From: Patescibacteria group bacterium
GTDB lineage: Bacteria > Patescibacteriota > Minisyncoccia > UBA6257 > HR35
Length of the DNA stretch: 32,000 nucleotides
Direction: 5' to 3'
NCBI GenBank assembly: GCA_023480925.1
Contig: JAMCWY010000003.1
Location: forward strand, 1 to 32,000
Each line of letters starts with the position of its first letter. Positions within the stretch are counted from its first letter, which is position 1. The position numbers and the translations under genes are program-made. This document shows positions 1 through 32,000 of the stretch, one piece after another. A model generated the notes under the pieces. It did not search any database. It worked only from the letters and a program-made list of their open reading frames with translations, and was not told where the DNA came from.

Positions 1-1
1 C

Positions 2-35
2 GTCTGGGTTAGGTTCTATCACTTCGCGACCAAAG
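2..35 (+). other. 5' strand of the pre-16S rRNA processing stem
   Basis: Hand pairing. nt 2-19 pair with 1754-1770 (17 bp including 2 G-U, with G13 bulged). nt 20-25 pair with 1730-1735 and nt 29-35 with 1722-1727. The stem starts at the window edge and may extend further. Confidence 0.55.
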
Positions 36-51
36 GTTTTTTAACTAATGG

Positions 52-1646
<1,595 letters not shown>

Positions 1647-1721
1647 TAAAATATCGGAGATTGACACAATCTCAAAAATTCATCAAGAATGAAAAAAGCG
1701 ATGAATTATAAAACCGCTGAT

Positions 1722-1770
1722 CTTGGTTGGAAGTGGACCGGATTAGCGTTAAAATAGAACTAGCCCGGAC
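1722..1770 (+). other. 3' strand of the pre-16S rRNA processing stem
   Basis: Complement of nt 2-35 (see the 5' strand entry), with an 18-nt asymmetric loop at 1736-1753. Confidence 0.55.
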
Positions 1771-1794
1771 AATTAAAAATCTTTTTAAATAAAA

Positions 1795-2286
1795 ATGGCA
1801 AAAGTCCTTTTAATTGAAGACGATAAATTTCTCCGAAATCTTCTGGCGAAGAGATTAAAAAGCGAAGATGTTGACGTTATTACCGCTGTTGACGGCGAAG
1901 ACGGGTTGCAAAAAATCATTTCCGATTATCCCGATCTGGTTCTTTTGGATTTGATTTTGCCGAAACGAAGCGGTTTTAGTTTTCTCGACGAGATTAACAA
2001 AGATATCAACCTTAAAAAGGTGCCGATCATAATTCTTTCCAATCTTGGTCAGGAAGAAGATGTCCAACGGGCGAAGGAGTATCAAGTTAAGGATTATATG
2101 ATTAAGGCGAATTCGTCGCTTGAGCAAATTATCGGACGGATTAAAAATTTTCTCGCGGTCGAAGTTGACGGCAAACCGGCCGATAAAAAAGAAGATCAAG
2201 GTCAGATTAAGGATCAAGTTCAAGCGTCGAATCAAGCTCAGGCTGAAAAAACTCAAACTGAACCAAAAGAAAAAAATGAAAAATAA
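1795..2286 (+). CDS. Stand-alone CheY-like response regulator receiver with a K/E/Q-rich tail
   Basis: MAKVLLIEDD acidic pocket. LVLLDLILP carries the phospho-acceptor Asp. DYMIKA carries the conserved Lys. There is no output domain, and the C-terminal ~40 aa are low complexity. No histidine kinase lies in the window. Confidence 0.85.
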   Translation: MAKVLLIEDDKFLRNLLAKRLKSEDVDVITAVDGEDGLQKIISDYPDLVLLDLILPKRSGFSFLDEINKDINLKKVPIIILSNLGQEEDVQRAKEYQVKDYMIKANSSLEQIIGRIKNFLAVEVDGKPADKKEDQGQIKDQVQASNQAQAEKTQTEPKEKNEK

Positions 2287-3299
2287 AATTGAATCAGTCT
2301 TGGATAACGCGTTTGAACGGACGATTGGTTATCTGGGCGATTGTCTTTGATTTAGTTTCGCTTAATAATCGAATCGGAAAAATCGAGATTGAAACCGAAA
2401 CGGCCGATTTTTGGCAAGTCGAGTCAAACTATCGTTTAGTTGAGGAGCTGGCGTTTTTGAAAGAAAAGAAAAAAAACGTCGAGGTCTTTTTTGATTTTTT
2501 TAAAAAAAACGAGATTGAGGCCGGTCGGAAAGTTTTAAAAAAAATTATCGCGGATTTTTGTTTGAAAGACCAAAAGCATTTTAACGATCAAGCCGTCTTG
2601 AATATTTACAGTGGCGTTGGCGGCAAGGATGCCGAGGATTGGGTTGGTTTACTTGGCCGAATGTATGAAAAATTTTTTGAAAAAGAAAAATGGTCAAAAA
2701 CGATCATCGGGTCGGACCAAAATGAATTTGGTGGATATAAATTTTTGAGTTTCGAGGTCAAAGCGCCGGTTTTCGGCGTCTTAAATTTCGAAAAAGGCGT
2801 TCACCGTTTGGTCAGAATTTCGCCTTTTTCCAGCCAAAAACTTCGCCATACCAGTTTCGCTTATGTTGAAGTTATCCCGTTTGTGGCTCAAACTAATTTT
2901 GAGCTTGATGAAAAAGATTTGGAGTTTCAAACTTTTCGTTCTTCCGGCCACGGCGGCCAAAACGTCAATAAGCTTGAAACCGCGGTTAGGGTTATTTATC
3001 GGCCTCTTCAAATTTCGGTTGTTTGTCAGAGTGAACGATCGCAGCATCAAAATAAGATTAAGGCGGTCGAAATTTTAAAATCGCGTCTTGGCCAAATTCT
3101 TGAAGAAGAAGAGGTAAAAGAGTTGAACCAACTCAAGGGCGGCCGGCCGGAAATTGGCTGGGGTTATCAAAAACGGTCATACGTGATGCAGCCGTACCAG
3201 TTAGTTAAGGATCATCAATTTAATTACGTCACTAATCGCTTAGATGAAGTTTTGGCCGGCAACCTTGATTTAATTCATCCTCTCGGTGCGATTCTCTAA
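2276..3299 (+). CDS. prfB: Peptide chain release factor 2, requiring a programmed +1 frameshift at 2348
   Basis: Frame 0 runs from ATG 2276 as MKNKIESVLDNAFERTIGYLGDCL and reaches CTT TGA at 2345-2350. The +1 frame then continues DLVSLNNRIGKIE... The protein has the SPF tripeptide (RISPFSSQ) and GGQ (SGHGGQNVNK). The TTG start at 2289 in the ORF track is an artefact of the frameshift. Confidence 0.9.
2345..2351 (+). promoter_or_regulatory. RF2 autoregulatory +1 frameshift site (CTT TGA T)
   Basis: ctt tga t sits where the N-terminal frame ends and the +1 frame carries on. The peptide context is GYL...L/D, as in E. coli RF2 (RGYL/DYD). Confidence 0.85.
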
Positions 3300-3314
3300 C
3301 TGGCCTTTCGTCTA

Positions 3315-3323
3315 TGGTATAAT
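3315..3323 (+). promoter_or_regulatory. Candidate extended -10 promoter (TGgTATAAT) for ftsEX
   Basis: tggtataat lies 12 nt upstream of the ftsE ATG. Sequence match only. Confidence 0.4.
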
Positions 3324-3335
3324 TAAATTTTAAAA

Positions 3336-4019
3336 ATGATTGCTTTTAAAAACGTCTCGAAAATTTATCCGCCCAATTCGACTGCTTTGGAAAATGTCAG
3401 CTTTGAAATTAAACAGGGCGAGTTTGTTTTGTTGGTGGGAAAATCGGGTGCGGGCAAGACGACGATTTTGAAATTAATTAATCGCGAGGAGATACCGTCG
3501 AGAGGCAAAATTTTCTATAAAAATGTTGATTATCAAAATTTAAGAGGAATGGACGTGACGAAGTTAAGACGCCACGTTACGACTATTTTTCAAGATTTTA
3601 AAGTTTTGGGCGATCGGAGCGTTTTTGAAAATATCAACTTGGCTTTTGACATTCTGGGCCGGTCGATGCGGGAAGCGAGGAAAAAAACCGAGGAAATGTT
3701 AAAATTGGTTGATTTAAATCATCATAGCCCGGTTTTGGCCAAGTATCTTTCCGGCGGCGAGAAGCAACGTTTGGCCATCGCGCGAGCGGTGGCGATGGAA
3801 CCGGAAATTATTTTAGCCGATGAGCCGACTGGTAATCTTGATCCAATCAACGCCAAGATTATTGTCGACTTGTTGATGAAAATTAACGAGCAAGGCGCTT
3901 CGATTATTTTAGCCACCCACAACCGCGAGGTCGTTGACTATTTAAAGAAGCGCGTTATCATTGTTGGCGGCGGCCGGATCATTAAGGACGAAACGCCGGG
4001 ACGGTTTACTTTAGCCTAA
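3336..4019 (+). CDS. ftsE: Cell-division ABC ATPase FtsE
   Basis: Walker [13 protein letters not shown] signature LSGGEKQR, Walker [12 protein letters not shown]. It is ~227 aa and is followed directly by an FtsX-like permease. Confidence 0.85.
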
Positions 4020-4924
4020 TGAGATATTTTTTAAAAGTTTGGTCGGAGGGTTGGCGAATGGCTCTCAATCGGCGACTTTTGAGTTTGGTCGGCGTCTTGA
4101 CGATTTTTTTGATCAGCCTTTTTCTTTGGAGCGGCGTTTTTATGTTTTATTTTACCCAAGAAGGAATTAAATATTTTGAAAGCAAACTTGATTTTTCCGT
4201 TTACTTTAAAGCCAGCGCCCAACAAAGCGATATTCGAAGTCTTCAATCGATTCTTGAAAACTTTCCCAATGTCGATCAGGTTGTTTACGTGACCAAGGCC
4301 GAGGCTCTGACTAATTTTAAAAGCGAAGTCAGCGGCAATCAGGTTATCTCGAAAGCTTTGACCGAACTTAACACTAACCCCCTCGTCGACTATCTCATTG
4401 TTCGGGCCAAAGATCCAACCGCTTACGCTAAAGTCGCGAGTTATTTGGATCAGTCACCCTACCGGTCCCTGATCGAGTTCGTCACTTACGCCGAGAATCA
4501 GCAAATTATTAACAAGTTTATCGGCGTTTCCAATAATCTCAGGCTGTTTATCCTGGTTTTCCTTGTTTTGGTTATGATTTTTGGCAGTTTGATTATTTTT
4601 AATTCAACCTTGGTCGCTATTTTCGCTCAGCGGGAAGAAGTTGAGGTTTTAAGACTAATCGGCGCGACCAATTGGTTTATCCGTCTGCCATTTTTAATTT
4701 TTACTTTTTTAATTTCGATCTTTGGTTATCTGATCAGTTTGTTTTTGGTTGCTTTAATTACGATGAAGACGAGCGGATTTATATCGATTATCTTGCCTCA
4801 AGCCAATTTTAGCCAGTTTATTTTTCATTACTTTTGGCCTTTGAATTTTGGCCTCTTTGGTTTTATTTTGGCGATTAACTTATTTTCAACATTCGTCGCC
4901 CTTCAGAAACATTTGAATATTTAA
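4019..4924 (+). CDS. ftsX: FtsX-like cell-division permease
   Basis: It shares a TAATG overlap with ftsE. The topology is one N-terminal TM, a ~130-aa extracytoplasmic domain, then three C-terminal TM helices. Confidence 0.75.
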   Translation: MRYFLKVWSEGWRMALNRRLLSLVGVLTIFLISLFLWSGVFMFYFTQEGIKYFESKLDFSVYFKASAQQSDIRSLQSILENFPNVDQVVYVTKAEALTNFKSEVSGNQVISKALTELNTNPLVDYLIVRAKDPTAYAKVASYLDQSPYRSLIEFVTYAENQQIINKFIGVSNNLRLFILVFLVLVMIFGSLIIFNSTLVAIFAQREEVEVLRLIGATNWFIRLPFLIFTFLISIFGYLISLFLVALITMKTSGFISIILPQANFSQFIFHYFWPLNFGLFGFILAINLFSTFVALQKHLNI

Positions 4925-4992
4925 GAAGGAAAGAGCAGGGCCGTTGGGATTTTTAATTTTAGCGATTAACCGTTAGAATTTTTTAACCAGGT

Positions 4993-6483
4993 ATGCTTGA
5001 AGTTTTTTTTCAAAATTCAAGTCCAAAGCAGACCGTAGTTAAAAACACCTTTTGGCTTTTAACCGAAACGGTCGTGAATAAATTGTTGAAATTTTTTCTG
5101 ATTATTTGGGCGGCGCGGATTTTAGGCGCGGCTGGTTATGGCGCGTTTTCTTTCGCTCTATCTTTCGCCGCGACGATTTTTATATTCGCCGATCTCGGCA
5201 TTGGTTCGATCTTGATCCGGGAATACCAAAAAGAACAAAATCGAATTCTTGTTTCAACCGCTCTCTGGTTAAAACTCATTTTGTCTTTAATCTCAATCTT
5301 GGTCGGCCTTGTTGTCCTGTTTTTTTTCAAAAGCGTTCAAGCTCGGCCGATTATTTTAATTTTGCTTTTGATGGATTTCATTCTTAATTTCCGCGATGGC
5401 TTCATCGCTTTTGCTCGAGCGAGGCAGAAGATGGAAGAGGAGGCCTTTTTAATCGTTCTTGAAAACATTGTTGTTTTTTTGATCGGCTTTCTCGTTTTGT
5501 TTTTCTGGCCGAGCGCTTTGAATTTTAGTTTGGCTTATTTCGCCGGCGCTTTGATTTCACTTTTGGCCACGTTTATTGTTTTTCAAAAACGGGCGAAGAT
5601 ATTTAGCCGAAATTTTGATCCGGTCTTGGCCAAAAAAATTTTGCGTTTGGCTTGGCCGTTTACTTTCGGCGGTCTCATCGCCGTCACCCTTGGTTCAATC
5701 GACATCTTGATGCTTGGCTTGCTTAAAACCGCTGCCGCGGTTGGAATTTATTCCGCCGCGATTAAAATTGTTTATGTTCTAAGCGTTATCCCTGGGATTA
5801 TTGTCGGCGCGATTTTTCCTTTAATCAGCCGTTTTCATCAAGACGAAAAAGTTCTTTTGAAAATTATTCGGGAAGGGAACAGCGCTCTTTTGCTTTTAGC
5901 TTTGCCTTTGACCCTAGGCGGTTTTTTGATCGGCGGTCGCTTGATTCATTTTTTTCTCGGTTCTCAATATCTTGCCAGTGTTTTAATTTTTAAGGTTTTG
6001 ATTTTTCTCGTGCCGCTGATTTTTCTCGTTTCGCTTTGGGACAGTTTTTTGTTGGCGGTCAACCTTCAGATCAAAGATTTTGAATATACGGCCGTCGCCG
6101 CGGCCCTGAACGTTATCTTGAACTTTATCTTGATTCCAGAGTTTTTCGGTCTCGGTGCGGCCGTGGCGATTTTAATCAGTCAGTTTGTCAATTTTGTTTT
6201 AACTTATCGGTTGACGCGGGCGTACTTCAAAAAAACATTTGAACAATCGGGTCAAACTCAAGTTTACACCGGTCTGATCGATTTTAAGTTGTTGGCGAAA
6301 TATATTTTCGCGACTTTGGTTATGACCGTCTTTGTTTTTGCCCTGACCTTAACCAGAATCTCGTCTTTCGTCATTATATTTTTGGCGATTTTTATTTACC
6401 TCGGCGCGCTTTTATTGACTCGGGAGGAGTTTTCTCTGAGTTTTGTTTCTTTGGTTAAACGGAAGTTTTTCTCGATTCGGTGA
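4993..6483 (+). CDS. MOP-superfamily (Wzx-type) polysaccharide/oligosaccharide flippase
   Basis: A 496-aa polytopic membrane protein with roughly 12-14 hydrophobic helices. The N-terminal NTFWLL...KLLKFFLIIWAARILG pattern is typical of this family. Confidence 0.75.
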   Translation: MLEVFFQNSSPKQTVVKNTFWLLTETVVNKLLKFFLIIWAARILGAAGYGAFSFALSFAATIFIFADLGIGSILIREYQKEQNRILVSTALWLKLILSLISILVGLVVLFFFKSVQARPIILILLLMDFILNFRDGFIAFARARQKMEEEAFLIVLENIVVFLIGFLVLFFWPSALNFSLAYFAGALISLLATFIVFQKRAKIFSRNFDPVLAKKILRLAWPFTFGGLIAVTLGSIDILMLGLLKTAAAVGIYSAAIKIVYVLSVIPGIIVGAIFPLISRFHQDEKVLLKIIREGNSALLLLALPLTLGGFLIGGRLIHFFLGSQYLASVLIFKVLIFLVPLIFLVSLWDSFLLAVNLQIKDFEYTAVAAALNVILNFILIPEFFGLGAAVAILISQFVNFVLTYRLTRAYFKKTFEQSGQTQVYTGLIDFKLLAKYIFATLVMTVFVFALTLTRISSFVIIFLAIFIYLGALLLTREEFSLSFVSLVKRKFFSIR

Positions 6484-6852
6484 AAATAAAGTTGTTGGAG
6501 ATAATAAAATTGATCGGATAAACGATTAAGATCGCAATGATGAAACTAAAGAGATAGTTAATTGAAAATTGGTTAATGAAGACAAAAATCAAGCCGGTGT
6601 ATATCATTAAACCAAAAAATTGAGCCAAGCCGAAAAGAATAAATCTTTTCGCGACCCGATCATCTTTGGTTTTAAAGGTTAGCCAAGCCTGAAAGGTAAA
6701 ATTAAACCAATAAGATAACCACCGATCGAACCAAAAAGATAGTTGAGGTTAAATTGGTCGATCAGAAAATAGGCTGAGCTAATATTTGAGATAAAAGCCA
6801 AACCGCCGCCCAAACTATACCAAAGAAACCATTTTAATTTTTTTCGTTTCAT
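6455..6852 (-). pseudogene. GtrA-family membrane protein gene broken by a 1-nt frameshift
   Basis: The minus-strand ATG at 6852 gives MKRKKLKWFLWYSLGGGLAFISNISSAYFLIDQFNLNYLFGSIGGYLIGLILPFRLG, then a stop at 6679-6681. Another frame continues QAWLTFKTKDDRVAKRFILFGLAQFFGLMIYTGLIFVFINQFSINYLFSFIIAILIVYPINFIISNNFIFTES to a stop at 6455-6457. The span is 398 nt, one short of a multiple of three. Confidence 0.6.
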
Positions 6853-6876
6853 TGCCAATCCTTGGATTGATTCTTT

Positions 6877-7123
6877 TTAATAGATACCAATTGGCGATGA
6901 TGATATTTTGAGCAATCTCATTTCTTCCTTCAAGGCGGTGTTATGATCTTGTTTCTGTTCCGAGACGACTTTGGCGCCGAGATTTTGGGCGATTAGAGCG
7001 GTCTGATCGGTTGAGTCGTTGTCAACGACAATAATCTCGTCAACTTCTTTGGTAATTTTCTCGATGACTTTGGCGATTGAGATCGCCTCGTTATAGCAGG
7101 GGGGTAATAACCGATATTTTCAT
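6877..7123 (-). pseudogene. Remnant of a family-2 glycosyltransferase (GtrB/DPM1-like), frameshifted and truncated
   Basis: The minus-strand ATG at 7123 gives MKISVITPLL then a stop. Removing one C from the C6 run (G6 at 7099-7104 on plus) gives MKISVITPCYNEAISIAKVIEKITKEVDEIIVVDNDSTDQTALIAQNLGAKVV... This is the classic GT2 N-terminus, but the reading ends after ~81 aa against well over 200 in intact members. Confidence 0.6.
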
Positions 7124-7180
7124 GACTTAATAATCTTAACACAGCTTCTCCGTTTAATTTTAGGTTTAATTAAAATAGGG

Positions 7181-7244
7181 CTTGTGTTAAAATATTCAAA
7201 TGTCGTCAGGGCAGTTTAAAATTTGATTAAGGGAAATAAAAAAA
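7181..7244 (+). repeat. Left copy of a ~64-nt imperfect direct repeat (copy of the infA promoter/leader)
   Basis: cttgtgttaaaatattcaaatgtcgtcagggcagtttaaaatttgattaagggaaataaaaaaa aligns to 19315-19378 at about 53 of 66 columns by hand. It contains TGtTAAAAT at 7185-7193, followed 6 nt later by an ATG at 7200. Confidence 0.7.
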
Positions 7245-7414
7245 CGCGGGTGACAAAAAATTTTACCGGCCGATCGATTCGATAAATTTATAAGCGGACG
7301 CGATCAAGACGAGTTCAATTTTAAAACGGCAACCAGAAGTTAAATTTAACGATTTGGTTTCAATAATAATTGAAAGCGTTCGTAATTATTAAGCGATATG
7401 GGGTAAAAAAAATT

Positions 7415-8362
7415 ATGAATAAAGATTTGCTTCAAGCTTTAAAAAATCATGAATTGCATGGTTTTGTAATAAAATCTTGGTCTTGGTTCGGACCGATTCG
7501 ATCGCGCGCGCTGGCGATACTGGGTTTTCTTAAGGGTTATTTTTCATTTGGCGAAACGCTTAATTTGATGTTAACGACTAAGTATAAAAGTACAGCTCTT
7601 CGAGTTAAATTCGCTAATTTTATCAATACCGAAACCAGAAAAGCAATTGCGCTATTTGTTAATAGCGATAATTCAATCGATATTTTTGGCGACAAGATGT
7701 ACGCGCCGTTTAATAGCGTGGCTGAATTATTTGATTTGATTTATTCAATTTTATATTTTGATCAATATGGCGCTGGGAAGTTTCTACAAAAAGATTCAGT
7801 TGTGATAGACGCCGGCGCGAATATAGGCACGTTTTCCATATTAGCCAGCCATTTGGCTCCAAATGGCAAGGTCTACTCTTTTGAACCGGTTAAATATACA
7901 TTTGAACTTCTGCGCAAAAACACTGTCAATTACAAAAACGTTAGCTCTTATAATTACGGCTTAGGCGATAAAGAATCAGAAAAAAAAATTTTTATTTATA
8001 AAGACACAACTGGCGGTAACGTTTTAGAAGATAGTGAAGTGGTGGAGCAGAGAATAAGAGAAGACTTCTCCGGCTCCGAAAAAATTAGAATTACGACCAT
8101 AGATAAGTTTGTTAAGGAAAACAATATAAGCAAAATTGATTTTATAAAGATTGATACAGAAGGATATGAAGCGCGGATAATTGAAGGTGCGAGAGAAACA
8201 ATAAAGCGATTCAAACCGATAATGGCGATGTCCGCTTATCATAATGATAATGACAAAGAACTGTTGCCAAGAATAGTTAAATCAATAGATCAGAATTATA
8301 AATATAAGCTCGAGAAAGTTTTTGAAGAGGATTTTATTTTTTATATAGATGATAAAACCTAG
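7415..8362 (+). CDS. FkbM-family SAM-dependent methyltransferase
   Basis: VVIDAGANIGTFS glycine-rich SAM loop. VYSFEP. IDFIKIDTEGYE, which is characteristic of FkbM/Methyltransf_21. The ORF track starts at TTG 7370; the first ATG is 7415. Confidence 0.8.
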   Translation: MNKDLLQALKNHELHGFVIKSWSWFGPIRSRALAILGFLKGYFSFGETLNLMLTTKYKSTALRVKFANFINTETRKAIALFVNSDNSIDIFGDKMYAPFNSVAELFDLIYSILYFDQYGAGKFLQKDSVVIDAGANIGTFSILASHLAPNGKVYSFEPVKYTFELLRKNTVNYKNVSSYNYGLGDKESEKKIFIYKDTTGGNVLEDSEVVEQRIREDFSGSEKIRITTIDKFVKENNISKIDFIKIDTEGYEARIIEGARETIKRFKPIMAMSAYHNDNDKELLPRIVKSIDQNYKYKLEKVFEEDFIFYIDDKT

Positions 8363-9383
8363 GATTAGACTATTGATTCAATCTCCAGCTTCATTGGGTT
8401 TTGGCGGCGGCAATGTTGTTGTCGCAATGTTGAATAAATACATTAATAAATTTGGTTATGATATTGATTTTCTTAATTTTATAGATCGCAATGATGATTT
8501 TGATGTGTTGCATTTAATCGGTATGCAAGCGGGTAATTGTTTAAACGGCCTTACGGCTAAAACTAAAGGGAAAAAAATCGTTCTTCAATCTCTTTTTTAT
8601 ACCGATACTAATCTATTTTTATACAAGCTAACGGAGAGATTTATGAGCCACAAATTTTGGGCATTTTCTCAAAATAAATTTTATTTAATGCAACAATTGT
8701 TAAATATAACTGACGTGATATTGGTTAGTAGTAAAGCTGAGCTTGAACAGATTAAATATATTTTTAGTTTTGATAAATCAAAAGCAAAAATAATTCATAA
8801 TGGAATAGAAACGGAGATTTTTGACGACATAGACGATAATTTTATTGAGAAATTTAATTTAAAGCCCGGCTATGTTTTGTGTGTCGCGAATATAAATAAA
8901 AAAAAGAATATTCTAAATTTAATTAAAGCCTTTTTACTTACAGGCCTGGATACGAAACTTGTTTTAGTCGGTATTTATAACGATGATCCGGATTTATTCT
9001 ATTGCAACGAAGTTAAAAAACTTATTAATGAAAGTGAAGGGAAGATAGTACGTGTTGAAAATATTTCTAAGGGGTTACTGGCCTCCGCTTACTTAAACGC
9101 TAAAATTCACGTATTGCCAAGCTTTTGGGAATTGCCCGGTTTAGTTAGTTTAGAGGCCGGCCTGGCCGGCGCCGGCCTTGTTCTTGGAGATTGTGCTCCG
9201 GTGCGGGAATATTTCGGCAATTTGGCTACTTATTGTAACCCAAACGATATATCTGATATTACCGATAAAATAACCAAGGCTTACAATTTATCTCCCACGA
9301 CCAAACTCAGTCAATTTATAAAAACTAACTATTCTTGGACGGAAATAGCCAAGAAGTTAGCTGTTATTTATGACTCATTATGA
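8349..9383 (+). CDS. GT4-family (group 1) glycosyltransferase
   Basis: The C-terminal HVLPSFWELPGLVSLEAGLAGAGLV resembles the E-x7-E region of retaining GT4 enzymes. It overlaps the upstream gene by 14 nt. Confidence 0.75.
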   Translation: MIKPRIRLLIQSPASLGFGGGNVVVAMLNKYINKFGYDIDFLNFIDRNDDFDVLHLIGMQAGNCLNGLTAKTKGKKIVLQSLFYTDTNLFLYKLTERFMSHKFWAFSQNKFYLMQQLLNITDVILVSSKAELEQIKYIFSFDKSKAKIIHNGIETEIFDDIDDNFIEKFNLKPGYVLCVANINKKKNILNLIKAFLLTGLDTKLVLVGIYNDDPDLFYCNEVKKLINESEGKIVRVENISKGLLASAYLNAKIHVLPSFWELPGLVSLEAGLAGAGLVLGDCAPVREYFGNLATYCNPNDISDITDKITKAYNLSPTTKLSQFIKTNYSWTEIAKKLAVIYDSL

Positions 9384-10315
9384 TGGAGCAACACGAAAAA
9401 ATATTAGTCAGTGTCATCATTCCTACCTATAACAGGCCCAAGCTTGTTCTTAGAGCGATTAGTAGTGTTCTTAATCAGACTTACCAAAATTTTGAAGTTG
9501 TGGTGATGGATGATTCTCGCAATGAGGATACGGCCAATGCTATCGGAAGCGTTAAAGACTCAAGAGTAAGGTATACTCATAATCTTGTCCGTCTTGATTT
9601 TTGCGAAAATAAAAATCAAGGCGTCAAAAGCGCCGATCACGCTTCCGAGTACATTACTTTTCTTGACGATGACGACGAATACTTGCCGATGTTTTTGGAA
9701 AAGACTGTTGATTTTTTGGATAAACATAAGGATGTTTTCGCGGTTACCACTTACGCCGAGTTCAAGACGCAGGACGGCGAATTGATAAACATATACCCTT
9801 GCGAATGCGAGTCGTGGAAAGTAACAATGGGTAATGGTTGGGTTTTAAGGAAAAGCGTGTTTTTCGCGGATAATATTTGGTACGATAAAAGTTTAATGTC
9901 CGAGGATCTTGATTTTGGCATAGCCGTTGCTCAAAAACACAAGTGGAAGTGTTTGCCGGAAGTTTTGAGGGTGTATTACGGCTATCCCGCGGTCAAGGGT
10001 GCGTCGCATTCAACTTCGTTTACTAAGAGTACTCCGACCGCGGAGGTAACCAGATTTTTAGAGAAGAATTTTGAGTTTTATAAAAGATCGGGGCCGGAAG
10101 CTCTTGCTTGGGCCCATTTCTTAATGGGTAAGATGCTTTGTCGGGCTAACCAAATCAAAGAAGGCAGGCAATATCTCAAGAAGGCGTTTTATTATGATCG
10201 CAGGATTGTCTACCTTTTTTATTATCTGCTTTCTGTTTTTTCGCCGTGGTCGTTCGGAAATATGCGTCTTGCCATTCTGAAGAATAAGTTTAAAAATAAG
10301 ATTAAGAGCTTATGA
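9380..10315 (+). CDS. GT2-family glycosyltransferase
   Basis: VSVIIPTYNRPKLVLRAISSVLNQTY, VVVMDDS and FLDDDDEY (DxD) motifs. ATGA overlaps at both ends. Confidence 0.85.
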   Translation: MMEQHEKILVSVIIPTYNRPKLVLRAISSVLNQTYQNFEVVVMDDSRNEDTANAIGSVKDSRVRYTHNLVRLDFCENKNQGVKSADHASEYITFLDDDDEYLPMFLEKTVDFLDKHKDVFAVTTYAEFKTQDGELINIYPCECESWKVTMGNGWVLRKSVFFADNIWYDKSLMSEDLDFGIAVAQKHKWKCLPEVLRVYYGYPAVKGASHSTSFTKSTPTAEVTRFLEKNFEFYKRSGPEALAWAHFLMGKMLCRANQIKEGRQYLKKAFYYDRRIVYLFYYLLSVFSPWSFGNMRLAILKNKFKNKIKSL

Positions 10316-10851
10316 GAATTTTAGATTTCGGTTGCGGAAGCAAAAAAATTCAAAGAGAAAACGCCGTCGTTGTCGGTGTGGACAATAACACGGAAAGCGA
10401 CGCCGATGTCATCCACGACTTAAACCAATTTCCTTATCCGTTTGAAAACGACAGTTTCGACGAAGTTGTTTGTTTTGATGTTTTGGAACATCTTGTTGAT
10501 ATTCCAAAAGTGATGGCGGAAATTTATCGTCTAAGCAAGAAAGGCGCGGTTATCAAGATCAGAACTCCGCATTTTAGCAGTCCGTACGCCGCCATGGATC
10601 CGACTCATTGCCATCATTTCAGCGTTTTTTCATTTGATATTTTTTGCCGCAACCGTAAGATAATACCGCATAATTTCACGAATAATTTTTTTATTTTAAC
10701 AAAAAGAAAAATTATTTTTCCAAAACTGACGAGAGTTGTTTTAGCGCCGCTGACTTTTTTGTTCAATCAGTATTCTCTTCGTTACGAGCAATATCTGACT
10801 TTTATATTTCAAGCGGAAAATATTTATTTGGAACTGGAAGTTGAAAAATAA
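10312..10851 (+). CDS. Class I SAM-dependent methyltransferase (Methyltransf_11-like)
   Basis: ILDFGCGS motif I. FDEVVCFDVLEHL and LSKKGAVIKIRTPH post-I motifs. Confidence 0.7.
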   Translation: MRILDFGCGSKKIQRENAVVVGVDNNTESDADVIHDLNQFPYPFENDSFDEVVCFDVLEHLVDIPKVMAEIYRLSKKGAVIKIRTPHFSSPYAAMDPTHCHHFSVFSFDIFCRNRKIIPHNFTNNFFILTKRKIIFPKLTRVVLAPLTFLFNQYSLRYEQYLTFIFQAENIYLELEVEK

Positions 10852-10852
10852 G

Positions 10853-11986
10853 ATGAGAATAGGTATTGATGCGAGAGTCTTGGAAAGAAAGATGACCGGT
10901 GTCGGCCGCTATGTTTTGAACTTAATTAAGAATATTTCTTCCTGCGACGAGACGAACGAATACTTTATTTTTTCTTACGCGCCTCTGAAGGATTTTGTCG
11001 CTTCGAATCCGAACATTAAAAATATTCCGACTTTAAATTTTTTGCCTCGCGGCGTCCTTCAGAAATTAATATCGCCTTTCTGGATGAATTTGATCCTGCC
11101 AACATTTCTCCGTCGCGAAAAAATAGATCTGTTTTTTTCTCCAAATCACGTCTTGCCTTTTTTGAGGGGGAAAACAAAAAACGTGGCAGTGATTCTTGAT
11201 TTGTTTAATATTATCAATAAGAAGTTTCATTCTTTTTTGTATCGTTTATACGTCAGCTTTACCTTATTTAATTCCGTCAAGAAAAGCGATGCGATTATTA
11301 CAATTTCCGAAGCGTCCAAAAAAGATATAATAAAATTTTTAAAAGTTCAAGGAGACAAGGTAAAGGTTATTTATCTCGCGGCTGATGATAAATTCAAACC
11401 AAGAAACATAAGCGATGAGGAAAAACGTAAATTAAGAGCAAGATACGACTTGTCCGAAGAATTTATTTTATATGTCGGCGTGATAGAAGAAAGGAAAAAC
11501 ATGGCCGGAATTTTAAAAGTTGCCGATGAACTTTTGAAAAGAGGCCTAAAAACGCCGATTGTCTTGATTGGCCGTGTGGGCTATGGCGGCAAGAAATACA
11601 TAGAAAACGTAAAAAATCGCGAGAATGTTTTTTACAGAGGATTTGTCGAAGAAGCCGACTTGCCCTATATTTATAACATCTCGTCTTTATTTTTTTTCCC
11701 ATCGCTTTATGAGGGATTTGGTCTTCCGCCCCTTGAGGCGATGCGATCAGGTGTGCCCGTGGTCGCGTCTAATGCCTCGTCGCTTCAGGAAGTGATAGGC
11801 GATGGGGGGATTATGCTTTCGCCCGATGATTATCCCGGTTTTACCGACGTCATAGAAAGGATTATGAAAGATGATAATCTACGTTTAGAGCTTATACAAA
11901 AAGGGCTAGCGCGAGCGAGTAAGTTTAGTTTCGAGAGAATGGCTTGCGAAACGGTCGAGACATTAAACAGAGTTAAACAACTATGA
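10853..11986 (+). CDS. GT4-family glycosyltransferase (mannosyltransferase-like)
   Basis: FPSLYEGFGLPPLEAMRSGVPVVASN is the canonical E-x7-E motif. ATG 10853 lies 2 nt after the upstream stop; the ORF track uses TTG 10841. Confidence 0.85.
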   Translation: MRIGIDARVLERKMTGVGRYVLNLIKNISSCDETNEYFIFSYAPLKDFVASNPNIKNIPTLNFLPRGVLQKLISPFWMNLILPTFLRREKIDLFFSPNHVLPFLRGKTKNVAVILDLFNIINKKFHSFLYRLYVSFTLFNSVKKSDAIITISEASKKDIIKFLKVQGDKVKVIYLAADDKFKPRNISDEEKRKLRARYDLSEEFILYVGVIEERKNMAGILKVADELLKRGLKTPIVLIGRVGYGGKKYIENVKNRENVFYRGFVEEADLPYIYNISSLFFFPSLYEGFGLPPLEAMRSGVPVVASNASSLQEVIGDGGIMLSPDDYPGFTDVIERIMKDDNLRLELIQKGLARASKFSFERMACETVETLNRVKQL

Positions 11987-12936
11987 CGAAGAAAATATTA
12001 ATTACTGGCGTGGCCGGGTTTATTGGCAGCAATCTCGCCGAACGTTTAATCAAGGAAGGTTATCGGGTCGTCGGTGTCGATAATTTATCGGCTGGCGTTT
12101 TAGAGCAAGTTCCCAAAGAGGTTGAATTTCACAAAATTGATATTCGTTCGAAGGATATTTTCCCGGTCTTCAATGGCGTTGATGTTGTTTTTCATTTTGC
12201 CGCTAAAAATTGTATCTCTGAATGTCAACTTTATCCGCTCGAAACGGCCGACGTGAACATAATCGGCACGCTTAACGTTTTTGACGCCTCGTTGAAAGCT
12301 AAAGTTGATAGAGTAATTTACGCGGAGTCGTCGGCAATATACGAAGGGACAGAGATATTCCCAACGCCGGAAACTAATTTTACGCCTCAAACTTTTTATG
12401 CCATAACAAAGGCGTCCAATCATCTATTCGCCAAAGCTTACCAGCAGTTTTTCGGTTTGAAGACAGTTGGAATGAGGTATCTTAATGTCTACGGTCCAAG
12501 GCAAGATTATCGCCGGGTCGTGGCGCCGGTCATGAGCGCTTTTATAATAAAGTTTTTAATGGGCAAAAGACCAAAAATCTTTGGCAATGGATTAAAAAGA
12601 AGAGATTTTATCCATGTTGACGATATAAATGATTTTCATATAATGTGTATTAATAATGAAAAGGTTATTAATAAGGTGTTCAATTTGGGCGGCGGTAAAA
12701 ATTATTCGATTATGGAAATATACAAAATGATCCAAGATATTTTAAAGATTAAAATTGAACCGGAATTTTTGCCTGATGTTCCAGGGGAAGCTTTTGAAAG
12801 TTTGGGTGATATAACGGAAGCTCGTAAAATTGGTTGGGAGCCTAAGATGCCTCTCCGCGATGGTCTGATTGGAATGATTGATTATATAAAAAAAGAAATA
12901 ACAAAAGGTAATATTAAAAGCGATACCGTCTTATGA
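11983..12936 (+). CDS. Extended-SDR NAD-dependent NDP-sugar epimerase/dehydratase
   Basis: ILITGVAGFIGSNL Rossmann motif and YAITKASNH catalytic YxxxK. About 317 aa, GalE/WbpP-like in length and layout. Confidence 0.85.
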   Translation: MTKKILITGVAGFIGSNLAERLIKEGYRVVGVDNLSAGVLEQVPKEVEFHKIDIRSKDIFPVFNGVDVVFHFAAKNCISECQLYPLETADVNIIGTLNVFDASLKAKVDRVIYAESSAIYEGTEIFPTPETNFTPQTFYAITKASNHLFAKAYQQFFGLKTVGMRYLNVYGPRQDYRRVVAPVMSAFIIKFLMGKRPKIFGNGLKRRDFIHVDDINDFHIMCINNEKVINKVFNLGGGKNYSIMEIYKMIQDILKIKIEPEFLPDVPGEAFESLGDITEARKIGWEPKMPLRDGLIGMIDYIKKEITKGNIKSDTVL

Positions 12937-13919
12937 TTATTACGCGAACTCCTTTTAGAATAACTTTGGGCGGCGGCGGCACGGATTTGCCGTCTTATTA
13001 CTCAAAATACGGCGGATTTATTTTTTCCGCCGGAATCGATAAGTATATGTTTGTTGACGTGAATAGACCGGTCGTCGACGATTTGATCCGTTTGAAATAT
13101 TCAAAGTCGGAGACGGTTGAAAATGTTGAAGAAATTCAGCATAGCATAGCGAAAGAAATTTTAAAATTTATCGGCATTGACAAATGTATAGAAATAAGTT
13201 CGGTCGCCGACATACCGGCCGGGACCGGTTTGGGTTCATCGAGTTGTTATGCTGTGGGACTTTTGCACGCTCTGCATGCTTTAAAAAGAGATTACGTGCC
13301 GTTAGATAAATTAGCGGATGAGGATTTTAAAATCGAAGCGGAAATTTTAGGCAGACCAATAGGGAAGCAAGATCCTTATATGGCCGCCATCGGCGGATTA
13401 ACTGTTTTGGATATAGACCAAGAAGGAGGAGTTAAAGCAAGGAAAGCTAATATTTCGTACGAGGCGGCCAACGCTCTCAATGGTAATATGCTTGTGTTTT
13501 TTACCGGTTTGACCAGGAGCGCGGACGAGATATTAGTTGAGCAAAAGAAAGCGATTAATGAAGAAAAAAAGGATGTTCTTGAAAGTATGCATTATATTAA
13601 AGAACTCGGTTACAAAATATTAGAAGCGGTTGAATCGGAAAATATTGCCGACGTGGGCAAGCTATTTGATACCCACTGGCAATATAAGAAAAAAATTTCA
13701 AACAAGATGTCAAATGAAAGATTTGATAAAATTTACAGAATCGCTAAAGAAAACGGCGCCTTGGGCGGAAAAATTTCCGGTGCGGGCGGGGGAGGATTTT
13801 TTACTTTTTACGTGGAAAATAACCATAAAAAGTTTAGAGAAGTGATGAAAGATTTAAACCTGCGAGAAATGAGATATCGTTTTGACTTTGAAGGTTCGAA
13901 GGTTTTAATTGATTTTTAA
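12933..13919 (+). CDS. hddA: GHMP-family sugar kinase, probable D-glycero-alpha-D-manno-heptose 7-phosphate kinase
   Basis: MIITRTPFRITLGGGGTDLPSYY N-terminus. PAGTGLGSSS GHMP motif II. GAGGGGF motif III. It clusters with gmhA, gmhB and a nucleotidyltransferase. Substrate is inferred from context. Confidence 0.7.
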   Translation: MIITRTPFRITLGGGGTDLPSYYSKYGGFIFSAGIDKYMFVDVNRPVVDDLIRLKYSKSETVENVEEIQHSIAKEILKFIGIDKCIEISSVADIPAGTGLGSSSCYAVGLLHALHALKRDYVPLDKLADEDFKIEAEILGRPIGKQDPYMAAIGGLTVLDIDQEGGVKARKANISYEAANALNGNMLVFFTGLTRSADEILVEQKKAINEEKKDVLESMHYIKELGYKILEAVESENIADVGKLFDTHWQYKKKISNKMSNERFDKIYRIAKENGALGGKISGAGGGGFFTFYVENNHKKFREVMKDLNLREMRYRFDFEGSKVLIDF

Positions 13920-13929
13920 ATTTGGAATA

Positions 13930-14757
13930 ATGACGTTAAAAAATAAAGTGGCTGTGGTAACCGGCGGATCGGGTGGCATAGGTAAGGTCGTGGCGGAAGT
14001 ATTAGTTAAAAACGGCGCGACCGTTATAATTATTGGTAAAAAACAAAAAAAGTTGAAAGGAGTCGTTAATTCTTTTGAAGAAAAGGGATTTAAGATTGAT
14101 TGCGAAAAATGCGATATTTCTAATGTGTCAGAAGTCAGTCGCGTCGTCATAAAAATTATCGCGCTTTTAAAAAGAATAGATATTTTGGTAAACTGCGCCG
14201 GCGTTCAATCGCCCATCGGTCCGTTTGTTGATAATACTTTTTTGGCTTGGGAAAAAAATATCAAGGTTAACTTGTTGGGGACGGTCTTAATGTCTAAAAA
14301 AGTTATTCCTTATATGATAAAAAGAAAAAGTGGTTATATTATCAATTTTGCCGGCGGCGGCGCGACCTCGTCTCGGCCTAATTTTTCAGCCTACGCCGCG
14401 GCCAAAACGGCGATCGTGCGGTTTACCGAAGTTTTGGCTGATGAGGTTAGACGATACAACATTAATGTAAACGCTGTCTCGCCGGGCGCGGTTAACACCA
14501 AAATGACCGAAGAAGTTTTAAAAGTTGGAATGAAAGCCGGTTTAAAAGAATTGACCGATGTTAAAAGACGAATCAAAGAAGGCGGAACGTCGCCGGAGCT
14601 TGTGGCTAATCTGATTGTTTTTTTATCGTCGGCTAAATCAAAAGGATTATCAGGAAGATTGATTAGCGCCGTTTGGGACAAATGGCAAGAGTGGGATGCA
14701 AAAGCTATTAGAGAAATAATGAAAAGCGATAAATACACATTAAGAAGAATTAAGTAA
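13930..14757 (+). CDS. Classical short-chain dehydrogenase/reductase
   Basis: VAVVTGGSGGIG cofactor motif, NCAG, and YAAAKTA catalytic YxxxK. The first ATG is at 13930; the ORF track uses TTG 13909. Confidence 0.85.
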   Translation: MTLKNKVAVVTGGSGGIGKVVAEVLVKNGATVIIIGKKQKKLKGVVNSFEEKGFKIDCEKCDISNVSEVSRVVIKIIALLKRIDILVNCAGVQSPIGPFVDNTFLAWEKNIKVNLLGTVLMSKKVIPYMIKRKSGYIINFAGGGATSSRPNFSAYAAAKTAIVRFTEVLADEVRRYNINVNAVSPGAVNTKMTEEVLKVGMKAGLKELTDVKRRIKEGGTSPELVANLIVFLSSAKSKGLSGRLISAVWDKWQEWDAKAIREIMKSDKYTLRRIK

Positions 14758-14758
14758 A

Positions 14759-15781
14759 ATGTCAGAAATAAATATTAAGAATATGGGCGTTGGTATTGTC
14801 GGTGCTGGCTTAATTGGTTGGAGACGAGCGGAAGTAATTAAGGCGTCGAAAAAAGGCAAACTTTTAGTGGTCACAGACGCTGATTTTGAAAAAGCCAAAA
14901 AATTAGCGGAAAAATATAATTGCCAAGCGTGTCAAAGTTGGTCGGACCTTCTTAAGAAGGAAGACGTAAAAATTGTTATTGTCGCCGTGCCAAATAAATT
15001 TGCCGCGCCAATTTCAATCGCCGCGTTAAAGAAAAACAAACATGTTTTTTGCGAAAAACCGCTTGGCCGAAACGCGAATGAAGCAAAAAAAGTTTTGACG
15101 GCCGTAAAAAAATACAAAAAAGTTTTTAAGGTCGGTTTTAATCATCGTTTTCACGCGGCCGTCGCTCAAGCAAAAAAAATTTTTGACGAAGGCGGGATAG
15201 GAAAACTTATGTTCATTCGCGCTCGATATGGTTACGGCGGCAGGTTCGGGATGGAAAAAGAATGGCGAATGGACAAAAATATTTCCGGCGGCGGCGAACT
15301 GTTGGATCAAGGTGTTCATATTATTGATCTGGTGCGATGGTTCGGCGGCGAACCAAAAAAAGTGTACGGTTTAGTCCAAACCAAATTTTGGCAAACTCAG
15401 GTTGACGATAACGCCTTCGTGATTATGTCGAATGATAATGTTACGGCGGAGTTTCATGTCAGTTCGACTAATTGGAAGAATATATTTTCCTTCGAAATTT
15501 TCGGAGACAAAGGTTATTTGGAGATAAGCGGCAAGGGTGGTAGCTACGGTGAAGAAATTCTTATTTGGGGCAGAAGAAGAAAAAAATTCGGAGTGCCAAA
15601 AATAAAAATTTTTAAATTTGGAAAAGATATTAGTTGGGAGCGAGAATGGTTAAATTTTTTTAACGGAATAGTCAAGAAAACTAAGATTAATGGTGATACC
15701 AACGACGGTTATGCCGCCAATAAAATCGTTGAAGCAATTTATAAATCAGCTATAATGAAAAAAGTCGTTGATTTAAATTAA
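14759..15781 (+). CDS. Gfo/Idh/MocA-family NAD(P)-dependent oxidoreductase
   Basis: GVGIVGAGLIG Rossmann motif and VFCEKPL (EKP) motif. About 340 aa. Confidence 0.8.
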   Translation: MSEINIKNMGVGIVGAGLIGWRRAEVIKASKKGKLLVVTDADFEKAKKLAEKYNCQACQSWSDLLKKEDVKIVIVAVPNKFAAPISIAALKKNKHVFCEKPLGRNANEAKKVLTAVKKYKKVFKVGFNHRFHAAVAQAKKIFDEGGIGKLMFIRARYGYGGRFGMEKEWRMDKNISGGGELLDQGVHIIDLVRWFGGEPKKVYGLVQTKFWQTQVDDNAFVIMSNDNVTAEFHVSSTNWKNIFSFEIFGDKGYLEISGKGGSYGEEILIWGRRRKKFGVPKIKIFKFGKDISWEREWLNFFNGIVKKTKINGDTNDGYAANKIVEAIYKSAIMKKVVDLN

Positions 15782-15801
15782 CAGTTTATAATTTTTAGAT
15801 T

Positions 15802-16509
15802 ATGAACGATTTAAAAATAAAAATATTCGGCGACGGCGCGGATAAGTCAAGTATGCTTGATTTGTATCAGAAGCCGTACATTAAAGGTTTCACCACTAAT
15901 CCGACGTTAATGAGAAAGGCCGGCATTGAAAATTATGAAGCGTTCGCCAAGGATATTCTTTCTTTAATTAAAGATCGTCCCGTTTCTTTTGAGGTTTTTT
16001 CCGATGAGTTTTCGGAAATGGAAAGGCAGGCTAAAATCATAGCGAGTTGGGCTAAAAATGTTTATGTCAAAATACCGATTACTAACACGAAAGGCTTGAG
16101 TTCTTTTGAAGTTGTAAAAAATTTATCCAATGATGGAATCAAATTGAACATCACGGCGATTTTCACTCCAAAACAAGTTAAACATATCGCCGCCGCCTTG
16201 GCCTCGGGCGTGCCATCGATTATTTCCGTTTTTGCCGGTCGAGTCGCCGACACCGGCGTTGATCCAGTGCCGTTAATGAAAGAATGTAAAGAAATATTGA
16301 AAGATTATCCGGACGCCGAACTTTTGTGGGCTAGTCCGAGAGAGCTTTTAAATATATTCCAGGCTGATCAGATTGGTTGTGATATTATTACGGTTACACC
16401 CGATGTCTTAAAGAAACTTGATAGTGTTGGCTATGATTTGGAAAAATTTTCCATTGATACGGTCAAAATGTTTTTTGACGACGGTCAGAAAGCCGGTTAT
16501 AAACTTTAA
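15802..16509 (+). CDS. tal: Small transaldolase / fructose-6-phosphate-aldolase-family enzyme
   Basis: KIFGDGAD ... GFTTNPTL N-terminal motif and the YVKIPIT Schiff-base lysine context. About 235 aa, typical of the short transaldolase subfamily. Confidence 0.75.
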   Translation: MNDLKIKIFGDGADKSSMLDLYQKPYIKGFTTNPTLMRKAGIENYEAFAKDILSLIKDRPVSFEVFSDEFSEMERQAKIIASWAKNVYVKIPITNTKGLSSFEVVKNLSNDGIKLNITAIFTPKQVKHIAAALASGVPSIISVFAGRVADTGVDPVPLMKECKEILKDYPDAELLWASPRELLNIFQADQIGCDIITVTPDVLKKLDSVGYDLEKFSIDTVKMFFDDGQKAGYKL

Positions 16510-16532
16510 TTTTAATTAATCTCTAAGATAAA

Positions 16533-17135
16533 ATGGACAATTACATCGATTCTTATTTCGAAGAAGTAAAAAAAATAGCCGATAATATTGATAAAAGCTC
16601 CATTAAAAAAGTTATTGATATTTTAAAAAATATTCGATCTAATAGCGGTCGTTTGTATATTATTGGCGTTGGCGGAAGCGCTGGCAGCGCTAGTCATGCC
16701 GTCAACGATTTTAGAAAGTTGGCTGGGATCGAAGCTTACGCGCCAACGGATAATGTTTCCGAGTTGACCGCGAGAACCAATGACGAGGGCTGGCAAACTA
16801 TTTTTTCCGAATGGCTTAAAGGAAGCAAATTAAACAATAATGACGTTATTTTAGTTTTATCCGTTGGTGGCGGCAACGAAGAAAAGAATATCAGTCCGAA
16901 TATAGTCGAAGCTCTTAAGCTGGCGAAAGATGTCGGCGCTAAAATTATCGGCATCGTCAGCCGAGACGGCGGCTACACTAAAAAAGTCGCTGACGCCTGC
17001 GTTCTTATCCCGGTTGTCAATGATAAGGCAATAACGCCTCACGCCGAATCATTTCAGGCTGTTGTTTGGCATTTAATTGTTTTCCATCCGGATTTTCAGT
17101 TGAACTCGGGTAAATGGGAATCGATCAAAAAATAA
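16533..17135 (+). CDS. gmhA: Single-SIS-domain protein, probable sedoheptulose-7-phosphate isomerase
   Basis: YIIGVGGSAGSASHAVNDF and ILVLSVGGGN SIS motifs. It is 200 aa, matching GmhA length, and sits next to gmhB. Confidence 0.7.
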   Translation: MDNYIDSYFEEVKKIADNIDKSSIKKVIDILKNIRSNSGRLYIIGVGGSAGSASHAVNDFRKLAGIEAYAPTDNVSELTARTNDEGWQTIFSEWLKGSKLNNNDVILVLSVGGGNEEKNISPNIVEALKLAKDVGAKIIGIVSRDGGYTKKVADACVLIPVVNDKAITPHAESFQAVVWHLIVFHPDFQLNSGKWESIKK

Positions 17136-17701
17136 AAATTCAGAAAAGAGCGGTTTTTCTTGATCAAGATGGAACCGTGATTAAACATGTAGATTTACTT
17201 ATTGACGTTAAAGACATTAAAATACTTCCCGGCGTCGTGACCGCCATTAGACGACTTCGTCAATTAGGTTTTTTGGTTATAGTGATTACGAATCAACCAG
17301 TAGTGGCAAGAGGATTAATTTCTGAAAATGGCGTAAAAGTATTAGAAAAAAGAATTTCTTGGTTGTTATCTCAAAAGGGAGTTCTTGTTGACGATTTTTT
17401 CTTTTGTCCTCATCATCCCGAGGCAACTTTGAAAAAATATCGGGTGAAATGTCAATGTCGAAAACCGGCGCCAGGAATGATTTTAAAAGCTGCCAAGAGA
17501 TACAACATAGATTTGAAAAACAGCTTTATGGTGGGCGATGCCTTAATAGATAGCGTTACTGGCCATCGAGCCGGGGTTAAAACTATTCTTGTCAAAACCG
17601 GTCCGGGTCATTCCAAATTGGACAAAATATATAAAGAAGAAAAGCCAGATAAAGTCGTTAAAAAAATTTACGAGGCGGTAAAGCTTATATGCGAAAAATA
17701 A
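17114..17701 (+). CDS. gmhB: D,D-heptose 1,7-bisphosphate phosphatase (HAD superfamily)
   Basis: AVFLDQDGT (DxDGT), VITNQ, CPHHPE...CQCRKPAPGM (zinc loop plus conserved Lys) and VGDALIDSVTGHRAG. It tracks E. coli GmhB closely as I remember it. Confidence 0.85.
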   Translation: MGIDQKIKIQKRAVFLDQDGTVIKHVDLLIDVKDIKILPGVVTAIRRLRQLGFLVIVITNQPVVARGLISENGVKVLEKRISWLLSQKGVLVDDFFFCPHHPEATLKKYRVKCQCRKPAPGMILKAAKRYNIDLKNSFMVGDALIDSVTGHRAGVKTILVKTGPGHSKLDKIYKEEKPDKVVKKIYEAVKLICEK

Positions 17702-18420
17702 ATCAAGCTGTTATTCTTTGCGCTGGTCTGGGGACGCGCCTGCGTCCGCTAACTGACAATATGCCGAAACCGATGGTGCCAATTCTGGGTAAGCCGATGC
17801 TTTTATGGAATATAGAGCAGTTTAAGAAATACGGCGTTATTAATTTTAAAATAAATTTATATCATCTTCCCGACGTGATTAAAAATTATTTCGGCGATGG
17901 CTCTAAATTTGGAGTAAAGATTGAATATAGTTTTGAAAAAGAAATTTTAGGCACGGCCGGCGCCCTGGGCGAATTTGACAAAAAGCTAGATGATTTTTTC
18001 TTTTTGATTTACGGCGATGTTGTTAGTTTTATTGATTACAATAAGATGGCGGTTAAATTTTTTGGGTTGGAAAAACCTATTGGCATGCAGCGAGTTGGGC
18101 TTACGTCAAATTATGGCGACGCGAATGTGGCCGAACTCGACCACAATAATAAATTTGTGACTGTATATATAAAGCCTCATTCGGAAATTTATTCTAATGC
18201 GTATCGAATGAGGGGTTCATTTATTTTCAGTAAAAAAGTCTTGAATTATATCGAAAAAGGAAAATGTTCAGAAATAAGTAAAAATTTGTTGCCCAAACTT
18301 ATTGAAAATGATGAAAATTTTTACGGCTATGAGTGTGATGAATTTTCAAAGGGCGTGGATACGATCGATAAATTAAATGAGGTCGAAGATTACATCAGAA
18401 ATAATCATATGATTATATGA
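17689..18420 (+). CDS. hddC: Sugar-1-phosphate nucleotidyltransferase, probable heptose-1-phosphate guanylyltransferase
   Basis: AVILCAGLGTRLRPLTDNMPKPMVPILGKPML signature and about 243 aa. Nucleotide and sugar specificity are inferred from context only. Confidence 0.65.
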   Translation: MRKINQAVILCAGLGTRLRPLTDNMPKPMVPILGKPMLLWNIEQFKKYGVINFKINLYHLPDVIKNYFGDGSKFGVKIEYSFEKEILGTAGALGEFDKKLDDFFFLIYGDVVSFIDYNKMAVKFFGLEKPIGMQRVGLTSNYGDANVAELDHNNKFVTVYIKPHSEIYSNAYRMRGSFIFSKKVLNYIEKGKCSEISKNLLPKLIENDENFYGYECDEFSKGVDTIDKLNEVEDYIRNNHMII

Positions 18421-19256
18421 ATGATATTGGTCTTTTTAGGGTGACAGTGCTTATAGCTACTTGGAATCGAAAAGACTTGATTGGAAAAGCGATAGAGAGT
18501 GTTTTGCAACAGTCTTTTCCATCGTGGGAATTAATTGTAATAGACGATGGTTCCACGGATGGCACAGAAGAAGTGGTTGCTAAATATATTTTTCGTGATT
18601 CAAGAGTGAAATATATTAAGATTGATCATATTGGAAGGATTGCTGTGGTCTCTAATCGTGGTTTACGATTGGCGGTCGGCGATTATATCGCCATATTGGA
18701 TGATGATGATGTTTGGATAGATGAAGATAAATTAAAAAAACAGGTTGATTTTTTGGATAAAAATCAACTTTATGTTGGTTGCGGCGGCGGCATGATTGGA
18801 GTTGATCGGGCTGGCAACGGAATGTTTAGATCTTTAAAACCTGAGAGTGACGCTGAAATAAAAAAAAGAGCTTTGTGCGCAAATCCAATGATTAATTCCG
18901 CGACGATGTTTAGAAGAAGTATCGCTGAAAAAATTGGATTTTATGATGAAACCTTATCGCAGTTCGCCGATTGGGATTTCTGGTTGAAAATTGGAACGAT
19001 GGGGAAGTTGTATAATTTTCAGGAATACTTCGTGTTATATCTTGTCTGGGATAAGAGCAGTTCTTTTACTAAACAAAAAGAAAACGCGCGATCGGCGTTA
19101 ACAATAGTGAAAAAATATAGAAAAATTTATCCAAATTTTAAAGTAGCCTTCGTCTTGGCTGTTTTATATAGAAGTTATACGTTCATACCGGCAAGCGTTA
19201 GAAGATTTTTGAATCCAATATTTTCCATTGCCAAAAAAAAAATTTTTTCTAAATAG
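18417..19256 (+). CDS. GT2-family glycosyltransferase
   Basis: VTVLIATWNRKDLIGKAIESVLQQSF, LIVIDDGSTDGT and ILDDDD (DxD) motifs. Confidence 0.85.
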   Translation: MNDIGLFRVTVLIATWNRKDLIGKAIESVLQQSFPSWELIVIDDGSTDGTEEVVAKYIFRDSRVKYIKIDHIGRIAVVSNRGLRLAVGDYIAILDDDDVWIDEDKLKKQVDFLDKNQLYVGCGGGMIGVDRAGNGMFRSLKPESDAEIKKRALCANPMINSATMFRRSIAEKIGFYDETLSQFADWDFWLKIGTMGKLYNFQEYFVLYLVWDKSSSFTKQKENARSALTIVKKYRKIYPNFKVAFVLAVLYRSYTFIPASVRRFLNPIFSIAKKKIFSK

Positions 19257-19314
19257 TTAATAATTTTATCCCAGTCGTGGCGAGGGCCGTTTTGTTCAGT
19301 TTGGCCCCGAGACT

Positions 19315-19378
19315 TTTGTGTTAAAATAATTTAAATGTCGTTAGAGCGGGGTAAAATTCGATTGGGAGAATGAAAAAA
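19315..19378 (+). repeat. Right copy of the ~64-nt direct repeat (the functional infA promoter/leader)
   Basis: tttgtgttaaaataatttaaatgtcgttagagcggggtaaaattcgattgggagaatgaaaaaa aligns with 7181-7244. Confidence 0.7.
19319..19327 (+). promoter_or_regulatory. Candidate extended -10 promoter (TGtTAAAAT) upstream of infA
   Basis: tgttaaaat, followed 7 nt later by an ATG at 19335. Sequence match only. Confidence 0.4.
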
Positions 19379-19576
19379 GAGCTGGTTGAAGGCCGGGTGC
19401 TTGAGAGTTTGCCCGCCGCTTCTTTCCGCGTTGAGTTAAGCGATGGTCGGGAAATTTTGGCTTATTTGGCCGGCCGGATGCGTTTGCATTATATCAAGAT
19501 TGTCGCCGGGGACGCGGTTACGATCGAACTTTCCCCCTACGATCAAAATCGGGGCAGGATTATTAAACGAAAATAA
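19370..19576 (+). CDS. infA: Translation initiation factor IF-1
   Basis: [32 protein letters not shown]...[21 protein letters not shown] matches the IF-1 S1-fold consensus along its whole length. Confidence 0.95.
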
Positions 19577-19629
19577 TTAGTCGTTTGAACTTTTGAAATT
19601 AATTTAAAATTTTATTGAAATATAAGGCA

Positions 19630-19743
19630 ATGAAAGTTTCCGCCGTGGTTAAAAAAAGATGTTTAAAGTGCAAGGTCGTCCGTCGAAAAAAACGTTTGTA
19701 CGTGATTTGCTCGAACCCTCGGCATAAACAAAGACAAGGTTAA
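19630..19743 (+). CDS. rpmJ: 50S ribosomal protein L36 (absent from the ORF track because it is short)
   Basis: Hand translation gives [37 protein letters not shown], 37 aa, with the C-x2-C...C...H zinc motif. It sits in the canonical position after infA. Confidence 0.9.
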
Positions 19744-19812
19744 TGGCAATCGGGACAAGTTCGATTTTGTTTTGGCTAAGGTTTTAAAAATAGAAGCGGC
19801 TGGCTTTAATTA

Positions 19813-20646
19813 ATGAGAAGAAGTCTGATTTTTTATTTAAGCTTGGCGGCGATCGCCATTGTTTTGTTATTAAGTTTTTTAATTTTTTATCTTGAGCAAA
19901 AGGCCGCTCGAAGTTTGGCCGAGAACGGCGTCAACAATAAAACCGGATTAACCAAAGTTGATTCGAGCCAGGCTCAAAAAAATCCGACGGTCGTTCAGGT
20001 TAATTTTCAGACCGATGATGGCGTTAATATTGTCGGCGATTATTACGATAATCCAGCGGCAAAGTTCGTCGGCATTGTCGCGCCGATGTTTCGAGCCGAT
20101 CGAAAAGCTTACGCTGATTTTTGCCGCCGGCTTCAAGCAAATGGTTATAGCGTTTTGGCGATCGATTGGCGCGGTCAGGGCGCGAGCGTTGATTCGTCCA
20201 AGGGCAAACTTAATTATCAAAATTTTAGTCAGGCTGATTTTCAGAACGCGATTTTTGATTTGGAAGCGGCGAGTAAGTTTTTACGCGGCAAAGGCTTCCA
20301 AACTAATAACCAATTTTTAATCGGCAGCGGCTTGGGCGCGAACTTAGTTTTGAAATTTTTAGGCGGCAATAATAACTTCCGCTTGGCTGTTTTGGTCGCG
20401 CCGCGATTGAATGACTCAAGAGTCAAAATTGAATCTCTGATTGATCCGGGTCTTGGCCCGAAATTAATTTTGGTCGTTTCCGCCTCGGACAGCGCCGCCG
20501 TCGAGGCAGTGACGTTTTTGAACCAGAAAATGCCAGGTAGCCAAACAATAATTTATCCAAGCGGCAATGATAGCCGAGGCCAATTTTTGGACGATCCCGG
20601 TTTATCTGATAAAATTATAATGTGGCTTAAGACTAAGTTGTTCTAA
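19813..20646 (+). CDS. Membrane-anchored alpha/beta-hydrolase-fold protein lacking the catalytic Ser and His
   Basis: N-terminal TM LIFYLSLAAIAIVLLLSFLIFYL. AIDWRGQGAS matches the D-x-RG-x-G-x-S loop of the fold. The nucleophile elbow reads LIGSGLGA where G-x-S-x-G is expected. The protein has no histidine at all. Confidence 0.6.
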   Translation: MRRSLIFYLSLAAIAIVLLLSFLIFYLEQKAARSLAENGVNNKTGLTKVDSSQAQKNPTVVQVNFQTDDGVNIVGDYYDNPAAKFVGIVAPMFRADRKAYADFCRRLQANGYSVLAIDWRGQGASVDSSKGKLNYQNFSQADFQNAIFDLEAASKFLRGKGFQTNNQFLIGSGLGANLVLKFLGGNNNFRLAVLVAPRLNDSRVKIESLIDPGLGPKLILVVSASDSAAVEAVTFLNQKMPGSQTIIYPSGNDSRGQFLDDPGLSDKIIMWLKTKLF

Positions 20647-20701
20647 ACAAGCGAGGACTTTTTCTTTCGCCTCGAAGTCGTTTTTTAAATTAGATTAAGT
20701 T

Positions 20702-20893
20702 ATGGACCAAAAATTTCAGGGCGGCGGCACTTACAAGCCACGTCAAGGGGAAGAATGGCTCTGCGCTAAATGCGGTCAGGCAATCGAAAGTTTGCCTTTT
20801 GACCCGCGCCGAAACGATGACGGTTCTTTGAAGGGCGCCATCTATCATCGTGAATGTTTACCGCCGCGGCCGCCTCGACATCAATTCAACTAA
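20702..20893 (+). CDS. Small (63 aa) hypothetical zinc-ribbon-like protein
   Basis: C-x2-C (CAKC) ... H-x2-C (HREC), with an LPFDP segment between them and a Pro/Arg-rich tail. I did not recognise a family. Confidence 0.5.
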   Translation: MDQKFQGGGTYKPRQGEEWLCAKCGQAIESLPFDPRRNDDGSLKGAIYHRECLPPRPPRHQFN

Positions 20894-20922
20894 GATAATC
20901 CGTTTAGAAAGTTTGAATTTGA

Positions 20923-20956
20923 AATTGTCTTCTTTTCTTCGGAGGAGAAGACAATT
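20923..20956. terminator. Rho-independent-type hairpin between convergent genes
   Basis: aattgtcttct at 20923-20933 pairs perfectly (11 bp) with agaagacaatt at 20946-20956. The loop contains cttcgg. The stem is followed by ttttatttg on the plus strand. Confidence 0.6.
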
Positions 20957-21013
20957 TTATTTGAATTATCTTTTGAGCCAGATCGATTAAAAAATAAACA
21001 GCCGAAGATAATT

Positions 21014-21697
21014 TTATTTGTAATAAATTCGATTGTCAATGCGAAGATCGATTTCTTCGAAACGATTATTTTTTTCGTAATCAAGAAAAGCATCGAGCTT
21101 GTTCAGTTGTTGGTCAAGATTGACGTTCGGATCGATTAAAAAATAGGCGGTTGAGCCGAGATGAGGGAAAAAAAATTGCAAGTCGCCATTGCTCATAATT
21201 TTAGCTTGGCTCAGAGGCAATTTTTTGTTTTGACTAAAATTAAAAACTTTACTTAAGGCTTGGCTGAGGTTGGCTTTAAGGTTTGAGTTGGGGTAGATGG
21301 TCAGTCTGGTTCGGATTGGAAAAAGATTAGACGGTTGGTTTTGACTGGATTTTTCAAAGATATAATCGCGGTTGCCAAGATAATAACATTTCTGGTCGCA
21401 GATTAAGGCGATCGGCGCTTCCGTTTCAATTTTCGTTTCCAAATTAAAGTTGACCCAGTTTGGGCTGAAGGTGATTCGGGTCGCGTCCGGGACGATTTTG
21501 AAAATTTGGTTGGCGAGGCTGCGGCGGAAAAAGATTAATTGAAAAAGAGTTTGATTAGGCAAGTGAATATTAAGATTAGTCGAAACTTCGAATTTGATCC
21601 AAAAGAGCGAAAAAACCAGAAGAAAAGCGAGAATAAGGCCAAGAATAATATTGAGATTCGGTTTTGACCTGGTTCGTGATTTTTTTCTAATGACCAT
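21014..21697 (-). CDS. FtsQ/DivIB-like cell-division protein (tentative)
   Basis: Basic N-terminus followed by a single TM (ILGLILAFLLVFSLFWI). APIALICDQKCYYLGNRDYIF and the C-terminal EIDLRIDNRIYYK resemble conserved FtsQ segments. Weak, motif-level evidence only. Confidence 0.45.
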   Translation of the reverse strand: MVIRKKSRTRSKPNLNIILGLILAFLLVFSLFWIKFEVSTNLNIHLPNQTLFQLIFFRRSLANQIFKIVPDATRITFSPNWVNFNLETKIETEAPIALICDQKCYYLGNRDYIFEKSSQNQPSNLFPIRTRLTIYPNSNLKANLSQALSKVFNFSQNKKLPLSQAKIMSNGDLQFFFPHLGSTAYFLIDPNVNLDQQLNKLDAFLDYEKNNRFEEIDLRIDNRIYYK

Positions 21698-21718
21698 TAT
21701 TAAAAATCAATTTTTAAA

Positions 21719-22132
21719 TTAAGATAGACCCAATTTTTTCGCCACGTTCGGATCAAGATCGGTCGTAAAGTATGATCGGAGTTCTTCCGGTTTAACCCAT
21801 TTGATTTTTTCTATTTCATCTGTTTCTTGCGGTTTCTGGATCTGATTACTTTTTTCTAAATTACAAATAAAATAACAAATAATTTTTGTAAATTGGGGGT
21901 GGATTCTTAAAGAAATCTGTTTGACCGCTTTGATCTTATAGCCAGTTTCAGCCAAAATTTCTCTTTCAACTGTTTTTGCTCTTGTTTCACCCGCTTCTTG
22001 CTTTCCGCCCGGGAAAACCCAAGTAAGCGGTGCTCCGTCTTTTCCTTTTTCGACAACCTTTCTTTTGACAATTAAAACTTCGCCATTTTTATTTCTAACT
22101 ATGCCAAGATTGACGAGGTTGGTTTCTGCCAT
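21719..22132 (-). CDS. Nudix hydrolase
   Basis: Complete Nudix box GGKQEAGETRAKTVEREILAETGY (G-x5-E-x7-REUxEExGU). Confidence 0.85.
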   Translation of the reverse strand: MAETNLVNLGIVRNKNGEVLIVKRKVVEKGKDGAPLTWVFPGGKQEAGETRAKTVEREILAETGYKIKAVKQISLRIHPQFTKIICYFICNLEKSNQIQKPQETDEIEKIKWVKPEELRSYFTTDLDPNVAKKLGLS

Positions 22133-22139
22133 TAAGCTT

Positions 22140-22145
22140 ATTATA
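22140..22145 (-). promoter_or_regulatory. Candidate -10 box (TATAAT) 7 nt upstream of the Nudix ATG
   Basis: The minus strand reads tattataat-aagctta-ATG. Sequence match only. Confidence 0.35.
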
Positions 22146-22246
22146 ATAGATATAGGCTTGAAGAATTAAATCAAACCACTTATGTTTTTTGACCATTCTG
22201 ATTCGAGGAAGATTTTTTATATAATTCTTTAATTAGTTTAATTAAA

Positions 22247-23497
22247 ATGATAGATATCAAATTATTGCTAAAACAGCCGGCCGATTATAAAATCGGCGCG
22301 AGAAGAAGAGGATTGAATCTTGATGATCAGATTGATCAAGTTGTTGATCTTAAAACGAAATTAGACGGACTGATTCAAAAAAAAGACGAGCGCCGACATC
22401 AGCTCAAACTTGAATCGGAAACAAAACCGAGCGAGGAAACAATTGTTAAATTGAGGCGATTAAAAGATGAGATAAAAAAAGACGAAGCGGAGATTGATTT
22501 GATCGAGAAAGAGATCGAGAAGCTGGTCGAACTGATTCCTAACCCGCCTTCAGCGGATACGCCGATCGGCGCGAGCGATAAAGATAATTTGATTTTGCGA
22601 GAAGTCGGCCGGCCGCCAAAATTTGATTTTCAGCCAAAAGATCATTTTGAGCTTGGCCGAAGTTTGGATTTAATCGATACCGAGAAAGCGAGCGAGATCG
22701 CTGGTTCGCGTTTTTATTATCTAAAAAACGAGGCGGTTCTTTTGGAGTTGGCTTTGATTAGTTTTGTTTTTGATTTTTTGGTCAAGACCGGGTTTAAACC
22801 GATGCTGGTGCCGGATATGATTAAAGAGAAATATTACGCCGGTATGGGCCGATTAGCCGGCGATCAAAAAGAAGAGCGGTATTATTTGGCTAAAGACGAA
22901 CTTTATCTGATTGGCAGCGCCGAGCACACGCTTGGGCCATACCACGCCAATGAGATTTTGGAAGAAAAAGATCTGCCTAAACGTTATGTCGGTTTTTCCG
23001 CTTGTTTTCGGCGCGAAGCCGGCAGTTACGGTAAGGATGTTAAGGGAATTTTGCGAGTTCACCAGTTTGACAAGGTTGAAATGTTTAGTTTTGCCGCCGC
23101 CGTTCAATCTGAGAACGAACATCGGTTTTTGCTTGGCCTTCAGGAAAAAATCGTTCAGGCTTTAGAATTGCCTTATCGGGTTGTTCAAATCTGCGCGGGC
23201 GATATTGGTTTCACCGACGCTCGCGCTTACGATATTGAAACTTGGTTGCCGGGTCAAAATCGTTATCGGGAAACTCATTCTTGTTCGAACACGACCGATT
23301 TCCAGGCGCGCGGAATAAATGTCAGAGTCAGGGGCAAAGATAATAAACTTGAACCCGCTCACTTGCTTAACGCGACCGGAATCGCTCTGGCTCGAACAAT
23401 TATCGCGATTTTGGAAAATTATCAAACTAAGGAAGGCTGGATCAGGATTCCAACCGTTTTGAGAAAATACCTCGGTCTTGAAGTGATTAAAAGATGA
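22247..23497 (+). CDS. serS: Seryl-tRNA synthetase
   Basis: N-terminal coiled-coil arm (MIDIKLL...), then class II motifs FRREAGSYGKD, RVHQFDKVE and GIALARTIIAILENYQ. Confidence 0.95.
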   Translation: MIDIKLLLKQPADYKIGARRRGLNLDDQIDQVVDLKTKLDGLIQKKDERRHQLKLESETKPSEETIVKLRRLKDEIKKDEAEIDLIEKEIEKLVELIPNPPSADTPIGASDKDNLILREVGRPPKFDFQPKDHFELGRSLDLIDTEKASEIAGSRFYYLKNEAVLLELALISFVFDFLVKTGFKPMLVPDMIKEKYYAGMGRLAGDQKEERYYLAKDELYLIGSAEHTLGPYHANEILEEKDLPKRYVGFSACFRREAGSYGKDVKGILRVHQFDKVEMFSFAAAVQSENEHRFLLGLQEKIVQALELPYRVVQICAGDIGFTDARAYDIETWLPGQNRYRETHSCSNTTDFQARGINVRVRGKDNKLEPAHLLNATGIALARTIIAILENYQTKEGWIRIPTVLRKYLGLEVIKR

Positions 23498-23680
23498 AAC
23501 TTTGTTATCTCATCTAGCGACTTAGTCGGTCGATTATTTCTTTTGTGTCAGTCTGTCCTCCTCAAAGTCTTTCAAACTGGATAAGTTTGTTCGCTTGCCG
23601 CGGAAATTTGCCACCTGAAATCAGTGGGGGGTATCCGGCTTAGTTTAATCGAAATTTAAATAAAATTTAGGTTTTATTTT

Positions 23681-23689
23681 TGATATAAT
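23681..23689 (+). promoter_or_regulatory. Candidate extended -10 promoter (TGaTATAAT) of the atp operon
   Basis: tgatataat ends 8 nt before the atpB ATG at 23698. Confidence 0.45.
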
Positions 23690-23697
23690 AAAAAGTT

Positions 23698-24402
23698 ATG
23701 GCAGTGGAGTTTAAACCGGATATCATTTTAACAATTTTTAACTGGCCGATTTCAAATTCGTTGTTGGCGAGTTTTTTGTCGCTTGGTTTGATTTTCCTGA
23801 CATTGTTTATTTTTAAAAAAAGATTAAAAGAAGTGCCAGGTCGATTTCAGGCGGCGATTGAAATTATTTACGAAGGTTTTTTTGATTTTTACAACGATAT
23901 TCTCGAATCAAGCAAACAAACAAAAGTTTTCTTTTCTTTTTTGTTCGCTTTTTTCCTTTACGTCATTGTAAGCAACTGGATTGGTCTGTTGCCCGGCATT
24001 GGCAGTCTGGTTGTTCATTGGGGCGGTCAGACCGTGCCGCTTTTTCGTTCGACTTATTCGGATTTGAATATGACCCTTGCCTTAGCTTTGATTTCCGTTA
24101 TCGGCGTCAATATAATCGCTATTTTTTATCTGCGCCGCTTTTATTTCAAAAAGTGGTTGACAGCATTGGCGCCGTTTGAAATTTTTTCGGAATTTGCTAA
24201 AATAATATCTTTCTCGTTCAGATTATTCGGGAATATTTTTGCTGGCGATGTTCTTTTAATCGTAATTTTTTCGTTGAGCGGCTATATTTTACCGGTGCCG
24301 TTTATAGGTTTGGAAATTTTTGTCGGTTTTATCCAGGCTTTAATTTTTACCGCCTTAACCGCAATTTTCTTAAAAGTCGCATTAATTCAAACATCGCATT
24401 AA
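23698..24402 (+). CDS. atpB: F0F1 ATP synthase subunit a
   Basis: A polytopic protein with FSFRLFGNIFAGD, which carries the conserved Arg of subunit a. It is the first gene of the atp cluster. Confidence 0.9.
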   Translation: MAVEFKPDIILTIFNWPISNSLLASFLSLGLIFLTLFIFKKRLKEVPGRFQAAIEIIYEGFFDFYNDILESSKQTKVFFSFLFAFFLYVIVSNWIGLLPGIGSLVVHWGGQTVPLFRSTYSDLNMTLALALISVIGVNIIAIFYLRRFYFKKWLTALAPFEIFSEFAKIISFSFRLFGNIFAGDVLLIVIFSLSGYILPVPFIGLEIFVGFIQALIFTALTAIFLKVALIQTSH

Positions 24403-24405
24403 TCA

Positions 24406-24648
24406 ATGCCGCAATCTTTGGATTTAAGTTTTCTTAATAATCTTTTTGCCGGTTTGACGATCGCGATCGGCGTCGCTTTGCCCGCTTGGGCGATTGGCAA
24501 GATTGGCAGCTCAGCCGTCGAAGGCATCAGCCGTAATCCCGAAGCGACGCCAAAAATCCAAACGGCGATGATCTTAGCTATCGCTTTCGCCGAGGCTGTC
24601 GCTATTTATGTTTTGGTTATCACCCTTTTGATTAAATTCGTCAAATAA
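24406..24648 (+). CDS. atpE: F0F1 ATP synthase subunit c
   Basis: An 80-aa helical hairpin with loop RNPE and the ion-binding carboxylate in AFAEAVAIY. There is no Ser/Thr after the Glu, which suggests H+ coupling. Confidence 0.9.
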   Translation: MPQSLDLSFLNNLFAGLTIAIGVALPAWAIGKIGSSAVEGISRNPEATPKIQTAMILAIAFAEAVAIYVLVITLLIKFVK

Positions 24649-24706
24649 GACCGAAAAGTTAAAAATAAATTATCAAAAGTAATCGTTTCAGTTAAAAATT
24701 AATTTA

Positions 24707-25210
24707 ATGGATTTGCTAACGAAAATCGGGATTGAACCGAAATTACTACTGGCTCAAGTTGTCAATTTTGGCATCGTTGTTTTTATCATTTATTATTTTT
24801 TGCATAAACCTTTGTCTAATTTGATTAAGACGAGGCGGGAAAAAATCGAATCGGGTCTGAAAAAAGAAAAAGAAGCGGAAGAGCTGATGGCGAAAGTTCA
24901 ATCTTTGCGTCAGGATATTTTGACCGCGGCGGCAAAGGAAAAAGAAGAAATAATTTTGGCGACAAGGGCAAAGTTGGTTGAACTTGAAGAGGCCGAGCGC
25001 GAAAAATTGGTCCGATTCGAGTTGAACGAGAGAAAAAAAATCGAGGCGGCTTTGGCTCAGACGGAAAAAGAATTAGCTAAAGAAATCGAGGCTAAATTTC
25101 CGGCTTTATTTTTAAATTTAAGCTCGAAAATTTTTCCGGCGAAAGATTTGAACGAAAAATTTATTAAAGCGATGCTTGAACAAACTGAGCCGAACGGTCA
25201 AAACGAATAA
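24707..25210 (+). CDS. atpF: F0F1 ATP synthase subunit b
   Basis: One N-terminal TM followed by a long charged helix (E/K/A-rich). Operon position supports the call. Confidence 0.75.
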   Translation: MDLLTKIGIEPKLLLAQVVNFGIVVFIIYYFLHKPLSNLIKTRREKIESGLKKEKEAEELMAKVQSLRQDILTAAAKEKEEIILATRAKLVELEEAEREKLVRFELNERKKIEAALAQTEKELAKEIEAKFPALFLNLSSKIFPAKDLNEKFIKAMLEQTEPNGQNE

Positions 25211-25590
25211 TGCCGAATATTTGGACGAAGATTTTGGTTGACAAATTTGAACGAGATAAAGATTTGAAGGTCGTTGATGGTTTGGTTGAGCTTTTAAAAC
25301 GGCGTGGCCGGTTGAAACAATTGAAAGAAATTTTGGCTGACTTAAAATTCATTCAGGACCAAACCGACCGCGTTGGTTCAGCTAAATTAGTCTTAGCTCA
25401 ACCAATTGAAGAAAAGACGTTGGCTTTGATAAAAACGAAGTTGGCGCGGCGGTTGGGTTGGTGCGATCTCAATCCAAGAATTAGAGTTGATAAGAATCTT
25501 GTCGCCGGCGGTTTCTTATTGACTCGGGCCAAGTTTGTCGATTTTAGTTTTCGCGGTTTAATTTTGAGAGGTTTAGTTAAAGAGCAGTGA
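25210..25590 (+). CDS. atpH: F0F1 ATP synthase subunit delta (short, 126 aa)
   Basis: The C-terminal VDKNLVAGGFLLTRAKFVDFSFRGLILRGL resembles the OSCP/delta consensus (liGG..i..g....D.S). It lies between atpF and atpA. It looks N-terminally shorter than the usual ~180 aa. Confidence 0.65.
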   Translation: MPNIWTKILVDKFERDKDLKVVDGLVELLKRRGRLKQLKEILADLKFIQDQTDRVGSAKLVLAQPIEEKTLALIKTKLARRLGWCDLNPRIRVDKNLVAGGFLLTRAKFVDFSFRGLILRGLVKEQ

Positions 25591-25597
25591 TAAAAAA

Positions 25598-27142
25598 ATG
25601 GAAGATTTAAAATTTTTGATTCAAAAACTTGAAAAAGAATTATTGAGAATCGAGGCCGGCGCTGAGATAGTATCGGTCGGGACGGTTTTGCGGACAGGCG
25701 ACGGCGTTGTTTGGATTGATGGTTTGGCCCAGACGAAACTAAACGAGATTCTTCTGGTTCGGCCAAGCCAGACGAGTGGAACGAAAGAAATCAGCGTGCC
25801 CGTTTTGGCTTTGAATTTGGAAGAAGAGTTGATCGGCGCGGTTGCCTTGGCTGATTCCGATCTGATTAAAGAAGGCGATATGGTCATAAGGACGGAAACG
25901 GTTATCCAGGCGCCGGTTGGCCCGTCTTTAATCGGCCGAGTCGTCAATCCTTTGGGTCAGCCGCTTGATGGCTTGGGCGAAATTAAAACCGAAACATTCT
26001 ATCCCCTAGAACGAGAAGCGCCGGGCGTGATTGAGCGGGAGCCAGTGCGAAGACCGCTTCAAACCGGAATCAAGGCGATTGATGGATTGATTCCGATTGG
26101 CCGGGGTCAGCGAGAGTTAATTTTGGGCGATCGTCAAATTGGCAAGACCGCGATCGCTTTAGATGTAATTTTGAATCAAAAAGACGAAAAGAAAGATCGG
26201 CCGATTTGCGTTTATGTCGGCGTTGGCCAAAAACTTTCGAAGATTAAGCGAATGTATGAAATTTTAAAAAAGGCCGGCGCGCTTGACTATACTATCATGG
26301 TCGTGGCGAGCGCTTCCGATCCAGCCGCCTTGATTTATCTTTCCGTTTACAGCGGTTGTTCGATTGGAGAATATTTTCGGGATAACGGTCAGGACGCGGT
26401 TGTGATTTACGACGATTTGACTAAGCACGCTTGGGCTTGGCGGGAATTGAGTTTGCTTTTAAAACGACCGGTTGGCCGCGAGGCTTATCCGGGCGATATT
26501 TTTTACACGCACGCGCGCTTATTGGAACGAGCGGCGAAATTGAAAGAAGGCGGATCGTTGACCGCCTTGCCGATTTGCGAAACTCAACTCGGCGATATTT
26601 CTTCTTATATTCCAACAAATTTAATTTCAATCACCGATGGTCAAATTTATCTTGAGACCGATTTATTCAATAAAGGCTTTCGGCCGGCGATCAGTATCGG
26701 TTTGAGCGTTTCGCGCGTCGGTTCACAGGCTCAGACCAAGTTAATGAAAAAAGTCGCTGGCCGATTGAAGCTTGATCTGGCTCAATTTCGCGAATTGGAA
26801 GCGTTCGCTCAGGTCACGAGTGATTTGGCCGAGGCGAGCAGGAAAAAATTGGAACGAGGTCGAGTTTTGACCGAAATTTTAAAACAAGAGAATCTTCAAC
26901 CGCTTAGTTTTGAAAAAATTGCGGTTTTGTTTTTCGCCGCGAACGAGGGTTATCTTGACGGGTTCAGCTCGGCCGAAATTTTTTATTTCGAGAATAAACT
27001 TTTGGCGGATTTAAATTTGGACCAGGCGGATTTGGCCACGGCCTTAAAAACCAAAGCGGATATTGACGATACTTTGGTTGAAAAATTAAATCAGTATTTA
27101 AAAAATTTTGTCCAATCTTTTCGCCAGAACCGGAGTAATTAA
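25598..27142 (+). CDS. atpA: F0F1 ATP synthase subunit alpha
   Basis: GDRQIGKTAIALD Walker A, VIYDDLTKHA, and PGREAYPGDIFYTHARLLERA-type motifs. Confidence 0.95.
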   Translation: MEDLKFLIQKLEKELLRIEAGAEIVSVGTVLRTGDGVVWIDGLAQTKLNEILLVRPSQTSGTKEISVPVLALNLEEELIGAVALADSDLIKEGDMVIRTETVIQAPVGPSLIGRVVNPLGQPLDGLGEIKTETFYPLEREAPGVIEREPVRRPLQTGIKAIDGLIPIGRGQRELILGDRQIGKTAIALDVILNQKDEKKDRPICVYVGVGQKLSKIKRMYEILKKAGALDYTIMVVASASDPAALIYLSVYSGCSIGEYFRDNGQDAVVIYDDLTKHAWAWRELSLLLKRPVGREAYPGDIFYTHARLLERAAKLKEGGSLTALPICETQLGDISSYIPTNLISITDGQIYLETDLFNKGFRPAISIGLSVSRVGSQAQTKLMKKVAGRLKLDLAQFRELEAFAQVTSDLAEASRKKLERGRVLTEILKQENLQPLSFEKIAVLFFAANEGYLDGFSSAEIFYFENKLLADLNLDQADLATALKTKADIDDTLVEKLNQYLKNFVQSFRQNRSN

Positions 27143-27153
27143 ATTTAACTAAA

Positions 27154-27483
27154 ATGAATTTTAAACAGTATCAAGAAAAATCTCGTCGGACCGCGATTTA
27201 TCCCCGTCGCGGCAAAGATTTTATTTATCCGGCTCTCGGTTTGGGCGGCGAGACGGGCGAGGTTTTGGATAAGATTAAAAAAATCATCCGAGACAAAAAT
27301 TACAAAGTTGATCAGTTGGTTCGATCGGAATTAGAAAAAGAACTGGGCGATGTTTTGTGGTATCTGGCTCAATTGGCGACGGAATTAAAATTATCTCTTG
27401 ACCAAATCGCGAAAACAAATTTAAAAAAATTAAATTCACGTTTAAAGCGAGATCAAATCAAGGGCAGCGGCGATAATCGTTAA
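27154..27483 (+). CDS. Small MazG-like all-alpha nucleoside triphosphate pyrophosphohydrolase
   Basis: LGLGGETGEVLDKIKK and ELGDVLWYLAQLA correspond to the E-x2-E ... E-x2-D metal-binding helices of the MazG/YpjD-type family. It is 109 aa. It starts 11 nt after atpA and ends 4 nt before atpG. Confidence 0.75.
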   Translation: MNFKQYQEKSRRTAIYPRRGKDFIYPALGLGGETGEVLDKIKKIIRDKNYKVDQLVRSELEKELGDVLWYLAQLATELKLSLDQIAKTNLKKLNSRLKRDQIKGSGDNR

Positions 27484-27487
27484 GGCG

Positions 27488-28444
27488 ATGAAACAAACAT
27501 CTTCGCGGAGTTTAAAAAGAAAGATTAAATCTTTGGCGAGTTTTCAAAAGATGACCCGGTCGATTAGTTTGACGGCGGCGGTCAAACTTCGTCGGGTTCA
27601 AATGAAAATGTTAAAAGCGAGATTTCTTGGTTATGAGCTTTTGCTTTTTCTCAAAGAACTTTTAAAAAGAAACAACAACTTGCCTAACCATTATCTATTT
27701 AATCAAGCCGCCGCCGGTCGAGCTGATTTGGCTAAAAAGATTTTAGTGATTGTGATTGCCTCGGATCGAGGTTTGGCCGGATCGTTTGATTTGAATATTT
27801 TCCGCCAAGCTGAATCGATAATCGCTGATTTAGACAAGAGTCAGTTTGATCTCGGTTTAATCGGCCGAAAGGCGAAAAATCATTTTAAAAAAAGAGGTTT
27901 TGAACCAATTTTTGCTTTTGAACATTTTGAGAACGTTATAACTAAAAGCGACATAACCGAATTGATCGAGTTTCTTAAAAGGGCTTTGATCAAAAATATT
28001 TATAGCCGGGTCGCGGTTATTTATAATAATTTTTATTCAGTCTTAAAACAAAAGGTTGAGGTTGTTGATCTTTATCCTTTTAGTTTTGAAACATTTGATC
28101 GTCAGCTTGAAAATATTATTCCTCGCCAAGGAATGTTTTCCGATCAGACCAAGGTTAAGCCGGCCGTTGGACGGTTTGAATATTTGATCGAACCCAGTCC
28201 GGAAAAAGTTTTGCCGACAGTTTTGGAATTAGCCTTTAGTTATTTAATCTATCTGATTATTTTGGAGGCGAACTCGGCCGAACAAGCCGCTCGTTTGATC
28301 ACGATGCAGCGGGCTTTTGAGAACGCGAGTGAAATGATGTTTGAGACGAAGTTAGTTTATAACAAATTGAGACAAGGTCAAATTACGCGGGAGCTTTTGG
28401 AGATCATTTCCGGCTCGAGTCAGTTAATTAACGATTTAGTTTGA
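27488..28444 (+). CDS. atpG: F0F1 ATP synthase subunit gamma
   Basis: N-terminal LKRKIKSLASFQKMTRSISLTAAVKLRRVQ and C-terminal ANSAEQAARLITMQRAFENA...LRQGQITRELLEI match the gamma termini. Confidence 0.85.
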   Translation: MKQTSSRSLKRKIKSLASFQKMTRSISLTAAVKLRRVQMKMLKARFLGYELLLFLKELLKRNNNLPNHYLFNQAAAGRADLAKKILVIVIASDRGLAGSFDLNIFRQAESIIADLDKSQFDLGLIGRKAKNHFKKRGFEPIFAFEHFENVITKSDITELIEFLKRALIKNIYSRVAVIYNNFYSVLKQKVEVVDLYPFSFETFDRQLENIIPRQGMFSDQTKVKPAVGRFEYLIEPSPEKVLPTVLELAFSYLIYLIILEANSAEQAARLITMQRAFENASEMMFETKLVYNKLRQGQITRELLEIISGSSQLINDLV

Positions 28445-28464
28445 AGTTAAAAAACTAATTTTAA

Positions 28465-29907
<1,443 letters not shown>

Positions 29908-29965
29908 AACTAATCAGTCGGACTAACCGAAATTTAGTTTTAGGGCGGCATAATAAAACGCCGGG

Positions 29966-29990
29966 GCGAATTTTAAATTCGCGGATTTTT
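29966..29990 (+). terminator. Candidate terminator after atpD
   Basis: gcgaatt-tta-aattcgc is a perfect 7-bp palindrome at 29966-29982, followed by ggattttt. A second 9-bp stem, ctaaaacta at 29904-29912 with tagttttag at 29935-29943, lies just upstream. Confidence 0.45.
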
Positions 29991-29998
29991 GGAAATAA

Positions 29999-31738
29999 TT
30001 AAATCAATCGGTAACTAATTTCTTTGATGACTTTGATATTTTTTAGTTTGATCAAAATTTTTTCCGTTTTTTCTTTATTATCGAAATTGATCTTAATTTT
30101 TATTTGGGCGAAATGACCGTTTGGGTTTGAGTGGATTTCTTTGATGTTGGTTTTGGTTTGGGCGATGATGTCGGAAATGTTTTTAATCAAGTTAATTTTG
30201 TCTTCGGCCAGGATTTTTATCTCAGCCAGCCGTTCGCGTTTGAATGGATCGTCTTGGCGAAGCTTGTTTCTGATTTTCTTTTTAGCTCGGTCGGTTTTGA
30301 TAAAACGAATCCAGGATTCCGATGGCCGCCGCGTTTTTTGAGTCAAAATTTCAACAATATCGCCGGATTGGAGAATTTGATCGAGATTGACGATTTTGTC
30401 GTTGACCCGGGCGCCGACGCAGTGGTTGCCGATTTCGGTGTGAACGGCGTAAGCGAAATCGATTGGCGTTGACCCAGCCGGCAGATCGAAAACTTCGCCC
30501 TTGGGCGTGATCGTAAAAATTCTGTCTTTAAAAAAATCAATTTTAAGCGATTGGAGAAAATCATCTTGGCTGTCAAATTTATTTTGCCAATTTTTCAATT
30601 GTTCAATCCAATTTAACTCTTTCCGGTCGGCAAAAATCGTTTTGGCTTTTAAATAATTTTTGCTTTGTTTCGCTTGGCTATAAAACCAGTAAGCGGCAAT
30701 ACCGTTTTCATTTTCTTCGTGCATCTCGAGCGTTCGAATTTGAAATTCGGTTGGTTTGTTTTCTTCGCAGATGACGGTCGTGTGAATGCTGCGATAGCCG
30801 TTTGGTTTGGGCAGGGCGATGTAGTCTTTAATCCGGCCGGGCAGAGGCGGCCAAAGTTTGTGGATAAAACCAAGAACGGCATAACACTCTTCGACTGTCT
30901 GAACGATAATTCGAACCGCGACTAAATCGTAAACTTGGCTAAGGTCCATATCGTAACGGAGAATTTTTTTGTAAAGACTGGCGTAACGTTTGGCTCGAGT
31001 ATCGATTCGGATTGGTTTGATTTTATTCTTTTCCAATTCCGTCCCGATTATCTTTTTGACATTTTCAAGGTATCTTTCTCGTTCTTGAAATTTTTCTTTG
31101 ACATTTTCTTTCAACCATTTGGACTCGGTTGGGTGAAGATAGGGGAAGGCGAGATCGTCGAGTTCGCCGGCCAGGTTACTCATACCCAGACGGTAGGCGA
31201 GAGGCGAATAAATTTCGTTTGTTTCAAGAGCGATTCGTTTTTGTTTGTTTGGCGCCAGAGCATTGAGGGTTTTGAGATTGTGGAGCCGGTCGGCCAGCTT
31301 AATGAAGACGACGCGAATGTCTTCGCTCATGGCCAAAATCATTTTTTTTAAAGTTTCGATCTGAGCTTGGTTGCCGCGGTATTTGATTCGGCTGATCTTA
31401 GTCACGCCATCGACAAGAAAAGCGATCTCATCGCCGAATTCTTTTTTAATCCGTTCCAAAGAAATGTCGGTGTCTTCGACGACGTCGTGTAAGAGCGCGG
31501 CGGCGGCAGTGGCCAAGTCTAACTGCCACTGGCTAATCTTTAAAGCGGTCTGGAAGGCGTGGTTGAAATAAGGTTCGCCCGATTTTCTTTTTTGGCCACG
31601 GTGGGCTTCTTGGCTGAAGGTGAAAGCTTTTTTAATTAATTCCAATTCCGTTTCATTTAATTGGCAATATTTCTTGATCGCGCCAATCAATTCTTGAAAC
31701 TGGTTTGAATTTATTTTTCCATCTATTTTGGCCGTCAT
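29999..31738 (-). CDS. rel: Bifunctional RelA/SpoT homologue, (p)ppGpp synthetase/hydrolase, compact 579-aa form
   Basis: HD hydrolase motifs (HRGQKRKSGEPYFNH, LLHDVVEDT). Synthetase motifs (RAKRYASLYKK, DLVAVRII, GYRSIHTTV, EFQIRTLEMH). TGS domain (TPKGEVFDLPAGSTPIDFAYAVHTEIG). C-terminal ACT/RRM-like segment. Confidence 0.9.
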   Translation of the reverse strand: MTAKIDGKINSNQFQELIGAIKKYCQLNETELELIKKAFTFSQEAHRGQKRKSGEPYFNHAFQTALKISQWQLDLATAAAALLHDVVEDTDISLERIKKEFGDEIAFLVDGVTKISRIKYRGNQAQIETLKKMILAMSEDIRVVFIKLADRLHNLKTLNALAPNKQKRIALETNEIYSPLAYRLGMSNLAGELDDLAFPYLHPTESKWLKENVKEKFQERERYLENVKKIIGTELEKNKIKPIRIDTRAKRYASLYKKILRYDMDLSQVYDLVAVRIIVQTVEECYAVLGFIHKLWPPLPGRIKDYIALPKPNGYRSIHTTVICEENKPTEFQIRTLEMHEENENGIAAYWFYSQAKQSKNYLKAKTIFADRKELNWIEQLKNWQNKFDSQDDFLQSLKIDFFKDRIFTITPKGEVFDLPAGSTPIDFAYAVHTEIGNHCVGARVNDKIVNLDQILQSGDIVEILTQKTRRPSESWIRFIKTDRAKKKIRNKLRQDDPFKRERLAEIKILAEDKINLIKNISDIIAQTKTNIKEIHSNPNGHFAQIKIKINFDNKEKTEKILIKLKNIKVIKEISYRLI

Positions 31739-31744
31739 TGGTTT

Positions 31745-31750
31745 ATTTTA
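31745..31750 (-). promoter_or_regulatory. Candidate -10 box (TAAAAT) 6 nt upstream of the rel ATG
   Basis: The minus strand reads taaaat-aaacca-ATG. Sequence match only, in an AT-rich spacer. Confidence 0.3.
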
Positions 31751-31759
31751 TGATTATTA

Positions 31760-31765
31760 TATAAT
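31760..31765 (+). promoter_or_regulatory. Candidate -10 box (TATAAT) just upstream of atpC
   Basis: tataat ends 4 nt before ATG 31770 and 7 nt before the second ATG at 31773. Confidence 0.35.
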
Positions 31766-31769
31766 TAAA

Positions 31770-32000
31770 ATGATGGTAAAGTTTCATTTTAAATTTGTAA
31801 CCGAAGCGGGAGTTGAGCGTGATCAAGAAATTGACGGTTTAAATTTGATGACTGAGGCCGGCGAAATCACGGTTTTGGCTCATCATCGGCCCTTGATCGC
31901 GGTTGCCCAAAAAGGAAAAATAAAGATTTTAAATCAGAACCAAGCCGAGTCTTTCGAATTGAAGGCGGATTCGATTCTTGAGGTCAGGCCGGACGAAGTT
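31770..32000 (+). CDS. atpC: F0F1 ATP synthase subunit epsilon (3'-truncated by the window edge; not in the ORF track)
   Basis: Hand translation gives MMVKFHFKFVTEAGVERDQEIDGLNLMTEAGEITVLAHHRPLIAVAQKGKIKILNQNQAESFELKADSILEVRPDEV. This aligns with E. coli epsilon at GE.G.....H.PL and ILEV.P. It is in frame to the last base of the window. Confidence 0.85.
   Translation, partial: MMVKFHFKFVTEAGVERDQEIDGLNLMTEAGEITVLAHHRPLIAVAQKGKIKILNQNQAESFELKADSILEVRPDEV

Follow-up and report, generated by a model that had tools for sequence, protein, structure and literature searches.

The 5′ region of infA occurs twice, as a genuine direct repeat at 7181-7251 and 19315-19386 of the 32,000-nt stretch of DNA analysed here (the window), on either side of a 14-gene glycan operon (7415-19256, + strand), and the left copy of this repeat is, judging from its sequence, most likely the promoter of that operon. 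The right copy (+ strand) holds the working promoter and leader of infA together with its first 5–6 codons and runs into the gene (19370-19576, +; IF1, 68 aa; PF01176, E = 2e-22), whilst the left copy (+ strand) repeats the infA core promoter, leader, and first codons in decayed form and has lost its ribosome binding site (RBS) and start codon. The explanation that we favour, and hold to be moderately probable, is that one rearrangement duplicated this piece of infA and that the left copy now serves as promoter of the 14 genes.

The first-pass annotation had proposed a ~64-nt imperfect direct repeat from a hand alignment, and realignment of its span (7181-7244 against 19315-19378) returned exactly the same 53 identical columns of 66, with both stretches found where it had placed them. 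Local alignment widens the repeat to the limits given above, with 55 of 72 ungapped columns identical (76% overall, 17 mismatches) and one 1-nt indel; the mismatches are spread throughout, and no identical core exceeds 12 nt. In a scan of the window for direct repeats, the pair reaches a Smith-Waterman score of 37, compared with a maximum of 22 for 30 shuffles run against the whole window and 18 for the second-best real match, and a two-copy profile (nhmmer) recovers both copies at E ~1e-18 (2.4e-18 for the left copy), with everything else in the window at E ≥ 1. These scores and E-values refute a chance resemblance between two promoter regions that are both AT-rich and carry generic −10-like hexamers, an explanation whose probability we regard as practically nil. 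The repeat possibly extends upstream, with TTAATAATCTTAACACAG (7128-7145, +) and TTAATAATTTTATCCCAG (19258-19275) identical at 15 of 18 positions and collinear with the core; the evidence for this is marginal, since 3% of shuffles reach the local score and the two upstream pieces (57 and 58 nt), aligned globally, give p = 0.025, with 4 of 79 control intergenic pieces aligning equally well. The statement that the repeats delimit the operon exactly holds only loosely, with 163 nt of unrelated spacer (7252-7414) on the left and 58 nt on the right; the ~64-nt span first reported does lie 170 nt upstream of the first operon gene, as had been said.

That the repeat derives from infA follows from its content, as it contains the infA start codon and first codons (MKKE...), which are common to distant IF1 genes, and the direction of copying suggested by these sequences is clear, from the infA 5′ end to the left site. 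In agreement with the earlier reading, the right copy reaches the infA start codon (ATG at 19370), and no ATG stands at the equivalent position of the left copy. The left copy was also considered as the remnant of a full infA gene, and this was rejected since no IF1 similarity continues past the first codons: no infA coding similarity was found in 7252-7414, where the DNA alignment score against the rest of infA is reached by 169 of 500 shuffles, and the translated peptide of this interval matches no Pfam family at E ≤ 10 and yields nothing in BLASTP.

A promoter for the operon is required within 7124-7414, because its upstream neighbour lies on the opposite strand, and the left copy supplies two promoter-like sites on the + strand. 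P1, an extended −10-like element identified by sequence match only (TGTTAAAAT, 7185-7193), is identical at 9 of 9 positions to its right counterpart (19319-19327), and P2, TTCAAA-16 nt-TAAAAT at 7195-7222, corresponds to TTTAAA-16 nt-TAAAAT at 19330-19357, with 11 of 12 hexamer positions but only about half of the spacer identical. Sigma-70-type consensus features (TGnTAnAAT; −35/−10 hexamers with a 16–18 nt spacer) are thus present in both copies, and it is from these consensus matches that we infer promoter activity for the left one. The geometry is plausible, the ftsE and atpB promoters in the window being likewise of the TGnTATAAT type and placed 8–12 nt upstream of the ATG. Taken together, the three promoter elements are identical at 20 of 21 positions, with one of the 17 mismatches falling in them (p = 0.012, in a test picked after seeing the data) and the others clustering in the P2 spacer, the RBS, and the start codon.

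An unlikely but by no means negligible alternative treats the left copy as an inert scar left by the rearrangement; the operon would then be transcribed from some weak or non-consensus promoter within 7252-7414. The RBS and start codon are gone from the left copy, the unrelated spacer stands between it and the first gene, and a promoter scan of the window yields 45 matches against 38 ± 7 in shuffled sequence, so that consensus matches are no commoner than in shuffles. Such a scar would not be expected to keep its promoter elements nearly intact at 76% overall identity, and P2 is the sole + strand sigma-70-like match in the 291-nt gap 7124-7414, leaving no other promoter-like site on that strand from which the operon might be read. 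Comparison of strains of this one species bears on the same question, with the left copy identical in strains L009, L010, and L011, and both copies unchanged in a 97.5%-identical strain whose substitutions, six of six in the left gap and four of four in the right, all fall outside the copies. The conservation statistics are nevertheless weak, the chance of substitutions sparing the copies being p ~0.19 in one gap and ~0.07 in the other when each is taken separately, with small numbers in each. By comparison, the decayed divergent GT2 and GtrA gene beside the left copy (6455-7123, − strand, by six-frame translation) is ~6% divergent between strains with indels, against ~2.2–2.5% elsewhere, which argues against inertness of an adjoining stretch that has stayed unchanged. 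The decayed genes noted earlier on the left flank are real, with GT2 cut to 81–89 aa in every strain and GtrA frameshifted in the window, though L009 and L011 have it intact at 134 aa.

A further point counted against the promoter reading is that the operon would have a leader of ~200 nt without detectable structure. Folding z-scores range from −0.2 to +0.9, the consensus fold reaches −1.35 kcal/mol, and a search of Rfam returned nothing at gathering score and only noise at E ≤ 1. A structured cis-regulatory RNA leader of the ribosomal-protein or translation-factor type is therefore rejected, there being neither a stable fold nor an Rfam family.

In both copies an ATG (at 7200 and at 19335) stands 6–7 nt past TGTTAAAAT, as first described, and transcripts from P1 would for this reason be leaderless. 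In the left copy this ATG, 6 nt past the P1 −10 element, opens a short ORF read from the sequence (7200-7226, +; MSSGQFKI and a stop), and in the right copy it opens an ORF of 12 codons (19335-19373, +), the TGA of which shares bases with the infA start codon (ATGA). The peptides differ between the copies, which have in common the ATG and its spacing from the −10 element, so that coding by these ORFs is unsupported. Leaderless initiation depends on initiation factors in a manner unlike the canonical mode. The repeat might be imagined as a regulatory module, such as promoter plus operator, placed at several sites of the genome and co-regulating infA, the glycan operon, and others, rather than as a single duplication bound to this block, and conservation of both copies between strains would suit such a module; we consider it improbable. 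A third copy is absent from ~43 kb of the genome (the window and 11 kb adjoining it), which contains about ten other promoter regions, and the similarity spans the infA start and first codons, unexpected for a generic promoter. Furthermore, the 22-nt core was sought across 596 Gb of genome sequence and the JGI metagenomes, collections that do not include the source genome, and matched at chance level only. The question of a two-copy duplication or a dispersed motif, raised with the first description of the repeat, is thus answered in this ~43 kb by just two copies, and a dispersed promoter or intergenic repeat family is rejected over the same extent, where no copies precede unrelated genes. 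The more specific proposal that the shared module is a regulatory device, in which leaderless P1 transcripts couple IF1 synthesis and glycan expression to the translation-initiation state, is slightly less probable still; under it, the stop of the right-copy ORF overlapping the infA start would couple IF1 synthesis to leaderless initiation.

The block between the repeats consists of 14 co-directional genes (Pfam, NCBIfam) with intergenic distances of −22 to +23 nt, and together they seem to specify an NDP-heptose glycan pathway. The first seven are a FkbM methyltransferase, GT4, GT2, a SAM methyltransferase, a second GT4, an epimerase/dehydratase, and an HddA-like GHMP kinase, and they are followed by an SDR, a Gfo/Idh/MocA oxidoreductase, a transaldolase, a GmhA-like SIS isomerase, a GmhB-like phosphatase, a nucleotidyltransferase, and a GT2. 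The block is GC-poorer than its flanks, as had been claimed, to a modest degree: per-gene GC is 0.379 against 0.420, and GC3 is 0.378 against 0.452 (Mann-Whitney p = 0.0008, with 20 flanking genes as the reference). The single-line counts on which that claim had been based (35%, 28%, and 22% against 53% and 53%) are correct as counts but exaggerate the size of the contrast. Low GC is common in glycan loci of any origin.

Direct repeats around a GC-poorer block, with the start of a gene for a translation factor as the apparent target, recall the attL and attR junctions of an element that would have integrated site-specifically at the infA 5′ end, supplied a new promoter and gene start in exchange, and since lost its integrase. 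SXT/R391 integrative conjugative elements are described as inserting in the 5′ end of prfC (PMC2791158, citing Hochhut and Waldor 1999), and the present arrangement resembles theirs: a large block adjoins the beginning of a gene for a translation factor, direct repeats of this 5′ region stand on both sides of the block, and the target gene still has a functional promoter and start next to it; here the intact promoter and start lie on the right and the displaced copy on the left. The present locus differs from the SXT/R391 elements in having no integrase, excisionase, or transfer gene and in repeats of ~71 nt that are 76% identical, without a clear identical core. The absence of integrase and transposase noted at the outset is confirmed among the 14 genes (Pfam, NCBIfam), scans of the operon and flanking genes with the same libraries found no integrase or recombinase, and the stretch between the repeats likewise has no excisionase, transfer, or phage gene, all 14 being sugar-pathway genes. 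Whilst target-gene-derived direct repeats are present at both junctions, as in an att-flanked island, an integrase is lacking, the mismatches run through the whole repeat with no identical core beyond 12 nt, and every strain sampled has the block (7 of 7 assemblies of the species), making an integrated element very improbable. The functional glycan locus reaches beyond the repeats, since a Wzx-type flippase needed by the pathway sits outside them (4993-6483, +; PF01943, PF13440). By function it belongs to the pathway, a homologue in L015 lies within a heptose-type glycan locus, and its GC3 (0.473) resembles that of the flanks.

Transposon and IS target-site duplications are typically 2–14 bp, identical when formed, and accompanied by a transposase and terminal inverted repeats. 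They are like the present repeats in being direct repeats around an inserted block, and were rejected as an explanation because there is no transposase and the repeat, ~71 nt long, is 76% identical between its copies. Another parallel is the duplication or capture of promoters through small segmental duplications, in which a short promoter segment is copied before other genes. As in such cases, the promoter elements are kept and the remainder decays; in contrast to them, the copies here bracket the block that they may regulate and the copy includes the first codons of the source gene, which speaks for a junction left by rearrangement and not for the clean transfer of a promoter. Homology-facilitated illegitimate recombination has been proposed for cassette displacement in the T6SS and Rhs arrays of Vibrio cholerae (PMC5361080), where foreign or relocated DNA has one homologous flank, the other is joined illegitimately, and an orphaned gene-end fragment remains beside the new block. 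A process of this kind would explain why the left copy ends abruptly a few codons into infA. The orphans of the V. cholerae arrays are 3′ ends and immunity genes, with the steps documented by related strains (PMC5361080), whereas the fragment here is a promoter and 5′ end and is known from the sequence of one species alone.

In the favoured explanation, a single rearrangement, as we infer the arrangement to have had one event behind it, would have produced two copies of a ~71-nt piece of the infA 5′ end (core promoter, short leader, and first codons) and left the 12-kb glycan operon lying between them. The right copy would have continued to drive and start infA, and the left copy, having lost its translation signals and retained its promoter elements, would transcribe the 14-gene NDP-heptose operon through a leader of ~190–215 nt. 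The repeat is a small and fairly ordinary rearrangement scar, the product of a known kind of event and not a new type of element.

The gene order of relatives gives a different picture from the one anticipated, in which the flippase-gtrA-GT2 genes would abut infA-rpmJ directly. In all four distant relatives compared, infA is joined to rpsM-rpsK-rpsD-rpoA-rplQ in the order infA-(rpmJ)-rpsM, and in two other relatives a tRNA takes the place of infA-rpmJ. Here, rpmJ (19630-19743, +; L36, 37 aa; PF00444, E = 1.5e-18) is not followed by rpsM, and infA-rpmJ is separated from the ribosomal-protein/rpoA cluster in this lineage. These gene orders suggest that infA-rpmJ may itself be a moved piece, relocated in this lineage, and the arrangement may have come about either through such a move or, as first proposed, through insertion of the operon. 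No island-free relative was found among the sampled genomes, the nearest having 36–42% (Wzx flippase, hydrolase) and 69–76% (IF1) protein identity, and gene order differs across these relatives at 36–76% identity.

The Patescibacteria (CPR) have tiny genomes and, to our knowledge, no model organism in culture and hardly any promoters mapped by experiment. If active, the left copy would be a clean natural case of a housekeeping promoter reused for a 12-kb surface-glycan pathway, and the repeat, as the mark of a rearrangement junction, could help to reconstruct how such genomes are reshuffled. Its practical value is modest and it reveals no new mechanism. The predicted transcription starts (~7200/7229 and ~19335/19364) are specific, and the 71-mer could be used as a diagnostic for following this locus in metagenomes.

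Two imperfect direct copies of a sequence from the infA 5′ region lie on either side of 14 co-directional sugar-pathway genes (7415-19256, + strand). The first-pass annotation aligned 7181-7244 with 19315-19378 at 53 of 66 columns, a count that proved exact, and local alignment widens the repeat to 7181-7251 (the left copy) and 19315-19386 (the right copy), with 55 of 72 ungapped columns identical and one 1-nt indel. The left copy is contained in a 291-nt gap (7124-7414), and most of the right copy in a 113-nt gap (19257-19369). In a scan of the whole window the repeat scored 37, whereas the highest-scoring of 30 shuffles reached 22 and the next-best real match 18, with a two-copy profile search recovering both copies at E ~1e-18 and nothing else at E < 1. 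Independently built ENA, Logan, and NCBI assemblies contain both copies, which rules out an assembly artefact, and the two-copy repeat is real. A collinear extension upstream, with 15 of 18 positions identical between 7128-7145 and 19258-19275, is marginal (p about 0.03-0.05) and raises the possibility that the repeat reaches the gene boundaries. No third copy was found in ~43 kb of the genome, including about ten other promoter regions, and searches for a 22-nt core in 596 Gb of reference genomes and JGI metagenomes, from which the source genome is absent, returned only chance, pattern-length matches. The NCBI contig JAMCTP010000017.1 (GCA_023381135.1; L004) begins just 76 nt upstream of infA, and its last 223 nt (2641-2863) are the reverse complement of window positions 21942-22164 in a head-to-head join, which probably reflects the assembly folding back on itself where the contig ends.

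Each copy contains two promoter-like sites, P1 and P2. P1 is an extended -10-type element, TGTTAAAAT (7185-7193 and 19319-19327), with an ATG 6-7 nt after it in both copies, and P2 comprises a -35-like hexamer TTyAAA (7195-7200 and 19330-19335) and, 16 nt past it, TAAAAT (7217-7222 and 19352-19357). The right copy runs on through GGGAGA, the infA ATG, and ~5 codons. These first codons, MKKE..., also occur in one distant IF1 gene, which identifies infA as the source of the repeat. Short ORFs start 6-7 nt past the P1 element (19335-19373 and 7200-7226), with the TGA stop of the right-copy ORF overlapping the infA ATG as ATGA; coding by both is doubtful because their peptides are not conserved.

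The first-pass annotation had proposed that the left copy is a captured promoter driving the island, which is a reasonable suggestion as to function. With its upstream neighbour encoded on the other strand, the operon needs a promoter inside the 291-nt gap, and the sole + strand sigma-70-like match in this gap falls within the left copy, which, given also its extended -10, is most likely the operon promoter. Promoter-like extended -10 elements of the same TGnTATAAT type as that of the infA repeat are found at ftsE (TGGTATAAT, 3315-3338) and atpB (TGATATAAT, 23681-23700), 12 and 8 nt before the respective ATG, implying leaderless or nearly leaderless mRNAs, with both -10-like elements of the infA repeat sharing this geometry. 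From these sequence features we lean towards a reading in which an infA promoter has been reused: the left copy would now drive the glycan operon, and the right copy infA-rpmJ. The main rival takes the left copy, from which the ribosome-binding site and ATG have been lost, as an inert scar, which we consider rather unlikely; only one of the 17 differences between the copies falls in the 21 promoter positions (p = 0.012, for a test picked post hoc), with the remainder concentrated in the P2 spacer and the translation signals. Furthermore, all substitutions in a 97.5%-identical strain (six of six in the left gap, four of four in the right gap) fall outside the repeat, an avoidance that is weakly significant by our own calculation (p ~0.19 and ~0.07 respectively).

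Other identities for the left copy and its surroundings were tried and rejected. A left-copy frame (...ILPADRF...SGRD...) looked IF1-like by eye, but a full decayed infA copy is ruled out, with DNA alignment past the first codons no better than shuffles, and the continuation frame gave no Pfam match and no BLASTP alignment. The spacer at 7252-7414 was no better than background as the rpmJ 3′ end and downstream gap of an internally deleted infA-rpmJ copy, with the rpmJ-end target ranking between 41st and 133rd among 1250 windows, depending on which of four scoring schemes was applied. A structured RNA or known RNA family was likewise rejected, with folding z-scores near zero, a consensus fold of -1.35 kcal/mol, and no Rfam match above noise. 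Within the spacer, 7357-7376 weakly matches Rfam CRISPR-DR6 (23 bits vs a gathering score of 39, E 0.013), almost certainly by chance because it is a single copy without an array.

The 14 operon genes are closely packed, with overlaps between some neighbours and no gap longer than 23 nt. Sugar activation genes for a transaldolase, a GmhA-like isomerase, an HddA-like GHMP kinase, a GmhB-like phosphatase, and a sugar-1-phosphate nucleotidyltransferase are accompanied by tailoring and transfer genes for three redox or epimerase enzymes, two methyltransferases, and four glycosyltransferases. Together, the activation genes are predicted to cover the steps of an NDP-heptose pathway, an assignment that is probable and not certain because most NCBIfam matches are under the curated cut-offs; the transaldolase exceeds its own. 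The Wzx-type flippase needed by the glycan pathway (4993-6483, + strand) lies outside the repeats and has a flank-like composition, and the functional glycan locus is therefore not bounded by the repeats. A homologous flippase is found within a similar glycan locus of a distant organism (L015), and the nearest flippase homologues, 36-38% identical, are in unrelated glycan loci.

The GC contrast drawn from single 60-nt lines is correct in its counts but exaggerated, with per-gene composition giving a GC of 0.379 and GC3 of 0.378 for the block, whereas the flanks have 0.420 and 0.452 (GC3 p = 0.0008). The decay of the left-flank genes GT2 and GtrA is real, with GT2 truncated to 81-89 aa in all strains and GtrA frameshifted in the window and in the same-species strain L010, but intact (134 aa) in strains L009 and L011. 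The pair occupies 6455-7123 (- strand) in the window, 13120-13793 in L009, where the GT2 start codon is mutated, and 3635-4309 in L011, and the region is ~6% divergent between strains with several indels, compared with ~2.2-2.5% elsewhere.

The block is present in every assembly of the species examined, with no island-free relative among the sampled sequence data, and its insertion into the infA 5′ region is one of three candidate histories compatible with the data. The block may have been inserted there with ~71 nt duplicated, infA-rpmJ may have been relocated to leave a promoter footprint, or the block may have been imported with a donor infA 5′ end that displaced the resident promoter, the mechanism of the last being homology-anchored illegitimate recombination, as discussed in PMC5361080. 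The event itself is of a known kind. The geometry of repeat and block is similar to that of SXT/R391 at the prfC 5′ end (PMC2791158); unlike SXT/R391, the defining integrase is absent here, with no integrase or transposase inside or beside the block, as first reported.

The lineage is isolated, with the alpha/beta hydrolase downstream of rpmJ (19813-20646, + strand) having three homologues among 5.8 billion proteins, and the nearest IF1 proteins 69-76% identical. The genes of IF1 relatives at 67-76% identity have leaders that do not align with the one here, and their neighbouring genes are arranged differently. Whilst infA-(rpmJ) is followed directly by rpsM-rpsK-rpsD-rpoA-rplQ in four of four distant relatives (L019, L020, L027, and L028), the stretch 19370-19812 with infA (19370-19576, + strand) and rpmJ (19630-19743, + strand) is here followed by the hydrolase, such that the ribosomal-protein/rpoA cluster is broken right after rpmJ. 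Both usable contigs of the hydrolase homologues carry a tRNA upstream, not infA, and this tRNA upstream of hydrolase-serS, together with the infA neighbours, indicates that the local order here is derived. The tRNA gene is immediately upstream of the hydrolase in L007 (128-202) and L008 (331-405), the only two distant relatives with the hydrolase-small ORF-hypothetical-serS block, and these contigs end within 130-330 nt of the tRNA gene.

The source is an uncultured Patescibacteria (CPR) bacterium. The complete 16S rRNA gene (53-1646, + strand; Rfam 1373 bits) is directly followed by a response-regulator gene (1795-2286, + strand) and not by 23S/5S, and the rRNA genes thus appear unlinked. The release-factor ORF (2289-3299, + strand), which precedes ftsE and ftsX (3336-4924, + strand), encodes a PCRF domain and an RF-1 domain; in its longest form it starts at a TTG 3 nt past the response-regulator stop, with the start differing between gene callers (336 vs 328 aa). 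To the right of the hydrolase lie a small zinc-finger-like ORF, a hypothetical gene, a NUDIX gene, serS, the ATP synthase operon, and relA/spoT. The ATP synthase operon (23698-31738; loci L024/L025) is interrupted twice, with a MazG-family gene (27154-27483) between atpA and atpG, and the opposite-strand relA/spoT between atpD and atpC, the latter just past the right end of the window.

Follow-up and report, generated by a model that had tools for sequence, protein, structure and literature searches.

A conserved transaldolase-linked nucleotide-sugar module in a surface-glycan operon of a CPR bacterium, with a possible octose-type product

Which activated sugar is made by a glycan locus that carries its own transaldolase? 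A first-pass annotation of the window (the whole 32-kb stretch of DNA analysed here) had proposed a GDP-heptose, formed in four steps from sedoheptulose 7-phosphate in a presumed CPR host; the host is indeed a CPR bacterium, represented by a metagenome-assembled genome (MAG) of a Patescibacteria group bacterium. The open reading frames of the window include 14 tightly packed genes on the + strand (7370-19256), and their junctions, with overlaps of 4-22 nt or gaps no longer than 23 nt, fit a single operon. The operon had been recognised earlier, with 13 genes instead of 14. Its downstream border is formed by infA and rpmJ. The list of open reading frames opens the first gene at TTG 7370, with ATG 7415 as the other candidate start; the latter, chosen in the first-pass annotation, agrees with an independent gene call (315 aa) from an independent assembly. 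Every gene named in that annotation was found where it had been placed, on the + strand, and profile searches returned the expected Pfam family for each.

The surface-glycan context also held. A Wzx-type polysaccharide flippase of 496 aa is encoded upstream (4993..6483, + strand; PF01943 Polysacc_synt, E=2.6e-33, and PF13440), and flippase homologues adjoin related modules in four loci (L003, L005, L087 and L099). The operon begins with an FkbM-family methyltransferase (7370..8362, likely ATG start 7415; PF05050, E=2.4e-25), a GT4 glycosyltransferase (8349..9383; PF00534, E=2.9e-15), a GT2 glycosyltransferase (9380..10315; PF00535, E=3.1e-29), a class-I SAM methyltransferase of 179 aa (10312..10851; PF13489 and PF08241, E ~1e-10) and a second GT4 enzyme (10841..11986; PF00534, E=2.2e-31), which share 46, 51, 79, 64 and 66% identity, respectively, with the syntenic genes of the related locus L001. 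A second GT2 enzyme (18417..19256; PF00535, E=1.3e-30) completes the predicted set of two GT4, two GT2 and two methyltransferases. It accompanies the module in CPR loci: its orthologues, 49-65% identical, lie directly 3' of the module nucleotidyltransferase in L001, L005 and L006, and 3' of a lone transaldolase in L003. As noted before, no phosphoglycosyltransferase, Wzy polymerase or ligase is present in the 32-kb window.

Five core enzymes, each with a counterpart in the lincosamide pathway discussed below, have intact catalytic motifs. The transaldolase (15802..16509; TAL_FSA, E=2e-45; functional counterpart of LmbR) is of the TIGR02134 type. It scores 340.6 bits against this NCBIfam model (cut-off 282), which is named simply 'transaldolase', and resembles the family in all catalytic residues, retaining the Lys of VKIP that forms the Schiff base, Glu64 and, in SVFAGR, the Phe typical of transaldolases. 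We take TIGR02134 to be the ordinary, sole transaldolase of Staphylococcus and Coxiella. The family description mentions no nucleotide-sugar module, whereas the best 80 environmental relatives of the window protein are almost always embedded in one.

The ketose-aldose isomerase (16533..17135; PF13580 SIS_2, E=4.8e-14; counterpart of the LmbN isomerase domain) is a divergent GmhA-like SIS protein that reaches 59.7 bits with the gmhA model TIGR00441 (cut-off 209). All 14 of its PDB matches are phosphoheptose isomerases (best E=6e-14). It belongs to a separate clade (379 representatives at E<1e-30) with a clade-specific insertion of 6 aa in the phosphate loop and a deletion of ~10 aa; in GmhA, the indel-bearing loop binds the substrate phosphate. 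The HddA/WcbL-like GHMP anomeric sugar-phosphate kinase (12933..13919; GHMP_kinases_N and _C; counterpart of LmbP) contains the motif PAGTGLGSS and is 71-81% identical to its counterparts in L001 and L005. Its top NCBIfam match is HddA (163.8 bits, cut-off 600); in the PDB it matches 4n3o (E=7.5e-40), 3k85 and WcbL (4usk), and galactokinase only at E=6e-11. The GmhB-like HAD-IIIA sugar-bisphosphate phosphatase (17114..17701; counterpart of LmbK) carries DQDGT, TNQ, RKP and GDxxxD motifs and a CxH...CxC zinc loop, and scores 157 bits with NF006506 (cut-off 178), 133.7 with TIGR00213 (149.6) and 132 with TIGR01656 (84). For the sugar-1-phosphate nucleotidyltransferase (17689..18420; PF00483 NTP_transferase, E=5e-26; motif GLGTRL; counterpart of LmbO/HddC) the NCBIfam result is ambiguous: Arch_glmU 112, ManC 109, MurU 103 and HddC 82.8 bits (HddC cut-off 300). 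Its best PDB match is 8x7s (1e-29), ahead of ManC types (1e-20) and HddC 5xhw (1e-16).

These assignments bear unevenly on the earlier proposal. Its GHMP-kinase logic (HddA/HddC type, not HldE/ADP-heptose) is borne out by the presence of an isomerase, a GHMP anomeric kinase, a HAD phosphatase and a nucleotidyltransferase; the HldE route shares the isomerase and phosphatase folds, but its kinase is of the ribokinase type, the adenylyltransferase domain is absent here, and the genes lie in a Wzx-type locus of a CPR host. None of the outcomes that the first-pass annotation had named as evidence against its reading was seen: the kinase is far closer to HddA/WcbL than to galactokinase, and KpsF/GutQ is absent from the solved relatives of the SIS protein. 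The resemblance of kinase, isomerase and phosphatase to HddA/WcbL, GmhA and GmhB also stands, but all three fall below the heptose-equivalog cut-offs, and the nucleotidyltransferase shows no specific likeness to HddC, which three other nucleotidyltransferase models outscore. 'GDP' and 'heptose' are both inferences in that annotation, the emphasis of which is probably wrong.

Three redox enzymes are interleaved with the core genes, as described previously, and their catalytic motifs are likewise intact. The GalE-like extended SDR (11983..12936; PF01370, E=5.5e-56), of the nucleotide-sugar epimerase type and a family counterpart of LmbM, has UDP-glucose 4-epimerase 4zrm as its closest solved relative (E=8.8e-56); GxxGxxG and YxxxK are present, the TDE dehydratase motif is absent, and the family was seen in 37 related loci. 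A classical, FabG-like SDR ketoreductase (13909..14757, likely ATG start 13930; PF00106, E=8e-53; TGxxxGIG and YxxxK) precedes a Gfo/Idh/MocA sugar dehydrogenase (14759..15781; PF01408 and PF22725; EKP motif), and the two are paired in 21 related loci. The closest solved relatives of the latter are inositol 2-dehydrogenase, levoglucosan dehydrogenase and the C-glycoside 3-oxidase DgpA. It is the family counterpart of LmbZ, which we take to be a Gfo/Idh/MocA member.

The linkage of transaldolase, SIS, HAD, GHMP and nucleotidyltransferase genes is near-obligate and extends across phyla. Of 50 independent metagenome loci, 47 have the SIS gene and 49 the phosphatase gene no more than 1.5 kb away from the transaldolase; the kinase is near the transaldolase in 25/30 loci and the nucleotidyltransferase in 23/30. 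The loci range from 26 to 66% GC; they differ in gene order but not in membership, and translational coupling through overlapping genes is seen at some junctions. The same operon recurs in other CPR lineages, in a MAG of the Nitrospirota, where genes overlap by 4 nt, on a secondary replicon of Rhizobium jaguaris, where MurU is the best match of the module nucleotidyltransferase, and on a plasmid of Lawsonia intracellularis; judging by protein names only, Aurantimonas and four more strains or species of Rhizobium also have the SIS protein of the module. Fusion proteins of the SIS-HAD and NTP-SIS types confirm that the module enzymes act in one pathway. Unbiased clustering of all open reading frames around module transaldolases yielded only ten recurrent families: transaldolase, HAD, SIS, nucleotidyltransferase, GHMP, GalE-like SDR, classical SDR, Gfo/Idh/MocA, GT2 and a UDP-glucose-dehydrogenase-like family. 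The last, of the LmbL type, is present in 11/22 fuller loci and absent from the 32-kb window. Known heptose modifications rely on GMD-type dehydratases and cupin epimerases, neither of which is among the recurrent families of the related loci.

The lincosamide GDP-octose route is the only characterised pathway with the enzyme set of the module (PMC5854111, PMC4351081, PMC12945683). The same five families, transaldolase included, are clustered in Streptomyces lincolnensis and S. caelestis (LmbR/CcbR, LmbN, LmbP, LmbK and the guanylyltransferase LmbO; PMC4351081, PMC12945683), and the order of reactions is the same, namely ketose-phosphate synthesis, isomerisation, C1 phosphorylation, terminal dephosphorylation and nucleotidylation. 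LmbR makes octulose 8-phosphate from ribose 5-phosphate and either fructose 6-phosphate or sedoheptulose 7-phosphate (PMC5854111). With LmbR, K, N, O, P, M, Z and L assigned to families as published (PMC4351081 Table 2 and S1; PMC12945683), the recurrent module set equals LmbR/N/P/K/O/M/Z/L at the family level, the Lmb/Ccb proteins being compared by family only. From the lincosamide tailoring set (LmbM, LmbL, LmbZ/CcbZ and LmbS) the window shares the GalE-like epimerase and the NAD(P) oxidoreductase, LmbZ being described in the cited papers only as an 'NAD(P)-dependent oxidoreductase'; an LmbL-like gene is found in half of the fuller related loci. The systems differ in that the lincosamide genes form an antibiotic cluster, whereas the module here belongs to a glycosyltransferase/Wzx surface-glycan locus with a classical SDR instead of an aminotransferase and an isomerase that lacks the carrier-protein fusion of LmbN. 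The nearest relative reported for CcbR is an actinobacterial transaldolase (Cellulomonas, 47%), whereas that of the window is of the TIGR02134 type.

We read the 14 genes as one surface-glycan operon around a conserved transaldolase-dependent nucleotide-sugar module and assign it, with about even confidence, a product of the NDP-octose type. The near-obligate transaldolase linkage and the match of the recurrent families to the Lmb set support the octose, as do the scores of isomerase, kinase and nucleotidyltransferase well under the heptose cut-offs and the indels in the SIS phosphate loop. Rhizobium has a normal pentose-phosphate pathway with its own transaldolase and should not lack sedoheptulose 7-phosphate, yet a second transaldolase is conserved in its operon, which argues for a module-specific product. 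The earlier view of the transaldolase as a dedicated supplier of sedoheptulose 7-phosphate is therefore a weak rationale for a near-obligate module member. Against the octose, kinase, isomerase and phosphatase all score highest, among characterised relatives, with heptose enzymes; the octose enzymes of the Ccb/Lmb clusters, however, are also reported to match heptose enzymes best (PMC4351081), so such matches do not discriminate. Further points against it are that the transaldolase passes the TIGR02134 cut-off, that in L003 and L004, from one CPR lineage, a transaldolase lies beside a GT2 gene with the other four genes absent, which fits a general metabolic role, and that in L092 a distant SIS relative (40% identity) occurs with a nucleotidyltransferase and a phosphatase and no transaldolase or kinase nearby. 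The window has no LmbL-type gene, and an LmbS-type aminotransferase was found in none of the related loci clustered. The searchable literature yielded no report of straight-chain octoses in surface glycans of bacteria, which lowers the prior for an octose.

The strongest alternative, possible although we give it somewhat less than even weight, is a GDP-heptose, with the co-encoded transaldolase raising the supply of sedoheptulose 7-phosphate and the three redox enzymes modifying the heptose. The GDP-heptose (HddA/HddC) route shares with the window the HddA/WcbL-type GHMP kinase, the GmhA-fold isomerase, the GmhB-type zinc-loop HAD phosphatase and the PF00483 nucleotidyltransferase, and its product likewise serves non-LPS surface glycans. 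HddA is the best match of the kinase in both NCBIfam and the PDB, the SIS protein matches only phosphoheptose isomerases in the PDB, and GmhB is narrowly missed (157 vs 178 bits). Sedoheptulose 7-phosphate is, moreover, a normal product of a transaldolase that passes an ordinary equivalog, the lone gene of L003 is expected of a general pentose-phosphate enzyme, and heptoses are common in bacterial glycans, whereas octoses lack reports. However, no characterised heptose cluster with a transaldolase is known to us, nor did a text search turn one up; here the linkage is near-obligate, Rhizobium included. Isomerase, kinase and nucleotidyltransferase miss the curated cut-offs by wide margins, the isomerase forms a clade of its own with an altered phosphate loop, and the tailoring enzymes differ from those of the GDP-heptose route, the set of UDP-glucose-dehydrogenase-like, Gfo/Idh/MocA and GalE-like enzymes being that of the octose route. 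A Liptonbacteria locus contains the module plus a second trio of kinase, isomerase and phosphatase that lacks a transaldolase. In its indels the trio isomerase follows canonical GmhA, and it scores 101 bits with the gmhA model, against 56 for that of the module; this coexistence points to two different substrates, since two routes to heptose in one locus would be superfluous.

Another higher sugar is improbable, for example a C9 aldose from a hexose-6-phosphate acceptor, or a heptose or octose that has gluco instead of manno configuration at C2 and carries a nucleotide other than GDP. Transaldolases accept several aldose phosphates (PMC5854111), the nucleotidyltransferase gives no clear specificity signal (GlmU/ManC/MurU-like in the window, MurU in Rhizobium) and all characterised relatives of the isomerase are distant; nothing positive points to C9, though, all enzymes agree in size and family with C7/C8 precedents, and the phosphatase and kinase are close to enzymes spanning a C7 bisphosphate. 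That a housekeeping pentose-phosphate transaldolase landed in the glycan locus by chance, with no role in the sugar pathway, is very unlikely: it passes the generic equivalog, stands alone in L003/L004 and is the only one visible in the 32-kb window, but SIS/HAD adjacency in 47-49 of 50 loci across several phyla and that wide GC range, with constant membership and variable order, and its place within an operon on a Rhizobium secondary replicon argue otherwise.

Taken together, we favour, at about even weight, an NDP-octose-type product over the less probable GDP-heptose; the likeness to the Lmb enzymes is one of families. In the proposed octose pathway, the transaldolase would move a C3 unit from fructose 6-phosphate or sedoheptulose 7-phosphate to an aldose phosphate, giving a committed ketose omega-phosphate; with ribose 5-phosphate as the acceptor, the reading we prefer, this would be octulose 8-phosphate, leading to an NDP-octose in a surface-glycan sibling of LmbR/N/P/K/O. 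The divergent GmhA-like isomerase would convert ketose to aldose, the HddA-like kinase would phosphorylate C1, the GmhB-like phosphatase would remove the terminal phosphate, and the nucleotidyltransferase would form the NDP-sugar, probably with GDP by analogy. The GalE-like epimerase, the Gfo/Idh/MocA dehydrogenase and the classical SDR ketoreductase could then re-tailor it by oxidation and reduction, and the two methyltransferases, two GT4 and two GT2 enzymes would build a methylated oligosaccharide to be flipped by the upstream Wzx protein. If this is true, the cell-surface glycan may contain an octose-type building block not described before.

The genes at 7370-19256 form a genuine operon, and its host is a CPR bacterium. 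The ORF listing gives 14 ORFs there, all on the + strand and joined by overlaps of 4-22 nt or gaps of ≤23 nt, and Pfam assigns every one of them: in order, an FkbM methyltransferase, a GT4, a GT2, a class-I SAM methyltransferase, a second GT4, an extended SDR, a GHMP kinase, a classical SDR, a Gfo/Idh/MocA oxidoreductase, a transaldolase, a SIS protein, a HAD-IIIA hydrolase, a PF00483 nucleotidyltransferase and a second GT2. Catalytic motifs are intact in the five core enzymes (transaldolase, SIS isomerase, kinase, phosphatase and nucleotidyltransferase) and in the three redox enzymes. The first-pass annotation had recognized this glycan operon, but had counted 13 genes in it. A Polysacc_synt (Wzx-type) flippase gene lies upstream (4993-6483) and is the one Wzx/Wzy-type assembly function that Pfam detects in the window; as had been stated from inspection, the search finds neither a phosphoglycosyltransferase nor a Wzy gene there, and no Bac_transf gene. 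Several related CPR loci carry Wzy_C, Wzx and Bac_transf genes beside the same enzymes, so the initiation and polymerization functions missing here exist next to them elsewhere. Promoter and terminator scans yielded signals no better than those of shuffled controls.

The 0.9-kb gap separating the flippase gene from the operon holds two ORFs of 57 and 59 aa on the opposite strand (6455-6858, -). Each weakly matches the N-terminal half of the GtrA/DPMS transmembrane domain, with a score that does not reach the Pfam cut-off, and the pair may be what is left of a GtrA-like gene. Downstream of the last operon gene are infA and rpmJ, and just past these is a gene for a membrane-anchored alpha/beta hydrolase (19813-20646, +; PF12146, E=1.2e-12). 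Elsewhere the window is given over to housekeeping genes, namely those for 16S rRNA, SerRS, RelA/SpoT, a response regulator and a peptide-chain release factor, along with ftsE/X and the ATP synthase operon. The 16S rRNA gene is bacterial and full-length (53-1646, +; 1373 bits), and the ORFs at 780-1667 are spurious read-through of it. It is followed by the response-regulator and release-factor genes and not by 23S rRNA, hence the rRNA genes are not linked. Within the ATP synthase operon, between the genes for the alpha and gamma subunits, lies a gene for a nucleotide pyrophosphohydrolase of the MazG family (27154-27483, +; PF03819, E=2.8e-11), an arrangement repeated in an independent assembly (L090).

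The transaldolase scores 340.6 bits with the equivalog model TIGR02134 (cut-off 281.95), and its catalytic residues K90, E64 and F144 are invariant in alignment A1. A fructose-6-P aldolase identity was rejected because the SxFxGR motif has Phe, not Tyr. Orthologues are abundant at 60-82% identity. A metagenome scan returned at least 597 relatives, the best 80 of which were analyzed for their neighbours. Where these loci offered at least 1.3 kb of upstream sequence (50 loci), the SIS gene was found within 1.5 kb of the transaldolase in 47 and the HAD gene in 49; where they offered at least 4.5 kb (30 loci), the kinase was nearby in 25 and the nucleotidyltransferase in 23. The GC content of the linked metagenome loci spans 26-66%. 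Their commonest gene order, GHMP-NTP-SIS-HAD-TAL (NTP, nucleotidyltransferase; TAL, transaldolase), is unlike that of the window, in which all five core enzymes cluster within 12933-18420 (Pfam, NCBIfam), while membership is constant. The transaldolase is thus an integral member of a module formed by the five core enzymes and recurrent tailoring genes.

Clustering of ORFs across the transaldolase loci yielded just ten recurrent families: transaldolase (78 loci), HAD (50), SIS (46), nucleotidyltransferase (44), GHMP kinase (41), GalE-like SDR (37), classical SDR (21), Gfo/Idh/MocA (21), GT2 (12) and a UDP-glucose-dehydrogenase-like protein (11). Of the 22 loci in which the transaldolase gene is accompanied by both a classical SDR and a Gfo/Idh/MocA gene, 11 also have this dehydrogenase-like gene. 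Among CPR bacteria the module is present in loci almost syntenic with the window (L001/L002), on a 460-kb contig (L005), in Liptonbacteria (L087) and Peregrinibacteria (L098), and in two further loci (L006, L099). Beyond them, a Nitrospirota MAG has the same operon with 4-nt gene overlaps, plasmid 3 of Lawsonia intracellularis carries the module, and pRCCGE525c of Rhizobium jaguaris shows the order GT2, GalE-like SDR, UDP-glucose-dehydrogenase-like, SDR, Gfo/Idh/MocA, GHMP, NTP, SIS, HAD, TAL. For Rhizobium sp. CB3060 the match was confined to the SIS protein, and SIS protein relatives in Aurantimonas sp. HBX-1, R. panacihumi and R. tubonense are known by protein names only. Several of the CPR module loci share a gene for a hypothetical protein of ~240 aa, placed next to the phosphatase and nucleotidyltransferase genes or in the space separating them (L005 11945-12673, L098 9920-10663 and L099 10020-10745, all -; perhaps L087 12679-13398, +); it has no Pfam or NCBIfam match and is absent from the window. 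Two loci of one CPR lineage (L003/L004, 10001-11549) retain the transaldolase, at 71% identity, and the GT2 gene behind it, at 61%, but have no isomerase, kinase, phosphatase or nucleotidyltransferase; three extended-SDR genes with Pfam matches of the GDP-mannose-dehydratase/epimerase type and a GT11, read as fucose-type, are found instead.

The first-pass annotation had proposed a GDP-heptose pathway. As judged by model scores, three of its four enzymes fall outside the characterized heptose equivalogs and the phosphatase is borderline. The kinase reaches 163.8 bits with HddA (NF049969; cut-off 600), yet this is its best NCBIfam match, and in comparisons with the PDB it groups with HddA/WcbL (HddA-like 4n3o, E=7.5e-40; galactokinase, 6e-11). 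The SIS protein scores 59.7 bits with GmhA (TIGR00441; cut-off 209), and its solved relatives are phosphoheptose isomerases only, the best at 6e-14. The phosphatase remains slightly under both GmhB cut-offs (NF006506, 157 against 178 bits; TIGR00213, 133.7 against 149.6) and passes the domain-level model TIGR01656 (132 against 84 bits), with HAD motifs and zinc loop intact. Least committal is the nucleotidyltransferase, whose partial HddC match (NF049965, 82.8 bits; cut-off 300) is exceeded by the Arch_glmU, ManC and MurU models of NCBIfam and whose PDB matches include HddC at 1e-16 and a best hit at 1e-29. A galactokinase-type kinase or a KpsF/GutQ-type SIS protein had been named beforehand as findings that would speak against the proposal; neither of these nor any other finding so named was encountered, and a KpsF/GutQ (arabinose-5-P isomerase) identity was rejected for want of such matches in NCBIfam and the PDB. 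The extended SDR was likewise rejected as a 4,6-dehydratase, as it lacks the TDE motif and matches GalE best.

By alignment, the isomerase of the module is a clade of its own. At E<1e-30 an exhaustive HMMER search collected 379 cluster representatives, a number that rises to 1894 when the threshold is E<1e-10. Alignment A2 reveals that members have the loop SVGGGNxEKNxSPN where GmhA has STSGKSPN, a 6-aa insertion in the loop that holds the substrate phosphate in GmhA structures, and that they lack a segment of ~10 residues following the catalytic His/acid pair; the catalytic His/acidic pairs are conserved in the protein from the window. Divergent relatives occur in a full nine-gene module with transaldolase (L094, SIS 48% identical), in a GHMP-SIS-HAD-TAL set (L096, 43%) and in an NTP-SIS-HAD set without transaldolase or kinase (L092, 40%). 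The divergent module of L096 (227-3421), like that of L097, is interleaved with ORFs of 72-108 aa without family matches on short contigs, and could be a copy from a mobile element or phage. Seven proteins (P0123, P0127, P0137, P0139, P0150, P0160 and P0211) are natural fusions in which the isomerase is joined to the nucleotidyltransferase or, on either side, to the HAD phosphatase; a search for SIS-transaldolase fusions, as direct evidence of coupling, yielded SIS-HAD, HAD-SIS and NTP-SIS proteins only. Conservation of the module isomerase is unusually high: among relatives of the Rhizobium jaguaris SIS protein grouped at 90% identity, each of the best 120 clusters listed is ≥85% identical to it, and one of these comes from a different genus, Aurantimonas. 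This suggests strong constraint on the isomerase and/or its recent horizontal spread.

A single glycan locus of a Candidatus Liptonbacteria MAG (L087) holds two parallel sets of these genes (8969-12641 and 14304-16559), namely the transaldolase-linked module and a second GHMP-SIS-HAD trio without transaldolase. In its indels the isomerase of the trio follows canonical GmhA, and its gmhA score of 101 bits is almost twice the 56 bits of the module isomerase. The simplest explanation for a locus in which isomerase, kinase and phosphatase are all duplicated is that the two sets act on different substrates.

The lincosamide aminosugar route is the only characterized pathway that combines a transaldolase with these four enzymes (LmbR/N/P/K/O), and the five are clustered in the window too. 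LmbR uses fructose-6-P or sedoheptulose-7-P as donor of a C3 unit, which it transfers to ribose-5-P to yield octulose 8-phosphate (PMC5854111); LmbN then isomerizes this product. The epimerase LmbM, the nucleotide-sugar dehydrogenase-like LmbL, the oxidoreductase LmbZ/CcbZ and the aminotransferase LmbS complete the path to GDP-lincosamide (PMC4351081, PMC12945683). Eight of nine families are common to the module and this route, a likeness at the family level. Candidate counterparts of LmbM and LmbZ in the window are the GalE-like SDR and Gfo/Idh/MocA, whereas an LmbL-type, dehydrogenase-like gene is missing there but present in half of the 22 fuller related loci. A ketoreductase-type SDR takes the place of the aminotransferase, and ORF clustering detected no LmbS-type aminotransferase in any related locus. 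LmbN signature peptides did not occur among the best 150 SIS representatives, a result that carries weight only if the library searched includes S. lincolnensis. A padded 40-mer of LmbN peptides deduced from the primers in Table S1 of PMC4351081 matched no candidate, and exact sequences derived from these primers had no hits among genome contigs. As published, the Ccb sugar enzymes too have their closest non-lincosamide relatives among 'heptose' enzymes, alongside a 'sugar phosphatase' of Sorangium (PMC4351081); heptose-like best matches such as those obtained here therefore cannot separate C7 from C8.

Whichever the chain length, a general scheme is well supported, in which a ketose-P would be converted via aldose-P, 1,omega-bisphosphate and aldose-1-P to an NDP-sugar, to be followed by tailoring, methylation, the four transferases and Wzx. 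On comparative grounds, an NDP-octose-type product is the leading reading, at about even odds. In its favour are a composition resembling that of the Lmb route, the divergence of the isomerase, the coexistence of the module with a canonical-type trio in L087, and a near-obligate transaldolase that is also found in bacteria, such as Rhizobium, in which a complete pentose-phosphate pathway is expected. A GDP-heptose product is a serious but rather doubtful alternative. The best characterized relatives are heptose enzymes, the transaldolase falls in an ordinary equivalog, and one CPR lineage (L003/L004) keeps it with the GT2 in the absence of the other genes. Moreover, heptoses are common and straight-chain octoses unreported in surface glycans, our literature search having produced only the branched octose of Yersinia among octoses in surface polysaccharides; the search also returned no report of a transaldolase in heptose clusters or of heptose in Patescibacteria. 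Another higher sugar is improbable, and a transaldolase that is a mere passenger gene is very hard to credit given its linkage to the SIS and HAD genes.

Taken together, the operon represents, as read from the sequence, a variant of the heptose/octose nucleotide-sugar pathways that is defined by a conserved transaldolase-containing module, with chain length and nucleotide predicted. Extending the octose reading, we tentatively suggest that a widespread and hitherto unrecognized transaldolase-dependent NDP-octose (C8) pathway may serve surface glycans, with the lincomycin route a specialized offshoot and straight-chain octoses common but overlooked. Its range, put forward with the same reserve, might extend from CPR bacteria and Nitrospirota to rhizobia, Lawsonia and numerous lineages not yet cultured. 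Current annotation misses the module, labelling its genes just 'SIS domain protein', 'galactokinase' or 'transaldolase'. If an octose is made, it would be a new class of monosaccharide for bacterial surface glycans and a possible evolutionary source of the unusual sugar of the lincosamide antibiotics; if a heptose is made, the module would still be a distinct and highly conserved enzyme set. Cultured carriers, Rhizobium jaguaris and Lawsonia intracellularis, together with Aurantimonas sp. HBX-1 for the SIS protein, provide tractable stand-ins, and the presence of the module in such bacteria makes an otherwise hard-to-reach surface glycobiology of CPR bacteria testable.

Follow-up and report, generated by a model that had tools for sequence, protein, structure and literature searches.

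Dimeric dUTPases, DCTPP1 and DR2231 are all-α NTP pyrophosphohydrolases (NTP-PPases), and E. coli MazG, a protein of 263 aa with two tandem MazG domains that is encoded in the relA-mazE-mazF-mazG operon, has been linked to ppGpp. MazG-like enzymes were proposed as dUTPase substitutes (PMC5122711), and the all-α NTP-PPases were classically given house-cleaning roles, as this paper reports from Moroz 2005. Rihtman et al. (2019) assayed large host MazG and phage MazG, not the small host MazG (PMC6850273). It was shown that the MazG of the T4-like cyanophage S-PM2 hydrolyses dNTPs and NTPs with the highest Vmax for dGTP and dCTP, that it also cleaves dUTP, and that neither this enzyme nor the large MazG of Synechococcus binds or hydrolyses ppGpp or pppGpp (PMC6850273).

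Here, a small mazG gene is described that lies between atpA and atpG in the ATP synthase cluster of a Patescibacteria genome; the window denotes the whole stretch of DNA that was analysed (32,000 nucleotides). The reading that we favour, with a probability of roughly 70% as a whole, is that small MazG is a housekeeping NTP-PPase found in most Patescibacteria, that the window gene is an ordinary orthologue that moved into the atp operon, where it is carried as a passenger, and that its position reflects no functional coupling to ATP synthase or to (p)ppGpp.

Organization of the atp cluster

The features of the cluster are as follows.

23684-23689: TATAAT, 8 nt 5' of the atpB ATG
23698-24402, plus strand: atpB (Fo a subunit), first gene of the operon
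24406-24648, plus strand: atpE (c subunit)
24707-25210, plus strand: atpF (b subunit; PF00430)
25210-25590, plus strand: atpH (delta/OSCP subunit; PF00213), short with 126 aa and matching profile positions 66-163 only
25598-27142, plus strand: atpA (alpha subunit)
27143-27153, plus strand: atpA-mazG spacer of 11 nt, ATTTAACTAAA, too short for a promoter or terminator
27154-27483, plus strand: predicted gene for a small single-domain MazG-like (d)NTP pyrophosphohydrolase, ATG start, 109 aa (ORF, Pfam PF03819, phrog_229, AF2, Foldseek, invariant residues)
27484-27487, plus strand: mazG-atpG spacer of 4 nt, GGCG
27488-28444, plus strand: atpG (gamma subunit; PF00231, 212.5 bits)
28474-29907, plus strand: atpD (beta subunit)
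29966-29990, plus strand: terminator-like hairpin, GCGAATTTTAAATTCGC with a T-run after it, in the gap between atpD and rel, which converge (by pattern match)
29999-31738, minus strand: rel, long RelA/SpoT homologue of 579 aa with HD_4, RelA_SpoT, TGS and ACT domains, between atpD and atpC
31770-32000, plus strand: atpC (epsilon subunit), N-terminal part, running off the window

The gene order is atpB-E-F-H-A-mazG-G-D, followed by rel on the minus strand and then by atpC, which is divergent from rel with the two start codons 31 nt apart. The original prediction of a 109-aa ORF on the plus strand that starts 11 nt after atpA, ends 4 nt before atpG and interrupts the canonical atp order at this junction was exact in its coordinates. 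The atpG start at 27488 (the long form) is backed by 12 homologues, in which M1 and the N-terminus are invariant, and by the Pfam gamma-subunit model, which aligns from residue 6. Both mazG spacers are comparable to the native atp junctions, which range from -1 to 58 nt. The GC content of mazG is 0.394, compared with 0.402 for the window, its GC3 is 0.391, and both GC and GC3 match the neighbouring genes.

Since mazG is packed as tightly as the native atp genes and pattern matching found no terminator-like site in the atpB...atpD stretch before 29966, i.e., after atpD, the gene is likely co-transcribed with the atp genes, and the hairpin at 29966-29990 is the probable end of the atpB...atpD transcript. 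The earlier claim that mazG must be co-transcribed is thereby softened to a likelihood, as a weak promoter-like match (9 of 12) at 27078-27106 within the 3' end of atpA may be an internal promoter for mazG. Likewise, the Rel homologue that had been placed inside the same atp cluster is present at 29999-31738 but lies on the opposite strand, so that rel and mazG belong to separate transcription units. The RNA structure in and around mazG is not exceptional (fold z = -1.13), and an Rfam search of the window returned 16S rRNA as the only RNA family match, with none in or around mazG. The tight spacing, the native composition, the lack of a terminator-like site before 29966 and the unexceptional RNA structure are all consistent with an integrated passenger gene.

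A small single-domain MazG protein

The window protein is, from its sequence, an all-α NTP pyrophosphohydrolase of the MazG type. Pfam PF03819 (MazG) matches residues 30-97 with 44 bits against a cut-off of 22 (E = 2.8e-11), and the PHROG family phrog_229 ('MazG-like pyrophosphatase') matches residues 1-109 with 131 bits. The AlphaFold2 model, calculated from a 28-sequence alignment, has a mean pLDDT of 92.5 and four helices (residues 3-11, 24-47, 54-77, and 82-98). A Foldseek search of this predicted model against the PDB returned NTP-PPases for all of the top 40 or more matches, with a probability of 1.00 and TM scores of 0.6-0.7, led by mouse and human DCTPP1/RS21-C6, B. subtilis YpjD, the Bacillus-conserved MazG 5ie9 (BcMazG), the integron iMazG, DR2231 and HisE. 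All 84 family members have the motif E33-x2-E36 ... E63-x2-D66 unchanged, and the same holds for K40, K43, R46, Y70, E77, N89, K92, R96, G106, D107, and R109. The window protein keeps all 17 invariant residues, and its mean identity to the 83 other family members (59.8%, compared with a family median of 62.1%) does not make it a divergent outlier. The assignment made from the letters of the sequence, a MazG-type all-α protein with E-x2-E and E-x2-D helices, was thus borne out by the motif, by the four predicted helices and by the PF03819 profile that had been suggested for its verification.

The family profile matches 5ie9 (1.7e-6), 2gta (6.7e-6) and iMazG (3.6e-4), and there is a weak match (1e-3) to the C-terminal domain of E. 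coli MazG. DCTPP1/RS21-C6, B. subtilis YpjD, 5ie9 and iMazG (2q5z, 2q73) share with the predicted structure of the window protein the four-helix fold (TM 0.6-0.7) and the ExxE...ExxD core; however, they show 19-27% identity to it and lack the C-terminal GxGDNR tail, so that the kinship is at the superfamily level only. A search for the dimeric dUTPase/dCTPase domain PF08761 gave no match, PF03819 being the sole Pfam family reported at E ≤ 0.01. E. coli MazG (3cra) contains the same Pfam domain, and the window protein aligns weakly to its residues 164-229 in the C-terminal domain. However, the window protein, with one domain in 109 aa, does not have the two tandem MazG domains (about 260 aa) of the E. 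coli type, and the E. coli-type models TIGR00444 (17.9 vs. 148.3 bits) and PRK09562 (22.9 vs. 208 bits) do not recognize it. The MazG of cyanophage S-PM2, the assayed protein closest to it, is like the window protein in its single MazG domain and similar size, but belongs to a separate subfamily (39% identity over 64% of the window query, E = 6e-6).

The small MazG family in Patescibacteria, picocyanobacteria and phages

A protein search with the window sequence yielded 1,157 clusters, of which the best 120 cover 100% of the query with 60-71% identity and are almost all 109 aa long; the named hosts among these 120 are Patescibacteria (Woesebacteria, Parcubacteria, Moranbacteria, and others). 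With homologues in more than 1,150 protein clusters, nearly all of exactly 109 aa, the ORF is more than a chance reading frame. A scan with the family profile over one genome per GTDB species returned at least 546 confirmed loci, the best 80 of which were used for the context counts given below. Many of these best 80 loci are from Patescibacteria, and Prochlorococcus, Synechococcus and Cyanobium are present at 54-61% identity. These cyanobacterial proteins apparently correspond to what Rihtman et al. termed the 'small' host MazG. To judge from sequence, the small MazG family is very large and length-conserved, and it is spread over Patescibacteria, picocyanobacteria and many phages.

To the chromosomal small MazG proteins of Patescibacteria and picocyanobacteria, such as Syn_WH7803_01219 of Synechococcus WH7803, the window protein is collinear over its full length of 109 aa with 55-71% identity, and it shares with them the invariant ExxE/ExxD residues, the KELGDVLWY motif and the C-terminal GxGDNR. 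It differs from them in gene position only, as at the surveyed loci the chromosomal genes are found within thymidylate clusters or at various housekeeping sites and never between atpA and atpG. The window gene had been annotated as 'nucleoside triphosphate pyrophosphohydrolase family protein' (PGAP) and as 'NTP pyrophosphatase (non-canonical NTP hydrolase)' (JGI). The protein is an added member of an already annotated family and not a new ATP-synthase or stringent-response module.

The family is also found in phages, with 749 matching phage records. The best phage matches, from Streptomyces, Mycobacterium, Gordonia and Roseobacter phages, belong to the phrog_229 MazG-like proteins and are 45-53% identical to the window protein over residues 1-109; these copies serve phage replication and sometimes adjoin ThyX, e.g., in Gordonia phage Anaysia. 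The number of phage records, identities of up to 53% and the strong phrog_229 match could suggest that the window gene is a recent arrival from a phage or mobile element, similar to an auxiliary metabolic gene or moron, that landed in the atp operon. However, the chromosomal copies from Patescibacteria are closer to the window protein (60-71%) than any phage copy (at most 53%), the GC and GC3 values match those of the neighbours, and the spacers are of 11 and 4 nt only. A search for mobile-element signatures found no flanking repeats around mazG beyond AT-rich chance repeats, and neither an integrase nor other phage genes were found near mazG among the ORFs of the window. A recent phage origin is thus considered highly improbable, and the window gene shows no phage-borne sign.

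The atpA-mazG-atpG order in related lineages

The position was surveyed from both sides. On the family side, up to 6 kb on each side of the best 80 of the at least 546 loci were searched by tblastn with AtpB, AtpE, AtpF, AtpH, AtpA, AtpG, AtpD and Rel of the window. None of these 80 species-representative loci has atp genes flanking mazG; at one of them (L030), atpD is located 2.5 kb from mazG on the other strand. On the atp side, a gamma-subunit profile scan of metagenome contigs gave 80 loci, to which three further loci (L088-L090) were added, and 70 of these have a same-strand atpA upstream of atpG. None of the 70 atpA-atpG junctions contains MazG, no MazG is present anywhere at the surveyed loci, and the median estimated gap is -3 nt. 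Five junctions have spacers of about 230-580 nt by their ORF coordinates, and no plus-strand ORF of more than 60 aa is present in these gaps.

Besides the window, the atpA-mazG-atpG order was seen only at two loci (L001 and L002) that are 97.6% identical to it at the nucleotide level over 12.8 kb and therefore belong to the same species. The ATP synthase lineage is isolated, with the nearest gamma subunits being 49%, 48%, 41%, and 38% identical. At L088 (gamma 41%), atpA and atpG are separated by a 47-nt spacer, and at L089 (gamma 38%) they overlap, both without mazG. At L171 (gamma 49%), the upstream ORF ends with ...LIEAFRKKIEA* 10 nt before atpG; this end resembles the C-terminus of the window AtpA (FVQSFRQNRSN*) and does not contain the GxGDxR that is invariant in MazG. 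At L172, just 20 nt of sequence lie upstream of atpG. The arrangement is thus confined to one species-level lineage. The survey of atpA-atpG spacing proposed along with the original prediction went against a wider significance of the position, as the order is present in none of the 70 junctions and recurs in conspecific loci only. A literature search returned no relevant account of an atp-operon MazG or of MazG from Patescibacteria, and the arrangement is a gene-order curiosity of a single lineage that is undescribed in the literature searched.

Within the species, two synonymous and three non-synonymous differences were counted, which are too few for an informative dN/dS. The arrangement is kept in at least two strains, which fits a mild selective benefit as well as neutrality.

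An assignment of MazG as a regular component of the atp operon was considered and rejected, as its presence is not conserved: it is absent from all 70 junctions, L088, L089 and L171 do not have it, and none of the best 80 of the at least 546 family loci lies in an atp operon.

It is conceivable that the protein was neofunctionalised into an accessory or regulatory factor of F1Fo, such as a subunit akin to a stator or an inhibitor, or a local modulator of ATP or PPi. The gene is located between those of the alpha and gamma subunits with operon-like spacing, and the ATP synthase of this lineage is unusual in its short delta and epsilon subunits. However, the relatives L088 and L089 have equally short delta and epsilon subunits and do not have mazG in their atp genes. 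The catalytic and invariant residues are all kept and the divergence is not accelerated, and the arrangement is restricted to one species. We regard this possibility as barely credible. That the surveyed orthologues from elsewhere are never found in atp operons, that the invariant residues are kept and that the order occurs in one species-level lineage all argue against a coupling to ATP synthase and against neofunctionalisation.

A related possibility is that the stable insertion is adaptive, with the dosage of the enzyme tied to ATP synthase expression so that pool trimming and PPi release track the energy status, or with MazG interacting with F1. If this were true, the cluster with its antisense rel between atpD and atpC would be a lineage-specific 'energy and nucleotide homeostasis' island; we consider it very unlikely. 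The atp gene order is fluid in the relatives of the source lineage, as at L089, where atpDC are located on the opposite strand, divergent from atpBEFHAG.

MazG and Rel

A long RSH protein (HD, synthetase, TGS, and ACT domains) is encoded 2.5 kb downstream of mazG within the cluster, mazG very probably shares a transcript with the atp genes, and E. coli MazG has been linked to ppGpp; these points would speak for the proposal of a stringent-response or nucleotide-pool module similar to E. coli relA-mazEF-mazG that would lower (p)ppGpp or NTP levels alongside ATP synthase expression. This proposal is not supported by the data. rel runs on the minus strand towards atpD, and neither a same-strand rel nor mazEF was found to accompany mazG among the annotated and scanned ORFs of the window, a set that covers the small ORFs in part. 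The window protein, a single-domain MazG, fails the E. coli-type models, and Rel itself already bears a strong HD_4 hydrolase domain (164.8 bits). Just two (L050 and L061) of the best 80 of the at least 546 loci have a Rel homologue at a distance of up to 6 kb, and the arrangement is missing in all surveyed relatives. The MazG homologues assayed so far neither bind nor hydrolyse (p)ppGpp (PMC6850273). Given the strand, the distance, the type of MazG, the distribution and the biochemistry of its relatives, the coupling of a nucleotide-pool or stringent-response function to ATP synthase that had been suggested earlier is given very little credence.

Thymidylate genes as recurrent neighbours

Neighbouring genes of the surveyed loci were clustered and representatives were annotated with Pfam. 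The recurrent partners of the family are GatB, thymidylate kinase (Tmk), MiaA, DHFR, AAA_17/18 kinase, ThyX, and ThyA, and dCMP deaminase and thymidine kinase are likewise recurrent. The closest homologue from outside the species (P0003, 71% identity) is encoded in the order thyX - P-loop kinase - mazG - tmk - gatB, the genes of which overlap or abut. At L010, the order is dCMP deaminase - kinase - ThyX - Tmk - (unknown) - MazG - GatB, and at L012 it is ThyA - DHFR - kinase - MazG - Tmk - GatB. Also recurrent is the order FeFe hydrogenase - unknown protein of 171 aa - MazG - thymidine kinase or ATP-cone/Mrr. Further mazG positions are beside rpsI-rplM, recA and FeFe hydrogenase.

A gene for Tmk, ThyA, ThyX, DHFR, dCMP deaminase or thymidine kinase was found by tblastn within 3 kb of mazG at 21 of the best 80 of the at least 546 loci, compared with 0 of 83 control loci that were centred on atpG and of similar total length (Fisher p = 7e-8). 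Thymidylate metabolism is the one statistically recurrent neighbourhood of the family. The association is frequent but partial and not universal, with 59 of these best 80 loci having no thymidylate gene within 3 kb.

This partial association bears on the question of what the enzyme does. One possibility is a generic house-cleaning of non-canonical or damaged (oxidised, deaminated, or modified) (d)NTPs without a special supply of dUMP or dCMP, for which the atp position would still be that of a passenger. It would agree with the classical role of the superfamily, as ascribed to Moroz 2005 by the citing paper, with dCTP, modified or canonical, being the substrate of DCTPP1 and iMazG, which match the predicted structure best, with the loci without a thymidylate neighbour (59 of the best 80 of at least 546), and with the nearby NUDIX hydrolase gene (21719-22132). 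However, the sole statistically recurrent neighbourhood is that of thymidylate synthesis (21 of 80 vs. 0 of 83), and the mazG starts that overlap or adjoin the Tmk and P-loop kinase genes at some loci point to a role in the pathway. A purely generic role is thus judged unlikely, yet it retains some weight. The house-cleaning and thymidylate-supply roles are compatible with each other, as dUTP hydrolysis serves both.

Proposed function and origin of the gene

For the relocated housekeeping enzyme, the following model is put forward. Small MazG would hydrolyse (d)NTPs to (d)NMPs and PPi with Mg2+ bound by E33, E36, E63, and D66. With dCTP and/or dUTP as substrates it would form dCMP and dUMP; dCMP would be deaminated to dUMP, the substrate of ThyA or ThyX, with Tmk acting next. 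The same reaction would hold dUTP at a low level and keep dUTP and aberrant dNTPs out of DNA. The enzymatic activity of the window protein is predicted from its sequence family. A preference for pyrimidine dNTPs, which is suggested by gene context, is proposed tentatively and at slightly less than even odds; it is taken as the most likely role because about a quarter of the sampled species encode MazG in a thymidylate cluster or beside thymidine kinase. A specificity for dUTP and dCTP is also suggested by the structural similarity of the predicted model to DCTPP1, and it fits the known members of the superfamily as well as the assayed distant homologue from S-PM2. However, since the S-PM2 enzyme is of a different subfamily, its preference for dGTP and dCTP is not simply transferable to the window protein. 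It is plausible that in Patescibacteria small MazG performs the dCTP/dUTP pyrophosphatase step, which would supply dCMP and dUMP and limit uracil in DNA.

As to its origin, mazG would have been relocated to the atpA-atpG junction in a single species-level lineage and would be expressed there, at the level of both transcription and translation, as a passenger within the constitutive atpB...atpD operon. Its location would then reflect the gene-order fluidity of a small genome, in which rel also breaks the cluster and whose relatives split off atpDC. It can serve as an example of such fluidity in a reduced candidate-phyla-radiation genome and as a caution against reading function from one operon arrangement. 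The more useful lead is the conserved 109-aa small MazG family that is linked to thymidylate genes in Patescibacteria.

As a minor observation, the NUDIX hydrolase gene near the atp cluster (21719-22132) indicates that the genome retains other sanitising enzymes.

Architecture of the atp cluster

A second break in the atp cluster of the window is found at the atpD/atpC junction, where a rel gene on the opposite strand parts atpD from atpC.

29999-31738, minus strand: long RelA/SpoT homologue (rel)
31770-32000, plus strand: atpC (epsilon subunit)

As rel and atpC are divergent and their start codons lie just 31 nt apart, epsilon must be expressed from a promoter of its own. In the relatives L088 and L089 rel is absent from this position. 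A perfect TATAAT is located at 31760-31765, 4 nt 5' of the atpC ATG, and another at 23684-23689, 8 nt 5' of the atpB ATG, and most atp genes in the window are not preceded by a Shine-Dalgarno-like sequence. The TATAAT hexamers near the ATG and the few Shine-Dalgarno-like sequences suggest that the first genes are leaderless or near-leaderless; alternatively, the placement of TATAAT may be due to chance, the DNA being AT-rich.

ATP synthase delta (OSCP) is short (121-126 aa) in the window and in both of these relatives.

Window, 25210-25590: delta
L088, 4038-4418: delta
L089, 5142-5507: delta

In all three, delta aligns only with positions 66-163 of the 172 of the Pfam profile, and its N-terminal domain therefore appears to be missing. 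Epsilon has only 83-84 aa in the conspecific loci and consists of the DE_N domain alone, with the C-terminal helical domain absent. With short delta and short epsilon, F1Fo looks reduced across the lineage.

A second nucleotide-pyrophosphate hydrolase is encoded near the atp cluster, 1.6 kb upstream of atpB, and is also kept in the conspecific loci.

21719-22132, minus strand: NUDIX hydrolase, 137 aa

Genomic contexts of the small MazG family

In many Patescibacteria small MazG is encoded within a conserved thymidylate cluster, found in the loci listed here and in about 18 others.

L010, 2085-6330
L012, 4893-8611
L086, 4044-8366

The order is dCMP deaminase, P-loop (AAA_17/18) kinase, ThyA or ThyX, DHFR, MazG, Tmk and GatB, with MiaA convergent to the cluster; two of its members, the P-loop kinase just named and a 273-aa protein without Pfam match (L010, 5159-5980), are uncharacterised. 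In a second recurrent context (L032, 1-2900; also L039, L056, L060, L065 and L081) FeFe hydrogenase is followed by a conserved 171-aa protein without Pfam match, MazG, and thymidine kinase and/or an ATP-cone/Mrr-like protein.

A few distant relatives have unusually long atpA-atpG spacers, of about 410-580 nt by ORF coordinates.

L124, 3382-3958
L133, 3405-3979
L127, 3574-3985

These contain no ORF >60 aa on the plus strand, the strand scanned.

Other genes in the window

53-1646, plus strand: complete 16S rRNA gene (Rfam, 1372.9 bits)
4993-19256, plus strand: surface-polysaccharide cluster, ~14 kb, all on one strand

The 16S rRNA gene is directly followed by genes for a response regulator, a release factor and ftsEX, and no 23S, 5S or tRNA gene is found within the 32-kb window; thus, the rRNA genes are unlinked. 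The polysaccharide cluster encodes a flippase, several glycosyltransferases (GT1/GT2/GT4) and an FkbM methyltransferase. It also encodes an epimerase, a GHMP kinase, an SDR and a GFO/IDH/MocA oxidoreductase, together with a transaldolase-like protein, SIS and HAD proteins and a nucleotidyltransferase, and it includes a heptose-type sugar-nucleotide pathway.

Follow-up and report, generated by a model that had tools for sequence, protein, structure and literature searches.

An antisense rel gene between atpD and atpC in a Patescibacteria lineage: a probable relocation leaving atpC with its own predicted promoter

Genes and proteins of the interrupted atp operon

The window analyzed here, a whole stretch of 32,000 nucleotides from a Patescibacteria (CPR; Paceibacteria/Wolfebacteria-like) genome, harbors an ATP synthase operon in which 1,862 nt carrying an intact rel gene on the opposite strand lie between atpD and atpC (Table 1). 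The initial annotation had described a full antisense RSH gene splitting these two genes, and all its coordinates hold against the open reading frames and Pfam matches. The same is true of its placement of an epsilon-like atpC with a start at 31770, as the 77 codons inside the window match ATP-synt_DE_N (3.8e-9).

Table 1. Coordinates of the genes and sequence features at the atp-rel locus
Feature	Position	Strand	Basis
Extended -10-like element TGaTATAAT, 8 nt before the atpB ATG	23681-23689	+	TATAAT scan
atpB	23698-24402	+	ORF, Pfam
atpE	24406-24648	+	ORF, Pfam
atpF	24707-25210	+	ORF, Pfam
atpH, short	25210-25590	+	ORF, Pfam
atpA	25598-27142	+	ORF, Pfam
mazG-like nucleotide pyrophosphohydrolase (109 aa), between atpA and atpG	27154-27483	+	Pfam MazG 2.8e-11
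atpG (gamma subunit, 318 aa)	27488-28444	+	Pfam ATP-synt 1.4e-62
atpD (beta subunit, 477 aa)	28474-29907	+	Pfam ATP-synt_ab 4e-74
Convergent spacer atpD/rel, 91 nt	29908-29998		sequence
Hairpins of the convergent spacer	29904-29943, 29944-29962, 29966-29982	both	fold z -4.44 (+), -4.57 (-)
rel (compact long RSH, 579 aa)	29999-31738	-	Pfam HD_4, RelA_SpoT, TGS, ACT_4
Divergent spacer rel/atpC, 31 nt, AT-rich (G+C 4/31)	31739-31769		sequence
10-bp palindrome ATTATATAAT, two overlapping opposite perfect -10 hexamers	31756-31765	both	TATAAT scan
atpC (epsilon subunit)	31770-32000, runs off the window; gene end 24 nt past it	+	Pfam ATP-synt_DE_N, identical contigs

Judged by its sequence, rel is a complete long RSH gene with intact catalytic motifs. 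Its product matches HD_4 (1.6e-48), RelA_SpoT (1.5e-35), TGS (8.5e-23) and ACT_4 (8.6e-9), and aligns to Bacillus subtilis Rel (6yxa) at 1.2e-140. The HD hydrolase motifs LHDVVEDT and DRLHN are identical to those of the B. subtilis enzyme, and the synthetase motifs YDLVAVR, RIKD, NGYRS and EFQIRT align to their counterparts in it. The C-terminal regulatory region is present in part, as it is in all Patescibacteria homologues: a TGS domain (residues 408-466) and an ACT domain (residues 504-574) are recognizable, with no Pfam match over the AH/RIS region. The two domains stand only about 38 residues apart, so that the protein is without a zinc-finger domain and retains little of the helical domain. 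This compact form is a trait of the clade, since nearly all of the 120 Patescibacteria homologues among the matches listed measure about 560-590 aa. The gene is under purifying selection (dN/dS = 0.067).

The full atpC product, completed from identical contigs, comprises 84 aa, or 83 if translation starts at the second ATG. Its alignment with solved epsilon chains covers their residues 3-79, spanning the epsilon beta-sandwich, and jackhmmer searches match it to the epsilon subunits of relatives at about 1e-30; the gene is likewise under purifying selection (dN/dS = 0.064). A position directly after atpD, which is typical of epsilon genes without strictly defining them, does not hold here. The protein ends at residue 84, just past the beta-sandwich, and lacks the C-terminal two-helix inhibitory and ATP-binding domain. 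Epsilon subunits without these helices are also present in the closest relatives, where the atpDC order is normal, and in 29 of 72 surveyed loci. The initial argument from epsilon as the regulatory or inhibitory subunit consequently fails, because here, as in the closest relatives, the protein is the beta-sandwich alone.

The mazG-like gene is separated by 11 nt from atpA and by 4 nt from atpG. Its product contains a MazG domain (PF03819, scoring 44 bits with the cut-off at 22) and the acidic EExxE...ExxD motifs, found as GETGEV and ELEKELGD, and shows a weak match to YpjD (2gta) in the PDB. None of 80 atpD-centred loci carries mazG between atpA and atpG, which makes the insertion specific to this lineage. 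Jackhmmer searches of all loci collected revealed no conserved linkage of mazG to rel or atp genes; the sole copy outside this lineage is unlinked, 4.6 kb from atpC in locus L108. That two genes of nucleotide metabolism, mazG and rel, both entered the same operon is a coincidence left unexplained by a purely neutral account.

Predicted transcription signals in the two spacers

The convergent spacer has the initially reported length of 91 nt, but folding predicts three hairpins in place of the two first described. On the plus strand, the hairpin at 29966-29982 is followed by TTTTT at 29986-29990, a terminator-like match that identifies a predicted intrinsic terminator, albeit a modest one (7-bp stem, three G-C pairs, GGA ahead of the T-run). 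On the minus strand, the long hairpin at 29904-29943, which overlaps the atpD stop codon, precedes UUAUCUUUU. The two variants of the locus recovered from assemblies differ at three of the 91 positions, one of them in a loop. The spacer probably stops transcription in both directions. Given a hairpin and T-run after atpD, atpC would very probably need its own promoter. Rfam searches revealed no known RNA elements in the spacers, matching 16S rRNA only, and no tRNA genes were found.

The divergent spacer contains both hexamers initially noted, TAAAAT facing rel and TATAAT facing atpC. In addition, the palindrome ATTATATAAT carries a perfect TATAAT on each strand. Two ATG codons, at 31770 and 31773, follow the atpC-facing hexamer (31760-31765) at distances of 4 and 7 nt, and the rel ATG is 17 nt away from the rel-facing hexamer (31761 down to 31756). 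The hexamers of the opposite strands share base pairs and constitute candidate overlapping -10 elements; when this AT-rich 31-nt spacer is shuffled, 5.5% of the shuffled versions carry TATAAT on both strands, which weakens the original view of back-to-back -10 boxes as a shared control region. The -35 regions of both candidate promoters are poor. Seven start codons, mostly of genes preceded by an intergenic gap, have a TATAAT at 4-21 nt on their 5' side; across the genome the hexamer is modestly enriched ahead of start codons (7 observed versus 2.8 expected, P = 0.02). Neither the spacer shuffles nor the start-codon enrichment yielded strong statistical support for the candidate promoters. The 31-nt spacer is unchanged between the two variants, but this is weak evidence because a flanking 77-nt spacer is unchanged too.

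Shine-Dalgarno sequences precede no gene, and the 16S rRNA lacks an anti-Shine-Dalgarno sequence. The absence of this pairing, together with -10 boxes adjoining start codons, provides a clue to gene expression in this CPR lineage. Overlapping -10 elements have been described in bidirectional bacterial promoters (Warman et al., bioRxiv 10.1101/2020.01.31.928960), and in Escherichia coli polymerase competition at such promoters is of consequence only under strong activation of one direction (NAR 2026, PMC12825309).

Distribution of the gene order in Patescibacteria

The same gene order was recovered in at least seven independent assemblies obtained from different samples and with different assemblers (loci L001-L003 and L084-L087). 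These represent two variants, with Rel sequences 100% and 98% identical and the diverged variant at 97% nucleotide identity. Both junctions, which the initial annotation had proposed to check, recur across NCBI, ENA and Logan, in assemblies of different runs, on contigs that include ones of 226 kb and 343 kb. Such repetition, across at least seven assemblies and two variants, establishes that the order is not a misassembly. A chimeric contig fusing rel to atp genes, an idea stemming solely from the metagenome-type assembly and in favor of which nothing was found, has a negligible probability given the junctions shared across databases and runs and the variant at 97% nucleotide identity.

Among 80 rel-centred Patescibacteria genomes, none harbors atp genes within 10 kb of rel. 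The gene instead resides in a dprA-topA-rel-parB block in 64 of them, with TopA encoded near rel in 64 (upstream and co-oriented in 62), ParB in 56 and DprA in 54. Since serS lies near rel in some relatives, insertion of the atp operon between serS and rel was also considered, and was dropped given the dominance of the dprA-topA-rel-parB context. Conversely, atpC follows atpD within 331 nt and with no intervening gene in 72 of 75 atpD-centred loci, the AtpD proteins of these relatives being 53-69% identical; in some of the closest (AtpD 66-69% identical) atpD and atpC overlap by 4 nt and mazG is absent. The proposed survey of adjacency in related genomes therefore bears out the initial view of an unusual layout, as the atpD-rel-atpC order was detected in none of 80 rel-centred and none of 80 atpD-centred related loci. 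The nearest Rel (65% identical) and the nearest AtpD (68-69%) share both their clade and their metagenome of origin (Ga0078972), and no relatives intermediate between the two variants and the next Rel (65%) were found.

By comparison of these loci, the atpD-rel-atpC order is derived, narrow and confined to about the species level. Because the order extends only to that level and rel elsewhere occupies a conserved block, there is no comparative sign of a selected link between rel and epsilon. Literature searches revealed nothing pertinent on a split between atpD and atpC, on short epsilon subunits in Patescibacteria or on a gene link between ppGpp and ATP synthase.

Origin of the arrangement and comparison with known systems

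We consider it fairly likely that the locus reflects a lineage-specific relocation of rel that left atpC with its own predicted promoter, a near-neutral event and not a regulatory device. Under this scenario, rel would have moved out of the dprA-topA-rel-parB block and landed inverted in the atpD-atpC junction, whether by a single insertion or by nested inversions. The atpB-E-F-H-A-mazG-G-D transcript would then end at the hairpin and T-run spanning 29966-29990, whereas rel would be transcribed from the 31-bp AT-rich spacer and end at the long hairpin over the atpD stop codon. In turn, atpC would now head a separate unit, atpC-orf60-fba..., and its putative transcription from the TATAAT located 4-7 nt before the ATG would generate a leaderless or nearly leaderless mRNA, in keeping with a genome devoid of Shine-Dalgarno sequences and a 16S rRNA devoid of the anti-Shine-Dalgarno. 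As the two -10 boxes overlap, binding of one RNA polymerase would exclude the other. The layout is probably a tolerated, near-neutral rearrangement with no dedicated control device between alarmone and ATP synthase, tolerated because the epsilon of this clade is a small structural beta-sandwich of which each complex needs one copy.

Horizontal acquisition of rel on a mobile element inserted into the operon might be envisaged from its being a lone inverted gene inside an otherwise co-directional operon. This appears highly improbable: neither direct nor inverted repeats flank the gene, no integrase or transposase gene accompanies it, neither its G+C content nor its strand skew breaks from those of its neighbors, and its nearest homologues derive from the clade of the nearest AtpD at similar identity. 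A shared clade and metagenome for the nearest Rel and AtpD, a lack of compositional anomaly and a lack of flanking repeats argue for relocation within the genome over horizontal transfer. It is also unlikely that atpC lacks a promoter and is fed by atp transcripts running antisense across rel, such that high atp transcription would both provide epsilon and, by transcriptional interference, silence rel. The modest stem of the terminator-like hairpin after atpD and the non-significant evidence for an atpC promoter are compatible with such read-through, but three consecutive hairpins with strong folding z-scores would have to be traversed, 1.74 kb of antisense RNA would be produced against a gene under strong purifying selection, and the atpC ATG is preceded by a perfect TATAAT at a distance of the leaderless type, as are other gap-preceded genes of the window.

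Adaptive coupling would instead have the palindromic bidirectional promoter tie the alarmone enzyme to the supply of epsilon, through polymerase competition or co-activation, with epsilon governing coupled F1Fo assembly and mazG completing an energy and nucleotide-stress module. The overlapping, opposite and perfect -10 boxes, identical in both variants, point in this direction, as do the second nucleotide pyrophosphohydrolase gene in the operon and the adjacency of relA and mazG in E. coli. Competition at bidirectional promoters is, moreover, documented (PMC12825309). We nevertheless regard this coupling as quite unlikely, since the arrangement is confined to a single species-level lineage with no linkage of rel to atp, or of mazG to atp or rel, in 160 related loci, the epsilon concerned lacks the inhibitory domain, the -10 boxes fall within chance for the base composition, and the invariance of the 31-nt spacer is matched by that of the flanking 77-nt spacer. 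That mazG and antisense rel form a selected circuit, in which polymerase choice at the symmetrical -10 reciprocally sets the alarmone enzyme against epsilon supply and hence ATP synthase assembly, seems very doubtful. If true, it would tie energy conversion to nucleotide-stress signaling in an organism whose regulatory repertoire is minimal; a palindromic -10 coupling rel and atpC would constitute a compact, promoter-level competition between stress signaling and assembly of the energy machinery. If the locus is a mere rearrangement, as we favor, the near-universal adjacency of beta and epsilon genes and their translational coupling would be dispensable once epsilon is a structural domain, the locus would offer a clean natural case of a gene gaining a promoter after an operon break, and the survey shows the dprA-topA-rel-parB block to be strongly conserved across Patescibacteria.

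The divergent spacer resembles known bidirectional promoters (bioRxiv 10.1101/2020.01.31.928960; PMC12825309) in the symmetrical -10 common to two divergent genes. Its predicted start sites, about 23 bp apart, correspond to one spacing class reported besides that of 18 bp (bioRxiv 10.1101/2020.01.31.928960); the hexamers overlap by 2 bp, not by the 5 bp we infer for the common 18-bp class, and the element is here predicted from sequence in a CPR bacterium, where promoter rules may differ. With the bifunctional long RSHs of B. subtilis, Streptococcus equisimilis and Thermus thermophilus, Rel shares the HD and synthetase domains, all catalytic motifs, an RxKD-type motif, and the TGS and ACT/RRM domains, but it is about 160 aa shorter, lacking most of the helical and all of the zinc-finger domain. 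Relative to the canonical bacterial F1Fo operon atpBEFHAGDC, genes, order and strand are the same from atpB to atpD and no other atp gene separates atpD from the downstream atpC, but mazG lies between atpA and atpG and a 1.86-kb segment with antisense rel between atpD and atpC.

In E. coli, relA and mazG are neighbors in the relA-mazE-mazF-mazG locus, and the present locus likewise places an RSH gene within a few kb of a MazG-family gene. Here, however, rel and mazG lie on opposite strands with atpG and atpD between them, the MazG protein is a 109-aa single-domain, YpjD-like form, and the linkage is not kept in relatives. ATP synthase subunits are also encoded by more than one transcription unit in cyanobacteria and chloroplasts, with separate atpB-atpE and atpI/H/G/F/D/A/C clusters, and in alpha-proteobacteria, where the Fo and F1 operons are separate. 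These split sets keep the beta and epsilon genes adjacent, whereas in the lineage described here it is the beta-epsilon junction itself that is broken.

Gene order at the atpD-atpC junction

Gene calls based on ORF listing, translation and Pfam scans place all genes of the atp operon in the window in the same direction, and agree exactly with the coordinates and distances reported in the initial annotation. A mazG-like gene follows atpA after 11 nt and precedes atpG by 4 nt. The delta (OSCP) subunit comprises only 126 aa, and its Pfam model was matched over the C-terminal two-thirds only. Elsewhere in the window, the small genes infA and rpmJ occupy seeming intergenic gaps (19370-19576 and 19615-19743), and two adjacent short - strand ORFs (6455-6628 and 6679-6858), which look like hydrophobic membrane-protein fragments, may represent one disrupted gene. 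Downstream of the 16S rRNA gene, the window contains neither a 23S rRNA nor a tRNA gene, and the rRNA genes are therefore unlinked.

Coordinates of features in the window
Feature	Position	Strand	Remarks
16S rRNA	53-1646		ends ...GGAGCAUAUCUAUU (3' end ~1630-1646)
atpB	23698-24402	+	
atpE	24406-24648	+	
atpF	24707-25210	+	
atpH	25210-25590	+	short
atpA	25598-27142	+	
mazG-like gene	27154-27483	+	109 aa
atpG	27488-28444	+	
atpD	28474-29907	+	
Convergent spacer atpD/rel	29908-29998		91 nt
rel	29999-31738	-	579 aa; HD_4, RelA_SpoT, TGS and ACT_4 domains
Divergent spacer rel/atpC	31739-31769		31 nt
atpC	from 31770	+	77 codons visible, continues past window end; match to epsilon beta-sandwich family 3.8e-9
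Perfect TATAAT boxes	3318, 15787, 22145(-), 22220, 23684, 31760, 31761(-)		

Three further assemblies, GCA_023381135.1 from NCBI and two from Logan runs, encode an identical Rel protein, and at least four more encode a 98%-identical Rel, with contigs of 226 kb and 343 kb among them. All share the order serS - atpBEFHA - mazG - atpGD - (rel, inverted) - atpC - orf60 - fba - tuf - S10 operon. Misassembly at the junctions, a concern raised in the initial annotation, is thus ruled out for practical purposes by the recurrence of the same order in independent assemblies of both variants. The two variants diverge by ~3% at the DNA level, and the Nei-Gojobori dN/dS values between them (rel, 0.067; atpC, 0.064) show that both genes function in the split layout. 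The conserved 60-aa orf60, located just past the window end (4138-4320, - strand, in the identical contig L002), has one predicted C-terminal membrane helix and no family match.

Contexts of rel and atpC in related genomes

Scanning GTDB with a Rel alignment, each species being represented by a single genome, yielded 80 Patescibacteria loci with flanks of up to 10 kb, and tblastn detected no atp genes near rel in any of them. Instead, topA is found near rel in 64 loci (directly upstream and co-oriented in 62), dprA in 54 and parB, convergent and downstream of rel, in 56. This strongly conserved dprA-topA-rel-parB block, present also around the closest Rel relative (65% identity), is the ancestral home of rel. 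In the closest Rel relatives (L088, L089 and L090), the ParA/Soj-like gene adjoining parB (13565-16117 in L088) is interrupted by an intein that includes a LAGLIDADG endonuclease domain.

An AtpD scan of metagenomes identified 80 loci, 75 of which had enough flank to judge atpC. Iterated profile searches located atpC on the strand of atpD, at most 331 nt away, in 72 of these 75, never with a gene in between, and both surveys hence bear out the initial description of the arrangement as unusual. The operons nearest to that of the window (AtpD 66-69% identical) have the plain order atpBEFHAGDC and no mazG; two of them (L096 and L098) show a 4-nt overlap of atpD with atpC. As relatives keep both dprA-topA-rel-parB and adjacent atpDC, the layout of the window is, on gene order, a derived state, so far seen only at about species level. 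No mazG occupies the atpA-atpG position in any of 80 related atp operons, and the one further copy detected, in L108 (16033-16527), has no atp linkage.

In three close relatives, a 175-300-nt element separates atpD from atpC (L092, 11348-11652; L094 and L099, ~11345-11530), in which numerous repeats of CCGAAT (or CCGGAT) and, after them, of the complementary unit create a long imperfect hairpin; the junction has therefore also been hit by other insertions. L092 additionally harbors, 1.2 kb downstream of its intact atpC, a second, partial atpC (13065-13382, + strand, residues ~19-84) fused to a Cys-rich N-terminus.

Relocation of rel to the atpD-atpC junction, in a single lineage, is the best-supported reading. 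Acquisition of rel by horizontal transfer is at odds with the origin of the nearest Rel and AtpD, similar in identity (65% and 68-69%), in the same clade, and even the same metagenome (Ga0078972), with G+C content and strand skew that run smoothly across rel, and with the lack of direct or inverted repeats flanking the gene. These points favor movement within the genome, for which one insertion and a pair of nested inversions both fit as the route.

Rel and epsilon proteins

The window Rel aligns to B. subtilis Rel (6yxa; 1.2e-140) and, because it keeps both the hydrolase (HDVVEDT, DRLHN) and the synthetase (YDLVAVR, RIKD, NGYRS, EFQIRT) motifs, is predicted to be bifunctional. With only ~38 residues between its TGS and ACT domains, it lacks the zinc-finger domain altogether and the greater part of the helical domain. 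This compact form is the norm in the Patescibacteria group, given that nearly all 120 homologues listed, many labelled Wolfebacteria, measure ~560-590 aa. The window Rel and its Patescibacteria homologues (P0002-P0120) uniformly retain TGS and ACT while missing these two regions, which in RelA/Rel contact the ribosome.

Recovered in full from L002, atpC specifies a protein of 84 aa (MMVKF...TIEP), or of 83 aa if translation begins at the second ATG (31773), which lines up with the epsilon start of relatives. Its alignment to solved epsilon subunits covers their residues 3-79, where the protein ends, without the two C-terminal helices. In both E. coli and Bacillus these helices are inhibitors of ATP hydrolysis, and in the latter they also bind ATP. 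Epsilon measures 83-88 aa in the ten closest atp operons; of 72 operons surveyed, 29 encode one of 78-110 aa (beta-sandwich only), those of all the window's closest relatives among them. The short epsilon is therefore a clade trait, not a result of rearrangement, and the initial view of the separated gene as one for a regulatory/inhibitory subunit fails in its usual sense.

Intergenic spacers and transcription

Whichever strand is folded, the convergent spacer forms three hairpins (z-scores -4.4 and -4.6 versus shuffles), one more than the initial annotation had counted. On the + strand, the third hairpin (29966-29982) precedes TTTTT and was marked as terminator-like by consensus scan; on the - strand, a long hairpin overlapping the atpD stop codon precedes a U-rich run. 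The two variants present just three differences here, one of them in a loop. We reasonably infer that this spacer would terminate transcription both ways; a reading in which atpC is expressed by read-through, with antisense interference against rel, is considered unlikely.

The divergent spacer, with 4 G and no C, is identical in both variants. Besides the TAAAAT box noted initially, it contains the palindrome ATTATATAAT (31756-31765), with a perfect TATAAT on each strand and a 2-bp overlap. The atpC-facing box ends 4 nt before ATG 31770 and 7 nt before ATG 31773, and an mRNA starting from it would be leaderless or nearly so. Such an mRNA fits the genome, since none of 34 window genes has a Shine-Dalgarno, the 16S rRNA 3' end lacks the CCUCC anti-Shine-Dalgarno, and seven start codons (among them those of atpB, serS and the NUDIX gene), mostly after an intergenic gap, have a perfect TATAAT box 4-21 nt upstream, a placement suggesting leaderless or very-short-leader mRNAs. 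Upstream enrichment of TATAAT is modest (7 observed versus 2.8 expected from shuffles, P = 0.02), and a both-strand TATAAT arises in 5.5% of shuffles of the spacer. Matches to a -35 element are poor, with TTGGTT on the atpC side and no convincing candidate for the perfect rel box. Both promoters are plausible candidates, with limited statistical support. Opposite -10 hexamers also overlap in NUDIX/serS (ATTATAAT, 22140-22147), the other divergent pair of the window.

Under relocation, the atp transcript would now stop after atpD, and atpC would head a new unit from an AT-rich promoter common to rel, back to back. Adaptive coupling of rel and atpC could draw on the overlapping -10 boxes, which make polymerase competition physically possible, and on the insertion of both mazG and rel into one operon; the comparative data from related loci, however, give no sign of selection for a rel-epsilon or mazG-rel-atp link, and we consider such coupling quite improbable. 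Polymerase competition alters the partner promoter only if one direction is strongly activated (PMC12825309). The two nucleotide-metabolism insertions remain an unexplained coincidence, and a special mechanism behind the layout has little support so far.

The split layout, a tidy and genuine curiosity, interrupts a gene junction with hardly any other exceptions; the literature searched yielded no description of an atp operon with an atpD-rel-atpC layout. Symmetrical bidirectional promoters are known, with divergent start sites mostly 18 bp but also 23 bp apart, as reported in bioRxiv 10.1101/2020.01.31.928960, and the predicted rel/atpC spacing would be 23 bp. The parts, atp operon, Rel, MazG, bidirectional promoter and terminators, are ordinary; their combination is new for atp operon organization.
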